From Phycisphaerae bacterium (GTDB lineage: Bacteria; Planctomycetota; Phycisphaerae; UBA1845; Fen-1342), in NCBI GenBank assembly GCA_050115495.1, contig JASFQK010000016.1, forward strand, positions 64,001 through 128,000: a stretch of DNA of 64,000 bases, written 5' to 3'. The stretch's first letter is position 1; each line of letters opens with the position of its first letter. Positions 1 through 64,000 of the stretch are shown piece by piece. The notes beneath the pieces were generated by a model, which was given only the letters and a program-made list of their open reading frames with translations, had not been told where the DNA came from and made no database searches. Position numbers and translations under genes: made by a program.

Positions 1-2
1 AT

Positions 3-428
3 CTGCTGCCCGAGTGGGACGAACTGGCAAAGGGGCTCAGAGGCATCCTGCTCGCCCGCGGCGAATACGATACCGCCGGCTGGCACCGGCCCGGTCTGGT
101 CGCCGTCTGTGCCTGGGAGCGCGACGTGTGGCAACGCGTCTGTGTCGAGCACTACGAAGAGCACGCGGACGTTTTTCGCCGGCTCGGCGTCCCCTGCGAG
201 CGTGCCGGCGACGTCGTCGTCTGCCAGTTCACCGACCAAGCAGTGCGCGACTACCAGCTCCTGCATATCCTGCTGCACGAGCTGGGCCACCACCACGATC
301 GAATCACCACGCGTAGCAAGGTCGACGCCGCCCGCGGCGAAGGCTACGCCGAGCGCTATGCGTTGAAGTACATGGACGAAATCTGGCACCGCTACGCGGA
401 GCGGTTCGGGCTGCCGGGCCTATCGTGA
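3..428 (+). CDS. Hypothetical protein with zincin-like HExxH motif (5'-partial)
   Basis: Frame is open from base 3 (LLPEWDELAKG...) to the stop at 428 and contains LLHELGHH. Confidence 0.7.
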   Translation: MLPEWDELAKGLRGILLARGEYDTAGWHRPGLVAVCAWERDVWQRVCVEHYEEHADVFRRLGVPCERAGDVVVCQFTDQAVRDYQLLHILLHELGHHHDRITTRSKVDAARGEGYAERYALKYMDEIWHRYAERFGLPGLS

Positions 429-514
429 CGTGCGGCGCGAGTGGATAATGAAAACGTGCTAACCCTGATCTGACGTTTGAGCGTGGGAATGACGTTGGTC
501 CTCGCGACCGGCGC

Positions 515-603
515 GTAGCGTCGGCCCCCCGTGGCCGACGTGGAATGCGAACGACGCTGGATCTCGCGGCTGGCGTGTAGCGTCGGCCCCCCGTGGCCGA
601 CGT
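515..603 (+). repeat. Two tandem GTAG-type REP hairpins (515-541, 577-603)
   Basis: GTAG-CGTCGGCC-CCCCGT-GGCCGACG-T occurs twice; perfect 8-bp stem after a GTAG tetranucleotide. Confidence 0.85.
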
Positions 604-640
604 CGAAGACGAAGAACACCCCGCCGTTGGGAGCAACCGC

Positions 641-864
641 ATGCGGCCGCCTCGGCGAAAGACACCGCTTCGCGACCTGACGACCTATGGTCGCGGACGC
701 GCCGTGCGGCTGCCGGACTGTGATTACGTCGGCGAGATCGACCTGCATGTGACGCTTTGCGCTGACCGTGGCACGCCTTTTCGCGACGTTGCCGTGGCAA
801 GCATGATCTGTGACAACGTGGAGTTTTATTGCCGGAAGCTGGCGTATCGGCTCTATGGGTTCAC
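641..864 (+). pseudogene. Truncated REP-associated tyrosine transposase (RAYT, Y1_Tnp family), N-terminal fragment
   Basis: RLPDCDYVGEIDLHVTLCADRGTPF...YRLYGF matches the RAYT N-terminal pattern (RLxxxDY...xTxC...LYxx); homology stops just before the expected MPDHxH motif and runs into a REP. Confidence 0.7.
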
Positions 865-890
865 GGTCGGCCACGGAGGGCCGGCGCTAC
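865..890 (-). repeat. GTAG-type REP, inverted relative to the 515/577 copies
   Basis: Reverse complement reads GTAGCGCCGGCCCTCCGTGGCCGACC. Confidence 0.8.
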
Positions 891-958
891 GGGTTGAGGT
901 GCGTGGGCGTGTTGGCCGGTACAATGGCCCGTCTGGAGCCTGGTCACTTTGGAGTTGA

Positions 959-2938
959 ATGATGCCTCAGACACTTATCGAGAAGATCGCCCAGCGGTAT
1001 GCCGTCGGGCTGGCCGGGGGGCATGAGGTTCGGGCCGGCGACTTTCTGTCGATTCGGCCGGCGCACGTGATGACGCACGACAACACGTCGGCGGTCATCC
1101 CGAAGTTCAAGTCCATGGGCGCGACGCGCGTCGCCGATCCGGACCAGCCGGTGTTCGCCCTGGACCACGACATCCAGAACACCGCGGCCGACAACGTCGC
1201 CAAATACGACAAGATCCGGGCCTTCGCCAAGGAGCAGGGCATCGCCTTCCATCCGGCGGGGCGGGGCATCGGCCACCAGATCATGCTCGAAGAAGGCTTC
1301 GTGCTGCCGGGGTCGTTCGTCGTCGGCTCCGACTCGCATTCGAACATCTACGGGGCGCTGGGCGCCCTGGGTACGCCGGTTGTTCGTACCGACGCCGCCG
1401 CCATCTGGGCCACCGGTCGCACGTGGTGGCAGGTGCCCGAGGTGGTCAAGGTGACGCTGCAAGGGGCGCTGGCTCCCGGCGTGACCGGCAAGGACGTGAT
1501 CATCGCCCTGATCGGCACGTTCGTGAATGACGAGGTGCTGAACTGCTGCCTCGAATTCACCGGTCCCGGCGTGGCCGCGCTCGGGGTTGAAGAGCGCATG
1601 ACCATCGCCAACATGACGACCGAATGGGGGGCGCTCGCCGGCGTCTTCCCGTACGACAAGGTCACGCGCGAGTACCTGCTCGCCCGGGCTGAGCACTTCA
1701 AGGAGCGCGGCGACGCTCGCCCGCGGTTGACGCCGGAGCTGGTGGCCAAGCTCGACGCCGAGGCGCTGGCCGCGGATGCGCGAGCTGCCTATGCGAAGGA
1801 GCTGACGTTCGACCTGTCGGCGGTGACGCCGTTCGTCGCCGGCCCGAACGAGGTCAAGACGATCGCTCCGGTCGGCGAGCTCGAAGCCCGCGACATCCGC
1901 ATCGACAAGGCCTTCCTGATGAGCTGCGTGAACGGCCGGTTGCAGGACTTCGCGGCGGCGGCGGAAGTGATGGAAGGCCGCCGGGTCGCCAAGCACGTGA
2001 AGCTGTACATCGCCGCCGCTTCGAACGAGATCGAGGAAGAGGCGAAGCGGCTTGGCTACTGGGGCAAGCTGGTGGCGGCGGGGGCGATCGTGCTGCCGGC
2101 GGGCTGCGGCGCGTGCATCGGCCTTGGCGATGGCGTTCTCGCGGACGGCGAGGTGGGCATCTCGGCCACCAACCGCAACTTCAAGGGCCGCATGGGCTCA
2201 CGTGAGTCGTTCGTGTACCTGGCCAGTCCAGCGGTGGTGGCGGCGTCGGCGGCGGCGGGTCGGATCGCCGGCCCGCGGGCCGATGCGCGACCTGCGCAGG
2301 AGCTGCGCGAAGCGGTGCGCAGGTCGGCGGAGTGCCACGTGAATCGGCTGGAACGGCCGGCGGCCCGCGTCGAGATCATCGACGGCTTCCCGAAGGCGAT
2401 CGAGGGCGAACTGCTGTTCGTGCCGAAGGACAACATGAACACCGACGGCATCTACGGCAAGGAGTATACGTACCAGGAAGGCCTCACGCCGGAGCAGATG
2501 GCCAAGGTCGCCATGGCGAACTACGACCCGGCGTTCCAGGAGCTGGCCGAGGACGGCGACGTCCTGGTCGGCGGGTACAACTTCGGGTCGGGCTCGTCGC
2601 GCGAGCAGGCGGCGACGGCCCTGAAGTACCGCGGCTTGCAGCTCATCATCGCCGGCTCGTTCTCGCAGACGTACAAGCGTAACGCGTTCAACAACGGCTA
2701 CATTTGCCTCGAGTGCCCGCAGCTTGTCGACGAGTTGCGGGTCGAGTACCGCGAGGACAAGCGGCTGACCATCCGCACCGACCGACCGACGGTCGTCGAT
2801 TTCATCGAGTCGAAGATTACGTGCGACGGTGTCGGGTATCCGTTCGCTGCGCTCGGCGAGGTGGCCCAGCAGCTCATCGCCCAGGGCGGCTTCGAGCCGG
2901 TGATTCGGCAGCAATTGGCGGAATTGGGTAAGAAATAG
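959..2938 (+). CDS. lysF: Homoaconitase-like aconitase-family hydratase (large and swivel domains fused)
   Basis: MTHDNT, LDHDIQN, GSDSHSN, SCVNGR, GCGACIGLG, ATNRNFKGRMG, NTDGIY and GSGSSREQA motifs; N-terminus resembles fungal-type Lys4/LysF. Confidence 0.8.
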   Translation: MMPQTLIEKIAQRYAVGLAGGHEVRAGDFLSIRPAHVMTHDNTSAVIPKFKSMGATRVADPDQPVFALDHDIQNTAADNVAKYDKIRAFAKEQGIAFHPAGRGIGHQIMLEEGFVLPGSFVVGSDSHSNIYGALGALGTPVVRTDAAAIWATGRTWWQVPEVVKVTLQGALAPGVTGKDVIIALIGTFVNDEVLNCCLEFTGPGVAALGVEERMTIANMTTEWGALAGVFPYDKVTREYLLARAEHFKERGDARPRLTPELVAKLDAEALAADARAAYAKELTFDLSAVTPFVAGPNEVKTIAPVGELEARDIRIDKAFLMSCVNGRLQDFAAAAEVMEGRRVAKHVKLYIAAASNEIEEEAKRLGYWGKLVAAGAIVLPAGCGACIGLGDGVLADGEVGISATNRNFKGRMGSRESFVYLASPAVVAASAAAGRIAGPRADARPAQELREAVRRSAECHVNRLERPAARVEIIDGFPKAIEGELLFVPKDNMNTDGIYGKEYTYQEGLTPEQMAKVAMANYDPAFQELAEDGDVLVGGYNFGSGSSREQAATALKYRGLQLIIAGSFSQTYKRNAFNNGYICLECPQLVDELRVEYREDKRLTIRTDRPTVVDFIESKITCDGVGYPFAALGEVAQQLIAQGGFEPVIRQQLAELGKK

Positions 2939-3071
2939 CGGGCGTCGCGCGCCTTTTGGCGCCGGCCCGGAGAGCGGCGACCGGTAGGGCGGGTTCCACC
3001 CGCCGGCTGCTTCGTTGCGGGAAGAACATCGGTTTCACGTGGAACCGAGCTGAGCCTGACAGGGGTATGGC

Positions 3072-4013
3072 GTGTCCGACCGACCGTTGCACGTGGTGAC
3101 GGGTGCGCTGGGCTATTCCGGCCGGGCGATCACGGAGCGTTTGCTGGCCCGCGGGATTCGCGTGCGGACGCTCACGAACTCGCCGAACCGGCCGCATCCG
3201 TTCGGCGAGGCCCTGGAGATCCACCCGCTGGCGTTCCAGGAGCCGGAGCGGCTGGTCGCGTCGCTGCGCGGCGCGGCCGTGCTCTACAACACGTACTGGG
3301 TCCGTTTCGACCACCGGCTGTTCACGTTCGCGCAGGCGGTGGCGAACACAAAGGCGCTCTTCGAAGCCGCGGCCGCCGCCGGCGTGGGGCGTATCGTGCA
3401 CGTCAGCATCCTGCATCCGGAAGGCGGGCGCGGGCTGGCGTACTACGAGGGCAAGGCGGAACTGGAGCGAGCCCTGCACGGCGTCGGCGTTCCGCATGCG
3501 ATTCTGCGGCCCGGTGTGCTGTTCGGCCGCGGCGACATCCTGGTGAACAACATCGCCTGGATGCTGCGGCACCTGCCGGTCTTCGGCGTTTTCGGCGACG
3601 GCCGGTACGCTCTACGGCCGTTGCACGTGGATGACTTCGCCGACCTGGCGGTGGCGCAGGGGTTGCGCGAGGACGAAGCGGTGGTCGACGCCGTGGGGCC
3701 GGAGACGTTTACGTACCGCGAACTGGCGGCGACGCTGGGACGCATCCTGGGCGTTCGGCGGCCGATCGTGCGGGTGTCGCCGGTGCTGGGGTATTGGTGT
3801 GCCCGGCTGCTGAATCCCGTGGTGGGCGACGTGGTCATCACGCGGGAGGAGATTGCCGGACTGATGCGCGGCCTGCTAACATCAGACGCACCCGCCGCCG
3901 GTCCGACGCGGTTGACGGACTGGGCGACGGAGCACCGTGACCATCTCGGCCGGCGATACGCGAGCGAAGTCCGGCGGCGCGTGCGGCGAGATGTGGCGTA
4001 CGAGGCGGTGTAG
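3072..4013 (+). CDS. NAD(P)-binding atypical SDR / epimerase (NDUFA9-like)
   Basis: VTGALGYSG Rossmann motif, YxxxK (YYEGK), ILRPGVLFG, VGPETFTYREL. Confidence 0.85.
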   Translation: MSDRPLHVVTGALGYSGRAITERLLARGIRVRTLTNSPNRPHPFGEALEIHPLAFQEPERLVASLRGAAVLYNTYWVRFDHRLFTFAQAVANTKALFEAAAAAGVGRIVHVSILHPEGGRGLAYYEGKAELERALHGVGVPHAILRPGVLFGRGDILVNNIAWMLRHLPVFGVFGDGRYALRPLHVDDFADLAVAQGLREDEAVVDAVGPETFTYRELAATLGRILGVRRPIVRVSPVLGYWCARLLNPVVGDVVITREEIAGLMRGLLTSDAPAAGPTRLTDWATEHRDHLGRRYASEVRRRVRRDVAYEAV

Positions 4014-4062
4014 GGCCGGACGTGCGGGCCGAACAACGTGGAAGTGAATCCGGGAGACTGGG

Positions 4063-4347
4063 ATGGACGGAACGCGAGATCGGCAGAAGAAGCTCTCGGC
4101 CGCGGTCAGCAAGATCTTGTTCAACGAATGGGATCCGATCGACGTCCACGACGAAGGCTGCCCGAGCGACGAATACGACTCGCATGTTCCGGGCGTTTGC
4201 CGGTTACTGAACCAGGGTGCGAGCGCGCAGGAAATTGCCGAGCATCTGGCCATCGTCGCCCGCGACATCATCGGTACTGATGGCGCGACCACAGAGACGG
4301 AGCTACCAATCGCACGGCGACTGGTTGAGCTTGTCCGCGAGACATAG
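4063..4347 (+). CDS. Small hypothetical protein (DUF1871-like)
   Basis: WDPIDV...DEYDS motif; GGGAG RBS upstream. Confidence 0.65.
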   Translation: MDGTRDRQKKLSAAVSKILFNEWDPIDVHDEGCPSDEYDSHVPGVCRLLNQGASAQEIAEHLAIVARDIIGTDGATTETELPIARRLVELVRET

Positions 4348-4389
4348 CCGCTCCCGGCCGCGTGCCGCAGGACGACTACAGGAGAAACC

Positions 4390-4968
4390 ATGATTGCCGA
4401 GACTGACATCAACAAGCTGTTTGCCTCCGTTCTGGAACGTATCAAGAACAAGGACCTGCGCGACAAGGTCGTCAAGACGTGGACGCTCGCTTGCGAGCGC
4501 GGCGGGTGGCAGAGCGTCGACGAACTGAAGAAGATGCCCTTCACGCTGCTGGTCGACACGCATGGCATCAACTTCATCGAGCACACGATCGCCGTCACGG
4601 AGGGCGCTTGCGGGCTGGCGCGGGCGCAGGAAGAGGCGTACGCAAAGATGCCGTACGCGGTCGACTACGATCGGCTGCTCGCCGGCGGGTTGCTGCACGA
4701 TGTCGGCAAGCTGCTGGAAACGGAGAAGGACGGCAAGGGCGGCTTCCGCAAGAGCCGCGGTGGCCAGTGCCTGCGTCATCCGATCTCCGGTACGACAATC
4801 GCCCACGAGGCCGGCATCCGTGATGAGGTGGTTCTCAACACGATTGCCTGTCACGCGAAGGAAGGTGAAGGCGCGCCGAAGTGCCTGGAGACTGTCTTGA
4901 TTCACCAAGCGGACTTTGCGACCTTCGATCCGCTCGTGGCGAAGGGAAAGGGCGCTTTGATTGAGTAG
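4390..4968 (+). CDS. HD/HDIG-domain metal-dependent phosphohydrolase
   Basis: IEHT...LLHDVGK...RHPISG...IACH...HQAD; AGGAG RBS. Confidence 0.88.
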   Translation: MIAETDINKLFASVLERIKNKDLRDKVVKTWTLACERGGWQSVDELKKMPFTLLVDTHGINFIEHTIAVTEGACGLARAQEEAYAKMPYAVDYDRLLAGGLLHDVGKLLETEKDGKGGFRKSRGGQCLRHPISGTTIAHEAGIRDEVVLNTIACHAKEGEGAPKCLETVLIHQADFATFDPLVAKGKGALIE

Positions 4969-4974
4969 CGGCGA

Positions 4975-5006
4975 AGCCGTCAGCCATCAGCCGTCAGCCT
5001 TCAGCC
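4975..5006 (+). repeat. Heptamer tandem repeat (TCAGCCN)n upstream of the four-helix-bundle gene
   Basis: agccgtcagccatcagccgtcagccttcagcc. Confidence 0.85.
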
Positions 5007-5059
5007 GAAGATCGCGGGCCGAACGCTGCTGGCTGTTGGTGGGCGGCTTGGAGAGTGTC

Positions 5060-5419
5060 ATGCAGGACTTCCGGGAATTGAAGGTCTGGCAGAAGGCACA
5101 CGAGTTGACGCTGGCCGTCTACCGTGCGACGGCTGCCTTCCCGCGGGAAGAGCTGTATGGAATCGTGAGCCAGATACGCCGGGCAGCGTCGTCGATTCCG
5201 GCGAACCTCGCGGAGGGCCGCTGTCGGCGCACCGACCGCGACTTTGGCCGTTTCGTCGGTATTGCGCTAGGCTCCGCAAGCGAGGTCGAGTACCACGTGC
5301 TTCTGGCACGCGATCTGGAGTTCCTGGAACCGGCGGCCTACGGTAGGCTGAGCGAGCAAGTGGAAGAAGTGAAGCGCATGTTGTCGGCCTTGTATGATCG
5401 GCTGATGGCTGATGGCTGA
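5060..5419 (+). CDS. Four helix bundle protein (23S rRNA IVP / TIGR02436-like)
   Basis: MQDFRELKVWQKAHEL...FPREELYGIVSQIRRAASSIPANLAEG...IALGSASEVEY. Confidence 0.93.
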   Translation: MQDFRELKVWQKAHELTLAVYRATAAFPREELYGIVSQIRRAASSIPANLAEGRCRRTDRDFGRFVGIALGSASEVEYHVLLARDLEFLEPAAYGRLSEQVEEVKRMLSALYDRLMADG

Positions 5420-5426
5420 GGGCTAA
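5400..5426 (-). repeat. Heptamer tandem repeat (GGCTGAT)n, inverted partner of 4975-5006
   Basis: ggctgatggctgatggctgagggctaa overlaps the stop codon. Confidence 0.8.
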
Positions 5427-5431
5427 GGACC

Positions 5432-7252
5432 ATGAGCAAGACGATTATTGAGAAGATCATCGCCAGCCACGCCGGCCACGACGTTCGGCCCGGCGATATT
5501 GTGGATGTTCGTATCGACGCCCGGGTGGCCCGCGATTTCGGCGGAGCCAACGTGGTCAAGAACATCGAGCAGGCCGAGCTCGGTATCGCCGACCCGGCGT
5601 GCACGTACTTCACGTTCGACTGCAACCCCGGTGGCTCGGACCAGAAGTACGCCGCCAACCAGCAGACGTGCCGCCAGTACGCTCGCCGACAGGGCATCCG
5701 CCTCTGCGACGTGGACGCCGGCATCGGCACGCACCTGGCGATGGAACTGGGGTTCGTCGGGCCGGGGCAGACACTCGTCTCGACCGACTCGCACGCGAAC
5801 ATCATGGGCGCGATCGGCGCGTTCGGGCAGGGCATGGGCGACCAGGACATCGCCCATGCGTTCGCCCACGGCACCGTATGGTTCAAGATCCCGCCCACGC
5901 AGCGCATCCGGCTGACCGGGCAGCCGTCCAAGGCGGCGACGCCGAAGGATGTGGCGTTGGCGCTCTGCCGGCACTTCGGGGCGAACGGGTTGCTGGGCTA
6001 TGCGGCGGAGTTGTACGGGCCGTACGTGGACGGGCTGGACGTCGCCGGCCGGGTGACGCTGGCTTCGATGTGCACGGAGATGGGCGGGATCATCCTGATG
6101 CTGCCGCCGAATGAGGCCGTGCTGGACTTCTGCCGCGAGGCCTGCGGGCGTGAGCTGGAGCCGGTCTACGCCGACAAGGACGCGGTCTATGCGGAAGAGG
6201 TGGAGATCGATCTGAGCGGTCTGGAGCCGCTGGTGGCGCGGCCCGGGCAGCCGGAGGACGTGGTGCCCCTGTCGGAAGTGGCGGGGACGAAGATCGACTC
6301 GGCGTTCATCGGTTCGTGCACGAACGGGCGGTTCGAGGATATCGCCGCCGCGGCGCGGATTCTGAAGGGTCGGCACGTGGCGCCGGGCGTCGTGCTGAAG
6401 ATCGTGCCGGCGACGGACGGTGTTTGGCGGCGGCTGCTCGATGAGGGGTTGCTGCGCGTGCTGAAGGAGGCCGGGGCGCTCGTGGGGAACGCGGGTTGTG
6501 CGGGTTGTGCCGCCGGCCAGATCGGTCAGAACGGTCCGGGTGAGGTCACGGTGAGCACGGGCAACCGCAACTTCCCCGGCAAGCAGGGCAAGGGCAGCGT
6601 CTACCTGGCGTCGCCGGAGACGGCGGCGGCTTCGGCCATCGCCGGCGTTATCGCTGCCAGCGACCGGATGCCGGCGGAAGTGGCCACGTTCGCGGCGGCG
6701 CGGGCGCCGGCTTCGCGGCCGGCGGCGGCTGCGGCGGCCCGGGCGGTGGCGCGGTTCCGGCCGACGAAGCTGCGCGGCCGGGTGTGGCGAGTCGGGCGCG
6801 ACAACATCGACACGGACATGATCTATCACAACCGCCATCTGGCCGTCACCGATGCCCGTGAGATGGGGCAGTACGCGTTCGGCAACCTGCCCGACTGGGA
6901 GGATTTCCCGCAGAAGGTCCAGGCCGGCGACATCATCATCACGGGGCGGAACTTCGGCTGCGGCAGCTCGCGGCAGCAGGCGGTCGATTGCTTCCAGACG
7001 CTGGGCGTGTCGGCAATCATCGCCGAGTCGTTCGGGGCGATCTACGAGCGCAACGCGATCAACGCTGGCCTGGCCATCATGACCGCTGGCGTGGAAGCGT
7101 CCGGGCTGGCCACGGGCGATGAGATCGAGGTGGACCTGGAAACGGGTCTCATTCGGCGGCCGGCGGACGGGATGGAAGTTCAGGGCGAGCCGCTGTCGAC
7201 GGCGCAGATGGCGATCTATCAGCGTGGCGGGTTGCTGGTGCGCGTGGCCTGA
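5432..7252 (+). CDS. Aconitase / 3-isopropylmalate dehydratase family protein (LeuC- and LeuD-like domains fused)
   Basis: STDSHAN, FIGSCTNGR, GCAGC, STGNRNFPGKQG, YLASPETAAASA, NIDTDMI, NFGCGSSRQQA; Ala/Pro linker between domains. Confidence 0.88.
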   Translation: MSKTIIEKIIASHAGHDVRPGDIVDVRIDARVARDFGGANVVKNIEQAELGIADPACTYFTFDCNPGGSDQKYAANQQTCRQYARRQGIRLCDVDAGIGTHLAMELGFVGPGQTLVSTDSHANIMGAIGAFGQGMGDQDIAHAFAHGTVWFKIPPTQRIRLTGQPSKAATPKDVALALCRHFGANGLLGYAAELYGPYVDGLDVAGRVTLASMCTEMGGIILMLPPNEAVLDFCREACGRELEPVYADKDAVYAEEVEIDLSGLEPLVARPGQPEDVVPLSEVAGTKIDSAFIGSCTNGRFEDIAAAARILKGRHVAPGVVLKIVPATDGVWRRLLDEGLLRVLKEAGALVGNAGCAGCAAGQIGQNGPGEVTVSTGNRNFPGKQGKGSVYLASPETAAASAIAGVIAASDRMPAEVATFAAARAPASRPAAAAAARAVARFRPTKLRGRVWRVGRDNIDTDMIYHNRHLAVTDAREMGQYAFGNLPDWEDFPQKVQAGDIIITGRNFGCGSSRQQAVDCFQTLGVSAIIAESFGAIYERNAINAGLAIMTAGVEASGLATGDEIEVDLETGLIRRPADGMEVQGEPLSTAQMAIYQRGGLLVRVA

Positions 7253-7309
7253 CGCCGACCGTTCGCGATACCGTCCAGAGCCGAAGAACACGTGCGAGGG
7301 TCGATCGTC

Positions 7310-8683
7310 ATGGGAACCGTCACGGAAACGTTGGCTCGCTGGGCGGCGGAACTCGAATGGGATGACCTCACGCCGGAGGCCATCGACGCCGCCAAGCTCT
7401 TCCTCTACGACTCGCTCGGCTGTGCGCTCGGTGGTTATCAGACGGCCGACGTCAAGATCTACCTCGAACACACGCTCGACCTCGGCGGGAACGAGGCGTG
7501 CACGCTGATCGGTTCGGGTCGGCGGACCAGCCCGAGCATCGCCGCCCTCGGCAACGCCCTCATGATCCGGGCGCTCGACTACAACGACATCTACTGGAAG
7601 CAGGACCCGTCGCACCCGAGCGACCTGATCCCCGCCGCCACCGGCTTCGCCGAACGCGACCACCGGGCCGGTAAGGACCTCATCACGGCGATCGTGCTGG
7701 CGTATGAGATCGAGATGCGGCTGTGCGAATTTGCCGTCCCGGGCATTCGCGAGCGCGGCTGGCACCACGCGACGTTGACGGCCATCGCGGCACCGATCGT
7801 CGCCGGCTGGATGCTGGGGTTGTCGTGGCGGCAGATGCAGCATTCGATCGGTATCTCCGCGTGTCACCAGGCGACGTTCGGCGCCGCCGTCGCCGGCAAG
7901 CTGACCATGATGAAGAACACGGTCGATCCGCTGGCAACGCAGGGTGGGGTCGAGGCGGCTATGCTGGCCCGGCGGGGCTACACGGGGCCGGAGGGCGTGC
8001 TCGACGGGAAAGAGGGGCTGATGCACTGCCTCGGCCCGGAGTGGGATCTCGGCAAGCTGACCGACGGGCTCGGCGATCGGTTCAAGATCGCGGATTGCGG
8101 GATGAAGTCGTATCCGGTCGAGGCCCTGATGCACTCGCCGCTGTCGGCGACGCTGCACCTGGTGCACGAGCACGGGTTGCGGGCGGAGGACGTGCAGGAG
8201 GTGCTCGTCGAGAGCATCGCCCGGGCGGCGGATATCCTCTCCGATCCGGCGAAGTACGACCCGCAGAGTCGCGAATCCGCCGACCATAGCCTGCCGTACA
8301 GCATCGCCGCCGCCTTGGCCGAGGGGCGGGTGACGCCGGTGGAGTTCACGGAGGAGAAGCTCTGGGACGAGCGGCTGCGGGCGCAGATGAAGAAGGTGCG
8401 GGTGGTGGCGAACGAGGAGTTCGAGCGGGCCTTCCCGGCGAGGCAGTGCGCGCGGGTGACGATCACGCTGGCGGATGGGCGGAAGGTGACGCGGCAGGTG
8501 GACGTGCCCAAGGGCGACCCGCGCGACCCGATGACGCCGGACGAGGTGCAGACGAAGTTCGACGCGCTGGCGGATCCGGTGATGAGTGCGTCGCGGCGGT
8601 TGGCACTGAAGGATGCGGTGTTCGGGTTGGAGCGGGAGGAGGATTGCGCCCGGCTCCTGCAACTCTGCGCGGCCGACCGCTGA
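7310..8683 (+). CDS. prpD: MmgE/PrpD family protein (2-methylcitrate dehydratase-like)
   Basis: DSLGCALGG, RALDYNDIY, SHPSD, RGWHH, KSYPVE, SADHSLPY, PKGDPRDPM. Confidence 0.88.
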   Translation: MGTVTETLARWAAELEWDDLTPEAIDAAKLFLYDSLGCALGGYQTADVKIYLEHTLDLGGNEACTLIGSGRRTSPSIAALGNALMIRALDYNDIYWKQDPSHPSDLIPAATGFAERDHRAGKDLITAIVLAYEIEMRLCEFAVPGIRERGWHHATLTAIAAPIVAGWMLGLSWRQMQHSIGISACHQATFGAAVAGKLTMMKNTVDPLATQGGVEAAMLARRGYTGPEGVLDGKEGLMHCLGPEWDLGKLTDGLGDRFKIADCGMKSYPVEALMHSPLSATLHLVHEHGLRAEDVQEVLVESIARAADILSDPAKYDPQSRESADHSLPYSIAAALAEGRVTPVEFTEEKLWDERLRAQMKKVRVVANEEFERAFPARQCARVTITLADGRKVTRQVDVPKGDPRDPMTPDEVQTKFDALADPVMSASRRLALKDAVFGLEREEDCARLLQLCAADR

Positions 8684-8827
8684 CCGCTCGCCCCCGCCTC
8701 GTTGCCTGGTTGCCTCGTTGTCTTCTTCCGTTTGCTTTGTCCTCCCCGAAACGCTACGCTGAGAATTCGGTTGGCGGTGAGCAGATCCTGCACCGCCCGC
8801 AGGGGGCCCGCTCAGAGGAGGGTGACC

Positions 8828-10135
8828 ATGTCCGCACTGCGCGACGGGCAGCGAACAGACGATTCCGGGGCGGCCGCAGGGACACTCCCGACAGCCAGCC
8901 GGGCGCTGCGCCACGTCGCGGCGGTCGAGGAGAAGGTGTTCGAGCTTTACGACCGCATGCTCGGCGACGTACACATTCCGCGTGTTCTGCGCGATGTTGC
9001 CGACGTGGTCTGCCAGGACCTAGGGGCCGAACGGGCCTCGGTCTACCTGATTGACAAGGCCACCCAGGAGCTCGAGTCGGTGGCGGTGATTGGCAACGTT
9101 GCCCAGACCATCCGCGTGCCGATCTCGGCGGCGTCGCTCGCCGGCTACTGCGCCCTCCGCGGGCGTACGTTCGTCGTGCCCGACGCCTATGGCGATCTGA
9201 GCGGGATCGACCCGGCGTTGTGTTTCGACCGCAGTTGGGACCGCAGGAACGACTTCCGCACGCGCGACGTCATGTGCGCCCCCGCCCTGTTCAAGGGCGA
9301 GGTGATGGGCGTCGTGCAGGTCATGAACAGCACCGGCCGCCCGTTCGATTCATCAGATCTCCTTCCCCTGCGCACCATCTCGCGGGTCATCGGCTACGCC
9401 CTGTACCACGCCCGCCTCTACGACGACCTCGCCACGCTCAAGCAGCTCGAGAAGGAGAAGGCCGGCTTCATTCGGATCATGGTGCACGAGCTGAAGTCCC
9501 CCGTCGCCGCCGCCAAGATGCTGGCTGACGCTTTGGCCGATCACGACCACATCGTCGGCTCCGAAGTGGCCCCAGTGACCGCCCGCATCTCCGAGCGCAT
9601 GGGTCAGCTCATGGACATGATCGGCGACCTGCTGCACCTCGCCCGGGTCCGGTCGGGCGAGCCGCTCGGCGAGATCGCCACGATCGACCTCGTCTCCGAG
9701 ACGCGGACGGTCTGCGAGACCCAGCGCGAGAGCGCCCAGCACAAGAAGCTTGATTGGTCGCTCACGCTTCCCGATCAGCCGTTGCCCGTCCGTTGCGACG
9801 CGCAGGGTTACCGGCTGGTCGTCTCCAACCTCGCCTCGAACGGCATCAAGTACACCACGACCGGCTTCGTCCGCGTCAGCCTTCGGCGCGAGGAGTCCTG
9901 GGCCGTCCTGGAGGTGAGCGACAGTGGCATCGGTATCCCCGAGGCCGACGTCCCCAAGCTGTTCCAGGAGTTCTTCCGTGCCAGCAACGCTCGCCGGCAG
10001 CGCATCGAGGGCAGCGGTGTCGGTCTGGCCGGCGCCAAGGCGATCGTCGAACGTTTCGGCGGCACGTTCGCCCTGAAGACGCGCGAGAACGAAGGAACCA
10101 CCTTTGCCGTCCGCCTGCCCCTTTCCACTACCTGA
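8828..10135 (+). CDS. Cytoplasmic GAF-domain sensor histidine kinase
   Basis: GAF domain (VPDAY..D..F...D....FRTR.VMCAP), HELKSP H-box, NGIKY, DSGIGI, FFR, GSGVGL; GAGGAGG RBS. Confidence 0.9.
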   Translation: MSALRDGQRTDDSGAAAGTLPTASRALRHVAAVEEKVFELYDRMLGDVHIPRVLRDVADVVCQDLGAERASVYLIDKATQELESVAVIGNVAQTIRVPISAASLAGYCALRGRTFVVPDAYGDLSGIDPALCFDRSWDRRNDFRTRDVMCAPALFKGEVMGVVQVMNSTGRPFDSSDLLPLRTISRVIGYALYHARLYDDLATLKQLEKEKAGFIRIMVHELKSPVAAAKMLADALADHDHIVGSEVAPVTARISERMGQLMDMIGDLLHLARVRSGEPLGEIATIDLVSETRTVCETQRESAQHKKLDWSLTLPDQPLPVRCDAQGYRLVVSNLASNGIKYTTTGFVRVSLRREESWAVLEVSDSGIGIPEADVPKLFQEFFRASNARRQRIEGSGVGLAGAKAIVERFGGTFALKTRENEGTTFAVRLPLSTT

Positions 10136-10296
10136 CACCCCTGTTTCGACGCGGTGGGGCCGACGCGGCCGGCGTGGGGGGATTTGGCAGGGTGGGGGGG
10201 AGCGTCTACACTGGTGTGTTTACGGCCGGGCCTCGGTTTCGGTCCATGTCAATCCCGAACGAAGGCGCCCGGCACGCGATTGGTGGAGAGGCGAGC

Positions 10297-11496
10297 GTGG
10301 AGACGACGAAGACGGCTGAGGCGGGACGGCGGGGGACGGATGTCCGTTCGGATTGCTGGGTACAGGTGACACTGGCCGGCCGCGTCGGGATCGACCTCAA
10401 GCTCAAGACGAAGGTCGAGTCGATGTACGGGGCGGCGACACGCGAGCTGGTGACGAAGGTCCTGGCCGCGCTGGGCGTCACCGCCGGCACGGTGGAGATG
10501 GAAGACGCCGGCGCGCTGCCGCTGGTCATCACGGCGCGGATCGAGGCCGCCGTGCGGCGGCTGGGGCTGGACGTCGGCGACGGCTATCTGCCGGAGTTCG
10601 AGCCGCACGCCCAATACGCGACGCAGCGAGATCGGCTGCGGCGGTCGCGGTTGTACCTACCCGGCAACGAGTCGAAGTTCATGCTCAACGCCGGTCTGCA
10701 CCATCCGGACGGCGTGATTCTCGACCTGGAGGATAGCGTCGCGCTGGCTGTGAAGGACGAAGCCCGGCTGATGGTGCGGAACGCGCTGCGGACGATCGAC
10801 TTCTGCGGTTCCGAGCGCATGGTGCGGATCAACCAGGGCCAGCGCGGGCTCGAAGACCTTGAGTTCATCGTGCCGCACAACGTGCACGTGGTGCTCATTC
10901 CGAAGGTCGAATCGCCGGACCAGGTCCGCGAGGTCGACGCCCGCATCGCCGAGATTCTGAAGAAGCGGGGGATCGAGCAGACCGTGTACCTGATGCCGAT
11001 TGTGGAGAGCGCGCTCGGGGCGATTCGGGCGTACGAGATCGCGACGGCCTCGAAGAACATCTGCGCGCTGACGATCGGCCTCGAAGATTATACGGCCGAC
11101 CTGGGCACGCAGCGCACCGATGAAGGGCGCGAGAGCTTCTGGGCCCGCTGCCAGGTGGTCAACGCCGCCCGGGCGGCCGGCGTGCAGCCGATCGACACGG
11201 TGTACTCGGACGTGAGCGACATGGCTGGCCTGCGGGCCAGCGTGCTAGAGGCGAAGGGGCTCGGGTTCGACGGCAAAGGGTGCATCCACCCGCGGCAGAT
11301 TCCGGTGATCCACGAGGCGTTCGCGCCGGCGCCGGCGGAGTTGGAGAAGGCGCAGAAGATCGTCGCGGCGTTCGAGGAAGCGCAGGCCAAGGGGCTCGCC
11401 GCGGTGTCGCTGGGCAGCAAGATGATCGATCCGCCGGTGGTGAAGCGCGCGCAGCGCGTGGTGGCGTTGGCGCGGACGATGGGGCTTGTGTCGTAG
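10297..11496 (+). CDS. citE: Citrate lyase ACP (CitD-like) fused to citrate lyase beta subunit (CitE)
   Basis: N-terminal AG...RSDC.V...K.KVESMYG...DAGALPLVITARIEAAV (CitD-like), followed by RRSRLYLPGN, LDLEDSV, IPKVES, GLEDYTADLG, GFDGKGCIHPRQI; start codon approximate. Confidence 0.85.
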   Translation: METTKTAEAGRRGTDVRSDCWVQVTLAGRVGIDLKLKTKVESMYGAATRELVTKVLAALGVTAGTVEMEDAGALPLVITARIEAAVRRLGLDVGDGYLPEFEPHAQYATQRDRLRRSRLYLPGNESKFMLNAGLHHPDGVILDLEDSVALAVKDEARLMVRNALRTIDFCGSERMVRINQGQRGLEDLEFIVPHNVHVVLIPKVESPDQVREVDARIAEILKKRGIEQTVYLMPIVESALGAIRAYEIATASKNICALTIGLEDYTADLGTQRTDEGRESFWARCQVVNAARAAGVQPIDTVYSDVSDMAGLRASVLEAKGLGFDGKGCIHPRQIPVIHEAFAPAPAELEKAQKIVAAFEEAQAKGLAAVSLGSKMIDPPVVKRAQRVVALARTMGLVS

Positions 11497-11542
11497 GCTG
11501 GGTGGACGGACGGGTTCCAGGACGACGCCCGAGGAGACGACC

Positions 11543-13021
11543 ATGGTTTCGCGCTTGATGGCGGCGGCGAAGACGTCTGGGTGCCGGGTGCCGCGGGGAA
11601 CGCAGCGGTGTGCCACTGCTCTTGAGCAGTGCTCGCGGTTTGCCGAGACAACGCGTGAGTGTCGACAAGCGACGGCCGACACGGAGGTCGGCTGCTACGC
11701 GTTCGACGTCGGCCACGGGGGGCCGACGCTACAAGACGGCCGACACGGAGGTCGGCCGCGACAAGACGTCCGGTACGGAGCCCGGACGCTACGGGACGTT
11801 CGGACGGTGCTGGCGGTTTTGTTGTGCGCGGTGTTGGCGGGGTGTGCGGCGCCGGGAGCGCGGGAGGCTACGCCGCCGACGGGGCCGGCGATCAGCGAAT
11901 GCTGTGCTGCTGTACAGCAGCGGTTGGCCGGATTCTGCACGCAACGGGACATTCCTGGCGCGACGTGCGCGTTCGTGCTGCCGGACGGGCGGCTGGGGGC
12001 GGTGGCGGTCGGCGTGTCCAGCCGGACGACCGGGCAGGCCATGGAGCCGACCAATCGCATGCTCGCCGGCAGCGTCGGAAAGACGTTCGTGGCGGCGGTG
12101 CTACTTCAGCTTCACGCCGAGGGACGCGTCGATCTGGACGAGAAGATCAGCCACTGGCTCGGGCAGGAGGCGTGGTTCGCACGGCTGCCGAACGGGCCGG
12201 GCATCACGCTGCGCATGCTGCTGAACCACACGAGCGGGCTCGAAGAGTATTACCCGATGGAGGGATTCATCAACGCCGTGTCCGCCGACTTGCAGCGGGC
12301 CTGGCAGCCGGGTGAGCGCATCGCGTACATCCTCGACCGCCCGGCGCTGTTCCCCGCTGGCCAGGGCTGGTCCTACGCCGACACGAACTTCCTGCTCGTC
12401 GGCATGATCATCGAGAAGGTGACCGGCCGGACGTACTATGAGGAGCTGACGCGGCGGATTCTGCGGCCGCGCGATTTGCAGGACACGATTCCGTCGGACC
12501 GCAACCCGCTGCCCGGCTTGGTCAGCGGCTACACGACGCCGGATCATCCGTTCCCCGTCCCCGCGGAGATCACGAAGGACGGCTTCGTGGCGATGAACCC
12601 GCAGATGGAATGGACCGGCGGCGGCGTGCTGAGCAACGCTCCGGACTTGGCTCGCTGGGCCCGGATGCTGTACGCGGGCGACGTTCTGCCGCCGGCGGAG
12701 AGGACGCTCATGCTCGCCGGCGTGCCGACGCAGCGCTGGCCGAACGTGGACTACGGCCTGGGCGTGCTGATTCGGCGAACGCCGCACGGCATCGTGTACG
12801 GACACAGCGGCTGGTTCCCCGGCTACATCACGATGATGGGCTGGTACGCCGGCCACGAGCTGGCTCTGGCGGTGCAGTTCAACAGCGACGTTGGCATGTC
12901 TTCGGAGGCGCTGTCGGGGCTGACCGATGATCTGGCCGGCGTGCTCCTGGCCAAACTGAGTGGTCTGACGGCTCAGCAGCGGGCTGCACTGCGTGCCGCT
13001 GATGGCGGCCTTGGGCAGTGA
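11543..13021 (+). CDS. Serine hydrolase, beta-lactamase / D-Ala-D-Ala carboxypeptidase family, probable lipoprotein
   Basis: SVGK (SxxK), LLNHTSG, YADTN, GHSGWFPGY; lipobox LAGC; start uncertain (ATG 11543 with GAGGAG RBS versus GTG 11807). Confidence 0.8.
   Translation: MVSRLMAAAKTSGCRVPRGTQRCATALEQCSRFAETTRECRQATADTEVGCYAFDVGHGGPTLQDGRHGGRPRQDVRYGARTLRDVRTVLAVLLCAVLAGCAAPGAREATPPTGPAISECCAAVQQRLAGFCTQRDIPGATCAFVLPDGRLGAVAVGVSSRTTGQAMEPTNRMLAGSVGKTFVAAVLLQLHAEGRVDLDEKISHWLGQEAWFARLPNGPGITLRMLLNHTSGLEEYYPMEGFINAVSADLQRAWQPGERIAYILDRPALFPAGQGWSYADTNFLLVGMIIEKVTGRTYYEELTRRILRPRDLQDTIPSDRNPLPGLVSGYTTPDHPFPVPAEITKDGFVAMNPQMEWTGGGVLSNAPDLARWARMLYAGDVLPPAERTLMLAGVPTQRWPNVDYGLGVLIRRTPHGIVYGHSGWFPGYITMMGWYAGHELALAVQFNSDVGMSSEALSGLTDDLAGVLLAKLSGLTAQQRAALRAADGGLGQ
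11674..11792 (-). repeat. Four tandem GTAG-type REP hairpin variants
   Basis: Units end in CTAC/CGAC at 11698, 11732, 11762 and 11792; each has a stem around an ACGG(A/G)G loop. Confidence 0.8.
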
Positions 13022-13089
13022 TCGAGAGTCTGTCGCAGGTTTCGCTCTCTTCGTGGGCGATTGACTGCTGGTGATTGAGGATTCCCCAC

Positions 13090-14697
13090 ATGGCAGAGAA
13101 GGTCGAGCTCGTCAAGAACGCCGTCGGGCGTATGGTTCCGACGGTCGTCAACGGTCAGAAGCAGGTTCCGTTTCAGGGCGTGGGCAAGTATCGGCCCGAT
13201 GGTCGTAAGGCTGCTCCGCCGGTGCGGACGTGCAATGACTATCCCGCCGACGGGAACAAGGTCGTGGCCAACGCCCAGGCGGCCGGTGGCGGCGACCGGG
13301 CCAACATCGAGGCCCTGAAGACGGCCCTGAAGAACGCCGGCATCCGCAACGGCATGCGGATCAGCTCGCACCACCATTTCCGCAACGGCGACCGCATCGG
13401 CGTGCCGCTGTTCACCGCCGCCGCCGAGCTGGGCGTGAAAGACCTGATCTGGTTCCCGAGCGCGTGTTTCCCGTGCCATGCGCCGTTGATCGACCTGCTC
13501 GAATCGGGCGTGCTGCAACGCGTCGAGGGTTCGATGAACGGGCCGATTGGCGACTACTGCTCGACGGGGAAGATGCGCGGCTTGGGCGTGCTGCGTTCGC
13601 ACGGCGGCCGGTGGCAGGCCGTGCAGGATGGCGAGGTGCACATCGACATCGCCGTCCTGGCCGCTCCGAGCTGTGATTCGTTCGGCAATGCCAACGGCGT
13701 GAACGGGCCGTCGGCGTGTGGCGGGCTGGGGTTCGGGCTGGTGGATTCGCTCTACGCCGACCATGTGATCGCGGTCACGGACAACCTCGTGCCGTTCCCG
13801 TGTCTGCCATGGCAGATTCAGGGCAACAACGTCGACCAGGTTGTGGTGATGGACCGCATCGGCGATCCGGAGAAGATCGTCTCGGGCACGACGCAGCTTA
13901 CCAAGAGCCCGGATCGGCTGATGATCGCCGAGATGGCCGCGCAGTTCGTGCGCGAAGCCGGCATCATGAAGGACGGCTTCAGCTTCCAGGCCGGCGCGGG
14001 CGGAACGACGCTTGGGTTCGCCATCTACCTGAAGGAATACATGAAGCAGGCCGGCGTGAAGGCCCGCTTCATTCGCGGCGGCAGCACGAAATACCTCGTC
14101 GAGATGCTCGAAGAGGGGCTGACCGACTACATCCTCGACGGGCAGACGTTCGACCTGGACGGCGTGCGCAGCATGCGCGACAACCCGCGGCACCAGGATA
14201 CCAGCCCGTTCACCAGCTATAGCTGGCACGGCAAGGGCTGCTTCGCCACGTTCCTCGATGCGGTCGTGCTGGGAGCGACCGAGGTTGACGTGAACTTCAA
14301 CGCCAACGTCGTGACGCACTCCGACGGGCGGCTGCTGCACGGCATTGGCGGGTGGCAGAACTGCCTGAGCGGGCGCTGCGTGATCCTGCCGATTCCCTCG
14401 GTCCGCGACCGGATTCCGGTCATCATGGACGAGGTGACGACGGTCGTGGGTCCGGGCGAGATGATCGACGTGATCGTGTGCGAGCGGGGCATCGCCATCA
14501 ACCCGCGGCGGCAGGATCTGCGCGACGCCGTCGCCGGCAGCAAGCTGCCGATCCGACCGATCGAGGAGATCAAGGCCGAGGTGGACCGCATGTGCGGCGG
14601 TGCACCGGCCAAGCCGCGTCTGAAAGACCAGGTCATCGCGGCGATCAAGTGGGTGGACGGGACGGTGATCGACTGCGTACGGGCCGTGGAGGGGTAG
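13090..14697 (+). CDS. citF: Citrate lyase alpha subunit (citrate:acetyl-ACP transferase)
   Basis: ISSHHHFRNGD, LRSHGGR, GNANG..GPSACGGLG, IGDPEKIVSG, FSFQAGAGG, LGATEVDVNFNANVVT.SDG, GIAINPRR, DGTVID. Confidence 0.93.
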   Translation: MAEKVELVKNAVGRMVPTVVNGQKQVPFQGVGKYRPDGRKAAPPVRTCNDYPADGNKVVANAQAAGGGDRANIEALKTALKNAGIRNGMRISSHHHFRNGDRIGVPLFTAAAELGVKDLIWFPSACFPCHAPLIDLLESGVLQRVEGSMNGPIGDYCSTGKMRGLGVLRSHGGRWQAVQDGEVHIDIAVLAAPSCDSFGNANGVNGPSACGGLGFGLVDSLYADHVIAVTDNLVPFPCLPWQIQGNNVDQVVVMDRIGDPEKIVSGTTQLTKSPDRLMIAEMAAQFVREAGIMKDGFSFQAGAGGTTLGFAIYLKEYMKQAGVKARFIRGGSTKYLVEMLEEGLTDYILDGQTFDLDGVRSMRDNPRHQDTSPFTSYSWHGKGCFATFLDAVVLGATEVDVNFNANVVTHSDGRLLHGIGGWQNCLSGRCVILPIPSVRDRIPVIMDEVTTVVGPGEMIDVIVCERGIAINPRRQDLRDAVAGSKLPIRPIEEIKAEVDRMCGGAPAKPRLKDQVIAAIKWVDGTVIDCVRAVEG

Positions 14698-14967
14698 TCG
14701 GGAGTTCGACAGCGGGTCGCCGGACGCCGTGGGGGATTGAGCTTAAGGTTCACGACCTCCCGTGACCGATAACGGTGGCGGCTGTTCGTGCCGCGTGCAC
14801 GAGGCGGCGGCTGTCTGCGTCCACTGGCCGCGCCGCCGGTCGGGCGCGACAGAGAATCGTGTGCGCCTGCGTCGCCCCCTTTGGCGCCGGCGTACGAGGG
14901 CAACATGCAGTATCGTTGCCGCCGGTGGGCGAGCACGAAGCAACCGCTTCCATGGGAGGATACGACA

Positions 14968-17900
14968 ATGAGCCGAACTCGCCATGTCTCGGTACAGGCG
15001 GGCATTGGCCTGTTCCTGGTCCTGTTTGGCCTCAACGAAGCGGTTCGTGCCGCCGACCAGGTTGTTACGAACAACAACGACTCCGGTGCCGGCTCGCTGC
15101 GTCAGGCCATGCTCGACGTGCATGACGGCGGTACGATCACCTTCGACGGCGACTACACGATTACGCTGGCGTCGAATCTGCCGCAGATTAACGACAGCAT
15201 CACCATCGTCGGCCGCGGGTGCGAGCAGACGATCATCGATGGCGACGGCGCGTATCGTATCCTGTACGTGGTTACCGGTAGCCTCACCGCATCGCACCTC
15301 ACGGTGCGTAATGGGAAGGCTGTCGGTAACCTGAACGCGGGGACACTGCTCCTGGACGGCGTCGTCATCGACGGCAACACGGACGTCAGCGGCGCCGGAC
15401 TGCGGCAGAGCGGGACGGGCGGCAGCACGAGCACAACACTTCTCAACTGCACGATCAGCAACAACTTCTCGCCGACCAACCGCGGTGGCGGCATCTACGC
15501 CACCGTCGGCACAGTCACCATCAAGAACTCCACGATCACCGGGAACACTGCCCAATACAACGGTGCCGGTATATGCTGCGAGTCAAGCGGAGCATTTGTC
15601 ATCGACAGTTGCACGATCGCCAACAACCATACCACCGGCACCTACGGCACGGCGAGGGGCGGCGGCATCAGAGTGGCTGGCGGATCGCTGACGATCACAA
15701 ATACCATCATTGCCAATAATCAGGATGACTACGGGAACAATGACTACTCCTACCAGTTTGGAACGCTGACTGACAACGGCTACAACTTCGTGGAGGTGCC
15801 GAACGTTATGGGCGCCAACGGGTTCAGCAACGGCGTCAACCACAATATCGTCGGCGTTAACCCGACCGGCCTAGCCAGCACGCTCTCCTACGAGGGTGGC
15901 TGGACGCCCGTCCTGAAGATCACCGGCGGCACGTTTACCGGTGGCAATTACGGTTCAACCAGCGAAACGCGCGATCAGCGTGGGTACCATCGCAAGTCCG
16001 GTGAAATCACGCGCGGTGCATATCAGTATGGCGGCACCGTGGCCGTGGTGAACGGTGGCGCATGGAACAACGGGTATCCCACGATCGCCGATGCCATCGC
16101 TGCCGCCAGTGCCAACGATACCATCACCCTCCTCGACACGGTGATCAAGGAGGTTGGCATCACGATCAACAAGAACCTGACCATCCAGGGGCAGGGGGCG
16201 ACCAGCACCTATGTCTGGGGTGACAACGCCAAGGACACGGCGAGCGGTCGCATATTTGATCTGGTCGCCGGCGATGTGGCGCTCCGGGATATGAGTATTC
16301 AATACGGCAGGGCGACGCGCGGGGGTGGTGTGCGGGGTGGCGGGGGAACGCATACGCTGGCCGACTGCGCCATCGTCGGCAACACAAGCACCCTAGGCGG
16401 CGGCGGAATCCACAATGTATCGGACGGGACGCTACACGTCGCTGACTGCAGCATCGTTGCCAATGCTGGAGGCAGTCGCGGCGGGGGGCTGGATAACGAG
16501 GGCGTGCTCACGATGACACGCTCCACAATCGTTGGAAATGTGGCAAGCAACGGTGGTGGCGTGAGCACATCCGGCGGCAACGCCGCACTTCAGAACTGCA
16601 CGATCTGTTGGAACACGGGCGGTAGCGTGGGCGGCGGGCTGTACGCGTTGGACGGCACGACGGTGCTCGCCAATTGCACCCTGGCCGAGAATCACGCCTC
16701 TGCCGGGACCGGAGACGGGCTGTACGGTTACATAGGCTATCTGGGCCTGATCAATACGATCGTGATCAACAACACGGGGAGCGGCGGTCAGGAGAACGCG
16801 CCTGGCCTTCGCGGCATACGCGCTCAGAACTCGTGGTTCGCGACGAACGCCGGCATCACGACGCCCACTGCGGCCTCGAACGTCTTTGCGGCCTATACTG
16901 CCGGCGATCTGCTGTCCCTCGCCGACAACGGCGGCAGCACGTGGACCATGGAGCTCGCTGCGACCGCACCGGCGGTGGGGACCGGCGATTTCGTCTACTA
17001 CAACACGACGGATGGCTTCTACTGCGAAGACTCGAACGGGGACTACCGGGACGCCTTGGGCTCGGTTGTTACGCCGAGCGATCCGGCCAGTGACAAGATC
17101 ACGATCGACCAGTGCGGCGTGACACGCACCAGTCCAGTCTCCATCGGCGCTTTCTTCACTCCCAAAGCGACGCCGAGCGTGACCACGACGACGGTCTCAA
17201 ACGTGACAGGCACCACGGCCAAGTCCGGCGGCAATGTCACGTACGAAGGGCAGAGCGGCGTCACGGCGCGCGGCGTCTGCTGGAACACCACCGGCACGCC
17301 GACGACCACGAGCGACAAGACCTCTGACGGGACTGGCACCGGGGCGTTTACGAGTGATCTCAGCAACCTCAGTCCGGCGACGACGTACTACGTCCGGGCC
17401 TACGCGACCAACACGCAGGGCACGGACTACGGCACCGAACGGCAGTTCACGACTTCGGCCGCCAAACCGACGGTGACCACGGCGGCGGTCACGGGCGTTA
17501 CCACGGACGAGGCAACGTCTGGTGGTGATGTGACGGACGACGGCGGGGACAGCGTCACGGCTTACGGCGTCTGCTGGAACACGGACGGGACGCCCACCAC
17601 GAGCGACGACAACACGAACGACGGATCCGGTACGGGAACGTTCACCAGCACGCTGACCAGCCTCGCCCCAGGTATGACGTACTACGTCCGCGCCTACGCG
17701 ACGAACAGCGCGGGGACCGGCTACGGCAACGACGTGGAATTCACCACTGTCGCCGCGCCACCGACCATGACCACGGCCGCAGTGAGCCATGTCACGGCGA
17801 CGACGGCCACCACCGGCGGTGAGGTCATGAGCAGCGGGGGTGCGCCCCTCACCGCCTTTGGCGTATGTTGGAATACAACCGGGTCGCCGACAACGGCCGA

Positions 17901-18936
17901 CGAGACGACCATGGACTGTGTCGACAGCGGGCTGCTGGCCGGCGATGGCGGGGTGTCGAGGCTCGTTCGTGTCAGATTCACGAGCAGCATGACCGGCCTG
18001 ATGCCTGGTACGACGTACTATGTCCGCGCCTACGCCACCAACAGTAAGGGGACGGGCTATGGCAACGAGGTGGAGTTCACGACCAACGGCACGACGCCGA
18101 CCGTCACGACCGCCTCCGTCACGGACATCACCAGTGCCACGGCCACGAGCGGCGGCGAGGTTACATCTGACGGCAGCGCGAGCATCACGGCTCGCGGAGT
18201 CTGCTGGAACAAAACGGGGACGCCGACGATCGCCGACGAGAGGACGACTGACGGGTCGGGAATCGGTGTGTTCGCGAGCAGTATCACCGGGCTCGACGCC
18301 GACACGGCGTACTACGTTCGAGCCTACGCGACGAACAAGGCCGGCACGACGTACGGCGCTGAACGGACGTTTTCGACAAAGGCTCTGCCCGATGATCCGA
18401 ACGATGCCAACAACGACCCGCCGACTGCGCCGGATCTGCGCGTCTCCATCGCGGCAGCCCGGTCGTCGGCCAGTGTTGGCGAGGAGCTTGGCTTCTCGGT
18501 AAACGTCGAAAACGTGGGTACCGCGAGCGCCACGGGCGTCACGCTGCGGTTTCCGCTGCCGGCGGGAACGGAACTGGTCGGCGTATGGCTGGTCGGCGGG
18601 TTGTCCAGTCAGACCGCTCCGCTGGACGCGGTCGTGGACGGCGGTGAGATCGTGGTCGCTCTGGGAGACGTGTCCGCCAGTGAGTCGCTGCAGTTCAACC
18701 TGGTACTGAGGGCGAGGAGTGCCGGATCGGTGGCAGTCACCGCCGCGGCGAGTTGTGACGAGAAGGAAACGCCGGCGACGGCGCAGGTGGAGTCGCAGGT
18801 CGAAGTCGACGACGTGTACGTGGAGATCATCGGGGAGGCGGTGCCCATTCACGTATGCGGCCTGATGGGCTTCGTGTCGCCGTTGCTGGCCCTGGTCGGC
18901 CTGGCGGCAATGAAGCGGTACGGTCGTCGTTGGTGA
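14968..18936 (+). CDS. Large secreted/surface protein: beta-helix repeats, two choice-of-anchor-Q-like domains, four FN3-like repeats, DUF11-like domain, C-terminal membrane anchor
   Basis: Signal peptide; VTNNNDSGAGSLRQA; GGGI/Y repeats; LADNGG...DQxG...IGAF; four GVCW...TYYVRAYATN repeats; C-terminal CG-hydrophobic-KRYGRRW. Confidence 0.85.
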   Translation: MSRTRHVSVQAGIGLFLVLFGLNEAVRAADQVVTNNNDSGAGSLRQAMLDVHDGGTITFDGDYTITLASNLPQINDSITIVGRGCEQTIIDGDGAYRILYVVTGSLTASHLTVRNGKAVGNLNAGTLLLDGVVIDGNTDVSGAGLRQSGTGGSTSTTLLNCTISNNFSPTNRGGGIYATVGTVTIKNSTITGNTAQYNGAGICCESSGAFVIDSCTIANNHTTGTYGTARGGGIRVAGGSLTITNTIIANNQDDYGNNDYSYQFGTLTDNGYNFVEVPNVMGANGFSNGVNHNIVGVNPTGLASTLSYEGGWTPVLKITGGTFTGGNYGSTSETRDQRGYHRKSGEITRGAYQYGGTVAVVNGGAWNNGYPTIADAIAAASANDTITLLDTVIKEVGITINKNLTIQGQGATSTYVWGDNAKDTASGRIFDLVAGDVALRDMSIQYGRATRGGGVRGGGGTHTLADCAIVGNTSTLGGGGIHNVSDGTLHVADCSIVANAGGSRGGGLDNEGVLTMTRSTIVGNVASNGGGVSTSGGNAALQNCTICWNTGGSVGGGLYALDGTTVLANCTLAENHASAGTGDGLYGYIGYLGLINTIVINNTGSGGQENAPGLRGIRAQNSWFATNAGITTPTAASNVFAAYTAGDLLSLADNGGSTWTMELAATAPAVGTGDFVYYNTTDGFYCEDSNGDYRDALGSVVTPSDPASDKITIDQCGVTRTSPVSIGAFFTPKATPSVTTTTVSNVTGTTAKSGGNVTYEGQSGVTARGVCWNTTGTPTTTSDKTSDGTGTGAFTSDLSNLSPATTYYVRAYATNTQGTDYGTERQFTTSAAKPTVTTAAVTGVTTDEATSGGDVTDDGGDSVTAYGVCWNTDGTPTTSDDNTNDGSGTGTFTSTLTSLAPGMTYYVRAYATNSAGTGYGNDVEFTTVAAPPTMTTAAVSHVTATTATTGGEVMSSGGAPLTAFGVCWNTTGSPTTADETTMDCVDSGLLAGDGGVSRLVRVRFTSSMTGLMPGTTYYVRAYATNSKGTGYGNEVEFTTNGTTPTVTTASVTDITSATATSGGEVTSDGSASITARGVCWNKTGTPTIADERTTDGSGIGVFASSITGLDADTAYYVRAYATNKAGTTYGAERTFSTKALPDDPNDANNDPPTAPDLRVSIAAARSSASVGEELGFSVNVENVGTASATGVTLRFPLPAGTELVGVWLVGGLSSQTAPLDAVVDGGEIVVALGDVSASESLQFNLVLRARSAGSVAVTAAASCDEKETPATAQVESQVEVDDVYVEIIGEAVPIHVCGLMGFVSPLLALVGLAAMKRYGRRW
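17167..18381 (+). repeat. Four intragenic FN3-like repeats of about 98 aa
   Basis: Repeated PTVTT..V..VT...A.SGG.VT.DG...VTA.GVCWN..GTPT...TYYVRAYATN..GT.YG.E..FTT. Confidence 0.85.
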
Positions 18937-19013
18937 CGATGGTCCGCCGGTGGTAGTCATGTGACGCCGGCGTGTCGGCCGGAACGGCCGCCGGGCAGCA
19001 GGAAAGGAAAGTC

Positions 19014-19241
19014 ATGAGACGTGGAACGCTTCTGCGGGTTGGTGGCATCGTGGTCGCCGGCGCGCTGTTCATCGGCGGCACGGGTTGCAGAGAGCTTCTG
19101 ATAGGAACGAACATTGCCTCGGTCGCCACGGGCTGGCTGCTGGGCAATCTCACCACCTCGGGTAACGTTGAGCGTGTGTGCTACCAGAACGGCGTGCTGA
19201 TCGATTGCGCCGATCTGCCGGAGGATCTTGGGCTGGATTAG
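19014..19241 (+). CDS. Small putative lipoprotein
   Basis: MRRGTLLR-hydrophobic-GTGC; AAGGA RBS; C-terminal Cys pair (CYQNGVLIDC). Confidence 0.6.
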   Translation: MRRGTLLRVGGIVVAGALFIGGTGCRELLIGTNIASVATGWLLGNLTTSGNVERVCYQNGVLIDCADLPEDLGLD

Positions 19242-19253
19242 CGCCGCCGGCCG

Positions 19254-20585
19254 TCACGGCTGGGGGGCAACCTCGCGCTCGCTGACGGGGGGGAACTTCA
19301 GCGGGGCGGCGAGTTGGGCGTTGAGCAAGCGAGCCAGGTACGTCGTTTTGACCAGAGTGAAATCGCCCGTGATCTGGCCTGAGCTGCGGATCTTGGTGCG
19401 GATGGTCGCCGCCGAGTAGGCGACATCGTCGACGAGGATGCACAGCGGCCGGTCGATGTTCCGCGCCGTCAGCTTCTCGAACAGGCTCCCGCCGGCGCTG
19501 TCCAGCGTGAAGCTAACGGCCGGCCGTCCATGCGCGTCGTAATCGGCCTTCGCCTGCAGGAGGTGCCACGGCTGGCCTTTGGCCAGCAAACCCTGGTCGG
19601 GCGTGAGGTAGGCGAGGATGTAGTAGTCATCGTCCACGCGGTCGGCGACGAAGCGCGGTTCCTCGCATGGGTCGAAGTCGGTTAGCTCCGCGGGGCCGTC
19701 GAGGTTGAAGAAAGAGACGGGATCGTCGACCCGGAACCAGCCGAACTCGTCGCCGGGCACGGGCGCCGGGCCGTGTTCGTGCAGCCGGCGGCGAAACAAG
19801 TCGTACTTGGTGGGGTTGTCGGGTGCGGGCTCGGGCAGGACGCGAAACTCGAGAACGCCCAGGCCGCGCAGCAGCCGCTTGACCCAGGCCGGGTTTTCGA
19901 GGTACTTGCCTTTGCCCTTGTCATACCAGGCATCATACCGGGCGACGACGTTGTCGAGCTGCTGCTTGAGGTGCGGGAAGTGCTCGTGGGCGTCGGCAAG
20001 CCACTGTTTTCGCTCGCTGGAGCGCGGTTCGCCGAACTCCAACGCGCGGCGCAGCCTGTCGACGGGCAGGTTGGTGGCGAGGACGTCGTCGAGCACCTTC
20101 TGATACGGTGGCTCGAAGCCGCTTTCTTTCCACGCGTCATAGGCGGTGGCCAGGGCGGCCAGCGCGGCCTTGCGGGTTGGGTGGCCGCGGACGAGCTGTT
20201 CGAGGGCGGCGTCGCGACCGTCGACCGTCACCAACGCTGCGAGGAGCTCCTCCGGCGTCACGTTGGCCGCCGCCAGCCTGGCGAGACTCTCCTCGAAGGC
20301 CCGCCCGAGAGCCTGGACGTCCTGGGGCGCGTGCTGCACGCGGACTTCGATCTGGTCACGCGAGAGCGGCGTGCACACGACGCCGAAACGCTCGTCGGGA
20401 TCGAGACGCTTCAGGACCGCTGCGGCGACTTCGGCGGACACGTCCCGGTCGGCCGGCAGGTCCGACGTGTCGATGGCGAAGACAAACGCGGTGTAGCCGG
20501 TCTTCTCCAGGCTGGGACGCGTATTGCAGGCGCTCAGGAACGCCACGCAGGTCAGGAGCGTAGTGGTCGCCAGCAGTCTGAACAT
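19254..20585 (-). CDS. Lipoprotein consisting of a SecD/SecDF P1-like periplasmic domain (paralogue 2)
   Basis: Lipobox LSAC; GVLEFRVL; GRPAVSFTLD..GG.LF..LT.RNI.RPLCILVDD..YSAA.I...I...GQITGDFT...LA.PL...EREVAP; no TM helices. Confidence 0.8.
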   Translation of the reverse strand: MFRLLATTTLLTCVAFLSACNTRPSLEKTGYTAFVFAIDTSDLPADRDVSAEVAAAVLKRLDPDERFGVVCTPLSRDQIEVRVQHAPQDVQALGRAFEESLARLAAANVTPEELLAALVTVDGRDAALEQLVRGHPTRKAALAALATAYDAWKESGFEPPYQKVLDDVLATNLPVDRLRRALEFGEPRSSERKQWLADAHEHFPHLKQQLDNVVARYDAWYDKGKGKYLENPAWVKRLLRGLGVLEFRVLPEPAPDNPTKYDLFRRRLHEHGPAPVPGDEFGWFRVDDPVSFFNLDGPAELTDFDPCEEPRFVADRVDDDYYILAYLTPDQGLLAKGQPWHLLQAKADYDAHGRPAVSFTLDSAGGSLFEKLTARNIDRPLCILVDDVAYSAATIRTKIRSSGQITGDFTLVKTTYLARLLNAQLAAPLKFPPVSEREVAPQP

Positions 20586-20648
20586 GTGCGTCTCCGTTTG
20601 GTGATTGCGTTTCTCTTTCGTGTCCGTGTCCGGTGCTGACGGCGCCAG

Positions 20649-21980
20649 TTACGGCTGCGGCCCGACTTCGCGCTCGTTGAGTGGGGGGAACTTCAGCGGG
20701 GCGGGGAGCTGGACGGCGAGGACGCGGGCCAGGTACGTCATCTTGACCGGGCCGAAACGGCCGGTGATCGTGCCGTTGGCGCGAATCCTGCTGCGGATCG
20801 TCGCCGCCGAGTAGGCAGTGTCGTCGACGAGGATGCACAACGGTTTGCCGATGTTTCTCCTGGTCAGCTCTTCGAAGAGGGCTCCGCCGGCCTCGTCCAA
20901 CTCGAAGTTGACGCACGGCTCTCCGCTCGTGTCGCGGTCGACCTCCGCCTCCAATACCCGCCAGGGCCGGCCCTCGGCCAGCAGACCCTGGTCGGGCGCG
21001 AGATAAGCGAGAACGTAGTAGTCATCGGCTACGTGGTCGGCCACGTAGGTGGTGTTCTGTTGGGGGTCGAAGCGGGCCAGTGCGTCGGGGCCGTCGAGGT
21101 CGAAGAAGGAGATGACGTCTTCGACCCGGAACCAGCCAAACTCGTCGCCCGGCGCGGGCTGGGGGCCGTCGTCGTGGAGCCGGCGGCGGTAGGAGTCGTA
21201 TTGCGTGGGATTGTCGAACGCCCGCTGGGCCAGGATGCGGAATTCGAGGACGCCGAGGCCCTCCAGCATCGGCTTGATGATGGCCGGGTCGTCGCAGTAC
21301 AGGGCGGCGCCCTTCTCCATCCAGGCTTCATGGCGGGTGACGACGTCGTCGATCTGCTGTTTGACGTGCGGGAATCGCTTCCGCAGGTCGGCGAGGTATT
21401 CCTTGCGGTCGTGTGAACTGGGCTCGGTGGTTTCCAGCATGAAGACCAGATCCTCGATGGGCAGATTGGTGGCGAGGACGTCGCCGAGTCCGTGGTGATA
21501 CGCCGGATCGAAGCCGTTTTCCTTCCAGGCGTCGTAGGCGGTGGCGAGTCTGGTGAGGGCGGCCTTGCGGGTCGGGTGGCTGCGGACGAGCTGGTCGAGG
21601 GCGGCCTTGCGACCGTTGAGTTTCGTCAGCGTGAAGAGGAGTTCGTCTTCCGTCACGTTGGTGGCGGCCAGCTTGGCGATACTCTCGTCGACGGCCCGGC
21701 TGAGGATCTGGACGTCCTCGGGCGCGTGCTGCACACGGATTTCGATCTGGTCGCGGGCGAGCGGCGTGCAGACGACGCCGAAACGCTCGTCGGGATCGAG
21801 ACGCTTCAGGACCGCTGCGGCGACTTCGGCGGACACGTCCCGGTCGGCCGGCAGGTCCGACGTGTCGATGGCGAAGACGAACGCGGTGTAGCCGGTCTTC
21901 TCCAGGCTGGGACGGCTGCTGCAGCCCACCAGCAGCACCAGGATGCCAAGCAGGACGGTTGCTGACGAGTATTTGGGCAT
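20649..21980 (-). CDS. Lipoprotein consisting of a SecD/SecDF P1-like periplasmic domain (paralogue 1)
   Basis: MPKYSS...LVGC lipobox; same length (443 aa) and motifs as 19254-20585; ends LPAPLKFPPLNEREVGPQP. Confidence 0.8.
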   Translation of the reverse strand: MPKYSSATVLLGILVLLVGCSSRPSLEKTGYTAFVFAIDTSDLPADRDVSAEVAAAVLKRLDPDERFGVVCTPLARDQIEIRVQHAPEDVQILSRAVDESIAKLAATNVTEDELLFTLTKLNGRKAALDQLVRSHPTRKAALTRLATAYDAWKENGFDPAYHHGLGDVLATNLPIEDLVFMLETTEPSSHDRKEYLADLRKRFPHVKQQIDDVVTRHEAWMEKGAALYCDDPAIIKPMLEGLGVLEFRILAQRAFDNPTQYDSYRRRLHDDGPQPAPGDEFGWFRVEDVISFFDLDGPDALARFDPQQNTTYVADHVADDYYVLAYLAPDQGLLAEGRPWRVLEAEVDRDTSGEPCVNFELDEAGGALFEELTRRNIGKPLCILVDDTAYSAATIRSRIRANGTITGRFGPVKMTYLARVLAVQLPAPLKFPPLNEREVGPQP

Positions 21981-22180
21981 GTGCCTCTCCCGGTCGCGAG
22001 TCCATGTGCGGGTAGCGCCCCACAGCCTGCTACGATACGACATGACCGCGGCGAGGACAAGCGCGGGGCGGGGTGGGCTGGACGGGACAACGGGCTGAGG
22101 GGACACTGAAGGGGAGCGCTTGCGAATTCGGTTGGAGGCGGCGGATCGTCGGGAAGAGCTGTACGGAAGGGGTAGAACGG

Positions 22181-23422
22181 GTGGTCACGGAAACGTACAA
22201 GCCGGCGGGGTATTGCCCGAAGTGTGGGTATGCCATGGATGTCGGGAAGTGCCCGGAGTGTGGTACCGAGGTGACGGCTCGCACGCTGGCGAAGCGGCCG
22301 CGGGGCTACCGGCGCCGGCGGGTCATTCGCTGGACCGTGATCGTGGTGGCGCTGATCGGCGTTCCATATGGCGGGTACCGCTTCTGGCGAGATGTGAACT
22401 GGCCGGCGTGGTTGCCCAACAACGTGCTGATGTGGGGGATGACGTGGGGATCCGACCGGATTGACGGGGAGCTGTTGCGGCGATGCAAGAACCAGACGCT
22501 GAGCGAAGACGAGATTCGCCGCATCTACGATTACGCGTACGAGCCTCGGCTCGTGTATCCCGAGGAAATTCCGGCCGGAACCGCCGTCCCGGCGATGGTG
22601 CAACTTCGGTGGCGCGGCGTGCTCCGGCGAGTGGTGTACGGGTACAATTATGGCTGCATGGGACGCGATACGTGGGAGATCCGCATCGGGGACTGCACGG
22701 TCAGCGTGCCGGACCGTCCGTCGTCTTTCGCGGGCGATGAGCAGGGTGAACGGGTCTTCTTTGACATCCCCCCGCTGCCGCCGGGCGAGCGTACCGTAAC
22801 CACGCGGGGCTGCTTCTGGGAGGTGGATCTGACGAGACAAGCGCGTCAGCCGGGGCCGAAGCGGGAGTTCGACCTGGCCGGCTCACTGCGCGTGACAGAT
22901 CGCCCGATGGACGACTATGTGAAAGACGTATGGGAGCCGGCACTTGCGGGTGTCGTGAAGGCCAAGGTGTTGGCCCACGTGTACGTGAGTGTGGCGTCGG
23001 ATCCGTCAGTCACCGTCCATTTCGCCGACTTGCCGTTTCCATACGCTTTCGAAGTGTACATGCGGGTAAGCGGGCAGGAGGAATACGAAGCGGTCGACGG
23101 CGGGTTTGGATTGCCCTACCGATGGGCGGTGGGCGACGGAGCTAACTGGGGTGCGCAGTTCCCGCTCGGTTCGGACTTGGTGACGGACGAGGGGGCGACG
23201 ATCGACATGCAACTGAGACCATCGCGAGCGCTCGCCCTATCGCGCGGCTTTGACGCGTGCTTCGGCGGCGTGATCGAGTGGCTCGGTCTGCAGCCGGGAA
23301 GGAGGCAGGACTACATCTTCATGCGGCGGCCCGATGGGACATTCGGGCCTGTCCTGGAGCCCGCTCCAAGCGTGCTGCCGGTGGCGCCGACGCGCGTGTT
23401 TCGGTGGGAGGGTGGCGACTGA
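22181..23422 (+). CDS. Zinc-ribbon, single-TM membrane protein (paralogue 1 of 3)
   Basis: YCPKCGYAMDVGKCPECG, Arg-rich stretch, one TM; GTG start assigned by alignment to the paralogues. Confidence 0.8.
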   Translation: MVTETYKPAGYCPKCGYAMDVGKCPECGTEVTARTLAKRPRGYRRRRVIRWTVIVVALIGVPYGGYRFWRDVNWPAWLPNNVLMWGMTWGSDRIDGELLRRCKNQTLSEDEIRRIYDYAYEPRLVYPEEIPAGTAVPAMVQLRWRGVLRRVVYGYNYGCMGRDTWEIRIGDCTVSVPDRPSSFAGDEQGERVFFDIPPLPPGERTVTTRGCFWEVDLTRQARQPGPKREFDLAGSLRVTDRPMDDYVKDVWEPALAGVVKAKVLAHVYVSVASDPSVTVHFADLPFPYAFEVYMRVSGQEEYEAVDGGFGLPYRWAVGDGANWGAQFPLGSDLVTDEGATIDMQLRPSRALALSRGFDACFGGVIEWLGLQPGRRQDYIFMRRPDGTFGPVLEPAPSVLPVAPTRVFRWEGGD

Positions 23423-23470
23423 TGATGTGCAGATGTTCGCGGCGAACGGCTGGACTGAAGGGGTGAGTGG

Positions 23471-24712
23471 ATGTCCACGGCGACGTACAAGCCGGCGGGG
23501 TATTGCCCGAAGTGCGGGTATGCCATGGATGTCGGGCAGTGCCCGGAGTGTGGAGCGGAAGTGACGGCTCGCACGCTGGCGAAGCGGCCGCGGGGCTATT
23601 GGCGGCGGCGGGTCATTCGCTGGGGGGTGATCCTGGCGTTGTTGACCGGGATCCCGTATGGGGCGTATCGCTTCTGGCGCGATGTGAACTGGGCGCCGTG
23701 GTTGCCGAACGACGTGCTCCTGTGGGGGATGACGTGGGAATCCGACCGGATTGACGGGGAGCTGTTGCGGCGCTGTGCGCAGCATACGCTCAGCGAGGAA
23801 GAGCTGCAGCGCATTTGGGATTACGGATACGAGCCGCTGCTGGTGTGTCCGGAAGAGGTTCCCGCAGGCGTCGCTGTCCCGGCGAAGGTGTACCTTCGCT
23901 GGCGCGGCCTCTTCCGCGAGGCCATACGCCACCGAGTGCACGGGCTGACGGACCGCGACACATGGCAGATCCAGATCGGTGAGCATTCGATTAGCGTATC
24001 GGACCGCCCATGGTCCTGGTCTGGTGACGAGTGGGGTGACGGAGTCCTGTTCGACCTCCCGGCGCTCTCCGCGGGCGAACGGACCATCACGGTGCAGGGG
24101 TATTTCTGGGATGATGAGCCGGTGGTCCCGGGGCTGCCGCCGGGACCGAAGCGACGCCTCGATCTGACCATGTCGTTGCGCGTGACGGACCGGCCGATGG
24201 ACGATTACGTGGAGGATATCTGGGAGCCGGCACTGGCGGACGTCGCGAAGGCCCAGGTGTCTGCCCAGGTGTACGTGCATGAGAGACAGGATCCGTCACT
24301 CTACATCGAGTTCGCCGAGCTGCCGTTCCCGTACGCGTTCGAAGTGTACATGCGCGCGAGCGGGCAAGAGGCATACGAGGCAGTCGACGGTGCGTTTAGA
24401 TTGCCGGAGCGATGGACGGTGGACGAGGGGGTCAACTGGGGCGTGGAGTTCTCGCTCGGGTCGGATGTAGCGACGGATGAGGGGGCGACAATCGACATAC
24501 AACTGAGACCCTCGCGAGCGCTTGCCCTTTCACGCGGCCTCGACGCGTGCTTCGGCGGCGTGATCGAGTGGCTGGGTCTGCAGCCGGGAGAGAGGCCGGA
24601 CTTCATCCCCGTCGTGCGGCCGGACTTGACGCTCGGCCTTGCTCCGGAGTCTGCTCCAAGCGTGCTGCTGGCGGCGCCGACGCGCGTGTTTCGGTGGGAG
24701 GATGGTGACTGA
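23471..24712 (+). CDS. Zinc-ribbon, single-TM membrane protein (paralogue 2 of 3)
   Basis: YCPKCGYAMDVGQCPECG; shared DACFGGVIEWL and PTRVFRWE motifs. Confidence 0.85.
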   Translation: MSTATYKPAGYCPKCGYAMDVGQCPECGAEVTARTLAKRPRGYWRRRVIRWGVILALLTGIPYGAYRFWRDVNWAPWLPNDVLLWGMTWESDRIDGELLRRCAQHTLSEEELQRIWDYGYEPLLVCPEEVPAGVAVPAKVYLRWRGLFREAIRHRVHGLTDRDTWQIQIGEHSISVSDRPWSWSGDEWGDGVLFDLPALSAGERTITVQGYFWDDEPVVPGLPPGPKRRLDLTMSLRVTDRPMDDYVEDIWEPALADVAKAQVSAQVYVHERQDPSLYIEFAELPFPYAFEVYMRASGQEAYEAVDGAFRLPERWTVDEGVNWGVEFSLGSDVATDEGATIDIQLRPSRALALSRGLDACFGGVIEWLGLQPGERPDFIPVVRPDLTLGLAPESAPSVLLAAPTRVFRWEDGD

Positions 24713-24760
24713 TGATGTGCGGTTGTCTGCGGCGGACGGTTGGACTGAAGGGGTGAGTGG

Positions 24761-26005
24761 ATGTCCACGGAGACGTACAAGCCGGCGGGGTATTGCCCGA
24801 AGTGCGGGTACGCCATGGACGTCGGGCAGTGCCCGGAGTGTGGCGCCGAGGTGACGGCCCGGACGCTGGCGAGGTGGCCGCGGGGCTATTGGCGCCGGCG
24901 GGTCATTCGCTGGGGCGTGATACTGGTGCTGCTGGTCGGCGTCTCGTACGGCGGGTATCGCCTCTGGCGAAGTGGGAAGTGGGTACGATGGTTGCCGAAC
25001 GACGTGCTCCTGTGGGGGATGACGTGGGAATCCGATCGCATCGACAAGGAGCTGTTACGACGATGCGAGAACCAGACTTTGAGCGAGGATGAGATGCGGC
25101 GCGTCTTTGAGTTCGCTTACGAGCGACGGCTGGTATTCCCCCGCGAGATCCCGGCATGGACATCGGTGCCCGCGATGGTGGAGATCCGGTGGCGCGGTGT
25201 GTTGCGCCACGACGTGTACTGGGGAGACTTCGGCGATACGGCTCGTGATGCGTGGCGGATTCAGGTGGGAGAGCACACGTTTAATGTGCCGGGCAGTTGG
25301 CTCGGGCACAACTGCTACGAATTCGGATACGAAGTGTGGTTCGACCTGCCTCCGCTACCGCCAGGCCAAGAGATCATTACGGTTGACGGGGAGTTCTGGG
25401 AGGAGGAACCGCCGGTCAAGGGCCTGCCGGCGGGAACACGACTGCCTGTTCACCTGGCGGAACCGCTGCGCGTGGCAGATCGACGGATGGACGAGTACGT
25501 GACCGACGTGTGGGAGCCGGAGCTTGCAGAGAAGGCGGGGGCAGGCGTGTTGGCGGGGGCAGTTCGTTGGGAGGAATGCGCATGTTCGGAACTTGCCCTT
25601 GCGTTCACGCCTCTGCCGTTCTCGCGTGCCTTCGACGTCTACATACGCACGGACGGACAGGAGGAGTATGAGGCGCTGGAGGACGCGTTTGGACTACCGG
25701 AGCGAGTGGCGGTGGAGCGGGGCTGCTATGGCCGCATCTGCGTCTTGTTGCCGTGGAAAGGTCCGGTGGCTGATGCCAAGACGGTGGATGTGCAGTTGCG
25801 GCCGTCGCGAGCAGTCGCTCTGTTTTACGGGTACGACGCCTGCTTCGGCGGCGTGATTGAGTGGCTCGACCTGCCGTTGCGCGATGAGCCGTCGGTCGTC
25901 AATGTGTCGATTTCGACTTGGGTGTCGGTATATGACACGTCGTACTGTGAAGTTGAGGAGGTCGACCCGCCGACGCGCGTGTTTCGGTGGGAGGGGGACG
26001 AGTGA
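24761..26005 (+). CDS. Zinc-ribbon, single-TM membrane protein (paralogue 3 of 3)
   Basis: Same N- and C-terminal motifs with a more diverged middle. Confidence 0.85.
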   Translation: MSTETYKPAGYCPKCGYAMDVGQCPECGAEVTARTLARWPRGYWRRRVIRWGVILVLLVGVSYGGYRLWRSGKWVRWLPNDVLLWGMTWESDRIDKELLRRCENQTLSEDEMRRVFEFAYERRLVFPREIPAWTSVPAMVEIRWRGVLRHDVYWGDFGDTARDAWRIQVGEHTFNVPGSWLGHNCYEFGYEVWFDLPPLPPGQEIITVDGEFWEEEPPVKGLPAGTRLPVHLAEPLRVADRRMDEYVTDVWEPELAEKAGAGVLAGAVRWEECACSELALAFTPLPFSRAFDVYIRTDGQEEYEALEDAFGLPERVAVERGCYGRICVLLPWKGPVADAKTVDVQLRPSRAVALFYGYDACFGGVIEWLDLPLRDEPSVVNVSISTWVSVYDTSYCEVEEVDPPTRVFRWEGDE

Positions 26006-26080
26006 TCGTCGGCGGTGGGCTGGTGTCGGCGGGGGTGGTGCTGTGGTCGAGCTGTTGGCGTGGCGCGGCGTGAGGTGGTG

Positions 26081-26575
26081 ATGAGCGGATTCTGGCGGAT
26101 TCTGCTGCGAATTGTCTTCGTGTACGCGTGCTGGCTGGGGATGATGGCCACGCACGAGGCGGGGCACGTGCTGCATGCGTACGCCGCCGGCGGGCGGGTG
26201 GCTCGCGTGATCGTGCCGTGGGTGGGGTTCTCGCGGACGGATCTGGCGGAGAACCCGCATCCGCACTTCGTGGCGTGGGGCGGAGCGGTGTGGGGCTGCC
26301 TGATCCCGCTGGGGCTGCTGGCCGTGGCGGCGGCGCTGCGGTTTCGCCGAGTGGCGTGGGTGCAGTTCTTCGCGGGGTTCTGCCTGGTGGCGAACGGGAC
26401 GTACTTGGCCACCGGCTCGGCGATCGACGCCGGCGATTGCGACGATCTGATGCGCTGCGGAACGCCGCGGTGGCTGCTGGTCGCCGTAGGCACGCCGCTG
26501 GCGGCGTCGGGGTTGTATTTGTGGCATCGATTGGGTTTGCGGGCGGTGGAGGACGGAACGGAGGCTCGGCAGTGA
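26081..26575 (+). CDS. M50B-like membrane metallopeptidase
   Basis: THEAGHV in a hydrophobic segment; WGGAVWG; NGTY...GDCDD; GAGGT RBS. Confidence 0.75.
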   Translation: MSGFWRILLRIVFVYACWLGMMATHEAGHVLHAYAAGGRVARVIVPWVGFSRTDLAENPHPHFVAWGGAVWGCLIPLGLLAVAAALRFRRVAWVQFFAGFCLVANGTYLATGSAIDAGDCDDLMRCGTPRWLLVAVGTPLAASGLYLWHRLGLRAVEDGTEARQ

Positions 26576-26659
26576 GGGTCAGAGGGTCAGAGGAGCAAAG
26601 GGTGGCGGAGGATTCCGCCCTGCACTTTGCCCCTCTGCTCCTTTGATCCTATGTTCCTC
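26574..26659. repeat. Palindromic octamer-repeat element, copy 1
   Basis: Purine-rich 8-mers, core aaagggtggcggNggattccgccctNcacttt, then complementary pyrimidine-rich 8-mers. Confidence 0.75.
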
Positions 26660-26723
26660 GTAGGGGCACAGGCGTCTGAGCGGGCGGCGCGGTCCAGAGC
26701 AGCGTGCCGGCCGCAACCGGGCG

Positions 26724-27686
26724 GTGTTTGAGCGGTACGATAGGGTGGTGGTTGAGTGGCGGTCTCGGCGGGGTGCCGGCGTGCGGTGGATTTGTCGCGA
26801 GTGTCGATATGACGTGCGGACGCAGGCCGAGCAGGCGCAGGCCCAGGGTGCGGACTCGTTGACGTGCCCGGAGTGCGGGCAGGTGTGGCCGCTGGCGGAT
26901 TTCGAGGACGTTCCGACCGTCGCCGAGTATTGCCCGGCCCGCTGGCTGCTGCCGGTGATGCTCGTCGAAACGGTGCTGATGGCGATGCCCGCGGGGCACG
27001 CCAGACGGTGGAACCCGTCGCCGGAGACGACCAGTCGGCGGGCGAGCTTCATGTTCGTGACCATCCTCGTCGAGCAGGTGCTCGTGCTGTTCCTGTTCGG
27101 CATGGTGCCGATCGTGGCCGTCGCGACCGAGACCGACGAGCTGTACTGGTTTCGGGCAGACAACTTCCTTCCGATCCTGGCGTGTGGGCGATCCGTCGGC
27201 TATGCGTTCGAGGAAGGGCTGTGGCGCAATGTGCTGCTGCTGTGCACGGCGTTTGCGCCGGCGACGCTCGTGTTGGCGGCGGCGTTTCACAGGATCGAGT
27301 TCGCGCGGGAGGGCTGGCGCGAGGCCCGATGGGTGCACGCCGTTCGCCGGTGCTTCGCGGCGACCGCGCCTGGGATCCTCCTGCTGGGCGGGTACGCGCT
27401 GCCGTCGATCATGCTGGTGGGGATAGAGCCGGTCGGCCCCCTGGTCTGTACCTGGGCGCCGTGGTTGATGCTGTTCGGCGCCTTGGTTTGCGTGGCGAGC
27501 CTGACACGAACGGGTTGGATCGACTGGGGATGGTGGGGCGCGGTGCGGTACACGGGCTATGGCATCATCGCCTTCGGCCTTAGCGTTGGTTGGGTCGTCG
27601 GCGGGAGCCTGCTGCTGACGGGGGAGCCGCTGGATGTGTTTGACTATTTCGACTTGTTCTTGCGTGAACTACTTGAGCTTTGGTGA
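26724..27686 (+). CDS. Hypothetical polytopic membrane protein with N-terminal zinc ribbon
   Basis: CRECRYD...CPECG followed by several hydrophobic helices; start uncertain. Confidence 0.65.
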   Translation: MFERYDRVVVEWRSRRGAGVRWICRECRYDVRTQAEQAQAQGADSLTCPECGQVWPLADFEDVPTVAEYCPARWLLPVMLVETVLMAMPAGHARRWNPSPETTSRRASFMFVTILVEQVLVLFLFGMVPIVAVATETDELYWFRADNFLPILACGRSVGYAFEEGLWRNVLLLCTAFAPATLVLAAAFHRIEFAREGWREARWVHAVRRCFAATAPGILLLGGYALPSIMLVGIEPVGPLVCTWAPWLMLFGALVCVASLTRTGWIDWGWWGAVRYTGYGIIAFGLSVGWVVGGSLLLTGEPLDVFDYFDLFLRELLELW

Positions 27687-27687
27687 G

Positions 27688-27815
27688 GTGAGGGGCAGAG
27701 GGGTGAAGGGGCAGAGGGTCGGAGGAGCAAAGGGGCAAAGGATCAAAGGAACAAAGGGTGGCGGCGGATTCCGCCCTTCACTTTGCTCCTCTGATCCTTT
27801 GATCCTATGTTCCTT
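27688..27815. repeat. Palindromic octamer-repeat element, copy 2 (expanded)
   Basis: Shares the core and the cctttgatcctatgttcct tail with 26574-26659. Confidence 0.75.
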
Positions 27816-27858
27816 GGAGGGGCAACGTGTGAGGCGTGCGGACGTCTGAGCCAACGGC

Positions 27859-30807
27859 TTACCCTTCCGCCGACAGCAACGGCGCGATGTGGTCGCGCAG
27901 TTGCTGGACGCGGTCGCGCAGGTCCTGGAGGGCGTGGGCCACGTTGGCGGTGGAGGCGTCATCGGCGCGGGCGAGGTGTTCGAGGATCTCCGCTGACCGG
28001 CGGGTGGATTCGGCGCAGATGTTCGAGGCGGCACCCTTCAGCGCGTGCGCGGCGACGCGCAGGCTGTTGGCGTCGCGGGCGGCGGCAGCCTCGTCGATGT
28101 GGCCGAGCATGTCGGGCAGGATGTCGTTGAATCGGCGGAGCAGACGGTCGAAGAGTTCCTGATCGCCGGCGAGATTGTCACAGGCCTGATCGACGTCGAG
28201 CACGGGGGCGTCGGGTGGTTCAGCAGGCTCACTGGTTGCGGCCGGTTCGACGGCGGGAGCGGGGTCGGCGGCACTCGTCGGCTCGGACGCCGGGGCAGGG
28301 CTGCCAACCGCGGCCGGTGTTTCCACGGGGGTGGCGGCCGCCCAGCGGGCGAGAACCCGGCGTAGCGTACGAGCCTTGACCGGCTTGGCGACGTAATCGT
28401 CCATGCCGGCCTCCAGGCATTGCTCGCGGTCCTCCTTCATGGCGGCGGCGGTGAGGGCGACGATCGGCGTGCGGCGGCCGCCGGCCCGCTCACGCTCGCG
28501 GATCACGAGCGTGGCCTCGACGCCGCCCATGTCCGGCATCTGCACGTCCATGAGGATCACGTCGAAGGGCGGTTCGTCCGCGCGGGCGAGGATGTTCAGG
28601 GCGGCCTGGCCGTCGCCGGCAACGACGACGGTGTGGCCGTCGGCTTCGAGAAGAGCGACGGCGACCTCCTGGTTCACGGGGTTGTCCTCGGCCAGCAGGA
28701 TGCGCAGCGGGCGCGTGGGGCCTTCGTCCGCCGCGGACGGGGCGGTGAGCAGTTCGTCGCTGAGCTGGGCTGCGCCCGTGCTGGTGACGATCGCGTCCAG
28801 CAGCTCCGACGGCGTCACCGGGCTGAGCAGGTAGCCGGAGATCAGGGAGGCGGCATCACCCTCGGCGTCGCTCGGCGGCTCACCGCAGGACAACACCAGG
28901 ATCTTGGTGCCGTCGAGCACGCGGTGGCGGCGGATGCGGCGGACGAGCTCCGTACCGGAGAGATCGTGCAGGCGGATGTCGATCAGGGCGAAGGGATAGG
29001 GGCGGCCCCCGGCCGCCCCGCGGAGGAGGATATCAGTTGCCGAGCGGGCGTCCGGTACCGCCATCGGCCGCATGCCCCACGTGGCGAGCATCTCCGTCAG
29101 CACCTGGCGGCGCGTGGTATTGCTGTCGGCGACCAGGACGGGCAGGCCGGCCAGGTCGGTGGGAGCCGGCGGCGGCGGCAGGCCGACGCCTCTCTGGAAA
29201 CGGGCCGTGAAGTGGAACGTGCTGCCCTGGCCCTGGACGCTCTCGACCCAGATGCGACCGCCGAGCATGCCGACGAGCCGGCGGCAAATGGCCAGACCCA
29301 GCCCGGTGCCGCCGTAGTTACGCGTCGTGGAGCTGTCGGCCTGGGCGAAGGCCTCGAAGATCAGGGCCTGCTTGTCCGGGGCGATGCCGACGCCGGTGTC
29401 GCGGACGGCGAAGTGCAGTTGCGACTCGCCGCCACGTTGTGCGTCCAACTCGACGTGGACGACGACCTCGCCGCGCTGCGTGAATTTGACGGCGTTGCCG
29501 ACGAGGTTGAGGATCACCTGGCGGAGGCGGCCGACGTCGCCGAGCAGGGCGTTGGGCACGTTGGGGGCCACGTGGACGATGAGCTCGACGCCCTTGTTCT
29601 GGGCGGCCATGGCGCACGTGCGAACGGCCTCGACGACGCAGGCCCGCAGGTCGAAATCCACGGAGTCGAGCTCGATCTTGCCCGATTCGATCTTCGACAG
29701 GTCGAGCACGTCGTTGATGATGGCCAGCAATGAGTCGGTGGAGCGCTGGATCATGCGGACGTAACGGCGCTGCTCGGCGGTGAGGTCGCTGCGTTGCAGC
29801 AGATCGACGACGCCGATGATGCCGTTCATCGGCGTGCGGATTTCGTGGCTCATGTTGGCCAGGAACTCACTCTTGGCCCGGTTGGCCGATTCCGTTTTCG
29901 AGCGGGCCGCCTCGAGTTCTTCTAGCACCGCTTCAAGCCGGGCCGCGGCACTCTTTTCCCGCTTGAGGGCCTCGGCGAACATGGCGTTGCTGCGACGGAG
30001 CTGCTCCTCGGCATGCTTGCGGGCGCTGATGTCGACGAAGCTCTCCAGCACGTGCGTGCGCCCGTTGAGCGAGATCGCCGCGGCGGTTTTCAGTACGGCG
30101 ACACTGCGGCCGTCGGCGGTTCGCAGCGAGCACTCGGTGTTCTCGATTCTGTGGTGCAGGTCCAGGACGGGGCACTTTCCGCTGCGGGCGACGCAGATGC
30201 AGTCGCGGCACAACCGGCCGATGATCTCCTCGCGCGGCGCCCCGATCATTCGGACGGCGGCAGTGTTGGCCTCGACGATCTCGTGGCTCTCGGCTTCGAT
30301 CATCACGACCGCCGCCGGGACCGCCTCGAAGATCGCCTGCAGGCGATGTTCGTTCTCGCGCAGCGCCGCAGCAGATTCCTCCGCCGCGTGCCGGGCTTCC
30401 TCGAGGCGGGCGTTCATCTCCTGGAGGGCGTCGCGGGCGTTCTTGACGCGGACGGCCGAGCGGATCCGGGCGGAGACGATCGGCCAGTCAGGAGGTTTGG
30501 TCACGTAGTCGTGGGCGCCGGCGTCGAGGCCGGCGACGACGTCCGCCTCCCCGCCAAGCCCGGAAATCAGCACGACGGGAATGGCCGCCAGCTCGGGGTC
30601 CGCATTGATTCGTCGGCAGAGCTCGATGCCGTCCATGCCCGGCATGACCATGTCGGAGAGGATGACGTCCGGTGACGTGGTCCGGGCCGCGGCGAGGGCT
30701 TCGGCGGCGCTGTCGAAGCAGATGACGTCGTGCCCGTCGTGCCGCAACTGGCGGGAGAGGGCGGCGATCATCTCCGGGCAATCGTCGACCACGAGCAGCC
30801 TGGCCAC
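27859..30807 (-). CDS. Hybrid sensor histidine kinase (REC-PAS-HisKA-HATPase-REC-REC-Hpt)
   Basis: [68 protein letters not shown] start with AGGAG RBS. Confidence 0.92.
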
Positions 30808-30823
30808 GGGCGGTGCTCCTCCT

Positions 30824-31258
30824 CTACTCGTTGAAAGGCCTCGATTCGGACTGGCCCCAGGGCGTGAGGTGCGCCGGCGATGCGGCGGAGCCCAACGCCT
30901 GATGGATGGCGGTGTGCAGCGTGTCCACGCGGATGGGCTTACGCACCAGGAGCGGGACGTCAAGGTCACGCAGGGCCTGCGGCAGGTCCGGCTCGGTGCA
31001 GGACGTCACCACGACGATCCGACATGTCGGATCCACCATGCGCAAAGCGTGGATGGCGTCCAGCCCGTTGACGTTGGGCATCAGGATATCCATCGTGGTC
31101 AGGGTATAGCGGCTCAACAGCGATTTGTGGATGGCGTCCGCGCCGTCGACGGCTTCGGTGACCACCATGCCGAGCGACTCGAGCACCTCCCGCAGCAGAA
31201 AGCGCGTGCTGGGCTCGTCATCGACGATCAGGGCCGGCAAGCCCGGGTAGGGGTGCAT
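30824..31258 (-). CDS. Single-domain response regulator (CheY-like)
   Basis: [22 protein letters not shown]. Confidence 0.85.
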
Positions 31259-31261
31259 GCA

Positions 31262-31837
31262 TCAACTCCCGATCCACGAATGGATCACCGGCAGAACACT
31301 CGCGAGTGAGGCCTCAGCGTCACACGCGCCGGCGAGCCGCACCTGTTCGATCATCCGGTAGCACGGCGTTGAGGCCCGATCCGTTACGAGCACCCGTCCG
31401 CCGGCGCGACGGATGGCCTCGCAGCCGGCCACGCCGTCATGGTCGGCGTGCAGGCCGGACAGCATGGCCCCATAGCAGCACGGCCCGAACACGTGGGCCG
31501 CGCTAGTGAAGGTCACGTCCATCGACGGGGCGAAGTAGTTCTCGCCCTCGGTGCGGCGGACCGATACGCTGGTCCCGCCGGCGTTGAAGCGGACGTTGTA
31601 GGCCGGCTCGGCGATCAGCACCTCGCCGGGCCGCAGCAGATCTCCGTTAGTGGCCAGCCGGACCGGGGTGGCGACCGTGTCCCGCAGGTACCGCAGGAGC
31701 CCTTCGACGAACGGGCCGGGCGGCATGTGCTGGATGATCACGATCGCCGCCGCGAAGCCCTGGGGCATGGCCTGCAGGTACACGTGGTGCGTCCGCGGGG
31801 CCCCAGTCGACGCGCCGATCAGCACGACATTTCGCAT
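31262..31837 (-). CDS. cheB: CheB-type methylesterase lacking a receiver domain
   Basis: IGASTGAP, IIQHMP, PSMDVTF.SAA, LSG...DG (Ser-His-Asp triad). Confidence 0.85.
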   Translation of the reverse strand: MRNVVLIGASTGAPRTHHVYLQAMPQGFAAAIVIIQHMPPGPFVEGLLRYLRDTVATPVRLATNGDLLRPGEVLIAEPAYNVRFNAGGTSVSVRRTEGENYFAPSMDVTFTSAAHVFGPCCYGAMLSGLHADHDGVAGCEAIRRAGGRVLVTDRASTPCYRMIEQVRLAGACDAEASLASVLPVIHSWIGS

Positions 31838-31981
31838 CGCCGTTTCGTTGCCTCGACGGCTGGTTTTCAGCCTCATCCCGTGATCGGTCGCTACGGGTCT
31901 CGTCTTCGCCGGCGGCGCGCCGCGGCCTGCCGGCGTTCACTTCATCCGGCAGGCCGGGCGTGCTCGTCGGCACGGAGGCGT

Positions 31982-34351
31982 CTAGAACGCGTCGAGCGTC
32001 TCCTCATCAGCAAAGGCGGCCGACGCCGCGGACTTCGAGGCGGATCTGCCGCCTGCCGGCGCAGAGGACTGAACCGATCCCGTGCTGCGCGTGTGCAGGT
32101 TGTCCTGCCGGCGCTGGATGTTCGAACGAATTGTCCTGGCCACTTCCTGGCTGTCGATGTTGTTGACGTTCGCTCCGACGAAGGAGGCCAGCTCGCCAGC
32201 GGTCCTGGCCACGGCGTCGGCCTGGGCGCTGAGTTCCTCGACCGCCGAGGCCGATTCCTCGGCGCTGGCGGCGATGGACTGGGTGACCTTATCCATCTGG
32301 CTGACCGCCAGGTTGATCTGCTCGACGCCCTGGGCCTGTTCGCTGGAGGCCTTGTTGATGCTGCTGACCAGTTCAGACACGCGCGACACGTTGTTGACGA
32401 TGCGCGACAGCGTCTGACCGAAGCCGTTGGAGACCTCGCCGCCTTCCTTCGCTCGGGTGACCGATTCCTCGATGAGGCTGGTCGTCTCGCGGGCCGCCTG
32501 GGCGGCGCGCTGGGCGAGGTTGCGGACCTCCTCGGCCACGACGGCGAAGCCCTTGCCGTGCTCGCCGGCGCGGGCCGCCTCGACGGCGGCGTTGAGGGCC
32601 AGCAGGTTCGTCTGGAAGGCGATCTCCTCGATGACCTTGATGATCTTGCTGATCTGGCCGGACGACTCGTTGATATCCGCCATGGCCCCGTTGAGCCGGG
32701 ACATCTCCCGATCGCTCTGGTGGGCCGCGTCGCGGGCCTGCACCGACAGGTCGTCGGCCTCGCGGGCGTTGCTGGCATTGGTCTGGGTCATGGCCGACAT
32801 CTCTTCGAGCGCTGCGGACGTCTCTTCCAGGGAGGAGGCCTGTTCGCTGGAGCCTTCGGCCAGAGACAGTGCGGAGGCGTTCACCTGGCCGGAGGCCTCG
32901 GCCACGAGCGCCGAACCCTGCGACAGCTCGTGGACCACGCGGATGATGGGCCGGCTGATCGCCCGCGTGATGAAGATGGCCAGCACGATACCGATGATCA
33001 CGGCGGCGAGGCTCACCAGGCTGACGTTGCGCTTGGTGCCCTGCGCTGCCGCCAACATGGCCTCGTCGGTCATGACGTTTTTCTTGACCTCGTCGCGCAC
33101 CTTAGCGAGAAGCTCCTGGACCTTCACCAGGTTGGGCTGGGTCTTCGTGGCGAAGATCTGGTTGGCGGCCCGCATGCCGTCGACGGCCGCCGTGGCGTGC
33201 TCCTGGCACGTGTGAAGCGCCTGCCGTGTGCCGGCCAGGGCCGGCGTGGTCTGCTCGTCGAAGATCTTGCGCGCCTGTTCCTGAGCGTCGACGAAGGCCG
33301 TCTCGGCGGCGATGGCCTCGTAGAAGTGCTCGGCCACCGCGTCGAGAGCCGGGACCGTCTCTTCGGTGTAGACCCTCTTGCCTGCGGCCGTGTCTCCGGC
33401 GTTGAACGCGTCCTTGAGCTTCTGGGCCGAAGCGTGCAGCCGCCTATGGGGCTCCTCGCAGGCGCTCAGGGCGGCGTCCAGCGCAGGAAAGTCCGCCCGC
33501 CACTGCTGGCACTGCTCACTCCCCAGGAACTGGCCGAATGCGCACAGGCTGGGGTCCATCTGGACATCGAAGTTCGGGTCTTCGAGGGCAGCAGCACGGC
33601 ATACCTGGGCTGCCCACTGCCGGTGATCATCGAGCCGCGCCGTGAGTAGCTGACGCAACCCAGTGTGTCGCTGCTGCCAGACGCCCTGGATGGCGGTGGC
33701 AGACTCGTGGAGTTTCCGGTGCGGTTCCTTGAGGGCCTCGATCAGCCGGCCGAACGTCGGGTCTGCGGCGATGTACGACCGACACTCATCGCTGGCCAGC
33801 CACTGGCCCAGGGCGCACTTCGTCGGATCGGTCTGCACGTCGAGTTGCGGCCGGTTGTGCAGGAACAGGTCCTCGACCTTCGAGGCCCACTCGAGGTGGT
33901 CGACTTGCCGAGCGCACAGCTTGCCGGGCAGCAGGACGTCAGCCTGCTGGAAGACGTTCTTGATCTCCACAGCGGATGTGTGCAGGTCGGCGTGGTAGCG
34001 CTCGATCTCCGCGAGGAGCGGGGTGATCGACGGCACTGTCTGCTCGGCGGCCCGGCGTGCATCGCTGTGCAGCCACTTTCCGAACCGGCACTGGGTCGGG
34101 TCCGTCTGGGCCGTCAGCTCGGTGACGTGGTCGTCGGTCAGCAGGGCGTTGACCTGGTTCGCCCAGTTCAGGTGGTCCACCTCGTTCTGGGCCATGCCGC
34201 CGTCCAGCTTGTTGCCGGTGATGACTTCCTGAGCGTGCCCGACGATAGTGCTGATGCCAGTGAACGCCAGAGCGCCGACGATCACCAACAGCACCATGCA
34301 GACACCGAACCCCAATCCGATTCTCATGGCCACGGTCAGTCGTTTGAACAT
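31982..34351 (-). CDS. Methyl-accepting chemotaxis protein with three CZB domains between TM1 and TM2
   Basis: Three DHxxW...DPxxCxxGxxL...HxxLH repeats; [37 protein letters not shown] hairpin tip. Confidence 0.92.
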
Positions 34352-34584
34352 GATGTCTTTCTCCAGTCGGACCCGAACCCGCACGTGTGCTCGCTCCCCG
34401 CGAGCGTGGGCTTTCAAAGACTGGCAGGGTCGCACTGCGGCGGCCGGATGGCATTTGGCTCGGGCTCGCGTCGCGAAAGGAAAATGGTTCCTCCCGGTCT
34501 CTCCGGCCGTTCGTCCCAGCAGACAGCGGAAAGCGCAAGTGGGCGGGAGGAAACCGGGCCTGATGCCTGTTGCTGCCGCCCCGT

Positions 34585-34611
34585 ATATCGGCCAGCAGTG
34601 CAGGTGACTTA
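34585..34611 (-). promoter_or_regulatory. Putative sigma28 (FliA) promoter for the MCP-cheB operon
   Basis: Minus strand reads TAAG-N15-GCCGATAT versus consensus TAAA-N15-GCCGATAA; lies upstream of a chemoreceptor. Confidence 0.65.
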
Positions 34612-35545
34612 CTCAAAGATGAAACCGACGTGCCGGCACGTGTGGCGAGCTCTGGACATGTCGTAGCGAGAATGCCGCGGTTGACCTGTAGCCACGTAGG
34701 CTTATCGATGGTGATGCGGAGCGACGTCCTGACGCGACGAGAGGCCACAATCTCGCAGGTTTGCTGCGACATACACGCTACGCAGCCAAATCCTATCCGG
34801 CTTGTCGTCTGTGTATGCGGCGTCGTATGTTCGGTGGACACGCCGCCGCGTCATTGCCGACGCCGCAGCGTGCAGATGCCGGCGACGATTGTGCGAATCG
34901 GGCGTGCATATGCTCTGGCGAATCTTCCTGACCCGATGGGATCTGGTTCACGAAGGTCCGCTCACCGGCGCCGCCGGCGTCACGTTCTGCTGACTTGCGG
35001 TTGGTGGCTGGGGAGTCTCTGCTTCTGTTCGCGTACGCGGTGCGGGCGCCGCCGGAATGAGGGGGGGCTTTGTGAGCGGTGACGGTCGGCGCACGCCGGG
35101 CCGGGTTTCTTAACAAACCGCTCCCGTTCTCGTCTGCGCGGGCCCGATTAACACAAACAGCACAAGACCTTCGAATCTCCGACACGGCTATTTAACAACG
35201 CGGGGTTACTCATACATGCACATTGGACGAAGCCGGCAGGCGCGGCGGCGACGGGGCGCAAATGGAACACGGTGCATCCGGAGGGGGGGCAACGTGCCGG
35301 ATCGTCGTGATTCAGCGTCGAGCGTCTGAGGTCGTCCACGATTCGGCGTAAAGCAGGTTGAGCGCGGTTCTGGCAGGCCGGGGGGTGCGAGTGTTGTGTT
35401 GTGCCCCGGCGGCCGTAGAGGTGCGGGTTGTGGACCGCTTCATTTATCTCCTTTTTCGCACAGTGGTGGTAAGTCGTTAATCGAGGTCTGGTATTCAGGG
35501 CGCAGGCGTGAAGCCGTGTGCGCGAAGACAAACGGAGATGCTGAC

Positions 35546-36616
35546 GTGAAAAGACCAGGATGGTTGCGTCGTGAGGTATGGCCCGGGCGCTCGGCGTTCA
35601 CGCTGATCGAGCTGCTCGTGGTCGTGGCGATTCTCGCGGTTCTGATGTCGATTCTGCTGCCGGCCCTGGGTTCGGCGCGGGCGGCGGCGCGCGTCTCGGT
35701 GTGCGCGGCGAACATGCATCACATCGGGCAGGCCTTCGCGAACTACCTGACGAACAACGAGGCGGTCTACCCGCCGTCCTACCTGTACCCTTCGGACTGG
35801 CACGGGCATTACGACCCGCTGAGCCAGTTGGCGACGCATCCGTGGGGGTACATGCACTGGTCGTATTTCCTCTACAACGAGGGCAGCGTCAACGACAAGG
35901 CCTTCCAATGCCCGGAGTTCCCGTGCAAAGGCGGCTATCCGCGGACGAATCCCGGGCCGGTGCCCGACCACTGGGAGCAGGGCCAGCAGTGGGACCAGTG
36001 GAACCGGACGGCGCCGAACGACCTGGTGGACAAGCAGGCGGCCCGCATGGCCTTCACGGCCAACGCCGCAATCGTCCCGCGAAACAAGTTCACCCGCCTG
36101 CTCTCGGGCAACCCGAATCGCATGAACAAGTGGGTGCGCGAGTCGGAAGTGGCGGATCCGCGAAACGTCATCCTGGCGACGGAATTCCACAAGGACTGGC
36201 GCATGGGGGCCGTCGGCAACCCGGCGACCAACCTCGATCCGCCGTTCCTCTCGAAGAGCCACCGTTCGGTCAGCGCGTTCTTCAACAGCGACGGCGGGGC
36301 GAACGAGTTTCTCGCCGGCTACGAGGCGAAGTTCACGTACGGGCCGGAGGGCGATCCGAGCTACGGCCTGCGACCGCTGTCGGAGGTGGAAGGGAAGACC
36401 GGTGTGATCGACGGCGCCTACGTGAGCGAGGTGAACGTGGTCGGCCGGCACCACCCGGGCGGCGACAAGTGGGGCGGGACCGCCAATTTCATGTGCACGG
36501 ACGGTCACGTGGAGCGCAAGGCCGTGTTCCAGACGCTCTACCGGCGGATGTGGGGTAGCGCCTATTACGGGCTGACCGGACCAAACGAGGTCTCCTACGA
36601 AGATGGAACACCATAG
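35546..36616 (+). CDS. Prepilin-type N-terminal cleavage/methylation protein (DUF1559 / H-X9-DG-like)
   Basis: [29 protein letters not shown]...C.AN; C-terminal RHH...[11 protein letters not shown]. Confidence 0.9.
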
Positions 36617-36845
36617 CCGACGCCGCAGCGCGCGCCGCACGTTGCCTGGCGCCGTCGCCGGCTAAGCGCCGGGCCGGAGGATGCTCGTCGTCTCCGGCCG
36701 GCGCCTGGGCAAACGGAGAGAAGCAGCATCCCGAGCAGTGGAAAGGAGGTGTGGACGAAGGCTCGGGGGGAAGGTGCGCGCGGGCGCTAGAAGAGACTCG
36801 GACGAAGATCCTGCAAAGAAATCTCGCTTTTCCTGGAGGACTAGA

Positions 36846-39404
36846 ATGAGAAGCATGATTCTGTGTGTTTCGATGTTCGCCGTGCTGGCGCTGTGTGCGC
36901 CCGTCGGCGTGGCCGACGACCTGAACGGCCCGTACTTCTACGAGTCGTCCGACTGTCCGACGGGCGAAGGCCCGAAGGCTGGCGGCTTCGTGACCATCAG
37001 CGGGGCGACGCTATTCCGCGACTTCTTCACCGCCGCCGACTCGACCGCGCGGTTCAGCACGGACATCGACTGCGACGCGACCCCGGGCAGCAACCTGGCC
37101 CCGATCTGGTCGGGTCTGGGTGGCACGTACTGGTGGGTCGTGCAGTACCGCGGCATCGGCTCGGGCAACGGTCTGGCCGAGTTCGTCGCCTACCAGTGCA
37201 ACGGCGACATCCCGAACACGGTCCCGTCCGAAGGTGGCTGGATCAACCGTATTCCGTACGGCGCCCCCGGTGGCTGCGATGATAACGGCATGGACCCGAG
37301 CTGCTGCGACAGCGGTACGCCCTCCTGCCCGCCCTCGGTTGACATCGCCGTCCTCGACGTCCCCACCGCGTGGTTTACCGTCGTTGGCGACGAAGTGGAC
37401 GCCAGCCCGGACCGCGCCCCCGGCGAGCCCGGCTACGGCCTCAATCCGCACATCTCCTGTGGCGGCAAGAGCAACCACCTCAAGTCCTTCGGCTGCCTGA
37501 CGCCGGCCGACGTTGTGGACACGCAGATCGCCTGGGTGCCCATCTCCATCATCACCAACCACGGTACGGGCTATGAGAACCTCGACATCACCGCGCTGCG
37601 GCACCTGTTCCTGACGGGCCGCCTGCCGAATGGTGAGAACCTCGTCGCCGTGACGCGTGACTCGGGCTCGGGCACGCGCAACGGAGCCATGAGCTCGATG
37701 TGCCTCGATCCGAGCTGGGGCATGGGCGAGAACCGCGACGACAAGACCAACACTTCGGAATTCACTAAGCTCGGCCCCGCCCACGTACGCTCGAACCTGG
37801 GTGGCTCGAGCCGTATGGAAGAAGTGGTGCAGAACGTGCGCCTGGCCGTCGGTTACACCGGCCTGTGCGGTTCGAGCCGCTCGGCCGTCGACGTGTCCGG
37901 CCAGAAGTACGAGCTGATGGGCGTTGTCTACGACGATCGCGGCGGCACGCTGGCCGTCCGCCCCAACACGCAGGCCATCTACTTCAACGAGATGGACAGC
38001 GCGTTTGACTACGGTTGGCAGATCGGTGGTCCCGAGACGATGGCGACCAACGGCGATCCGATGATCCCGGGCGACATGGAGAACGAGGCTGCGGCCGACT
38101 ACATTCGCAACATCATCGAGAGCATCGCCGCCTACTCGCCGCCGGGCTACCGTCCGGATCCGGCGGACTTCATGGCGACCGAGTACCAGCTCACGGCCGC
38201 CGTTGGCTGGGTGCCGGGCAATCCGCCCTGCAACTTCATCCCGAACCCGGCGCTGAATGAGCAACTCCGCGCCTGGAGTGCCCTGAACGACACCTGCGCC
38301 GACATCGTCTTCGACTACGGCGCTTACTCGATGACCGGTCTTACCCCGGTGCGTTCGCAGAATCCCGACTGGAGCGGCATCGAAACGCCTTCGTGCGACT
38401 GCGACTACCCGGCCAACGGCCTTTACTCCGACGGTCTGACCGGCGGCGAGCTCGGTTACCTGAATCGCCACAACGGCGAGTACTACCCGATCTACGGCGA
38501 CGTGCTGAACCTGCGTAACCGCATCGCCGGCGACTGGGACGGCGACGGCGACCGCGACGTGGACGACATCGACGAGATGATGTGGGCGATCGACGACACC
38601 ACCGGTTACGTCACCGCCAACTCGACGGTCGGTGACCCTGTCACCCCCGAGATCATCGGTGACTACGACGGCAACGGCAACTTCGACTGCCGCGACATCC
38701 GCTACTTCGCCGACGGTCTGGCCCTGGTGTCCGGCAATCTGTGCCGGGCGGACGGCTTCCGTCTGGTCGACGAGGCTTGGTTTGCGCGCACCGGCACGCT
38801 GAACTACTTCGGCACGACGCTCGTGACCGGCGTTGAGTACGAGGCGGGCGACTCGCGGGCCGACGTGGCCGGCCGCACGCCGTGCCGCGGTGCCGAGCCC
38901 CGCGGTTATGACTGTGTCGTGGACTGCGCCGACATCAACTACATCTGCGAGAACATCGGCGCGGTGCCGTTCGACTACAGCTGCGACATGGACTGCGACC
39001 TGGCGATCACCGTCAGTGACGTGCAGGTGGTCGTGAAGGACATCCTGGAAGCCCTGGACGGCGACGCCAACCTCGACGGCGTGGTCGACGCCGACGACTG
39101 GTGCATCGTTACGTCCAACCTCGGCCGTGGTGGCTGCTGGTGCGACGGCGACTTCAACTTCGATGGCATCGTCAACGGCAGTGACCTGGCGATGGTCCCC
39201 CGTCCGGACAGCATGGGTGACATGAACTGCGACGGCGACGTCAACAACTTCGACATCGCTCCGTTCGTGGTGGCCCTGACCAACCCCGAGGGCTACGCGG
39301 AGCAGTATCCGGAGTGCGACGTCATGTACGCCGACATCAACTGTGACGGCGTCGTGGACAACTTCGACATCGCCCCGTTCATCGCGCTGGTTCTGTCGAA
39401 GTAA
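36846..39404 (+). CDS. Secreted protein with PstS/PBP-like domain and C-terminal dockerin-like Ca-binding repeats
   Basis: Signal peptide; ISGAT, YRGIGSGNG and TRDSGSGTRN motifs; GDWDGDG, GDANLDG, GDMNCDGDVNNFDIAPF, ADINCDG; GGAGG RBS. Confidence 0.75.
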   Translation: MRSMILCVSMFAVLALCAPVGVADDLNGPYFYESSDCPTGEGPKAGGFVTISGATLFRDFFTAADSTARFSTDIDCDATPGSNLAPIWSGLGGTYWWVVQYRGIGSGNGLAEFVAYQCNGDIPNTVPSEGGWINRIPYGAPGGCDDNGMDPSCCDSGTPSCPPSVDIAVLDVPTAWFTVVGDEVDASPDRAPGEPGYGLNPHISCGGKSNHLKSFGCLTPADVVDTQIAWVPISIITNHGTGYENLDITALRHLFLTGRLPNGENLVAVTRDSGSGTRNGAMSSMCLDPSWGMGENRDDKTNTSEFTKLGPAHVRSNLGGSSRMEEVVQNVRLAVGYTGLCGSSRSAVDVSGQKYELMGVVYDDRGGTLAVRPNTQAIYFNEMDSAFDYGWQIGGPETMATNGDPMIPGDMENEAAADYIRNIIESIAAYSPPGYRPDPADFMATEYQLTAAVGWVPGNPPCNFIPNPALNEQLRAWSALNDTCADIVFDYGAYSMTGLTPVRSQNPDWSGIETPSCDCDYPANGLYSDGLTGGELGYLNRHNGEYYPIYGDVLNLRNRIAGDWDGDGDRDVDDIDEMMWAIDDTTGYVTANSTVGDPVTPEIIGDYDGNGNFDCRDIRYFADGLALVSGNLCRADGFRLVDEAWFARTGTLNYFGTTLVTGVEYEAGDSRADVAGRTPCRGAEPRGYDCVVDCADINYICENIGAVPFDYSCDMDCDLAITVSDVQVVVKDILEALDGDANLDGVVDADDWCIVTSNLGRGGCWCDGDFNFDGIVNGSDLAMVPRPDSMGDMNCDGDVNNFDIAPFVVALTNPEGYAEQYPECDVMYADINCDGVVDNFDIAPFIALVLSK

Positions 39405-39428
39405 GCTTACTGGTTTGAGTATCTCCGG

Positions 39429-39472
39429 CCGGCCGTCGGGCGGTGTATGACGCCCGGCGGCCGGTGCCTTTT
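39429..39472 (+). terminator. Putative rho-independent terminator between convergent genes
   Basis: ccggccgtcgggcg-loop-cgcccggcggccgg followed by tgccttttt. Confidence 0.65.
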
Positions 39473-39482
39473 TGCGCGGAGA

Positions 39483-41150
39483 TTACGGGTGCGGGGCCGC
39501 GGCGGGGGCGGGGGTGCCGAGCACTTCCAGCAGCGTTGTGGGCATGGCCTTCGATGGGGCGGCGATGCGGAGTCGGCCGGAGAGGGCGGCGGCGGCCTCC
39601 GCCGGATCGACGGGGCGTTGCACGACGCCGGGACGGATGCCCGGGCCGGCGAAGATCAGCGGTACATGCACGTCGTAATGGTACGGCGAGCCGTGCGTGG
39701 TGGCGTCGACCACGGGGTCGGTGTACAGGTACCAGAACTGATCCTGCACGACGAGCACGTTGCCGGAACGCTTGGGGTGGAAGGCCATCTGCACGCGGCG
39801 GTGGATCGGGTCGTCGGGCAGCCGGCCGGTCAGCAGGTCGCCGCGTGTCACGGCCAGGGCGATGCCGGGCTGGGCGAGCATGACCCGCGCCAGGACGGGC
39901 TCGACCTCGGCGGCGGTGAGGTTCAGCCGGGCGAGCACGGCCTGGTCCAGGTACAACGCCGGTGGCCAGAAGGAGAGCACGAGGTCCTCGGTCGTGCGGT
40001 AGTGCTCACGCAGGTCGGCGTTGGCCCGGGCCAGCAGCTCCTTCGGATCGTGGCGGCCGGCGTCGAAGCCCAGACGCTGCCACTCCTCGGGGATGTCGTC
40101 GAAGCCGTGGTCGGCGGTCAGCACGACCAGCGTCCGGTTCGGGCCGACAGTCTCGTCGAGGAAGTGCAGCAGGTCGGCCAGGGAGCGATCGACGCGGAGC
40201 AGGTTGTCCTCGGCTTCGAGGCTGCGCACGCCCCATCCGTGCTGGATGTAGTCCATCGCCGAGAAGCTGACGGCGAGGAGATCGACGGCGTCACGCTGGC
40301 CGAGCTGCTCGTTCCTGACGAGTTCTTTGGTGAACGCCAGCAGGAGGTCGTCGGAGAAGGGCGTGTAGCGCAGGACGGCGCCGAAGTCCTCCGCGTTGCC
40401 GCCGGCCAGCGCGTGCGGGAACGTGCGGCCAAGCTGCTTGTAGCCTTTCTCGCCCGGGCGGTCGTCCTCGCGGTTGGCGTAGTCGTCGGCGGGGCGGAGC
40501 AGGGACCAGGTCGCCTCACGGTAGCGTTCGGCGGGTTTGGTCTGATGCCACGCGGTGACCCAGTCCGGGTATCCCTGGCGGTAGTACGTGCTGGTGACGA
40601 AGTGGACGGCGTTGGGGTCGTACCAGTAGGCTTGGCCGAGATGGCCGGCGGGGAGGATGGCCGCCCGGTCCTTGCCGGAGACACCGAAGACGCGCGACCG
40701 GCCGCCGCTGGCGACGACGAGTTCGTCGCCGAAGGTGGAGGCCAGCAGGTGGACGGGCGAGCGGCCGCCGGGGGCGTCGGGCGGCTGACCGATGAGCGGA
40801 TGGGCGGGGTCGCCGACGGCGTAGATGCGGTCGCCGGTCTGGGGGGCGTACCAGTAGTTGCCGGCGATGCCGTGCTGGGGGGTGTAGGTGCCGGTGAGGA
40901 GCGTGGCATGGCCGACGGCGGTGAACGTGTTGGCGTGGCCGTAGAGGGCCTGGCGGTATTCGACGCCCTCGCGCAACAGCCGATTGAAGCCGTCCGGGCC
41001 GAGGCGGGGGCAATCCCGGTGCAGCGAGTCGTAGCGCAGGCCGTCGACCACGACGAAGAGCACGAGCTTTGTCTCTTCTGCGGGCGGGGCGGCGTAGGTG
41101 ACGGTGGCGGCGAGCAGCAGCGCCGCGATGAGGATCGTGCGAGTTTTCAC
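39483..41150 (-). CDS. Alkaline phosphatase superfamily protein (PafA-like)
   Basis: VVDGLR, TFTAVGHATL.TG, HGIAGN, KDRAAIL.AGH, DYIQH, TADHG, THGSPYHYDVHVP; signal peptide; AGGAGG RBS. Confidence 0.9.
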   Translation of the reverse strand: MKTRTILIAALLLAATVTYAAPPAEETKLVLFVVVDGLRYDSLHRDCPRLGPDGFNRLLREGVEYRQALYGHANTFTAVGHATLLTGTYTPQHGIAGNYWYAPQTGDRIYAVGDPAHPLIGQPPDAPGGRSPVHLLASTFGDELVVASGGRSRVFGVSGKDRAAILPAGHLGQAYWYDPNAVHFVTSTYYRQGYPDWVTAWHQTKPAERYREATWSLLRPADDYANREDDRPGEKGYKQLGRTFPHALAGGNAEDFGAVLRYTPFSDDLLLAFTKELVRNEQLGQRDAVDLLAVSFSAMDYIQHGWGVRSLEAEDNLLRVDRSLADLLHFLDETVGPNRTLVVLTADHGFDDIPEEWQRLGFDAGRHDPKELLARANADLREHYRTTEDLVLSFWPPALYLDQAVLARLNLTAAEVEPVLARVMLAQPGIALAVTRGDLLTGRLPDDPIHRRVQMAFHPKRSGNVLVVQDQFWYLYTDPVVDATTHGSPYHYDVHVPLIFAGPGIRPGVVQRPVDPAEAAAALSGRLRIAAPSKAMPTTLLEVLGTPAPAAAPHP

Positions 41151-41361
41151 GGTTGGGTGCCTCCTGTGCTTGGCGCAGATGAACGCGGGCTGGCGGCCCG
41201 GTCCACACGATTCGACGCACACGGGAGGATAGCATCGCGGGGCAGCGAGCGCGTGTGAACCGCCGGCACACGCGCCGATCTCACCGAATCTTAATCGACG
41301 GGTAACAGCGGCGCGGACGGGTAGGGTGGGCGGTCGGGTCATGACGGCGGCAAGCGGCTGG

Positions 41362-42675
41362 TCAACTCGTCCAGCGGAAGGCGCGGACGCCGATGGCGAA
41401 GCAGCCGACGCCGACGGCGATCAGGATTGCGCAGGGGAAGAGCATTTCGGCGGGGGAGAAGCCGCGCCAGAGGGCACCCTCCATTGCGTGAATGCCCCAC
41501 TTGACCGGGCTGATGTGGCTGAGCGTCTGCATCCACGGCGGCATGAAGATCCGCGGGACCATTCCGCCGCCGATCATGGCCATGATGAGCAGCACGGCCC
41601 AGCCGATCCCGCCGGCGGACTGCTCGGTTTTGCCCAGCACCGACAGCAGCATCATGATGCCGACGAAGCTGAGCGCGACGGAGACGATGGCGAGCGCCAG
41701 CAGCCAGACCGAGTGCGGGTACACGCCGAAGACGAAGGCCGCCAGCAGGAGCAGGGTGATCATCATGCCCAGTGTGGTCAGCAGGCAGGCGGTGGCTTTG
41801 CCGGCGAGGATCTGCCAGCGGGTGATGGGGGCCATGCGCAGCCGCACGAGCGTGCCGCTCGTCCGTTCGATGACCAGTGAAATGCCGAACGCCGCCGCAC
41901 AACCCATCACGCCCCAGATGATGCCCTGCGGGAACGACCACGCGTAGCTGCTGGGCAGTGCGTCTTTGCGCCAGACTACCGCCTCCTGGCGGATTCTGAC
42001 GGGCTGCCAGCCACCCTGGAACATGCCGACGGGTTGCGTTTCGTCCGTGGCCGAAGCGGTCGTGGTTGGAGCCGGACCCTGGAGGCCGTTCTGGATGAAC
42101 GTCTTCAGGGCGGGGAAGAACAGGCTCAGGGCGGCTCGTTGGACGGGGTCTATGTCTTCCGCTTCGCGAACGTCCTGCTGCCATCGGTCGATGCGCTCGG
42201 TCAAGACGTCGGGCTGCTCGAACATCTGCTGCATGCGCTGGAAGGCGCATTTGATGAGCAGGCCCTGGAGCATGGCGGCTTCGGCCTGACGTGAGGGGTC
42301 GATGCCCACATCGATCTCGGGCGGCTCGCCCCAGAACATGCCGTCGCGACGCTCGCCGAAGCCCGGCGTCAGGACGAGGTAAGCGAGCCGGTCGCCCCGG
42401 CGGACGGAGTCGACGGCGTCGTCGCGTTTTGCCGTGGTCACGTCGAGTTCGGCTGTCTTCTGCAAGTCGGCGATGAACGAGCACGATTCTGCCGTCTGGT
42501 CGTCATCGACGACGGCGACTTTGAGCTTCGTCGAGGTCGTGCGGCCGACGCCGGAGAAGATCGCCCCGAAGAAGATCGCGTACACGAGCGGGAAGATGAA
42601 GGCGAAGATGAACCCCGCCTTGTCGCGGAGGAGTAGGCGCAGGTCCTTCGTCGCCAGGGCGAGGATCTCGTTCAT
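41362..42675 (-). CDS. ABC-2 family transporter permease
   Basis: KDLRLLLRDK, ERTSGTLVRL..API, GG.MVP..FMP.WMQ..SP..W. Confidence 0.9.
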   Translation of the reverse strand: MNEILALATKDLRLLLRDKAGFIFAFIFPLVYAIFFGAIFSGVGRTTSTKLKVAVVDDDQTAESCSFIADLQKTAELDVTTAKRDDAVDSVRRGDRLAYLVLTPGFGERRDGMFWGEPPEIDVGIDPSRQAEAAMLQGLLIKCAFQRMQQMFEQPDVLTERIDRWQQDVREAEDIDPVQRAALSLFFPALKTFIQNGLQGPAPTTTASATDETQPVGMFQGGWQPVRIRQEAVVWRKDALPSSYAWSFPQGIIWGVMGCAAAFGISLVIERTSGTLVRLRMAPITRWQILAGKATACLLTTLGMMITLLLLAAFVFGVYPHSVWLLALAIVSVALSFVGIMMLLSVLGKTEQSAGGIGWAVLLIMAMIGGGMVPRIFMPPWMQTLSHISPVKWGIHAMEGALWRGFSPAEMLFPCAILIAVGVGCFAIGVRAFRWTS

Positions 42676-43520
42676 CAGTCCCTCAGGTGCCGTCCGGTCA
42701 GGTTCAGGAAGACCTGTTCGAGGTCGGGCCGGTCGAGGCGAAATTGTTCGAGCGGGCCGGCCTCCTGTAAGCGCTTCAGCTCGGCGACGGGGTCGTCGGT
42801 CTCGATACGCGTCTCGCCGGCGGCGGTGCGGGCCCGCACGATGCTCTGGCCGCCGTGAGCGGCGATCAGGGCGTCCACCGTGTCCAGGGCCAGCACGCGG
42901 CCGTGGTCGATGATGCAGACGCGGTCGCAGAGGCGCTGCGCCTCTTCCATGTAATGCGTGGTGTAGACGATCGTGCGGCCGCGCTGTTGCAGAGCGGCGA
43001 TGCGGTCGAAGATGGCGTTGCGCGATTGCGGATCGACGCCGACCGTCGGTTCGTCCAGCAGCAGCAGGTCCGGGTCGTGCACGATGGCGACGGCCAGGTT
43101 GAGCCGGCGCTGCATGCCGCCGGAGTACGTCTTCGCCGGGTCCCGCCGGCGATCGGTGAGGCCGACGAATTCGAGTGCCCAGGCGGCCCGTTCGCGCAGC
43201 GTGCGCCCGGTTAAACCCTGAAGCCGGGCGAAGAAGCGGACGTTTTCCTCGCCGCTCAGGTCTCCGTAGATGGCCATCTCCTGCGGGGCGACGCCGATTC
43301 GCCGGCGGACGGCGGCACGCTCGGGCGAACCCTGGCCGTCAAGCTCGACTGTGCCGGCGTCGGGGCGCAGCAGCCCGATGGCCGTATTGACGGTTGTGGT
43401 CTTGCCGGCACCGTTGGGTCCGAGCAGGCCGAAGACCTCGCCGCGTCGAATCTCGAGGGTGAGATGGTCGACGGCGATAATCGAGCCGAACGTCTTGCGT
43501 AGATCCGTGAGCTTGAGCAT
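42675..43520 (-). CDS. ABC transporter ATP-binding protein
   Basis: GPNGAGKTT, YSGGMQRR, LLDEPT, TTHYMEEA. Confidence 0.95.
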   Translation of the reverse strand: MLKLTDLRKTFGSIIAVDHLTLEIRRGEVFGLLGPNGAGKTTTVNTAIGLLRPDAGTVELDGQGSPERAAVRRRIGVAPQEMAIYGDLSGEENVRFFARLQGLTGRTLRERAAWALEFVGLTDRRRDPAKTYSGGMQRRLNLAVAIVHDPDLLLLDEPTVGVDPQSRNAIFDRIAALQQRGRTIVYTTHYMEEAQRLCDRVCIIDHGRVLALDTVDALIAAHGGQSIVRARTAAGETRIETDDPVAELKRLQEAGPLEQFRLDRPDLEQVFLNLTGRHLRD

Positions 43521-43895
43521 GAGAGTGGCCCATTCTGGCGGATACGCGCGGCGGCCGTCAAGCGATGTGGCGAGCAGTCTGTCGTATGCAGGAAGTACAC
43601 GCCGTCGTTCATGCAGGACCGCGGCGCGGGTTGTGAATCATCGAGACGATCGCCTCATCGTGCGTTAACACAAATGGCCCTTGCGGGGCCCGAATCGGCA
43701 CAAACGGGCGTTCGTTTCCCGCGATTCACACGACGTTAATGTGCGTTGTCTTTTCGTGAATCGCGTTAAGGATGCGTTCGCGCGACGCGTGCTCCCCGGA
43801 TTCGGCGTTGCCACGAGAGGTTCAAAGGCCGCCGGCCCCGGGGCGGGTTGCGCGCCCGGGGCCGGTTCGGTGTGTCGAGAAGCTGTTGGTGTCCG

Positions 43896-43922
43896 ACGTC
43901 GGCCACGGGGGGCCGACGCTAC
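43896..43922 (-). repeat. GTAG-type REP
   Basis: acgtcggccacggggggccgacgctac is the reverse complement of the 515-541 unit. Confidence 0.85.
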
Positions 43923-43993
43923 ATTCCCGGTCGCCGCCACGTACGCCGCCGCGTTTGTGGCCGGGTTTGCGGCGGGGGATGACCCTGTCGCCG

Positions 43994-45844
43994 CTACGGC
44001 CGCAGGATGATCGTGCGGCCGGCGTCGGTGGCCATTTCGTTCAGGGCGTCGCGCAGGGCGAGGAAGTCGGCCGCGGTCAACTGCCGCTGCGCCAGACGCG
44101 TGCGGCGCTGGAGCTTGAGCCCGGATTCCTCGTCGATGACCTGCTGCTGCACCAGGCTGCCGGACTCATTCTTCGCCGACACGTTGTGCGGACGAACCTC
44201 GACCGTCCAGCCCTCGGGCCACGTGATCGTCAGGTCGAGCAGCTCCTCGTAGGGCCCGGTCAGGCGCACCGGCTGCGTGCGCTGGCTGTAGTTCGTCGGT
44301 AACGGCACTTCAGCCCGGGCGGGGCCGTCCGCATCGAGCGGCAGCCAGAACGCCCCGGCGGTCTGTTCGAGTTCGTTGGACGACTTCACCTTCGCCTCGA
44401 CGGCGAACCGCCCGTCGGCCAGCGCCGTCACGGTCGAGCTCTCGACGTCAACGGATGGCAGGACCCGGCGAACGAGCGCCCGGACGCGGCTGTTCTGCCC
44501 GCCCGTGGTGCGCAGACTCTCCGGCGAGACGAACAGGCCGGTCGTCTCCACCGTGAGATTGCCCGTATACGTACCGTCGTCGGCGATCTTGATATCGCCG
44601 CGAACGACGCAGCGGCTGTCGTTGACGTCGTCCCAGGCCGGCAGGAGGATGCGCTGCACGGCCGTCTCACGCTGGGCGAGGACGGTGTAGCCGGCCCAGC
44701 GAGCGTTGTGCTGGATCCGGCCGCGATGCGGGTCCCACACCTGCGGCACGGGCCCGTTATCGAGCAGCACCACGTACGCCGACACGAGATCGCGTTGCGG
44801 AGCCCGGTCCGTCCAGCGCTCATCGTCGACGAGGACGGCGGGGCGGACGGGCAGGCCGGCGGCACGAGCCAGCGATAGCAGGGCGGCCGCGGCTTCCTCC
44901 GGCATGCCGTAACACACGCTCATCGTTTCCGACGCCGGCCGCAGCGTGAATGGCCGCCACGACTGCTCGAACTCGACGAAGCTGTAGCAGTCGGCGAGCT
45001 TCTCCTGAATCGCCCGCATCTTGTCCGCCGGCGAGAGCGGCTCTTCGGCCCATTCGTGCGCGAGGCGGGACACCAGCGGCGATTCGTCCGCCGCCGAGTC
45101 GATCCAGCCGAGCGTGGTCTTCAGCCATTCCTCTGTCGTGCCGGCGGTGCTGAACGTCAGCCGCATGCCGGGTTCGTTGCGCGTCCACCAGGGCGGCGAC
45201 TGCGGCTCATGCGGGACGCCGGCGGCGGAACGCAGCGTGTAGCTGGCGTTACCGTCGGTCGGCGGCACCTGCGAGAAGGAGACGCAGCTCAGTTTCACGC
45301 CGTCCGGCGTCGCGATGGTCAGGGTGTGTTCCTGCACCGGGTGCCGGTGGTCGCAGCGGACGTCCGCGGCGATGTACGGATACGTGCCCGGTTTGCTGGT
45401 GATTCGGTATTCGAGCTCGACGACGCAGCCGACCTCGATGCCGCTCATGACCAGCAGATGCTGGCGGATGGCGGCGAAGGCCGGCCAGCCGGACGTCGAG
45501 TCGGGCGTGACGAGGACGTGCGAGTAGTCGGCGAGATCGCGATACGTGCCGTCGGCTCGCTTCACACGGGCGTTGATGATTTCGAGCTCGTCGGTATCGG
45601 CGTTGTAGGTGATTCGTGGATCGGCGAACTCGCGGTAGGCGCGGTCGTTGTTCAGGCGAACGTGCTGCTTGCAGTAGTACGCGGTGGAGCCGTCGGCCTT
45701 GAGCGTCCACTGCTGCTCCCAGAGCTCGATGACCGCGTCGGGCGGAGCGGCCAGCGCCGGGGCGGCCAGGGCGACGGTCAGGGCGACGAGCAGGGCCCGC
45801 GTCGCCAGTGCGGGCGGTCTCAGGGTGTGTTTAGCGCTGTGCAT
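43994..45844 (-). CDS. DUF3857-domain protein with degenerate transglutaminase-like domain
   Basis: Signal peptide; GIEVGCVVELEY; G.PEEAA..L.SL.RAAG without the catalytic Cys; overlaps the upstream gene. Confidence 0.75.
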   Translation of the reverse strand: MHSAKHTLRPPALATRALLVALTVALAAPALAAPPDAVIELWEQQWTLKADGSTAYYCKQHVRLNNDRAYREFADPRITYNADTDELEIINARVKRADGTYRDLADYSHVLVTPDSTSGWPAFAAIRQHLLVMSGIEVGCVVELEYRITSKPGTYPYIAADVRCDHRHPVQEHTLTIATPDGVKLSCVSFSQVPPTDGNASYTLRSAAGVPHEPQSPPWWTRNEPGMRLTFSTAGTTEEWLKTTLGWIDSAADESPLVSRLAHEWAEEPLSPADKMRAIQEKLADCYSFVEFEQSWRPFTLRPASETMSVCYGMPEEAAAALLSLARAAGLPVRPAVLVDDERWTDRAPQRDLVSAYVVLLDNGPVPQVWDPHRGRIQHNARWAGYTVLAQRETAVQRILLPAWDDVNDSRCVVRGDIKIADDGTYTGNLTVETTGLFVSPESLRTTGGQNSRVRALVRRVLPSVDVESSTVTALADGRFAVEAKVKSSNELEQTAGAFWLPLDADGPARAEVPLPTNYSQRTQPVRLTGPYEELLDLTITWPEGWTVEVRPHNVSAKNESGSLVQQQVIDEESGLKLQRRTRLAQRQLTAADFLALRDALNEMATDAGRTIILRP

Positions 45845-47831
45845 GGCTGCCCTCCAGTTCGCAGGTCACGATGTGACCGGTCAGATCCTCGAAGCTCTCC
45901 ATGACTTCCTTGAAGTTGGCGTATTCCTCGGGCGGGATCTGCCACCGTTTGATGCGCAGCTCGCACGTGTAGTGAATCTGGTTGCCGCTGGTCTCGATCT
46001 CGAAGTGCAGCGCGGCCGACGGTCCGTCGAGGTCGACGGGGTCGGGCGTCTCGACAACGCTCCAGCCGTCGGGCAACTGCAACGTCTCCTCGAAGCGGGC
46101 CAGCCGCGTGGCCAGCAGGCTGATGGCGTACTTGCGCTCGTCGAGGCCGGTTTTGCCGAACAGGTCGTAGATGGTGCGGTTGCCGAGCACGCTCTGCATC
46201 ATCGGCAGGGCGATGAAGCGACGACCGGCGGTGCCCAGGGCGTAGTCGGGAGCCTCGAAATCGCAGTGCAGCGTCAGCGGCTCGGAGAAATCAACCGGGT
46301 CCGTGCAACGAATGTTGCTCGGTTTGGCGTTTGGGGAAAGCCGCTGGAAAGTGTCGTCGAAGAACCCCAGACGCTGATCCGGTGGCAGGCCGGCGAGCGT
46401 TCGGCGGAGCCGTCCCTCGGGCGTGCCGCAGGCCACGAAGTCGAGCGAGCCGGTCAGCCCGTTGTGCCCGTCGATAACGGTGCGCGCCTGCCAGGTGGCG
46501 GCGCACTCTTCCGGCGGGAAATAGGGCGACTGCGACAGCTCCTTGCCCTCGGGGATGCCGTAGACCACGTGCTGCAACGGCTCGAGCGTCGACCAGTTGT
46601 CGCGGCTCTTGGTCATCCACGTCGGGTCGAGCAGTTTCAGCGAGCCGTCCGGCCAGCGGATGCAGGTGACGGCGTGGTTGAACTGGTCGGCCGGGATGCG
46701 GTCGACACGTTGCCGGGCCATGGTCATGACCAGGAACGAGTCGTAGCCGGCGACGCGCAACATCGTTACCAGCATGCCGGCCTTGTCCTTGCACACGCCG
46801 CAGCGGTCGTGGAATGTCTCGATGCTCGGGTGAATCGTATAGCCCTCGCACATCCCGCGGCTCGTGCCGGCGTAGCGGATGTTTTCGGCCACCCAGTGGT
46901 TGAGGGCGGTGTACTTCTCCTCGTCGGTGCGGCAGTCCTTGATGACCTCGGCGACGGTGGCCCGGATGTCGTCGTCGGCCTCGAACTGCGGCTCGCTGAC
47001 CTCGTAGAGCCAGCGGCCCTTGTCCTGCCACGTGGGCAGCGTGGCCAGCAGGAGCTTCGGGGCGACGTTTGGTGCCGGCTCCATGCTCGGCTCGCGCTCG
47101 AACGGCGTGATGTTCTCCTTGGTGAAGGTGTACACCATGTGCTCGTCTTCGAGCTGGACGGAGACCCGCACCTCGCCGTTGTAGATCTCGTACTGCAACT
47201 GCTTGTCCGTCGGCACACGCACCGTGAAGCGCTTCTCGATGATCGGCACGCCGGACCAGAAGTCGACCTCGTCGTGCCAGTGCCCCGGGACCGGCGGCTG
47301 GAGGGCCACGCCTAGCGCGTTGCGGTCGTCGAAGCCCGGGTCCGCGAGGTAGGCCACGTTGAAGCCGGTCATGCGGGTGATGGACTCAACGGCGTCGCCG
47401 ATCTCGAGCCGCGGCAGGTCGATCAGGAACTGATCGGTCGGCCAGAAGATGCCGTGGGCCGGCTGGGGCTGCTGGGCGGGCCGGTCGATCGACACCTCCT
47501 CGACGTCGCCGCCGGCGCGGTAGATGCGGAGGGCGACCAGGTCGAGGCGGTTGGTGTGCGGATCGAAAGGAAAGCGCTGGACGGCCTGGCTGCGGATGCC
47601 GCCGTCGCGGAGGATCTTGACGACTTTGTGCTCGGTGGCGATGCCCAGGCCGTTGGGCATGACCGTAACATCTTTGTCGTCAACGACATAGACGACGTCG
47701 GCGTTCCACTTCTCGGCGTCGCCGGCGGCCTCGATCTTGGCGCGGAGATCGTCGTCCGCGCGCAGGGCCGGCGGGCACAGCAATAGCCCGAGTCCGGCCA
47801 GGATGCAGATTCGCAATCGGCAGGTTCTCAT
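45831..47831 (-). CDS. DUF3857-domain transglutaminase-like protein
   Basis: WVAENIRY, GVCKDKA, QFNHAV, LLDPT (Cys-His-Asp triad); signal peptide. Confidence 0.85.
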   Translation of the reverse strand: MRTCRLRICILAGLGLLLCPPALRADDDLRAKIEAAGDAEKWNADVVYVVDDKDVTVMPNGLGIATEHKVVKILRDGGIRSQAVQRFPFDPHTNRLDLVALRIYRAGGDVEEVSIDRPAQQPQPAHGIFWPTDQFLIDLPRLEIGDAVESITRMTGFNVAYLADPGFDDRNALGVALQPPVPGHWHDEVDFWSGVPIIEKRFTVRVPTDKQLQYEIYNGEVRVSVQLEDEHMVYTFTKENITPFEREPSMEPAPNVAPKLLLATLPTWQDKGRWLYEVSEPQFEADDDIRATVAEVIKDCRTDEEKYTALNHWVAENIRYAGTSRGMCEGYTIHPSIETFHDRCGVCKDKAGMLVTMLRVAGYDSFLVMTMARQRVDRIPADQFNHAVTCIRWPDGSLKLLDPTWMTKSRDNWSTLEPLQHVVYGIPEGKELSQSPYFPPEECAATWQARTVIDGHNGLTGSLDFVACGTPEGRLRRTLAGLPPDQRLGFFDDTFQRLSPNAKPSNIRCTDPVDFSEPLTLHCDFEAPDYALGTAGRRFIALPMMQSVLGNRTIYDLFGKTGLDERKYAISLLATRLARFEETLQLPDGWSVVETPDPVDLDGPSAALHFEIETSGNQIHYTCELRIKRWQIPPEEYANFKEVMESFEDLTGHIVTCELEGSHAQR

Positions 47832-47992
47832 TCGTGGTCTCCAGGATTCTCGCTCGCAACCCCGCGCGCAACGCTTCAGCTCGCCGCGTGGTCGGGAGTG
47901 TACCCGATCCGCCCCGGGGCGGCCAACCCGTGATTGGGGGGGCTTCGGCGGGCTGCTGGCTGGTAGCCGTCAGCCCTGAGCCTTGAGCCGGA

Positions 47993-48079
47993 GTGTGGCA
48001 TGCTGAAGCCTTAGGCGCCGGCATGTCTTTCTTCGGCGTCGGGGAGCACATGCCGGCGTTGCGCTTCAGCGTGGCACAC
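47993..48079. repeat. Inverted-doublet palindromic repeat family 2 (other copies 51204-51290, 55991-56053 partial, 59362-59446, 61300-61386)
   Basis: GTGTGGCATGCTGAAGCCTNAGGCGCCGGCATGT...ACATGCCGGCGCTGCGCTTCGGCATGCCACAC-like sequence at each locus. Confidence 0.85.
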
Positions 48080-48145
48080 CCCGTGGCGTCGGCCCCCTGT
48101 GGCCGACGTTGATCGCCGAACGGCGCGAGTCGTGCCGTTTCCGTT

Positions 48146-49540
48146 TCAGGCCGCCGCGTGCCGGATGTCGCGCAGCGCCCGCAGGTAGCGCCGAATGGCG
48201 AACGCCAAGCCCAGCATCGGCGGCGTGAACACGGCGACCAGCATCGTGCCCTCGGCCAGAAGCATTCGGCCGGTTGGCAGGTGGTCGACCCATTTTCCCC
48301 ACGGCGTGAGTCCGTGCAGCCCGGCAATGGCGAGAAACGACAGCGGCAGCAGAACCCACATCGGCAGGAGGAGGACGGTCGCGTAGGCGGTCACAACCGT
48401 CGTCGGTCGCGGATCACGCAGCCCGAACCGGCAGGCCAGCAGGGCCACACATCCGCCGCCGATCATCGTGAGCAGCAGCGGCAACAGCGTGAGCATGCCA
48501 AGCACGAAGACCAACTCGAACCAGGATTCGCCGACGTCCGAGTCCGAGCGGATGTCGTACCAAACCGGCCCCGCGACCACCAGCAGGACCCAGAGGGCCG
48601 CCAGCCAGCAGACCCGCATGGCGAACCGCACCACCTGCTCCTGCCCGTCGTAGACGACGAGCGTGCGGAAGAAGTGCGGCTGACGCAGGATCCGCCAGGA
48701 TGTGCCAGGAAACGCCAGAAGCCGCCGGCCGAGACCGCGCGCCGTGGCCCACGCCGGCGGTTGACGCGTGCCGGGCAGCGAGGCGGCGACTTCGAGCCCA
48801 CACTCGGGGCAGCGGCCGTCCGTGGGCAAGCCGGTCAGTCGATAGCCGCATCCGTCGCAGCACGCCGGCCGGCGTTCGTCGCCATCCTGATCGAGCCAGT
48901 GGACACGCGAGCCGAGCCACAGCAGCAGGTGGAGCCAGTACACCGCGGAGGCGACTGCGGCGAGCACAACCAGCAGGTCTTCATCGAAGCCGGAGTCCGG
49001 CATCTCCCGCACCAGTACGATCAGCGCCAGCACGCCGGCGGCACAAGGCACGATGGCCAGGCTGCTCCAGAGGACGAGCTTGAGCGCCCGGCCGAAAGCC
49101 CGTCGCCGCTTGCTGGCGCTGGCGACAAGCGGTAACAGCCCCCAGGCGAGCAGCCAGCAGAGTGCGTGACCACAAAGCGGCGGGATGACCACCGGCAGCA
49201 CGTCCCCTCTGCTGACGAGCACGTGCGCCTTCTCCACCGCGATGACCAACGGCAGCCGAATCTGCTCCCCGAGGCTCAGGCCGGTGAGGTCCTCCGTCAC
49301 GAGGTCCGGACCGGCGGATTCGAAGACCAGCAGCACGAACGCCGTCCACAGCAGCAGGGGCACGATGTGCACCAGCAGCGCGACGAAGATGCTGGTGCAG
49401 GCCAGACGTGGACCGAGACGTCGCGGCAGCACGAGCTGTCCCACCAGCGCCGGCAGGAACAGCAGGACGCCGATCGGCCGGGCCGGGATCGCCGGGGACC
49501 GCGGGGCGCATTCCCAATATTCAGGAACGACGTTGGTCAC
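48146..49540 (-). CDS. Array family A, copy 1: polytopic membrane protein with central zinc ribbon
   Basis: VVPEYWE N-terminus; CDGCGYRLTGLPTDGRCPECG; WRILRQPHFFRTL; C-terminal LRDIRHA; GTG overlaps the stop of the family-B gene. Confidence 0.85.
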   Translation of the reverse strand: MTNVVPEYWECAPRSPAIPARPIGVLLFLPALVGQLVLPRRLGPRLACTSIFVALLVHIVPLLLWTAFVLLVFESAGPDLVTEDLTGLSLGEQIRLPLVIAVEKAHVLVSRGDVLPVVIPPLCGHALCWLLAWGLLPLVASASKRRRAFGRALKLVLWSSLAIVPCAAGVLALIVLVREMPDSGFDEDLLVVLAAVASAVYWLHLLLWLGSRVHWLDQDGDERRPACCDGCGYRLTGLPTDGRCPECGLEVAASLPGTRQPPAWATARGLGRRLLAFPGTSWRILRQPHFFRTLVVYDGQEQVVRFAMRVCWLAALWVLLVVAGPVWYDIRSDSDVGESWFELVFVLGMLTLLPLLLTMIGGGCVALLACRFGLRDPRPTTVVTAYATVLLLPMWVLLPLSFLAIAGLHGLTPWGKWVDHLPTGRMLLAEGTMLVAVFTPPMLGLAFAIRRYLRALRDIRHAAA

Positions 49541-51072
49541 GGCTCGACGTCCTCGCTGTCAGGTTCGGGCAGGAACTGGCCGATGGGCGTCGGCACCAAT
49601 TCGGGTTCGCACTTCGGGTACGGCCGTGGCGAGGAGTAGAGCACGTCGTAATCGTCAAACGATCTGTTCTGGGCACCGTACGCAACACCACCGTCGTCGT
49701 CGCCGTCCCGACCGCGACAGTAGAGCACGTAGCCGTCGCCGTCGCGGCGATAGAGAAACGGAGCGTCGCCGAACGGGTCGAGTGGAAAGTCGGCGATGTA
49801 CGTGGGGGTCAGTTCCGCGAGTGTCTCCGGATAGACGCCACGTTCGCTGCGAAAGCGGCTGAGGGCGATCGCCAGACGCGTCCCGTCGACGGCGGCACCA
49901 ATATCCAGCGCACGTCGGTAGCCGTGCGTAATCACGGAGACCTCTGCGTAGCGCAACGCGGGGCCATCGACCAGGCTGAAGGGGACCGTGCGTCTGTACA
50001 GACGGTCCATCTCCGTCGCCGCGTCTGCGTACGTCAGCTCGGGCAACCGGCGCAGGTCGTCGCAGTATCGTGCCCACTTGGCCTCGACCGTGCGGCGATC
50101 GCTGTAGAGGAATGATGTGAGGTTCCAGAGCGGGTGCTGCGCGGCGTCTTCGCCGGGAGGTTCGGTCAGGAGCCGTTCCATCAGCAGCCGTTGCCGACTG
50201 AGGACGTACCAGCCGTGGCCGCTGGCGTCACGCGTGTAGCAGGTGTCGATGATGGTCTGGTACATGACCTCGTTGCCGGCGATGGCTCTCGACCACATCT
50301 GGCTCGGCGTGGGTAGCTGACGCAACACGCGGTCGATGTCGGCGGCGAGAGCGTCGTCGAGCGTGTGCTCGCGGCTCATGTGCTGCAGTTCTGTGAGGCA
50401 GCGGTAGAAGCACGATTCGCGGACGAGCATCACGATTAGCGTGTCGACCGATTCCGGCTGCGCCAGCCACAGGGCGGATTGCAGGTCTTCCCAGGCCATC
50501 GCCAGGTCGCCGCGCTCGGCGTGCTGGTAGCGGGCGTCAGCGGTCAAGTGTGCGGCCATCTCGCGCATGTGCGTCAGGTCGATCCCCTCGTAGCCGTCCT
50601 GCAGAGTGCGCATGTGATCGTATTGCCACGGCCGCCCGCGCAGGTCACGCAGCGCGGCGAGGCGCTGCCGGGTAGCATCATCTGTGAGATGGGTGATCGC
50701 CGCTTGGAGGTGGGGGCGGTCCGCCGGCGTCCATTCACCGCGGGCCACGTCCTCCATGTCGAGGTCGTTCTGTCGATAGCTCTGGGGCCGCTCCCAACGC
50801 ATCCCTGCCGGCGGCGCCGGCAGGACGAGCGGTACGTCTTCCGTCAGGGCGAGGACGTGCTCGGTCACTTCCGCCGTCACGTCGTCGGGTTTCGGCGGGC
50901 CCGGCGTGGTGACGCCCTCGAAGATGTCCTCCACGCGCCGCGGCGGCTCGACGGTCAACCGCAGGTATACGTACCGCGTGCACCACCCGACGAGCAGAAG
51001 GGCGATCACCAGGTGCAGGCCCCTGCGGCGCCAGCGGCGGGCGCGGTCGGTCCTCCCCGGTACAGCAGTCAT
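49537..51072 (-). CDS. Array family B, copy 1: single-TM protein with GspG-C-like tail
   Basis: YLRLTVEPP; ADARYQHAERGD; HPLWNL; YPETLAEL.P.YI..PLDPF...YRRDGDGYVLY.RG.DGDDDGG. Confidence 0.85.
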   Translation of the reverse strand: MTAVPGRTDRARRWRRRGLHLVIALLLVGWCTRYVYLRLTVEPPRRVEDIFEGVTTPGPPKPDDVTAEVTEHVLALTEDVPLVLPAPPAGMRWERPQSYRQNDLDMEDVARGEWTPADRPHLQAAITHLTDDATRQRLAALRDLRGRPWQYDHMRTLQDGYEGIDLTHMREMAAHLTADARYQHAERGDLAMAWEDLQSALWLAQPESVDTLIVMLVRESCFYRCLTELQHMSREHTLDDALAADIDRVLRQLPTPSQMWSRAIAGNEVMYQTIIDTCYTRDASGHGWYVLSRQRLLMERLLTEPPGEDAAQHPLWNLTSFLYSDRRTVEAKWARYCDDLRRLPELTYADAATEMDRLYRRTVPFSLVDGPALRYAEVSVITHGYRRALDIGAAVDGTRLAIALSRFRSERGVYPETLAELTPTYIADFPLDPFGDAPFLYRRDGDGYVLYCRGRDGDDDGGVAYGAQNRSFDDYDVLYSSPRPYPKCEPELVPTPIGQFLPEPDSEDVEP

Positions 51073-51159
51073 CGAAGCCCTCCACGTCCGCTCGATTGCG
51101 GCAACGATCGCGCGTCACCATGAGCGACCGGCCCGCCGCCACAACGCTATCTGGCGTGC

Positions 51160-51187
51160 ATTCTCCGCCGGCGATCCGTCCCGTCAA
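51160..51187 (-). promoter_or_regulatory. Conserved promoter TTGACG-N16-GAGAAT (unit 1)
   Basis: Same hexamers and spacing upstream of all four array units. Confidence 0.7.
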
Positions 51188-51308
51188 CCCGGCGGGTGGG
51201 CGGGTGTGGCATGCTGAAGCCCTAGGCGCCGGCATGTCTTTCTTCGGCGTCGCTGAACACATGGCGGCGCTGCGCATAGGCATGGCACACATCCGTGGCG
51301 GCACCGAC

Positions 51309-51334
51309 GTAGCGTCGGCCCCCGTGGCCGACGT
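51309..51334 (+). repeat. GTAG-type REP (further copies at 48083-48109, 55921-55947, 59450-59476, 61396-61422)
   Basis: gtagcgtcggcccccgtggccgacgt. Confidence 0.8.
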
Positions 51335-51377
51335 CGATTACCAAGGAACGCTCGAATCGCACGCTCGCCCCGCGGCC

Positions 51378-52775
51378 CTAGTCGAGCGCGTTGCGGATGT
51401 CGCGTAGCCCGCGGGCGTACCGCCGGACCGCGAAGTACAGTGCCGCCATCGGCGACAGGAATACTACCGGCAACACACACGCCTGCGCGAATTGCAGTGC
51501 CGAGAGCGCCGGCTCTTCGATGCCGTTGTCCGGCGACAGGTGCCACTGCGACAGGGCGAGTCCGACCGCGCAAACGGGCAGCAGCAGTCCCAGTGGCAGG
51601 AAGAGCGCTGCGGCGTAGCCGGTCAGCACCGTCGTCGGCCGTGGATCGCGCCAGCCGAACCGGCAGGTCACGAACGCCGCGATCCCGCCGGCGAGCATCG
51701 TGATCAGCAGCACCCCCAGGAACAGGCCGCCGAAGAGGAGGGTCGCCGTCGGCCAGTACTGGGGTAGGCCCACGTCACGGAGCAGCGCCCAATCGAGCGG
51801 CGCAGCGCACACCAGAAAGTGCCAGATCGCGACAATCCAGCACATCCGGACGGCGAAGCCGACCGCCTGGCTGCGTCCGTCGCGCACGGCGAGCGTGCGG
51901 AAGTAATGTGGTTGGCGCAGGATCTGCCAGGTCGTGCCGAAAAACGCGCGGAAGCGCCCTTCCAGACCGCGGGCGGCGAACCAGGGCGGCTGCGAGCGGG
52001 CGGTGGGTAGCGACGCGGCCAGTTCCAGCCCGCATTCCGGGCAGCGGCCCGTGATGGGCAGACCGGTGATCTGATAGCGGCAGCCGACGCAGTGCGGCGA
52101 TCGTCGCTCAACGGCCTCCCGGCCAAGGCGCGGGACACGTGAGCCGAGCCGCAGCAGCACGTACATCCAGCAAACCGCCAGCAGCACCAGCCAGAACAGG
52201 ACGAGCCAGTAGTCCACGTCTCCAGCGAAGGAGATGGTTTTCCGTCTCAGTACGATCACGCCCGCGAGGCCAGCGGACGCAGGCACGAACAGAATGCTGC
52301 TCCACAACGTGAGCTTGAGGCACTGGCCAAACGTACGCCACCGGCTGCCCGCATCGCCGACAAACGGCACGAGACCCCAGGCGAGAATCCAGCAGGCGGC
52401 ATGGGCGGCAAGCAGCGTGATCAGGAAGGGCCACACGGTGTACGCGCCCACCAGTGCCTGCGACATCTCAACCCCGACCACGCCCAGCACCCGCACGCGC
52501 TCCAGGAAGCTCGACTGGGCGAGTGTGCTCTCGATGTCCCACGGCCACCGCGGAGCAATGGCGAGCAGCGGGGGAACCACGGTGAGGAGCAGGGCCAGCC
52601 CGTGCGCCAACACCGCCTTGAACGGACTGGAGCGGACCAGCCGTGGTCCGAGACGCGCGGGGATCAGGAGCAGGCCCGCCAGAATTGGCAGGAAGAGGAG
52701 GTAGCCAACCGGCCGAGCCTGAACGGGCGGCTCTGCCGGCGTGGATTCCCAGTACTCGGGGACGACGTCGGTCAC
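51378..52775 (-). CDS. Array family A, copy 2
   Basis: CVGCRYQITGLPITGRCPECG; WQILRQPHYFRTL; LRDIRNA. Confidence 0.85.
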   Translation of the reverse strand: MTDVVPEYWESTPAEPPVQARPVGYLLFLPILAGLLLIPARLGPRLVRSSPFKAVLAHGLALLLTVVPPLLAIAPRWPWDIESTLAQSSFLERVRVLGVVGVEMSQALVGAYTVWPFLITLLAAHAACWILAWGLVPFVGDAGSRWRTFGQCLKLTLWSSILFVPASAGLAGVIVLRRKTISFAGDVDYWLVLFWLVLLAVCWMYVLLRLGSRVPRLGREAVERRSPHCVGCRYQITGLPITGRCPECGLELAASLPTARSQPPWFAARGLEGRFRAFFGTTWQILRQPHYFRTLAVRDGRSQAVGFAVRMCWIVAIWHFLVCAAPLDWALLRDVGLPQYWPTATLLFGGLFLGVLLITMLAGGIAAFVTCRFGWRDPRPTTVLTGYAAALFLPLGLLLPVCAVGLALSQWHLSPDNGIEEPALSALQFAQACVLPVVFLSPMAALYFAVRRYARGLRDIRNALD

Positions 52776-54301
52776 GGTGTGCCCTCATCTGGATGCCCGC
52801 CAGGCCGTCGGCTCCTGCCGCGAATCGGCTCCAGACTGGGCTCGTCTCGTGGCTTCGAGCGCGGCTCAGAGTAGAGCCCGTCACCGTCGTCGGCCGACCC
52901 GGAGTGGGGATCGCGTGGCATACCGCCATCGTCATCGCCGTCTCGCCCGTGGGAGTAGAGGACATAGTCGTTGCTCCCCACCGGCCGGTAGCCAAACGTC
53001 GCCCCGCTGAACGGGTCGGCCGGCAGGGCGGAGAGATACGCGGGCACGAGTTCGGCGAGGGCTTGGGGATAGGCCCCGTGCTCGCCGCGAAAGCGGGCCA
53101 GGGCGAGCGCCACGCGCGTCGCCTCACGCGCGGCCTCCCCACAGACGCGGCGGCTGTAGAGGTTTTCGTAGCTGTGCCAGCAGAACCAGCACAGGACGCG
53201 TCCGTCCAAAAGGTCAAACGGCAGGCCGGGGCCCGTCAGCCGCTCCGCCTCGGCCACGGCTTCGGCGTAGTCCAGCTCGACGACACGGCGCAGGGCGCCG
53301 TAGCACGACGCCCGCTTGGCTTCGACAGTCTGGCGGTCGTTGTAGAGGAACGAGGCGAGGTTCCAGATCGGCAAGCACGCGTCGGGGCCGACCGGGTCGA
53401 AATCAAGCAGCCGCGCGGAGAGCGGCCATTGGCGGGAGAGCACAAACCAACCTTGGCCGTTCGCGTCGCGCGTGTAGCTGGCGTCGATGATGGCTTGGGC
53501 CACGGCCTCCTCGCCGGTGATCGCCGCAGGCCAGGTCCGGCTCAGCGAGGGTAGCTGGCAGAGCTGGTCGTCCATCTCCTTCAGCAGATCGTCGTCGAGC
53601 GTGTGCTCGCGGCTCATGAAGCGCAACTCGTCGAGGCAGGTGCGAAGGCAGGTATCCTGTGCGTACGCTGGCAGAGTGCCGTCTATCCGAAGGTCCCGTG
53701 CCACCCAGAGCGCGGTTTTCAGGTCTTCCCAGGCCGCCACGACGTCGGCCTGCTCGGCATGCTGGTAGCGGGCGTCGGCAACGAGCAGGAACGCGATTCG
53801 ATAAAGGTGTGACAGGCAGAATCCGTCATAGCCCGGCTCTTGCGAGCCACACCAGTCGAACTGCCAGGGCCGTCCGCGCAGGTCATGGAGGCTGGCGATC
53901 CGCTCGCGCGTGTCGTCATCCCGGAGATAGTCGATGACCGCCCGGAGGTGAGGGCGGTCGGCGGGGGTCCACGGGCCGCGGAGCACATCTTGCGGCGAGA
54001 GCACGTACGTGTTCCCCGCGGGCCAAGTCCACTTCATTCCCTTCGGTGCCGGCGGCAGGCGGTAACGGACCTCTTCCGCCACGGTGAGCGCCAGCTTCGT
54101 CAGCTCCGCCGTGGCGTCATTAGGCTCCCGCGGGCCGGGGGCGGTTATGCCCTTGAAGATGTCCTCGACACTCCGCGGCGGCTCCACGGTCAGCCGTAGA
54201 TACGCGTACCACCCGAACCAGCCGAGCAGCAGGGCCGCGATGCCCAGGCGCAGACGGCGCCACCGTCGAGCGCGGGCGGTCTTCGTCGGCGCGGCGGTCA
54301 T
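52772..54301 (-). CDS. Array family B, copy 2
   Basis: Family-B motifs; ATG overlaps the stop of copy 3 (ATGA). Confidence 0.85.
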   Translation of the reverse strand: MTAAPTKTARARRWRRLRLGIAALLLGWFGWYAYLRLTVEPPRSVEDIFKGITAPGPREPNDATAELTKLALTVAEEVRYRLPPAPKGMKWTWPAGNTYVLSPQDVLRGPWTPADRPHLRAVIDYLRDDDTRERIASLHDLRGRPWQFDWCGSQEPGYDGFCLSHLYRIAFLLVADARYQHAEQADVVAAWEDLKTALWVARDLRIDGTLPAYAQDTCLRTCLDELRFMSREHTLDDDLLKEMDDQLCQLPSLSRTWPAAITGEEAVAQAIIDASYTRDANGQGWFVLSRQWPLSARLLDFDPVGPDACLPIWNLASFLYNDRQTVEAKRASCYGALRRVVELDYAEAVAEAERLTGPGLPFDLLDGRVLCWFCWHSYENLYSRRVCGEAAREATRVALALARFRGEHGAYPQALAELVPAYLSALPADPFSGATFGYRPVGSNDYVLYSHGRDGDDDGGMPRDPHSGSADDGDGLYSEPRSKPRDEPSLEPIRGRSRRPGGHPDEGTP

Positions 54302-55788
54302 TGTGGTCCTCCGTCCATCGGCACTAACCTGGGCTCGCACATCGGATCCCGGCGCGGCCCGGAGTAGACCAGGTCACAGTCGTCGACACGCCGGCCTCCC
54401 GGGCTGGGAGCGGCGCCGCCGTCGTCATCGCCGTCCGGACCGCGCGAGTAGAGCACATAGGCCTCGCCATATCGGCGATAGAGGAACGGCGCGTCCCCGA
54501 ATGGATCCAGCGGCAGAGCGGACATGTACGCCGGCACGAGTTCGGCCAGGCTCTCCGGGTACTTCCCACGTTCGCTCCGGCAGCGGCCGAGGGCGAGCGC
54601 CAGACGCGTCGCGTCGATTTCGGCATGCGTGGCCAGCAGTTGGCAGTACGCCTGCACAAGAGCCGGTGTGCACAGCCCCTTGAGAACGGCGCCGTCGACC
54701 GAGCAGAAGGGTCCGTCGCGCAGGCCCAGCCGATCAATGCTGGTCCGGGCGTCCGCGTAGGTCAGGTCGACGAGCTGGCGCAGCGCATCGAAGTACCGCG
54801 CACGCTTGGCCTCAACCGTGCGGCGATCGCTGTAACAGGCGGACGCCAGGTTCCAGAGCGGGTGTTGCGCGAACGATCGAGGAATCACAGCCAGCAGTCG
54901 GTTCTGTTGCCGGCTGACCACGTACCAGCCCTGGCCGTGCTGGTCGCGAGTGAAGCACGTGTCGATCGTACGTTGGATCATCGCTTCCTCGTGGATCACG
55001 GCCGCGCGCCACGTTTCGCGCAACGGAGACCATGCGCGCAGGGCGGCGTCGATCTCCGCGACGAGCGCCTTGTCCGGGGCATGCTCGCGGCTCATTTGCT
55101 GCAGTTCCGAGAGAAACAAGCGTGCGTGGCTCAGTTGCAGGATCACGCCGAGCGCGGACTCCGGTTCATCGGGCTGCGAAAGCCAGATCGCCGTCTTCAG
55201 GTCCTGCCAGGCGGCGGCGAGATCGCCACGTTCGGCATGTTGGTAACGGGCGTCGGCCGCCAGCAGAACGATCGCGCTGTACCGCTTCCACATCTCCAGG
55301 CCGGCGTAACGGGGCTCGTCCGAACGGAAAAAGTCGTACTGCCACGGCCGCCCGGACAGGGCGTGCAAGGCAGCGAGGCGTTCACGCGTCAGGTTGTCGC
55401 CGAGATGGGCGATTACGGCCCGTAGGTGGGGACGGTCCACCGGCTTCCACCAGCCACGCGTGATGTCGCCAACGGCAAGGTACTCCGGCGTCTCTTGGCG
55501 GTGCCACTGCCACTTCATGCCCGCCGGTACGGACGGCAGATCGAACGGGACCTGCTCCGTCAGCGTGAGGACGAGTTGGCCCAGCTCAGCGGTGACGTCG
55601 TCCGGCTCCGGCGGGCCGGGGTCGGTCGCGTCCGCGAAAGCGGCCTGCTCACTGAGCGGCGGCTCTACCGTCAGCCGCAGGTACGCGTACCGCCCGAAGT
55701 GGCTGAGCAGGAGGACGGCAATTGCCAAGTGTGAAATCCACCGCCACCAGCGACCAGCGCCAGCGGCCCTCCCCCATGCAGTGGTCAT
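54298..55788 (-). CDS. Array family B, copy 3
   Basis: Family-B motifs; GGGAGG RBS. Confidence 0.85.
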   Translation of the reverse strand: MTTAWGRAAGAGRWWRWISHLAIAVLLLSHFGRYAYLRLTVEPPLSEQAAFADATDPGPPEPDDVTAELGQLVLTLTEQVPFDLPSVPAGMKWQWHRQETPEYLAVGDITRGWWKPVDRPHLRAVIAHLGDNLTRERLAALHALSGRPWQYDFFRSDEPRYAGLEMWKRYSAIVLLAADARYQHAERGDLAAAWQDLKTAIWLSQPDEPESALGVILQLSHARLFLSELQQMSREHAPDKALVAEIDAALRAWSPLRETWRAAVIHEEAMIQRTIDTCFTRDQHGQGWYVVSRQQNRLLAVIPRSFAQHPLWNLASACYSDRRTVEAKRARYFDALRQLVDLTYADARTSIDRLGLRDGPFCSVDGAVLKGLCTPALVQAYCQLLATHAEIDATRLALALGRCRSERGKYPESLAELVPAYMSALPLDPFGDAPFLYRRYGEAYVLYSRGPDGDDDGGAAPSPGGRRVDDCDLVYSGPRRDPMCEPRLVPMDGGPQ

Positions 55789-55884
55789 GGTAATCCTCCC
55801 ACTTACGCCGCGGCAGTCGGCACGCGGCGACGATCACCTGTTGCGATCGCCAACCGGCGCGGCGCCGCAGCGCTATCTACCCCT

Positions 55885-55912
55885 ATTCTCTATCGGCGAT
55901 CGCATTCGTCAA
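55885..55912 (-). promoter_or_regulatory. Conserved promoter TTGACG-N16-GAGAAT (unit 2)
   Basis: ttgacg aatgcgatcgccgata gagaat. Confidence 0.7.
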
Positions 55913-56077
55913 CCCGGCGCGTGGCGTCGGCCCCCCGTGGCCGACGTCGATCGCCAACGGACGCCCAGCTTGCGTGCAGCGTCCGGCGGGGTGTGGCATG
56001 CTGAAGCCTCAGGCGCCGGCATGTCTTTTCTTGGCGTCGGGGAGCACATGCCGAATGGCGCGCGACACGCGCGTCTG

Positions 56078-56159
56078 TCCGAGCCGCGATCGGGAGCGAG
56101 CGGTGTGCGCGGACGGCGCGTTGCTGGCGGCAACCCGTCGCTACCGCTCGGGGCTCGGA
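56078..56159. repeat. Palindromic repeat family 3 (other copies 59529-59610, 61857-61938)
   Basis: TCCGAGCCGCGATCGGGAG...GGCGGCAACCCGTCGCTACCGCTCGGGGCTCGGA with inverted ends. Confidence 0.8.
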
Positions 56160-56235
56160 TCGGCGTTGACACGCCTCACCCGTCACTACCGCTCAGGGCT
56201 CGGGTTTGTGCTGCGTGGGTCGCTCCCCCATTCCG

Positions 56236-57663
56236 CTACGTCATCGCGTGCCGAACGTCCTGCAACGCAACGAAATACCGCCGCAAGCCGACCACGAACG
56301 CCCACACCGCCGGCGTGAACGCCACGACCAGCGCGATCCCGTCGGCCAGCAACAGCCCTGATTGCGGCAATTCATCGACCCACACCTTCCACCCCGTGCA
56401 CATGTGCAGAACGGCCAGCGCCGCCGGCGCGAGTGGCAGCAGCAAGCCTACCGGCAGGAAGAGCGCCGCCGCGTAGCCGGTCGCGGTGGTTGTTCGCCCC
56501 GGGTCGCGGAATCCGAACCAGCACGCCGCCAGGGCGACCAGCCCGCCGACGAACGTGGTGATCAGCAGTGTCCCCAGCAGCAGCATGCTGAGCAGCAGCA
56601 CCATCGCCGGCCAGAACTCCTCGCCGACGCTGTCGTCGGCTTCGGCGAGACCGACCGGTACGGCGGCCACCAGCATCGTCCACACCGCCACCAGCCAGCA
56701 CGTGCGTATGGCGAAGCGCACGGCTTGCACCTGGCCTGCGTGCACAGCCAGCGTGCGGAAGAAGTGTGGCTGGCGCAGAATCCGCCAGGATGTGCCAAAC
56801 CACGCCCGGCAACGCCGAATCGGACCCCGTGCCGTCGCCCACGCGGGCTGTCGGCGGGCGTCGGGCGACGCGTCGGCGGATGTCCCGCGGATACCGGGCA
56901 ACGATACGCCGACCGCCAGGCCGCATTCCGGGCACGTGCCGTCGACCGGCAGTCCGGTGAGCCGATAGCCGCAGCCGGTGCAGCACGGCGGTCGCTTCTC
57001 GGCCTCCGTCCCGCTGAGCCGATGCACGCGCGAGCCGAGCCACACCAACAGGTGCAGCCAGTACACACCCCAGGCGAGCCAACCCACGACGATCAACAGC
57101 TCTTCATCCCACTCGTACGCCGAGTAGTGGTACCTCGCGGCCAGCAGGGCCGACAGACCGGCGGCGAACGGCACGAACGAGAGGCTGCTCCAGAAGGTGA
57201 GCTTCAGTGCGCGAACGAACGTACGGCGCCGCGTCCCGCCGCTGGCGACGATCGGCACCAGGCCGCGGGCTAGGAACCAGCAACCCACGTGGCCGGCGAC
57301 GAGCCCGATCACGAGCGACATCGCGTTGGGGCCGCTCGCGGTCGTTTGCATGCTCTCCACGGCGAAGACGAGCGGCAGGCGGATGATCTCCGAGGTGGTC
57401 ATGTTCGCTGTCGACACTGAGCGCAACTCGAGCTCGTCGGGCTCCAGGCCGATCAGCACCAGACCCGTGCCGAGCACCAGGGCCGCCAGATGCACCAGGA
57501 TGGCCAGGAAGACGCTGGAGCACGCCAGCCGCGGCCCCAGTCGTCCGGGCAGCACGAATTGCCCCACAGCCGCCGGCAGGAACAGCAGCAGGCCGATCGG
57601 ACGTGGCTGGATCGGCGGCTCCGCGGCCGGGGATTCCCAATGTTCGGGGACGACGTCGGTCAC
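56236..57663 (-). CDS. Array family A, copy 3
   Basis: CTGCGYRLTGLPVDGTCPECG; WRILRQPHFFRTL; LQDVRHA. Confidence 0.85.
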   Translation of the reverse strand: MTDVVPEHWESPAAEPPIQPRPIGLLLFLPAAVGQFVLPGRLGPRLACSSVFLAILVHLAALVLGTGLVLIGLEPDELELRSVSTANMTTSEIIRLPLVFAVESMQTTASGPNAMSLVIGLVAGHVGCWFLARGLVPIVASGGTRRRTFVRALKLTFWSSLSFVPFAAGLSALLAARYHYSAYEWDEELLIVVGWLAWGVYWLHLLVWLGSRVHRLSGTEAEKRPPCCTGCGYRLTGLPVDGTCPECGLAVGVSLPGIRGTSADASPDARRQPAWATARGPIRRCRAWFGTSWRILRQPHFFRTLAVHAGQVQAVRFAIRTCWLVAVWTMLVAAVPVGLAEADDSVGEEFWPAMVLLLSMLLLGTLLITTFVGGLVALAACWFGFRDPGRTTTATGYAAALFLPVGLLLPLAPAALAVLHMCTGWKVWVDELPQSGLLLADGIALVVAFTPAVWAFVVGLRRYFVALQDVRHAMT

Positions 57664-59219
57664 GGTTCGCTCTCCTCAGATTCCTCTTCAGGTTCCACCT
57701 CGGTCGCGCTCTCGCCGATCGGCACGAGTTCGGGCTCGCACAGTGGCCGTGGACGCCTGTAGGAGTAGAGCGTGTCCGGGTCGCTACGGGCAGTGCGATC
57801 GGGAAACCACGTCTTGCCACCATCGTCAACGCCGTCGTCGCCGCGCGAGTAGAGCACGTACGTGTCACCGTCTCGGCGATACTGAAACGGCCCGTCGGCG
57901 AACGGGTCGAGTGGCAGGTCGGGGATGCAGGTAGGGACGAGTTCGGCAAGGGTCTCCGGATAGACGCCGTGTTCACTCTTGAAACGGCTGAGGGCTAGCG
58001 TCAGACGCGTCGCGCCCGCGGCGGCGTAGGTGGCGACGGTGTCCTCGTAAGCCCACGGTGTGGACCAGAGCATTACCAGGTGAAGCACGCCGCCATCCAA
58101 GCTGGTGAAAGGCGACTCTGGTGCGGTGAAGGACTCCCCTCTGGGGGCCATTTCGTCTACCACTGCCAGAGCGTCCGCGTAGGGCAACTCGGGCAGTGAG
58201 CGCAGGAGGTCGTAATATGCCGCCCGCTTGGTCTCAACGGTCCGGCGGTCGTTGTATAGGACCGAGGCGAGGTTCCAGAGCGGAAGTTGGCCGGCGGTTG
58301 CCAAGGCGGTGTCGCGGGAAAGCCGCTTCAGGAGCGGTTGCCGGCGACTGAGGACGTACCATCCTTGGCCGGTGCCGTCGCGCGTGAAGCAGGCGTCGAT
58401 CAGACGCTGTGTGGCGGCCTCTTCGCCGTTCATGGCTGCTGGCCAGGTCTGACGCGGCGAGGGCCACTGGCGCAACACGCGGTCGATGTCGGCGGCCAAG
58501 GCGCCGTCGACGATGTGCTCACGGCTCATGTGCTGTAGCTCTGGCAGGAAGAGCCGCGCGCAACCTGCTTGCAGGAGTACAGTGAGCAAGGTCTCCACCT
58601 CGACTGGCCGCGACAGCCAGATCGCCGTCTGCACGTCCTCCCAGGCGGCCGCGAGGTCGCCGCGCTCCGCGTGCTGATAGCGGGCGTCGGACGTCAGCAA
58701 CTTGACGGCGGCGCGCCGTTGCGTCAGCGAGATCCCCTCGTACGTGCCCCGCCTGAAGCCGTACTGGTCGTAGTGCCAGGGCCGCCCACGCAGGGCGCGC
58801 AGGGCGGCGAGGCGCTCGCGCGTGGCGTCGTCCTCGAGATGAGCGATCACGGCCCGCAGATTGGGTCGGTCCGCCGGCGTCCACGGGCCACGCGTGATGT
58901 CCTCTATGCTGAGATGACCCGCGTCATAGTCGTACCGCCACTTCCACGCCATCCCCTCCGGCGGTGGCAGCGTGAATGGGACCTCCGCGGTCAGGGCGAG
59001 GACGAGCGTCGTCAGCTCCGCCGTGACATCGCCCGGCTCCGGCGGGCCGAGCGGGACCGTGCCAGCGTACACGTCTTCGACACGGATGGGCGGCTCGACG
59101 GTCAGTCGCAGGTAGGCATACCACCCGAACCAGCCGAGCAGCACAGCTACCACACCCAGGCGCATACGCCACGGCCACCGGCGACGAGCGTCAGCGGGTC
59201 TCCCGGGCGTGCCAGTCAT
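57660..59219 (-). CDS. Array family B, copy 4
   Basis: Family-B motifs; start MTGTPGR by alignment; GGGAGG RBS. Confidence 0.85.
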   Translation of the reverse strand: MTGTPGRPADARRRWPWRMRLGVVAVLLGWFGWYAYLRLTVEPPIRVEDVYAGTVPLGPPEPGDVTAELTTLVLALTAEVPFTLPPPEGMAWKWRYDYDAGHLSIEDITRGPWTPADRPNLRAVIAHLEDDATRERLAALRALRGRPWHYDQYGFRRGTYEGISLTQRRAAVKLLTSDARYQHAERGDLAAAWEDVQTAIWLSRPVEVETLLTVLLQAGCARLFLPELQHMSREHIVDGALAADIDRVLRQWPSPRQTWPAAMNGEEAATQRLIDACFTRDGTGQGWYVLSRRQPLLKRLSRDTALATAGQLPLWNLASVLYNDRRTVETKRAAYYDLLRSLPELPYADALAVVDEMAPRGESFTAPESPFTSLDGGVLHLVMLWSTPWAYEDTVATYAAAGATRLTLALSRFKSEHGVYPETLAELVPTCIPDLPLDPFADGPFQYRRDGDTYVLYSRGDDGVDDGGKTWFPDRTARSDPDTLYSYRRPRPLCEPELVPIGESATEVEPEEESEESEP

Positions 59220-59315
59220 CGAAGCCCTCCCATTTACGCTACGGCGGGCGAAGCGGGCCGACGTTCGCCTGTTGCGACCGCCAGCCGGCATGGCGCCGCA
59301 GCGCTATCTGTCTCT

Positions 59316-59343
59316 ATTGTCTGTTGCTCGGCCGGCCCGTCAA
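59316..59343 (-). promoter_or_regulatory. Conserved promoter TTGACG-N16-GACAAT (unit 3)
   Basis: ttgacg ggccggccgagcaaca gacaat. Confidence 0.7.
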
Positions 59344-59652
59344 CCCGGGGGGTGGGAGAGAGTGGCATGCTGAAGCCTCAGGCGCCGGGATGTCTTCTTC
59401 GCGTGGTGGGGACCACATGCCGGCGCTGCGCTTCGGCATGCCACACACGGTAGCGTCGGCCCCCCGTGGCCGACGTCGAACGCCGAAAGACGCCCAGCTT
59501 GCGTGCAGCGCCCGGTCTGCGCCGTCTGTCCGGGCCGCGACCGGTAGGGAGCGGTGTACGCGGACAGCGCGTTATTGGCGGCAACCCGTCGCTGCCGCTC
59601 GGGGTTCGGACGGGCGTTGACACGCTTGACCTGTCGGTGCCGCCCGTGCCCT

Positions 59653-61164
59653 TCATGGCTTACCCGGCGTGCCAGTTCCGATCGGCACCAGTTCGGGTTC
59701 GAACGCTGGGTCCGGACGCCCGTAGGAGTAGACGTAGTCCGGGTCCCTGAAGGAGGGCCTCCCGGGCCTGAGCGTAACGCCGCCGTCGTCGATACCGTCC
59801 GAACCACGCGAATACAGCACGTACCCGTCGCCATCCCGGCGATACGTGAACGGCGCATTGGCGAACGGATCGAGCGGCTGGTCGGAGATGTACATGGGCA
59901 CGAGTTCCCCCAGCGTCTCCGGGTACACCCCGCGTTCGCCCTTGAAGCGGCAGAGGGCGAGCATCAGACGCGTTGCATCGATTGCGGCATACGTAGCGAG
60001 CAGTTGGCCGTACGCGTCCCGAAGATGATGCATGTCGATTGTGTTTAGAGCGACGCCGTCGACGGGGCAAAACGGCCGCGGGGGGGTGCCCAGTCGGTCC
60101 AGTTCGACCAGGACGTCGGCGTAGCTCAGATCAACGAGACGGCGCATGGCGTCGAAGTACGCGGCTCGCTTCGCTTCGACGGAGCGGCGATCGTTGTAGA
60201 TGACGGACGCCAGATTCCAGAGCGGGTGCTGGGCGAACGCCCCGCAAACCGGTCTGGCGACCCACGTCAATCGCGGGTCAGATTGCCGGCTGGGCACACA
60301 CCATCCCTGACCGTTCTCGTCGAGCGTGAAGCATGCATCGATCGTATGCTGGACGTTTGCCTCTTCGCCGGCCACGGCTGCTTGCCACGTCTCGTCGAGC
60401 GGAGGCCACTGGCGCAGCGTGGCGTCGATCTCCGCGACGAGCGCGGCATCGAGCATGTATTCGCGACTCATATGCCGCAGCTCCGTGAGGACGATATGAA
60501 CAGGGGCGCGTCGCATGATCACAGTAAATGCGGTCTCCTCCTCCTCGGGCCGTGCCAGCCAGAGAGCAGTTTGAAGGTCCCGCCAGGCGGCGGCCAAGTC
60601 GCCACGCTGCGCATGCTGGTAGCGGGCGTCGGCTACCAGCAACTGAACGGGGTACCGCCGATTCGACCACGTGATGCCCCTGTAGTTGGGCTGGATCGAG
60701 TTATCGAAATCGAACTGCCACGGCCGTCCGCGCAGGGCGTGCAGGTTGAGAATGCGCAAGCCCGTGAGGTTGTCCTCCAGATGGGCGATTACCGCCTGCA
60801 GTTGAGGACGGCTTGCCGGCGTCCACTCGCCGCGGACGGCATCCCTGATTTCAAGACACGTTAGCGGCCCGCGGCGATGCCACGTCCATTCCATCCCCTC
60901 CGGCGGCGGCGGCAGCGTGAGCGGTACGAGCTGGGTCAGAGGGAGGAGGACCTCGGTTAGCTCGGCGGTGACGTCGTTTGGCTTCGACGGGCCGGGGTTG
61001 GTCGCGTTGCTGAAAACGGCCCAGACGCTGAGCGGTGGGTCCACGGTCAGCCGCAAGTACGCGTACCGTCCGAAGCACGCGAGCAGCAGGGCGATGACCA
61101 CGAGGCGCAGAACCCACCGCCACCAGCGACGAGCGCGGGCGGTCCTCCCCGAGGCAGCAGTCAT
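59653..61164 (-). CDS. Array family B, copy 5 (no family-A partner)
   Basis: Family-B motifs; start MTAASGR; GGGAGG RBS. Confidence 0.85.
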   Translation of the reverse strand: MTAASGRTARARRWWRWVLRLVVIALLLACFGRYAYLRLTVDPPLSVWAVFSNATNPGPSKPNDVTAELTEVLLPLTQLVPLTLPPPPEGMEWTWHRRGPLTCLEIRDAVRGEWTPASRPQLQAVIAHLEDNLTGLRILNLHALRGRPWQFDFDNSIQPNYRGITWSNRRYPVQLLVADARYQHAQRGDLAAAWRDLQTALWLARPEEEETAFTVIMRRAPVHIVLTELRHMSREYMLDAALVAEIDATLRQWPPLDETWQAAVAGEEANVQHTIDACFTLDENGQGWCVPSRQSDPRLTWVARPVCGAFAQHPLWNLASVIYNDRRSVEAKRAAYFDAMRRLVDLSYADVLVELDRLGTPPRPFCPVDGVALNTIDMHHLRDAYGQLLATYAAIDATRLMLALCRFKGERGVYPETLGELVPMYISDQPLDPFANAPFTYRRDGDGYVLYSRGSDGIDDGGVTLRPGRPSFRDPDYVYSYGRPDPAFEPELVPIGTGTPGKP

Positions 61165-61259
61165 CGCATCCTCCCACTTACGCCGCGGCGGTCCGCACGC
61201 GGCGACGATCACCTGTCGCGACCGCTGGCCGGCACAGCGCCGCAGCGCTATCTACGTTC

Positions 61260-61287
61260 ATTGTCTGCCGCTTGGCCGGATCGTCAA
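61260..61287 (-). promoter_or_regulatory. Conserved promoter TTGACG-N16-GACAAT (unit 4)
   Basis: ttgacg atccggccaagcggca gacaat. Confidence 0.7.
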
Positions 61288-61463
61288 CCCGGTGGGTGGG
61301 TGTGGCATGCTGAAGCCTCAGGCGCCGGCATGTCTTTCTTCGGCGTCGCTGCGCACATGCCGGCGCTACGCTTCGGCATGCCACACCTGCTACCAGTAGC
61401 GTCCGACCTCCGTGTCGGACGTCGAACGCCAACCCACGGTCGTCCTCGCGGTCTTCCGTCTTC

Positions 61464-61800
61464 CAGCCCGCGTAGCGGGCGATGGGATCTAGCCCCGGGT
61501 GAGCGAGCGGACGCATTGCGGCCGATCGCGAAACCCGGGGAAGACGCCGGCCCGAACATCCCAACCCGCGAAGCGGGTGACGGAATGCGGTCCGGGGCGT
61601 ATGACCGGCGATGCGTTTCGTCGCCCGCTTCGCGGGCTGCAGAGGGGTTCGGGATGCGTCCTTCCCCGGGTTCCGTCCGCCGGTGGCGCGTGTTCCCGGG
61701 CCGGTCGTAGCTGCCAGCAGGGGATCTGTCGCGCATTTCGCCTCGCTCGCCGGCGGACTCCACCCGGGGCTACCTTCCTGGGCCCTTCGGGACCAGCGGG
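61464..61800. repeat. Extended palindromic intergenic element (CCCGCGAAGCGGG hairpins and CCCGGG arms)
   Basis: agcccgcgtagcgggcga, acccgcgaagcgggtga and the inverted tcgcccgcttcgcgggct. Confidence 0.55.
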
Positions 61801-61977
61801 CTCGCGCCTTCTGTATCGGTCGTTGAACGCCGAAGAGAGCGCGAGGCGCACTTCTGTCCGAGCCGCGATCGGGAGAGAGTGGTTTGCGCAGACGGCGCGT
61901 TATTGGCGGCAACCCGTTGCTACCGCTCAGGGCTCGGATTGGGGCTGTGGGGCTCCGCCGGAATGCCGGCGGATTGA

Positions 61978-63102
61978 TCAGGGCGCCGTCGCGGGGGCGC
62001 TGTCGCTGGAGGGTTGGGTGGCGGGAGCCGATTGAGGGGCGAAGCTGGCGAACCAGTCACGCAGGACGCGCTCCGCCGGCTTGCCGCGCGGCGTGTAGCC
62101 GTAGTCGCCGGCGCCGCCGGGAGCGTGCGACCAGTCCCACCAGATGATGCCGGCCATGCCCGGCGTGTCGTTCCACACGCGCAGAAACGCCTCGTACAGC
62201 CGGCGTTGCTCCTCGTGGCCGGCGGGCGTCGCTTTCTGGTAGTGGTAGTAGTTCCACGGGGCCGTGCTCGCCCCCTCCTGGCTGCACCAGCCGACCTCGG
62301 TGAACAGCAGCGGCTTGCCGATCTGCCGCTGCCAGCGGGTGATGTCGTCGTGGATCGGCTGCCAGCGGGCCACGATCTGCTCGACCGTCGGGTTCGCCTT
62401 GTCCGACAGCGTGTAGTAGCTGGTCATGCCGATCAGGTCGAGCTTGTCCCAGAACTTCACCGGCCGGTAGTGATCCCAGTTGGCCGAGTAACCCAGCACG
62501 CCACCGTAGAAGTTCGTGCGGGCCAGTTCGATCACCTTGTACCACTCGTCGGTGTACTTCTCCGTGCTGACCAGCTCCGAGCCGACCATCAGGCCGGTCG
62601 CCCCACCCTCGCGAGCGATTTCGCAGAAGTAGACGATCAGTTCGCGATACTGCCGCCACCAGTCGTCCCAGTCGGGTGGGTCGATCACGCCGCGCCACTC
62701 GCTACCCCGCGGCTTGGCCAGCAGGACGATGGGCATCAGGATGACTTCGAGGCCTTCTTCGCGGGCGGCCTGGATGAGCTGCTTGAATTCGGGCGGCGAG
62801 GGTGTCTTGCGGGCTTCGATGAAGATCGTCTGGGCCTCGGCGTGCTCCATGAAGGCGGGGGTGATGAGCAGGACCGTGTTGGCCCCCATCTCCGCCGCCT
62901 CGTGGAACAGTGGCGCGTACTGGTCCAGCGGCTCGTACCCGCTCTGCACCTGGATGGCCAGACCGCGGTAGCGCATCGGCTGGCCGGGGGGCAGGGGGGC
63001 ATGGGATCCCGGCGGGTTGCCGCGCTCGTCGCAGCCCAGGCCCGCGCCCAGCAGGACCCCCAGCAGCACCGCGACGATTGTGGCAGCCGTCTTTCTGGTC
63101 AT
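61978..63102 (-). CDS. Glycoside hydrolase family 113-like lipoprotein
   Basis: Lipobox GLGC; SEWRG.I.P, VGSEL, YSANWD, FWDKLDLIG, PLLFTEVGW, YTPRGKPAE. Confidence 0.8.
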   Translation of the reverse strand: MTRKTAATIVAVLLGVLLGAGLGCDERGNPPGSHAPLPPGQPMRYRGLAIQVQSGYEPLDQYAPLFHEAAEMGANTVLLITPAFMEHAEAQTIFIEARKTPSPPEFKQLIQAAREEGLEVILMPIVLLAKPRGSEWRGVIDPPDWDDWWRQYRELIVYFCEIAREGGATGLMVGSELVSTEKYTDEWYKVIELARTNFYGGVLGYSANWDHYRPVKFWDKLDLIGMTSYYTLSDKANPTVEQIVARWQPIHDDITRWQRQIGKPLLFTEVGWCSQEGASTAPWNYYHYQKATPAGHEEQRRLYEAFLRVWNDTPGMAGIIWWDWSHAPGGAGDYGYTPRGKPAERVLRDWFASFAPQSAPATQPSSDSAPATAP

Positions 63103-63227
63103 CACTCGCATCACTCGTCCAGGTCTGACCGCCAATCCGGGCGGCCGTGGCGAGTGATTATGCACTCCCCGGCCGGCGGTTCAAGGGTCACCGCCGACCG
63201 GGAGTGCCGGAAACGGCCCTCGCGAGG

Positions 63228-63998
63228 CTATTGTGAGCTCTTGACCTGCACGCCTTTCTGCCTGCTTTGCAGCATTTCCTCGAGCTGGTAGGAGTTCATG
63301 GACTGGAATCGGCGGTTGTCCTCCAGCAGGTTGCCGATGTAGTCCACCTTGGACCCCGGGTAGCCGCGATCGTTCGGGCCGTTGAACTGGGGGTACCTCT
63401 CGGCCATGGCCAGCACAGCCCCTTCGCTCCGGTAGAAGGCGAAGTGGCCGGCGGTGTCGCGGGCGACGACCGTCGGGTAACCGTTGATGCCCTCGGCGAC
63501 GAGCACGCCACGCAGGTCGGTCTGCCCCGACACGAACCGCGACATCGCGGTGCCGATCGCCTCCAGGTGCACGTCGCTCAGCCCGCGGCGGGTGATGGCG
63601 TCCACCACGTTGACCCGGGCCCGCTGGGCGCCGACGTCTTCCTGAACCTCCAGCGCCAGCGGCGTCACCAGCACGAGCCCGCTGGCGAACAGGTCATCAC
63701 CGCGGCAGATTACCAGGTACGCCCCGGCACCGGTCGCATCGCTGTCCGCGGCGTCCTTCGGCAGAACATCGAGGTCGACTCGGCGGGCCTTGTCGACATA
63801 GTCACAGCCGTTGCCGAGCTCGACCTCTTTCTCCAGGATGGGTCGGATACCGGCCAGGTTGACGGCCGTGATCTCGGTCAGGTTCTTCTCGACCAGGGCG
63901 AGCTTGAGCAGGTCGACGCGATAGACCTGCAGCACGGCCTTCTTGATGTTGCGGTAATCCAGCCGGATGAACGGCTCACCGTACGGCCGGGCATAGAG
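63228..63998 (-). CDS. C-terminal part of a larger protein (5'-partial; MG2/alpha-2-macroglobulin-like character)
   Basis: Frame open to the window edge; YRVDLLKL...NLAGIRP...GAYLVICRG...RVNVVD; family call tentative. Confidence 0.6.
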   Translation of the reverse strand, partial: LYARPYGEPFIRLDYRNIKKAVLQVYRVDLLKLALVEKNLTEITAVNLAGIRPILEKEVELGNGCDYVDKARRVDLDVLPKDAADSDATGAGAYLVICRGDDLFASGLVLVTPLALEVQEDVGAQRARVNVVDAITRRGLSDVHLEAIGTAMSRFVSGQTDLRGVLVAEGINGYPTVVARDTAGHFAFYRSEGAVLAMAERYPQFNGPNDRGYPGSKVDYIGNLLEDNRRFQSMNSYQLEEMLQSRQKGVQVKSSQ

Positions 63999-64000
63999 CA

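Follow-up and report, generated by a model that had tools for sequence, protein, structure and literature searches.

A tandem array of coupled envelope-protein genes in a Phycisphaerae bacterium and its possible role as a receptor/partner repertoire

The window, a stretch of 64,000 nucleotides from a Phycisphaerae bacterium, carries, four times in tandem, a module of two genes that is conserved across one Phycisphaerae order. The array can be read as a duplicated receptor/partner repertoire, to which we assign a probability of about 0.45, slightly below even, where family B would be a putative periplasmic receptor held by an inner-membrane anchor and family A its likely membrane partner. In that case, a cell would likely possess multiple variants of the receptor, all built on a common scaffold. 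The observed basis is the gene order, the coupling of the genes, the promoter matches, the linkage of B to A, the congruent trees, and a pattern that is variable outside and conserved inside. In the proposed mechanism, a ligand of the envelope or of external origin would bind to the variable segments of B, B would touch A via its anchor and the outer loops of A, and the conserved cytoplasmic face of A may hand the signal on to a shared factor whose gene lies elsewhere. The spare B copies (B1 and B3) may borrow an A, and the units may have been duplicated through recombination at the flanking REP-like repeats.

Layout and integrity of the array

As listed in Table 1, the array consists of eight intact open reading frames, all on the minus strand, in the order [B][B-A][B-B-A][B-A], which is the order given in the preliminary description of this DNA. 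The starts of B1, B2 and B4 were picked from the alignment and from Shine-Dalgarno-like sites, and longer open frames exist. The overlap of A starts with B stops had also been described, and the sequence GTGA is seen at all three A genes; the B3 stop overlaps the B4 start codon as ATGA, which gives four 4-nt stop/start overlaps in total. The copies are well diverged as well as intact, as had been claimed, with pairwise BLAST identities within the array of 49–58% for B-B and 45–53% for A-A. No Rfam match was obtained across positions 47000–63000. Other small arrays occur in the same genome, namely four copies of B', a paralogue of B, in C18, two copies of A in C36, and one at positions 22181–26005 of the window.

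Table 1. Genes, predicted promoters and repeat clusters of the array, in positions of the window
Feature	Position	Strand	Remark
REP-like cluster upstream of unit 1	61290..61940		limits approximate
Sigma-70-like promoter match, unit 1	61260..61287	-	sigma-70 scan
B1	59653..61164	-	family B, without A partner; closest to B3
REP-like cluster, units 1/2 spacer	59345..59650		limits approximate
Sigma-70-like promoter match, unit 2	59316..59343	-	sigma-70 scan
B2	57660..59219	-	family B, coupled to A1
A1	56236..57663	-	family A; ~8 membrane helices, central zinc ribbon, second half Yip1-related (predicted)
REP-like cluster, units 2/3 spacer	55915..56225		limits approximate
Sigma-70-like promoter match, unit 3	55885..55912	-	sigma-70 scan
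B3	54298..55788	-	modelled B; anchor helix 9-40, helical domain ~60-370, pseudopilin-type head ~370-482 (predicted)
B4	52772..54301	-	ATG overlapping B3 stop; coupled to A2; deepest-branching array B
A2	51378..52775	-	deepest-branching array A; clusters with P0021 from another source
REP-like cluster, units 3/4 spacer	51190..51350		limits approximate
Sigma-70-like promoter match, unit 4	51160..51187	-	sigma-70 scan
B5	49537..51072	-	family B, coupled to A3
A3	48146..49540	-	modelled family-A member, pLDDT 89.5
REP-like cluster downstream of A3	47970..48130		folds as hairpins; limits approximate

The claim of one promoter per unit is consistent with the sigma-70 scan of positions 47500–62200, where four predicted sites were found, upstream of B1, B2, B3 and B5 and thus one upstream of each unit, compared to 1.0 ± 0.8 sites in shuffled sequences. 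All four matches read TTGACG-N16-GASAAT on the minus strand, and this exact motif has five copies in the 6-Mb genome, four of which lie in the array. The spacers between the units consist mostly of genome-wide REP-like repeats with copy numbers of 75, 186 and 20, and eight REP-like matches were observed in 14 kb, where 0.64 are expected.

An assembly artefact was ruled out unit by unit using run X1, possibly the source run, in which the four units are each contained in a single contig with 0 differences and at a depth of 19–22, like that of the flanks. The X1 contigs break at the spacer repeats; therefore, this support covers single units, not the unit order. Joints between spacers in X1, considered as a sign of rearrangement, are short and lie inside repeats, and were thus read as repeat artefacts. 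A recent horizontal origin of the array was considered and rejected; the GC content is flat at 0.68, and the GC3 of 0.78–0.87, against 0.89–0.91 in three neighbours, is uninformative on the origin. A plasmid search with A3 gave no match.

Predicted architecture of the two proteins

Family B is predicted to consist of one membrane anchor, a helical domain of ~300 residues, and a whole head of the major-pseudopilin type. Homologues begin with signal-peptide-like sequences, as judged by eye, in favour of export. In the predicted model, the head (residues ~370–482) aligns with EpsG (VIA Z 7.4, rmsd 2.7, 94 residues), E. coli GspG (VIA Z 7.7, rmsd 2.6, 95 residues) and PulG (VIA Z 6.5, rmsd 2.2, 86 residues), the structures matched being 4lw9, 3g20 and 5wda at identities of 22–24%. 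Weak Pfam T2SSG matches are present in 11 of the 41 B rows, where the window copies score 12–15 bits against a cut-off of 21, and the sole sensible match in a sequence search of the PDB is 2kep, a GspG (E 0.009). The Z values are middling, but the rmsd, the identity and the weak sequence matches agree, which argues for a predicted pilin head fold in B. The likeness of the B tail to GspG noted earlier is therefore borne out and extends over the whole head in the structure alignment. Foldseek searches of B against the PDB and viral structures gave no match at E ≤ 0.001, and the helical domain matched only generic helical repeats, neither of which is proof of a new fold. In L073-type proteins, Yip1 is followed by a fused domain of pilin-like appearance, which was rejected as a relative of the B head because it gave no alignment to it (E 0.13).

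An Asp-rich loop motif is present in all five window copies and in 26 of the 41 B rows, and is missing in the C38/C42 clade. A Ca2+ site in the acidic loop of a pseudopilin is described in the available text of PMC13081927, and the loop of the B head is a putative Ca2+-binding loop as well.

The predicted head fold of a long helix, a beta-sheet and the Asp-rich loop is shared with GspG/PulG/EpsG (PF08334, TIGR01710). However, those proteins have ~140–160 residues with the head directly following the membrane helix, whereas B is three times longer, with the helical domain before the head and ~335 residues between anchor and head in the B3 model. The absence of a prepilin site in B, also claimed earlier, holds in that the G-F/M-x-x-x-E motif was found in 0 of the 41 B rows with two patterns (8 rows being trimmed N-terminally), and no N_methyl match was found among the B proteins. 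Of the term "pseudopilin-like protein", the predicted head fold stands; as a name for the whole protein it is overstated, since the head covers ~1/5 of B and lies far from the anchor, and no type II secretion or pilus genes recur beside the loci examined.

These features bear on a very unlikely reading in which B, an accessory pilin that stays uncleaved, serves as an adaptor or priming subunit docked on type II secretion or pilus machinery encoded elsewhere, and A is its membrane chaperone. The head alignments, the Asp-rich loop and the genome's own GspG, which scores over the cut-off on C25 amid prepilin-type genes (judged by eye), are in its favour. The missing prepilin motif, the long separation of anchor and head, the lack of linkage to secretion genes, the absence of the loop from one clade and the occurrence of the same domain fused to HAAS, described below, argue against it.

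Enzymes commonly combine a large helical domain with an adjacent multi-pass membrane protein, and B could also be a periplasmic enzyme whose lipid-linked substrate is flipped or presented by A. This is highly improbable, since only P411, D428 and Y437 are invariant in the 41 B rows, all within the head, no convincing match to an enzyme fold was found for B by structure, and the near-invariant residues of A are its zinc ligands and cytoplasmic Pro, Arg and Trp.

Family A is predicted to have ~8 membrane helices, with the zinc ribbon and the conserved loops in the cytoplasm. The Yip1 likeness claimed for A is upheld for its second half by profile, which aligns with proteins of relatives that score positive for Pfam Yip1 (hhalign 90%, E 1.6e-6; domain E values of the A profile from 1e-6 to 1e-11 across ~180 positions), although it stays under the Pfam cut-off: direct PF04893 matches were found for 0 of 32 A proteins at E 0.1 and 0 of 45 at E 0.002. 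The first half gives E 0.005 against the Yip1 set, 0.054 against the second half and 0.041 against A', a half-size relative of A that itself matches Yip1 at 92% over 53 columns. A differs from Yip1 proteins such as Bacillus YknW in its double length and central zinc ribbon; moreover, the Yip1 gene of YknWXYZ lies in an operon with an MFP, an ATPase and a permease, whereas A has no recurrent transporter neighbours. A carries no known output domain. No Foldseek match of A to the PDB was found at E ≤ 0.001, which is not proof of a new fold, and its best VIA Z, 6.9, is to unrelated helices.

Linkage of the pair and its relatives

Two checks suggested earlier, whether A and B occur together and whether they diverge together, gave support for both. 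At 90 of the 107 A places in the order, the gene directly upstream is a B, in 85 cases by coordinates and in 5 on inspection, and 8 of the remaining 17 stop at a contig edge. Of 17 pairs that were inspected, 14 have B-A junctions between −8 and +14 nt. However, an adjacent B is missing at eight A genes, and in G030 A and B are 2.9 Mb apart. The A and B trees correlate over 34 pairs with a rho of 0.74, which none of 2000 shuffles reached, and share 14 of the 19 splits supported in one and 14 of the 18 supported in the other, with no strong conflict; the array has the topology (B4-A2,(B2-A1,B5-A3)) in both. Such congruence is expected from linkage alone.

Type I A is patchily present in 81 of 251 genomes, 61 of which have one listed A place, and in none of six genomes of the same genus (84–93% complete). 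The comparison of copy number in relatives suggested earlier gave smaller arrays in seven other genomes, so the array in the window is not unique. The A-B pair matters more than the array. No recurrent regulator, kinase or other output gene was found beside the inspected type I pairs, and no recurrent type II secretion/pilus, ABC/MFP transporter or toxin gene beside the loci examined.

The proposal of an undescribed two-gene envelope module is supported, in that neither A nor B reaches the cut-off of any family in Pfam, NCBIfam or PADLOC. No description of A, B or the pair was found in literature with limited coverage of subscription journals and without supplements. A metagenome pattern scan confirmed 0 of 103 candidates.

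B' and A' (hhalign 99.8% to B and 99.1% to A, respectively) form sister pairs, type II, which are present in 119 of 251 genomes, mostly in single copy. They lie tail-to-tail at 108 of 150 listed places and at 29 of 30 inspected loci, the remaining one being at a contig end; the 29 consist of a script count of 27 and two pairs overlapping by >300 nt. The tail-to-tail overlap could keep the putative receptor and its partner co-regulated.

Of 121 genomes sampled from the whole phylum, 49 contain matches to the B domain. At nine loci, immediately behind PadR, relatives of the extracytoplasmic domain of B carry a fused HAAS-like N-terminus, seven of these loci stemming from 16 long B matches picked deliberately for inspection; the HAAS scores (17–26 bits) do not reach the cut-off of 27 bits, and no HAAS match was obtained for L176. 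At three further loci (L160, L161 and L168), B-domain genes follow an ECF sigma factor and a small membrane protein, as in ECF sigma/anti-sigma operons with a periplasmic accessory sensor. In the available parts of PMC12419801 and 10.1101/2020.09.24.301986, the domain fused to HAAS is described as a sensor, HAAS is placed near the Yip1 clan, and the B domain is absent from the fusions described. The HAAS/PadR and ECF sigma placements are positions taken by sensors. However, among 29 B-domain loci sampled from outside this order, a signalling context within 1.5 kb is present at only 6, B in the window has a short basic N-terminus without HAAS or a nearby PadR and a separate zinc-ribbon/Yip1-like partner, and no sigma factor is adjacent to the type I pairs examined.

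A tentative extension of the receptor/partner reading, possible though doubtful, is that the B domain marks an undefined receptor superfamily, with a helical ligand-binding domain, a repurposed pseudopilin head and several outputs (HAAS-PadR and ECF sigma), which in this order, together with the zinc-ribbon/Yip1 proteins, would form a new two-protein transmembrane signalling class with cognate pairing, the arrays being variable receptor repertoires. The analysis defines a widespread unnamed domain family, whose weak GspG match invites mis-annotation as a secretion pilin, and connects this family with Yip1-like proteins through two different gene arrangements. Few roles have been assigned to bacterial Yip1 proteins, and the use of a pilin head away from a pilus would add to what is known of that fold. 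With three natural cognate pairs and two spare B copies, the array lends itself to direct tests of how specific the pairing is.

Variability of the outer surfaces and origin of the array

In the array, the outer loops of A are 21–26% identical compared to 58–66% for the cytoplasmic parts, and the family-wide values are 0.10 and 0.34, respectively. The variable segments of B, which were defined from other genomes and then measured in the array, are 31% identical against 64% elsewhere. The dN/dS of the variable parts in the array is 0.72 for B and 1.13 for the A loops, and ranges from 0.29 to 1.10 in seven further pairs, without clearly exceeding 1 in any case; positive selection in the outward-facing segments was thus not demonstrated by dN/dS in the array and these pairs. 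Values of 0.3–1.1 are explained by relaxed constraint; outer loops often drift. Hence, of the "diversified repertoire" proposed earlier, the variability of the outer segments stands, whereas selection for diversity does not follow from it. No high-identity window indicative of gene conversion was found among the copies.

The patchy presence of type I A, the recurrent tandem arrays, the spare B copies and the variable outer surfaces are reminiscent of immunity arrays and would fit envelope protection. In this unlikely reading, each pair acts at the inner membrane, where it binds or neutralises an incoming toxin, peptide or component of a phage, or tunes an efflux complex in trans like YknW, the array being an immunity-like repertoire. 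The Yip1 relation of A also favours it, with the precedent of YknW, a Yip1 homologue that, in the available text of PMC4338810, belongs to YknWXYZ, a four-component transporter that gives protection from SdpC. However, no transporter or toxin gene recurs beside the pairs, the PADLOC anti-phage models matched 0 of 6 proteins at E 0.01, positive selection was not demonstrated, and the type II pairs are common and mostly single.

The relaxed outer surfaces, with dN/dS near 1, also suit a structural or assembly complex of A and B at the inner membrane without signalling, in which the array would be a largely neutral product of repeat-driven duplication. REP-like clusters flanking every unit, the other small arrays in the genome and the 61 of 81 genomes with one listed A place point the same way. 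We nevertheless consider this quite unlikely, because all eight genes are intact at a dS of ~0.75–1.1 with a framework dN/dS of ~0.3, all four promoters are kept, and the HAAS/PadR cousins point to sensing; furthermore, tandem pairs are kept as orthologues between G431 and G393.

Layout and history of the array

All eight genes claimed in the preliminary description, five of family B (B1 to B5) and three of family A (A1 to A3), are present and intact on the minus strand in the order [B] [B-A] [B-B-A] [B-A]. As described there, the copies are well diverged (49–58% identity between B copies, 45–53% between A copies) and the start of each of the three A genes overlaps a B stop (GTGA); the B4 start likewise sits inside the B3 stop (ATGA). 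The promoter claimed for each unit was recovered: every unit is preceded by one of the four sigma-70-like sites found in 14.7 kb, where 1.0 would be expected. The exact promoter motif has five matches genome-wide, four of which are within the array locus.

The array spacers are packed with genome-wide REP-like repeats (8 matches within the 14-kb locus, where 0.64 would be expected). At least three such palindromic families exist in the genome, with 75, 186 and 20 copies, the 75-copy family folding into a long hairpin; no Rfam match was obtained for these repeats. In the wetland metagenome of run X1, from which this DNA may derive, each of the array units is covered by a single contig at a depth equal to that of the flanks.

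Judging from the sequences, B4-A2 is probably the oldest unit, B2-A1 and B5-A3 appear to be sister units, and the spare copies B1 and B3 are likely mutual closest relatives. In the tree, A2 groups with P0021 from another source, which indicates that the A2 split is old. Divergence is uniform along the array genes, and no conversion tracts were seen. The repeats that flank each unit are a possible duplication route, though they may also have arrived later. A GH113 gene lies upstream of B1; neither this gene nor those downstream of A3 were seen to recur beside other pairs.

Positions of the array and of further features in the window and in other loci
Sequence	Position	Strand	Feature
Window	47940-61940	-	A/B array
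Window	43994-47831	-	Two DUF3857/transglutaminase-like/DUF3858 genes immediately downstream of A3
Window	22181-26005	+	Second small array: three tandem ~413-aa paralogues, identity of the outer copies to the middle one 56% and 69%; zinc ribbon at the N-terminus, a single probable membrane helix, ~350-aa domain (no Pfam match)
Window	19254-22106	-	Tandem pair of proteins, each with a SecDF P1 head domain standing alone
Own genome, G000:C18 (L003)	102015-109708		Type II module: four tandem B' genes converging on one half-size A'
Own genome, G000:C36 (L007)	2986-5728		Tandem pair of distant A-family genes, no B; similar A-A pairs at L115 and L116
G392:C1 (L123)			428-aa reading frame, by eye resembling an inserted element, interrupting a B gene

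Association of the two families

A profile built from the first half of A found matches in 81 of the 251 genomes of one Phycisphaerae order, in none of 300 genomes elsewhere in the phylum (at most 10 candidates scored per genome) and in none of six genomes of the window's own genus. The 108 A places listed, reduced to 107 because one was the second part of a gene split in two, were compared with 134 of the 150 B places listed and two further ones. The co-occurrence to be expected of partners was found: B lies directly upstream (type I) at 85 of the 107 places and, on inspection, at five more, while the remaining 17 comprise eight at contig ends, eight without an adjacent B and one outside the inspection. 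The own genome holds two further pairs, on contigs C38 and C42, of a different clade from the array.

Copy number varies among relatives. Smaller tandem type I arrays occur in seven genomes, with [B-A] three times and a truncated middle A in G433, [B-A] twice in G492, G431 and G393, and [B-B-A] in G532, G384 and G442; the window's array is the largest of this type seen. The proposed co-divergence is also borne out, the A and B trees of 34 pairs being in agreement (rho 0.74, no strong conflict). This shows co-inheritance, which would be expected from the linkage of A and B.

In a second geometry (type II), B', a clade paralogous to B (hhalign 99.8%), lies tail-to-tail with A', which is half the size of A and consists of the zinc ribbon and the Yip1-like half (hhalign 99.1%), and the 3' ends overlap by 27–111 nt in four inspected cases. 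A' is present in 119 of the 251 genomes, and the two genes are convergent at all but one of the 30 best loci and at no fewer than 108 of the 150 places listed, outside which lie 85 B' matches. A third order, A then B, occurs at one locus (L067). Because the families are found together in different arrangements, the evidence for a partnership is stronger than from one operon.

No third gene recurs beside type I pairs among the 76 proteins scanned, mostly from 105 immediate neighbours, so that the module is not by membership a YknWXYZ transporter, the four-component Bacillus system with the Yip1 protein YknW. The largest neighbour cluster has six members, a sulfatase included.

Predicted structures of B and A

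B, for which no family match was obtained at the cut-off, is a member of a large unnamed family. Across the phylum it was matched in 49 of 121 genomes, and its Atlas clusters come from Planctomycetota, Verrucomicrobiota and Armatimonadota. The closest relatives found lie in two named records titled Phycisphaerales bacterium and are 41–42% identical. Modelled with AlphaFold2 (41 rows, pLDDT 88.9, pTM 0.88), B3 consists of an Arg-rich start, an N-terminal helix (9–40), a helical domain (~60–370) and a C-terminal alpha/beta domain. The likeness to GspG claimed earlier holds for the last of these, which in model alignments matches the major pseudopilins EpsG (Z 7.4, rmsd 2.7, 94 residues), PulG (Z 6.5, rmsd 2.2, 86 residues) and E. 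coli GspG (Z 7.7, rmsd 2.6, 95 residues); it falls short in the profile comparison, where T2SSG scores only 12–15 bits against a cut-off of 21. The Z values are middling, but the rmsd, the 22–24% identity and the weak sequence matches point the same way. An Asp-rich loop in all five array copies and 26 of the 41 rows resembles, in sequence, the pseudopilin calcium site described in PMC13081927. The prepilin site, stated earlier to be absent from B, is lacking from all 41 rows. The module is not a pseudopilin system by membership, and a role as a secretion accessory is improbable.

The anchor of B is only moderately hydrophobic (two of five copies above the Kyte-Doolittle threshold of 1.5), and the positive-inside rule and the signal-peptide-like starts of homologues suggest a periplasmic location. 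In a secreted-looking clade of 700–800 aa (L005, L184, L187-L193, L199), the B domain stands behind another unnamed N-terminal domain.

For A, the A3 model (32 rows, pLDDT 89.5) and hydropathy predict about eight membrane helices after a possibly amphipathic N-terminal helix, and the zinc ribbon between the halves has four invariant cysteines. At E ≤ 1e-30 there are 766 matching representative proteins. The reported Yip1 likeness is retained for the second half, for which hhalign against Pfam-Yip1-positive proteins gives 90% (E 1.6e-6), the first half aligning only weakly; among the A proteins searched there was no direct PF04893 match, and no solved fold matching A was found. That the module is an enzyme is very improbable. 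In a conserved family of relatives (L073, L075, L078, L079, L082), a double zinc ribbon is followed by Yip1 and then by an unassigned C-terminal domain of ~200 aa.

Functional reading of the module

The claim of an undescribed module stands, and the module is real, conserved and locally expanded; supplements of the HAAS paper may list the B domain. The most likely reading, at a probability of roughly 0.45, is that it works like a putative membrane receptor with a partner. The segments of B classed as variable on the basis of 23 other sequences share 31% identity within the array, versus 64% elsewhere in B. In A, the conserved residues sit on the predicted cytoplasmic side, and family-wide identity is 0.34 there, 0.19 in the helices and 0.10 in the outer loops. 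This pattern in the two proteins fits a receptor whose inner face is kept constant. A protective function, although unlikely, ranks next.

Within the array, however, the variable parts of B have a dN/dS of 0.72 and the loops of A one of 1.13; in seven other pairs the variable parts range over 0.29–1.10. Relaxed constraint accounts for these values as well as selection for diversity does. A scaffold with neutral expansion is slightly less likely than a protective function.

The receptor reading is also considered in view of gene context in relatives. At nine loci (two from a sample of 29 outside the order, seven from 16 selected long B matches), a PadR gene lies immediately upstream of a gene in which the B domain follows a HAAS-like region. 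On the basis of genomics, 10.1101/2020.09.24.301986 and PMC12419801 propose that domains fused to HAAS are sensors which release PadR. The HAAS-like region goes with the relatives' B domain and not with the window's, whose module is not a HAAS-PadR system by membership. At three of the 29 loci from outside the order, the B-domain gene comes after one for an ECF sigma factor and one for a small membrane protein.
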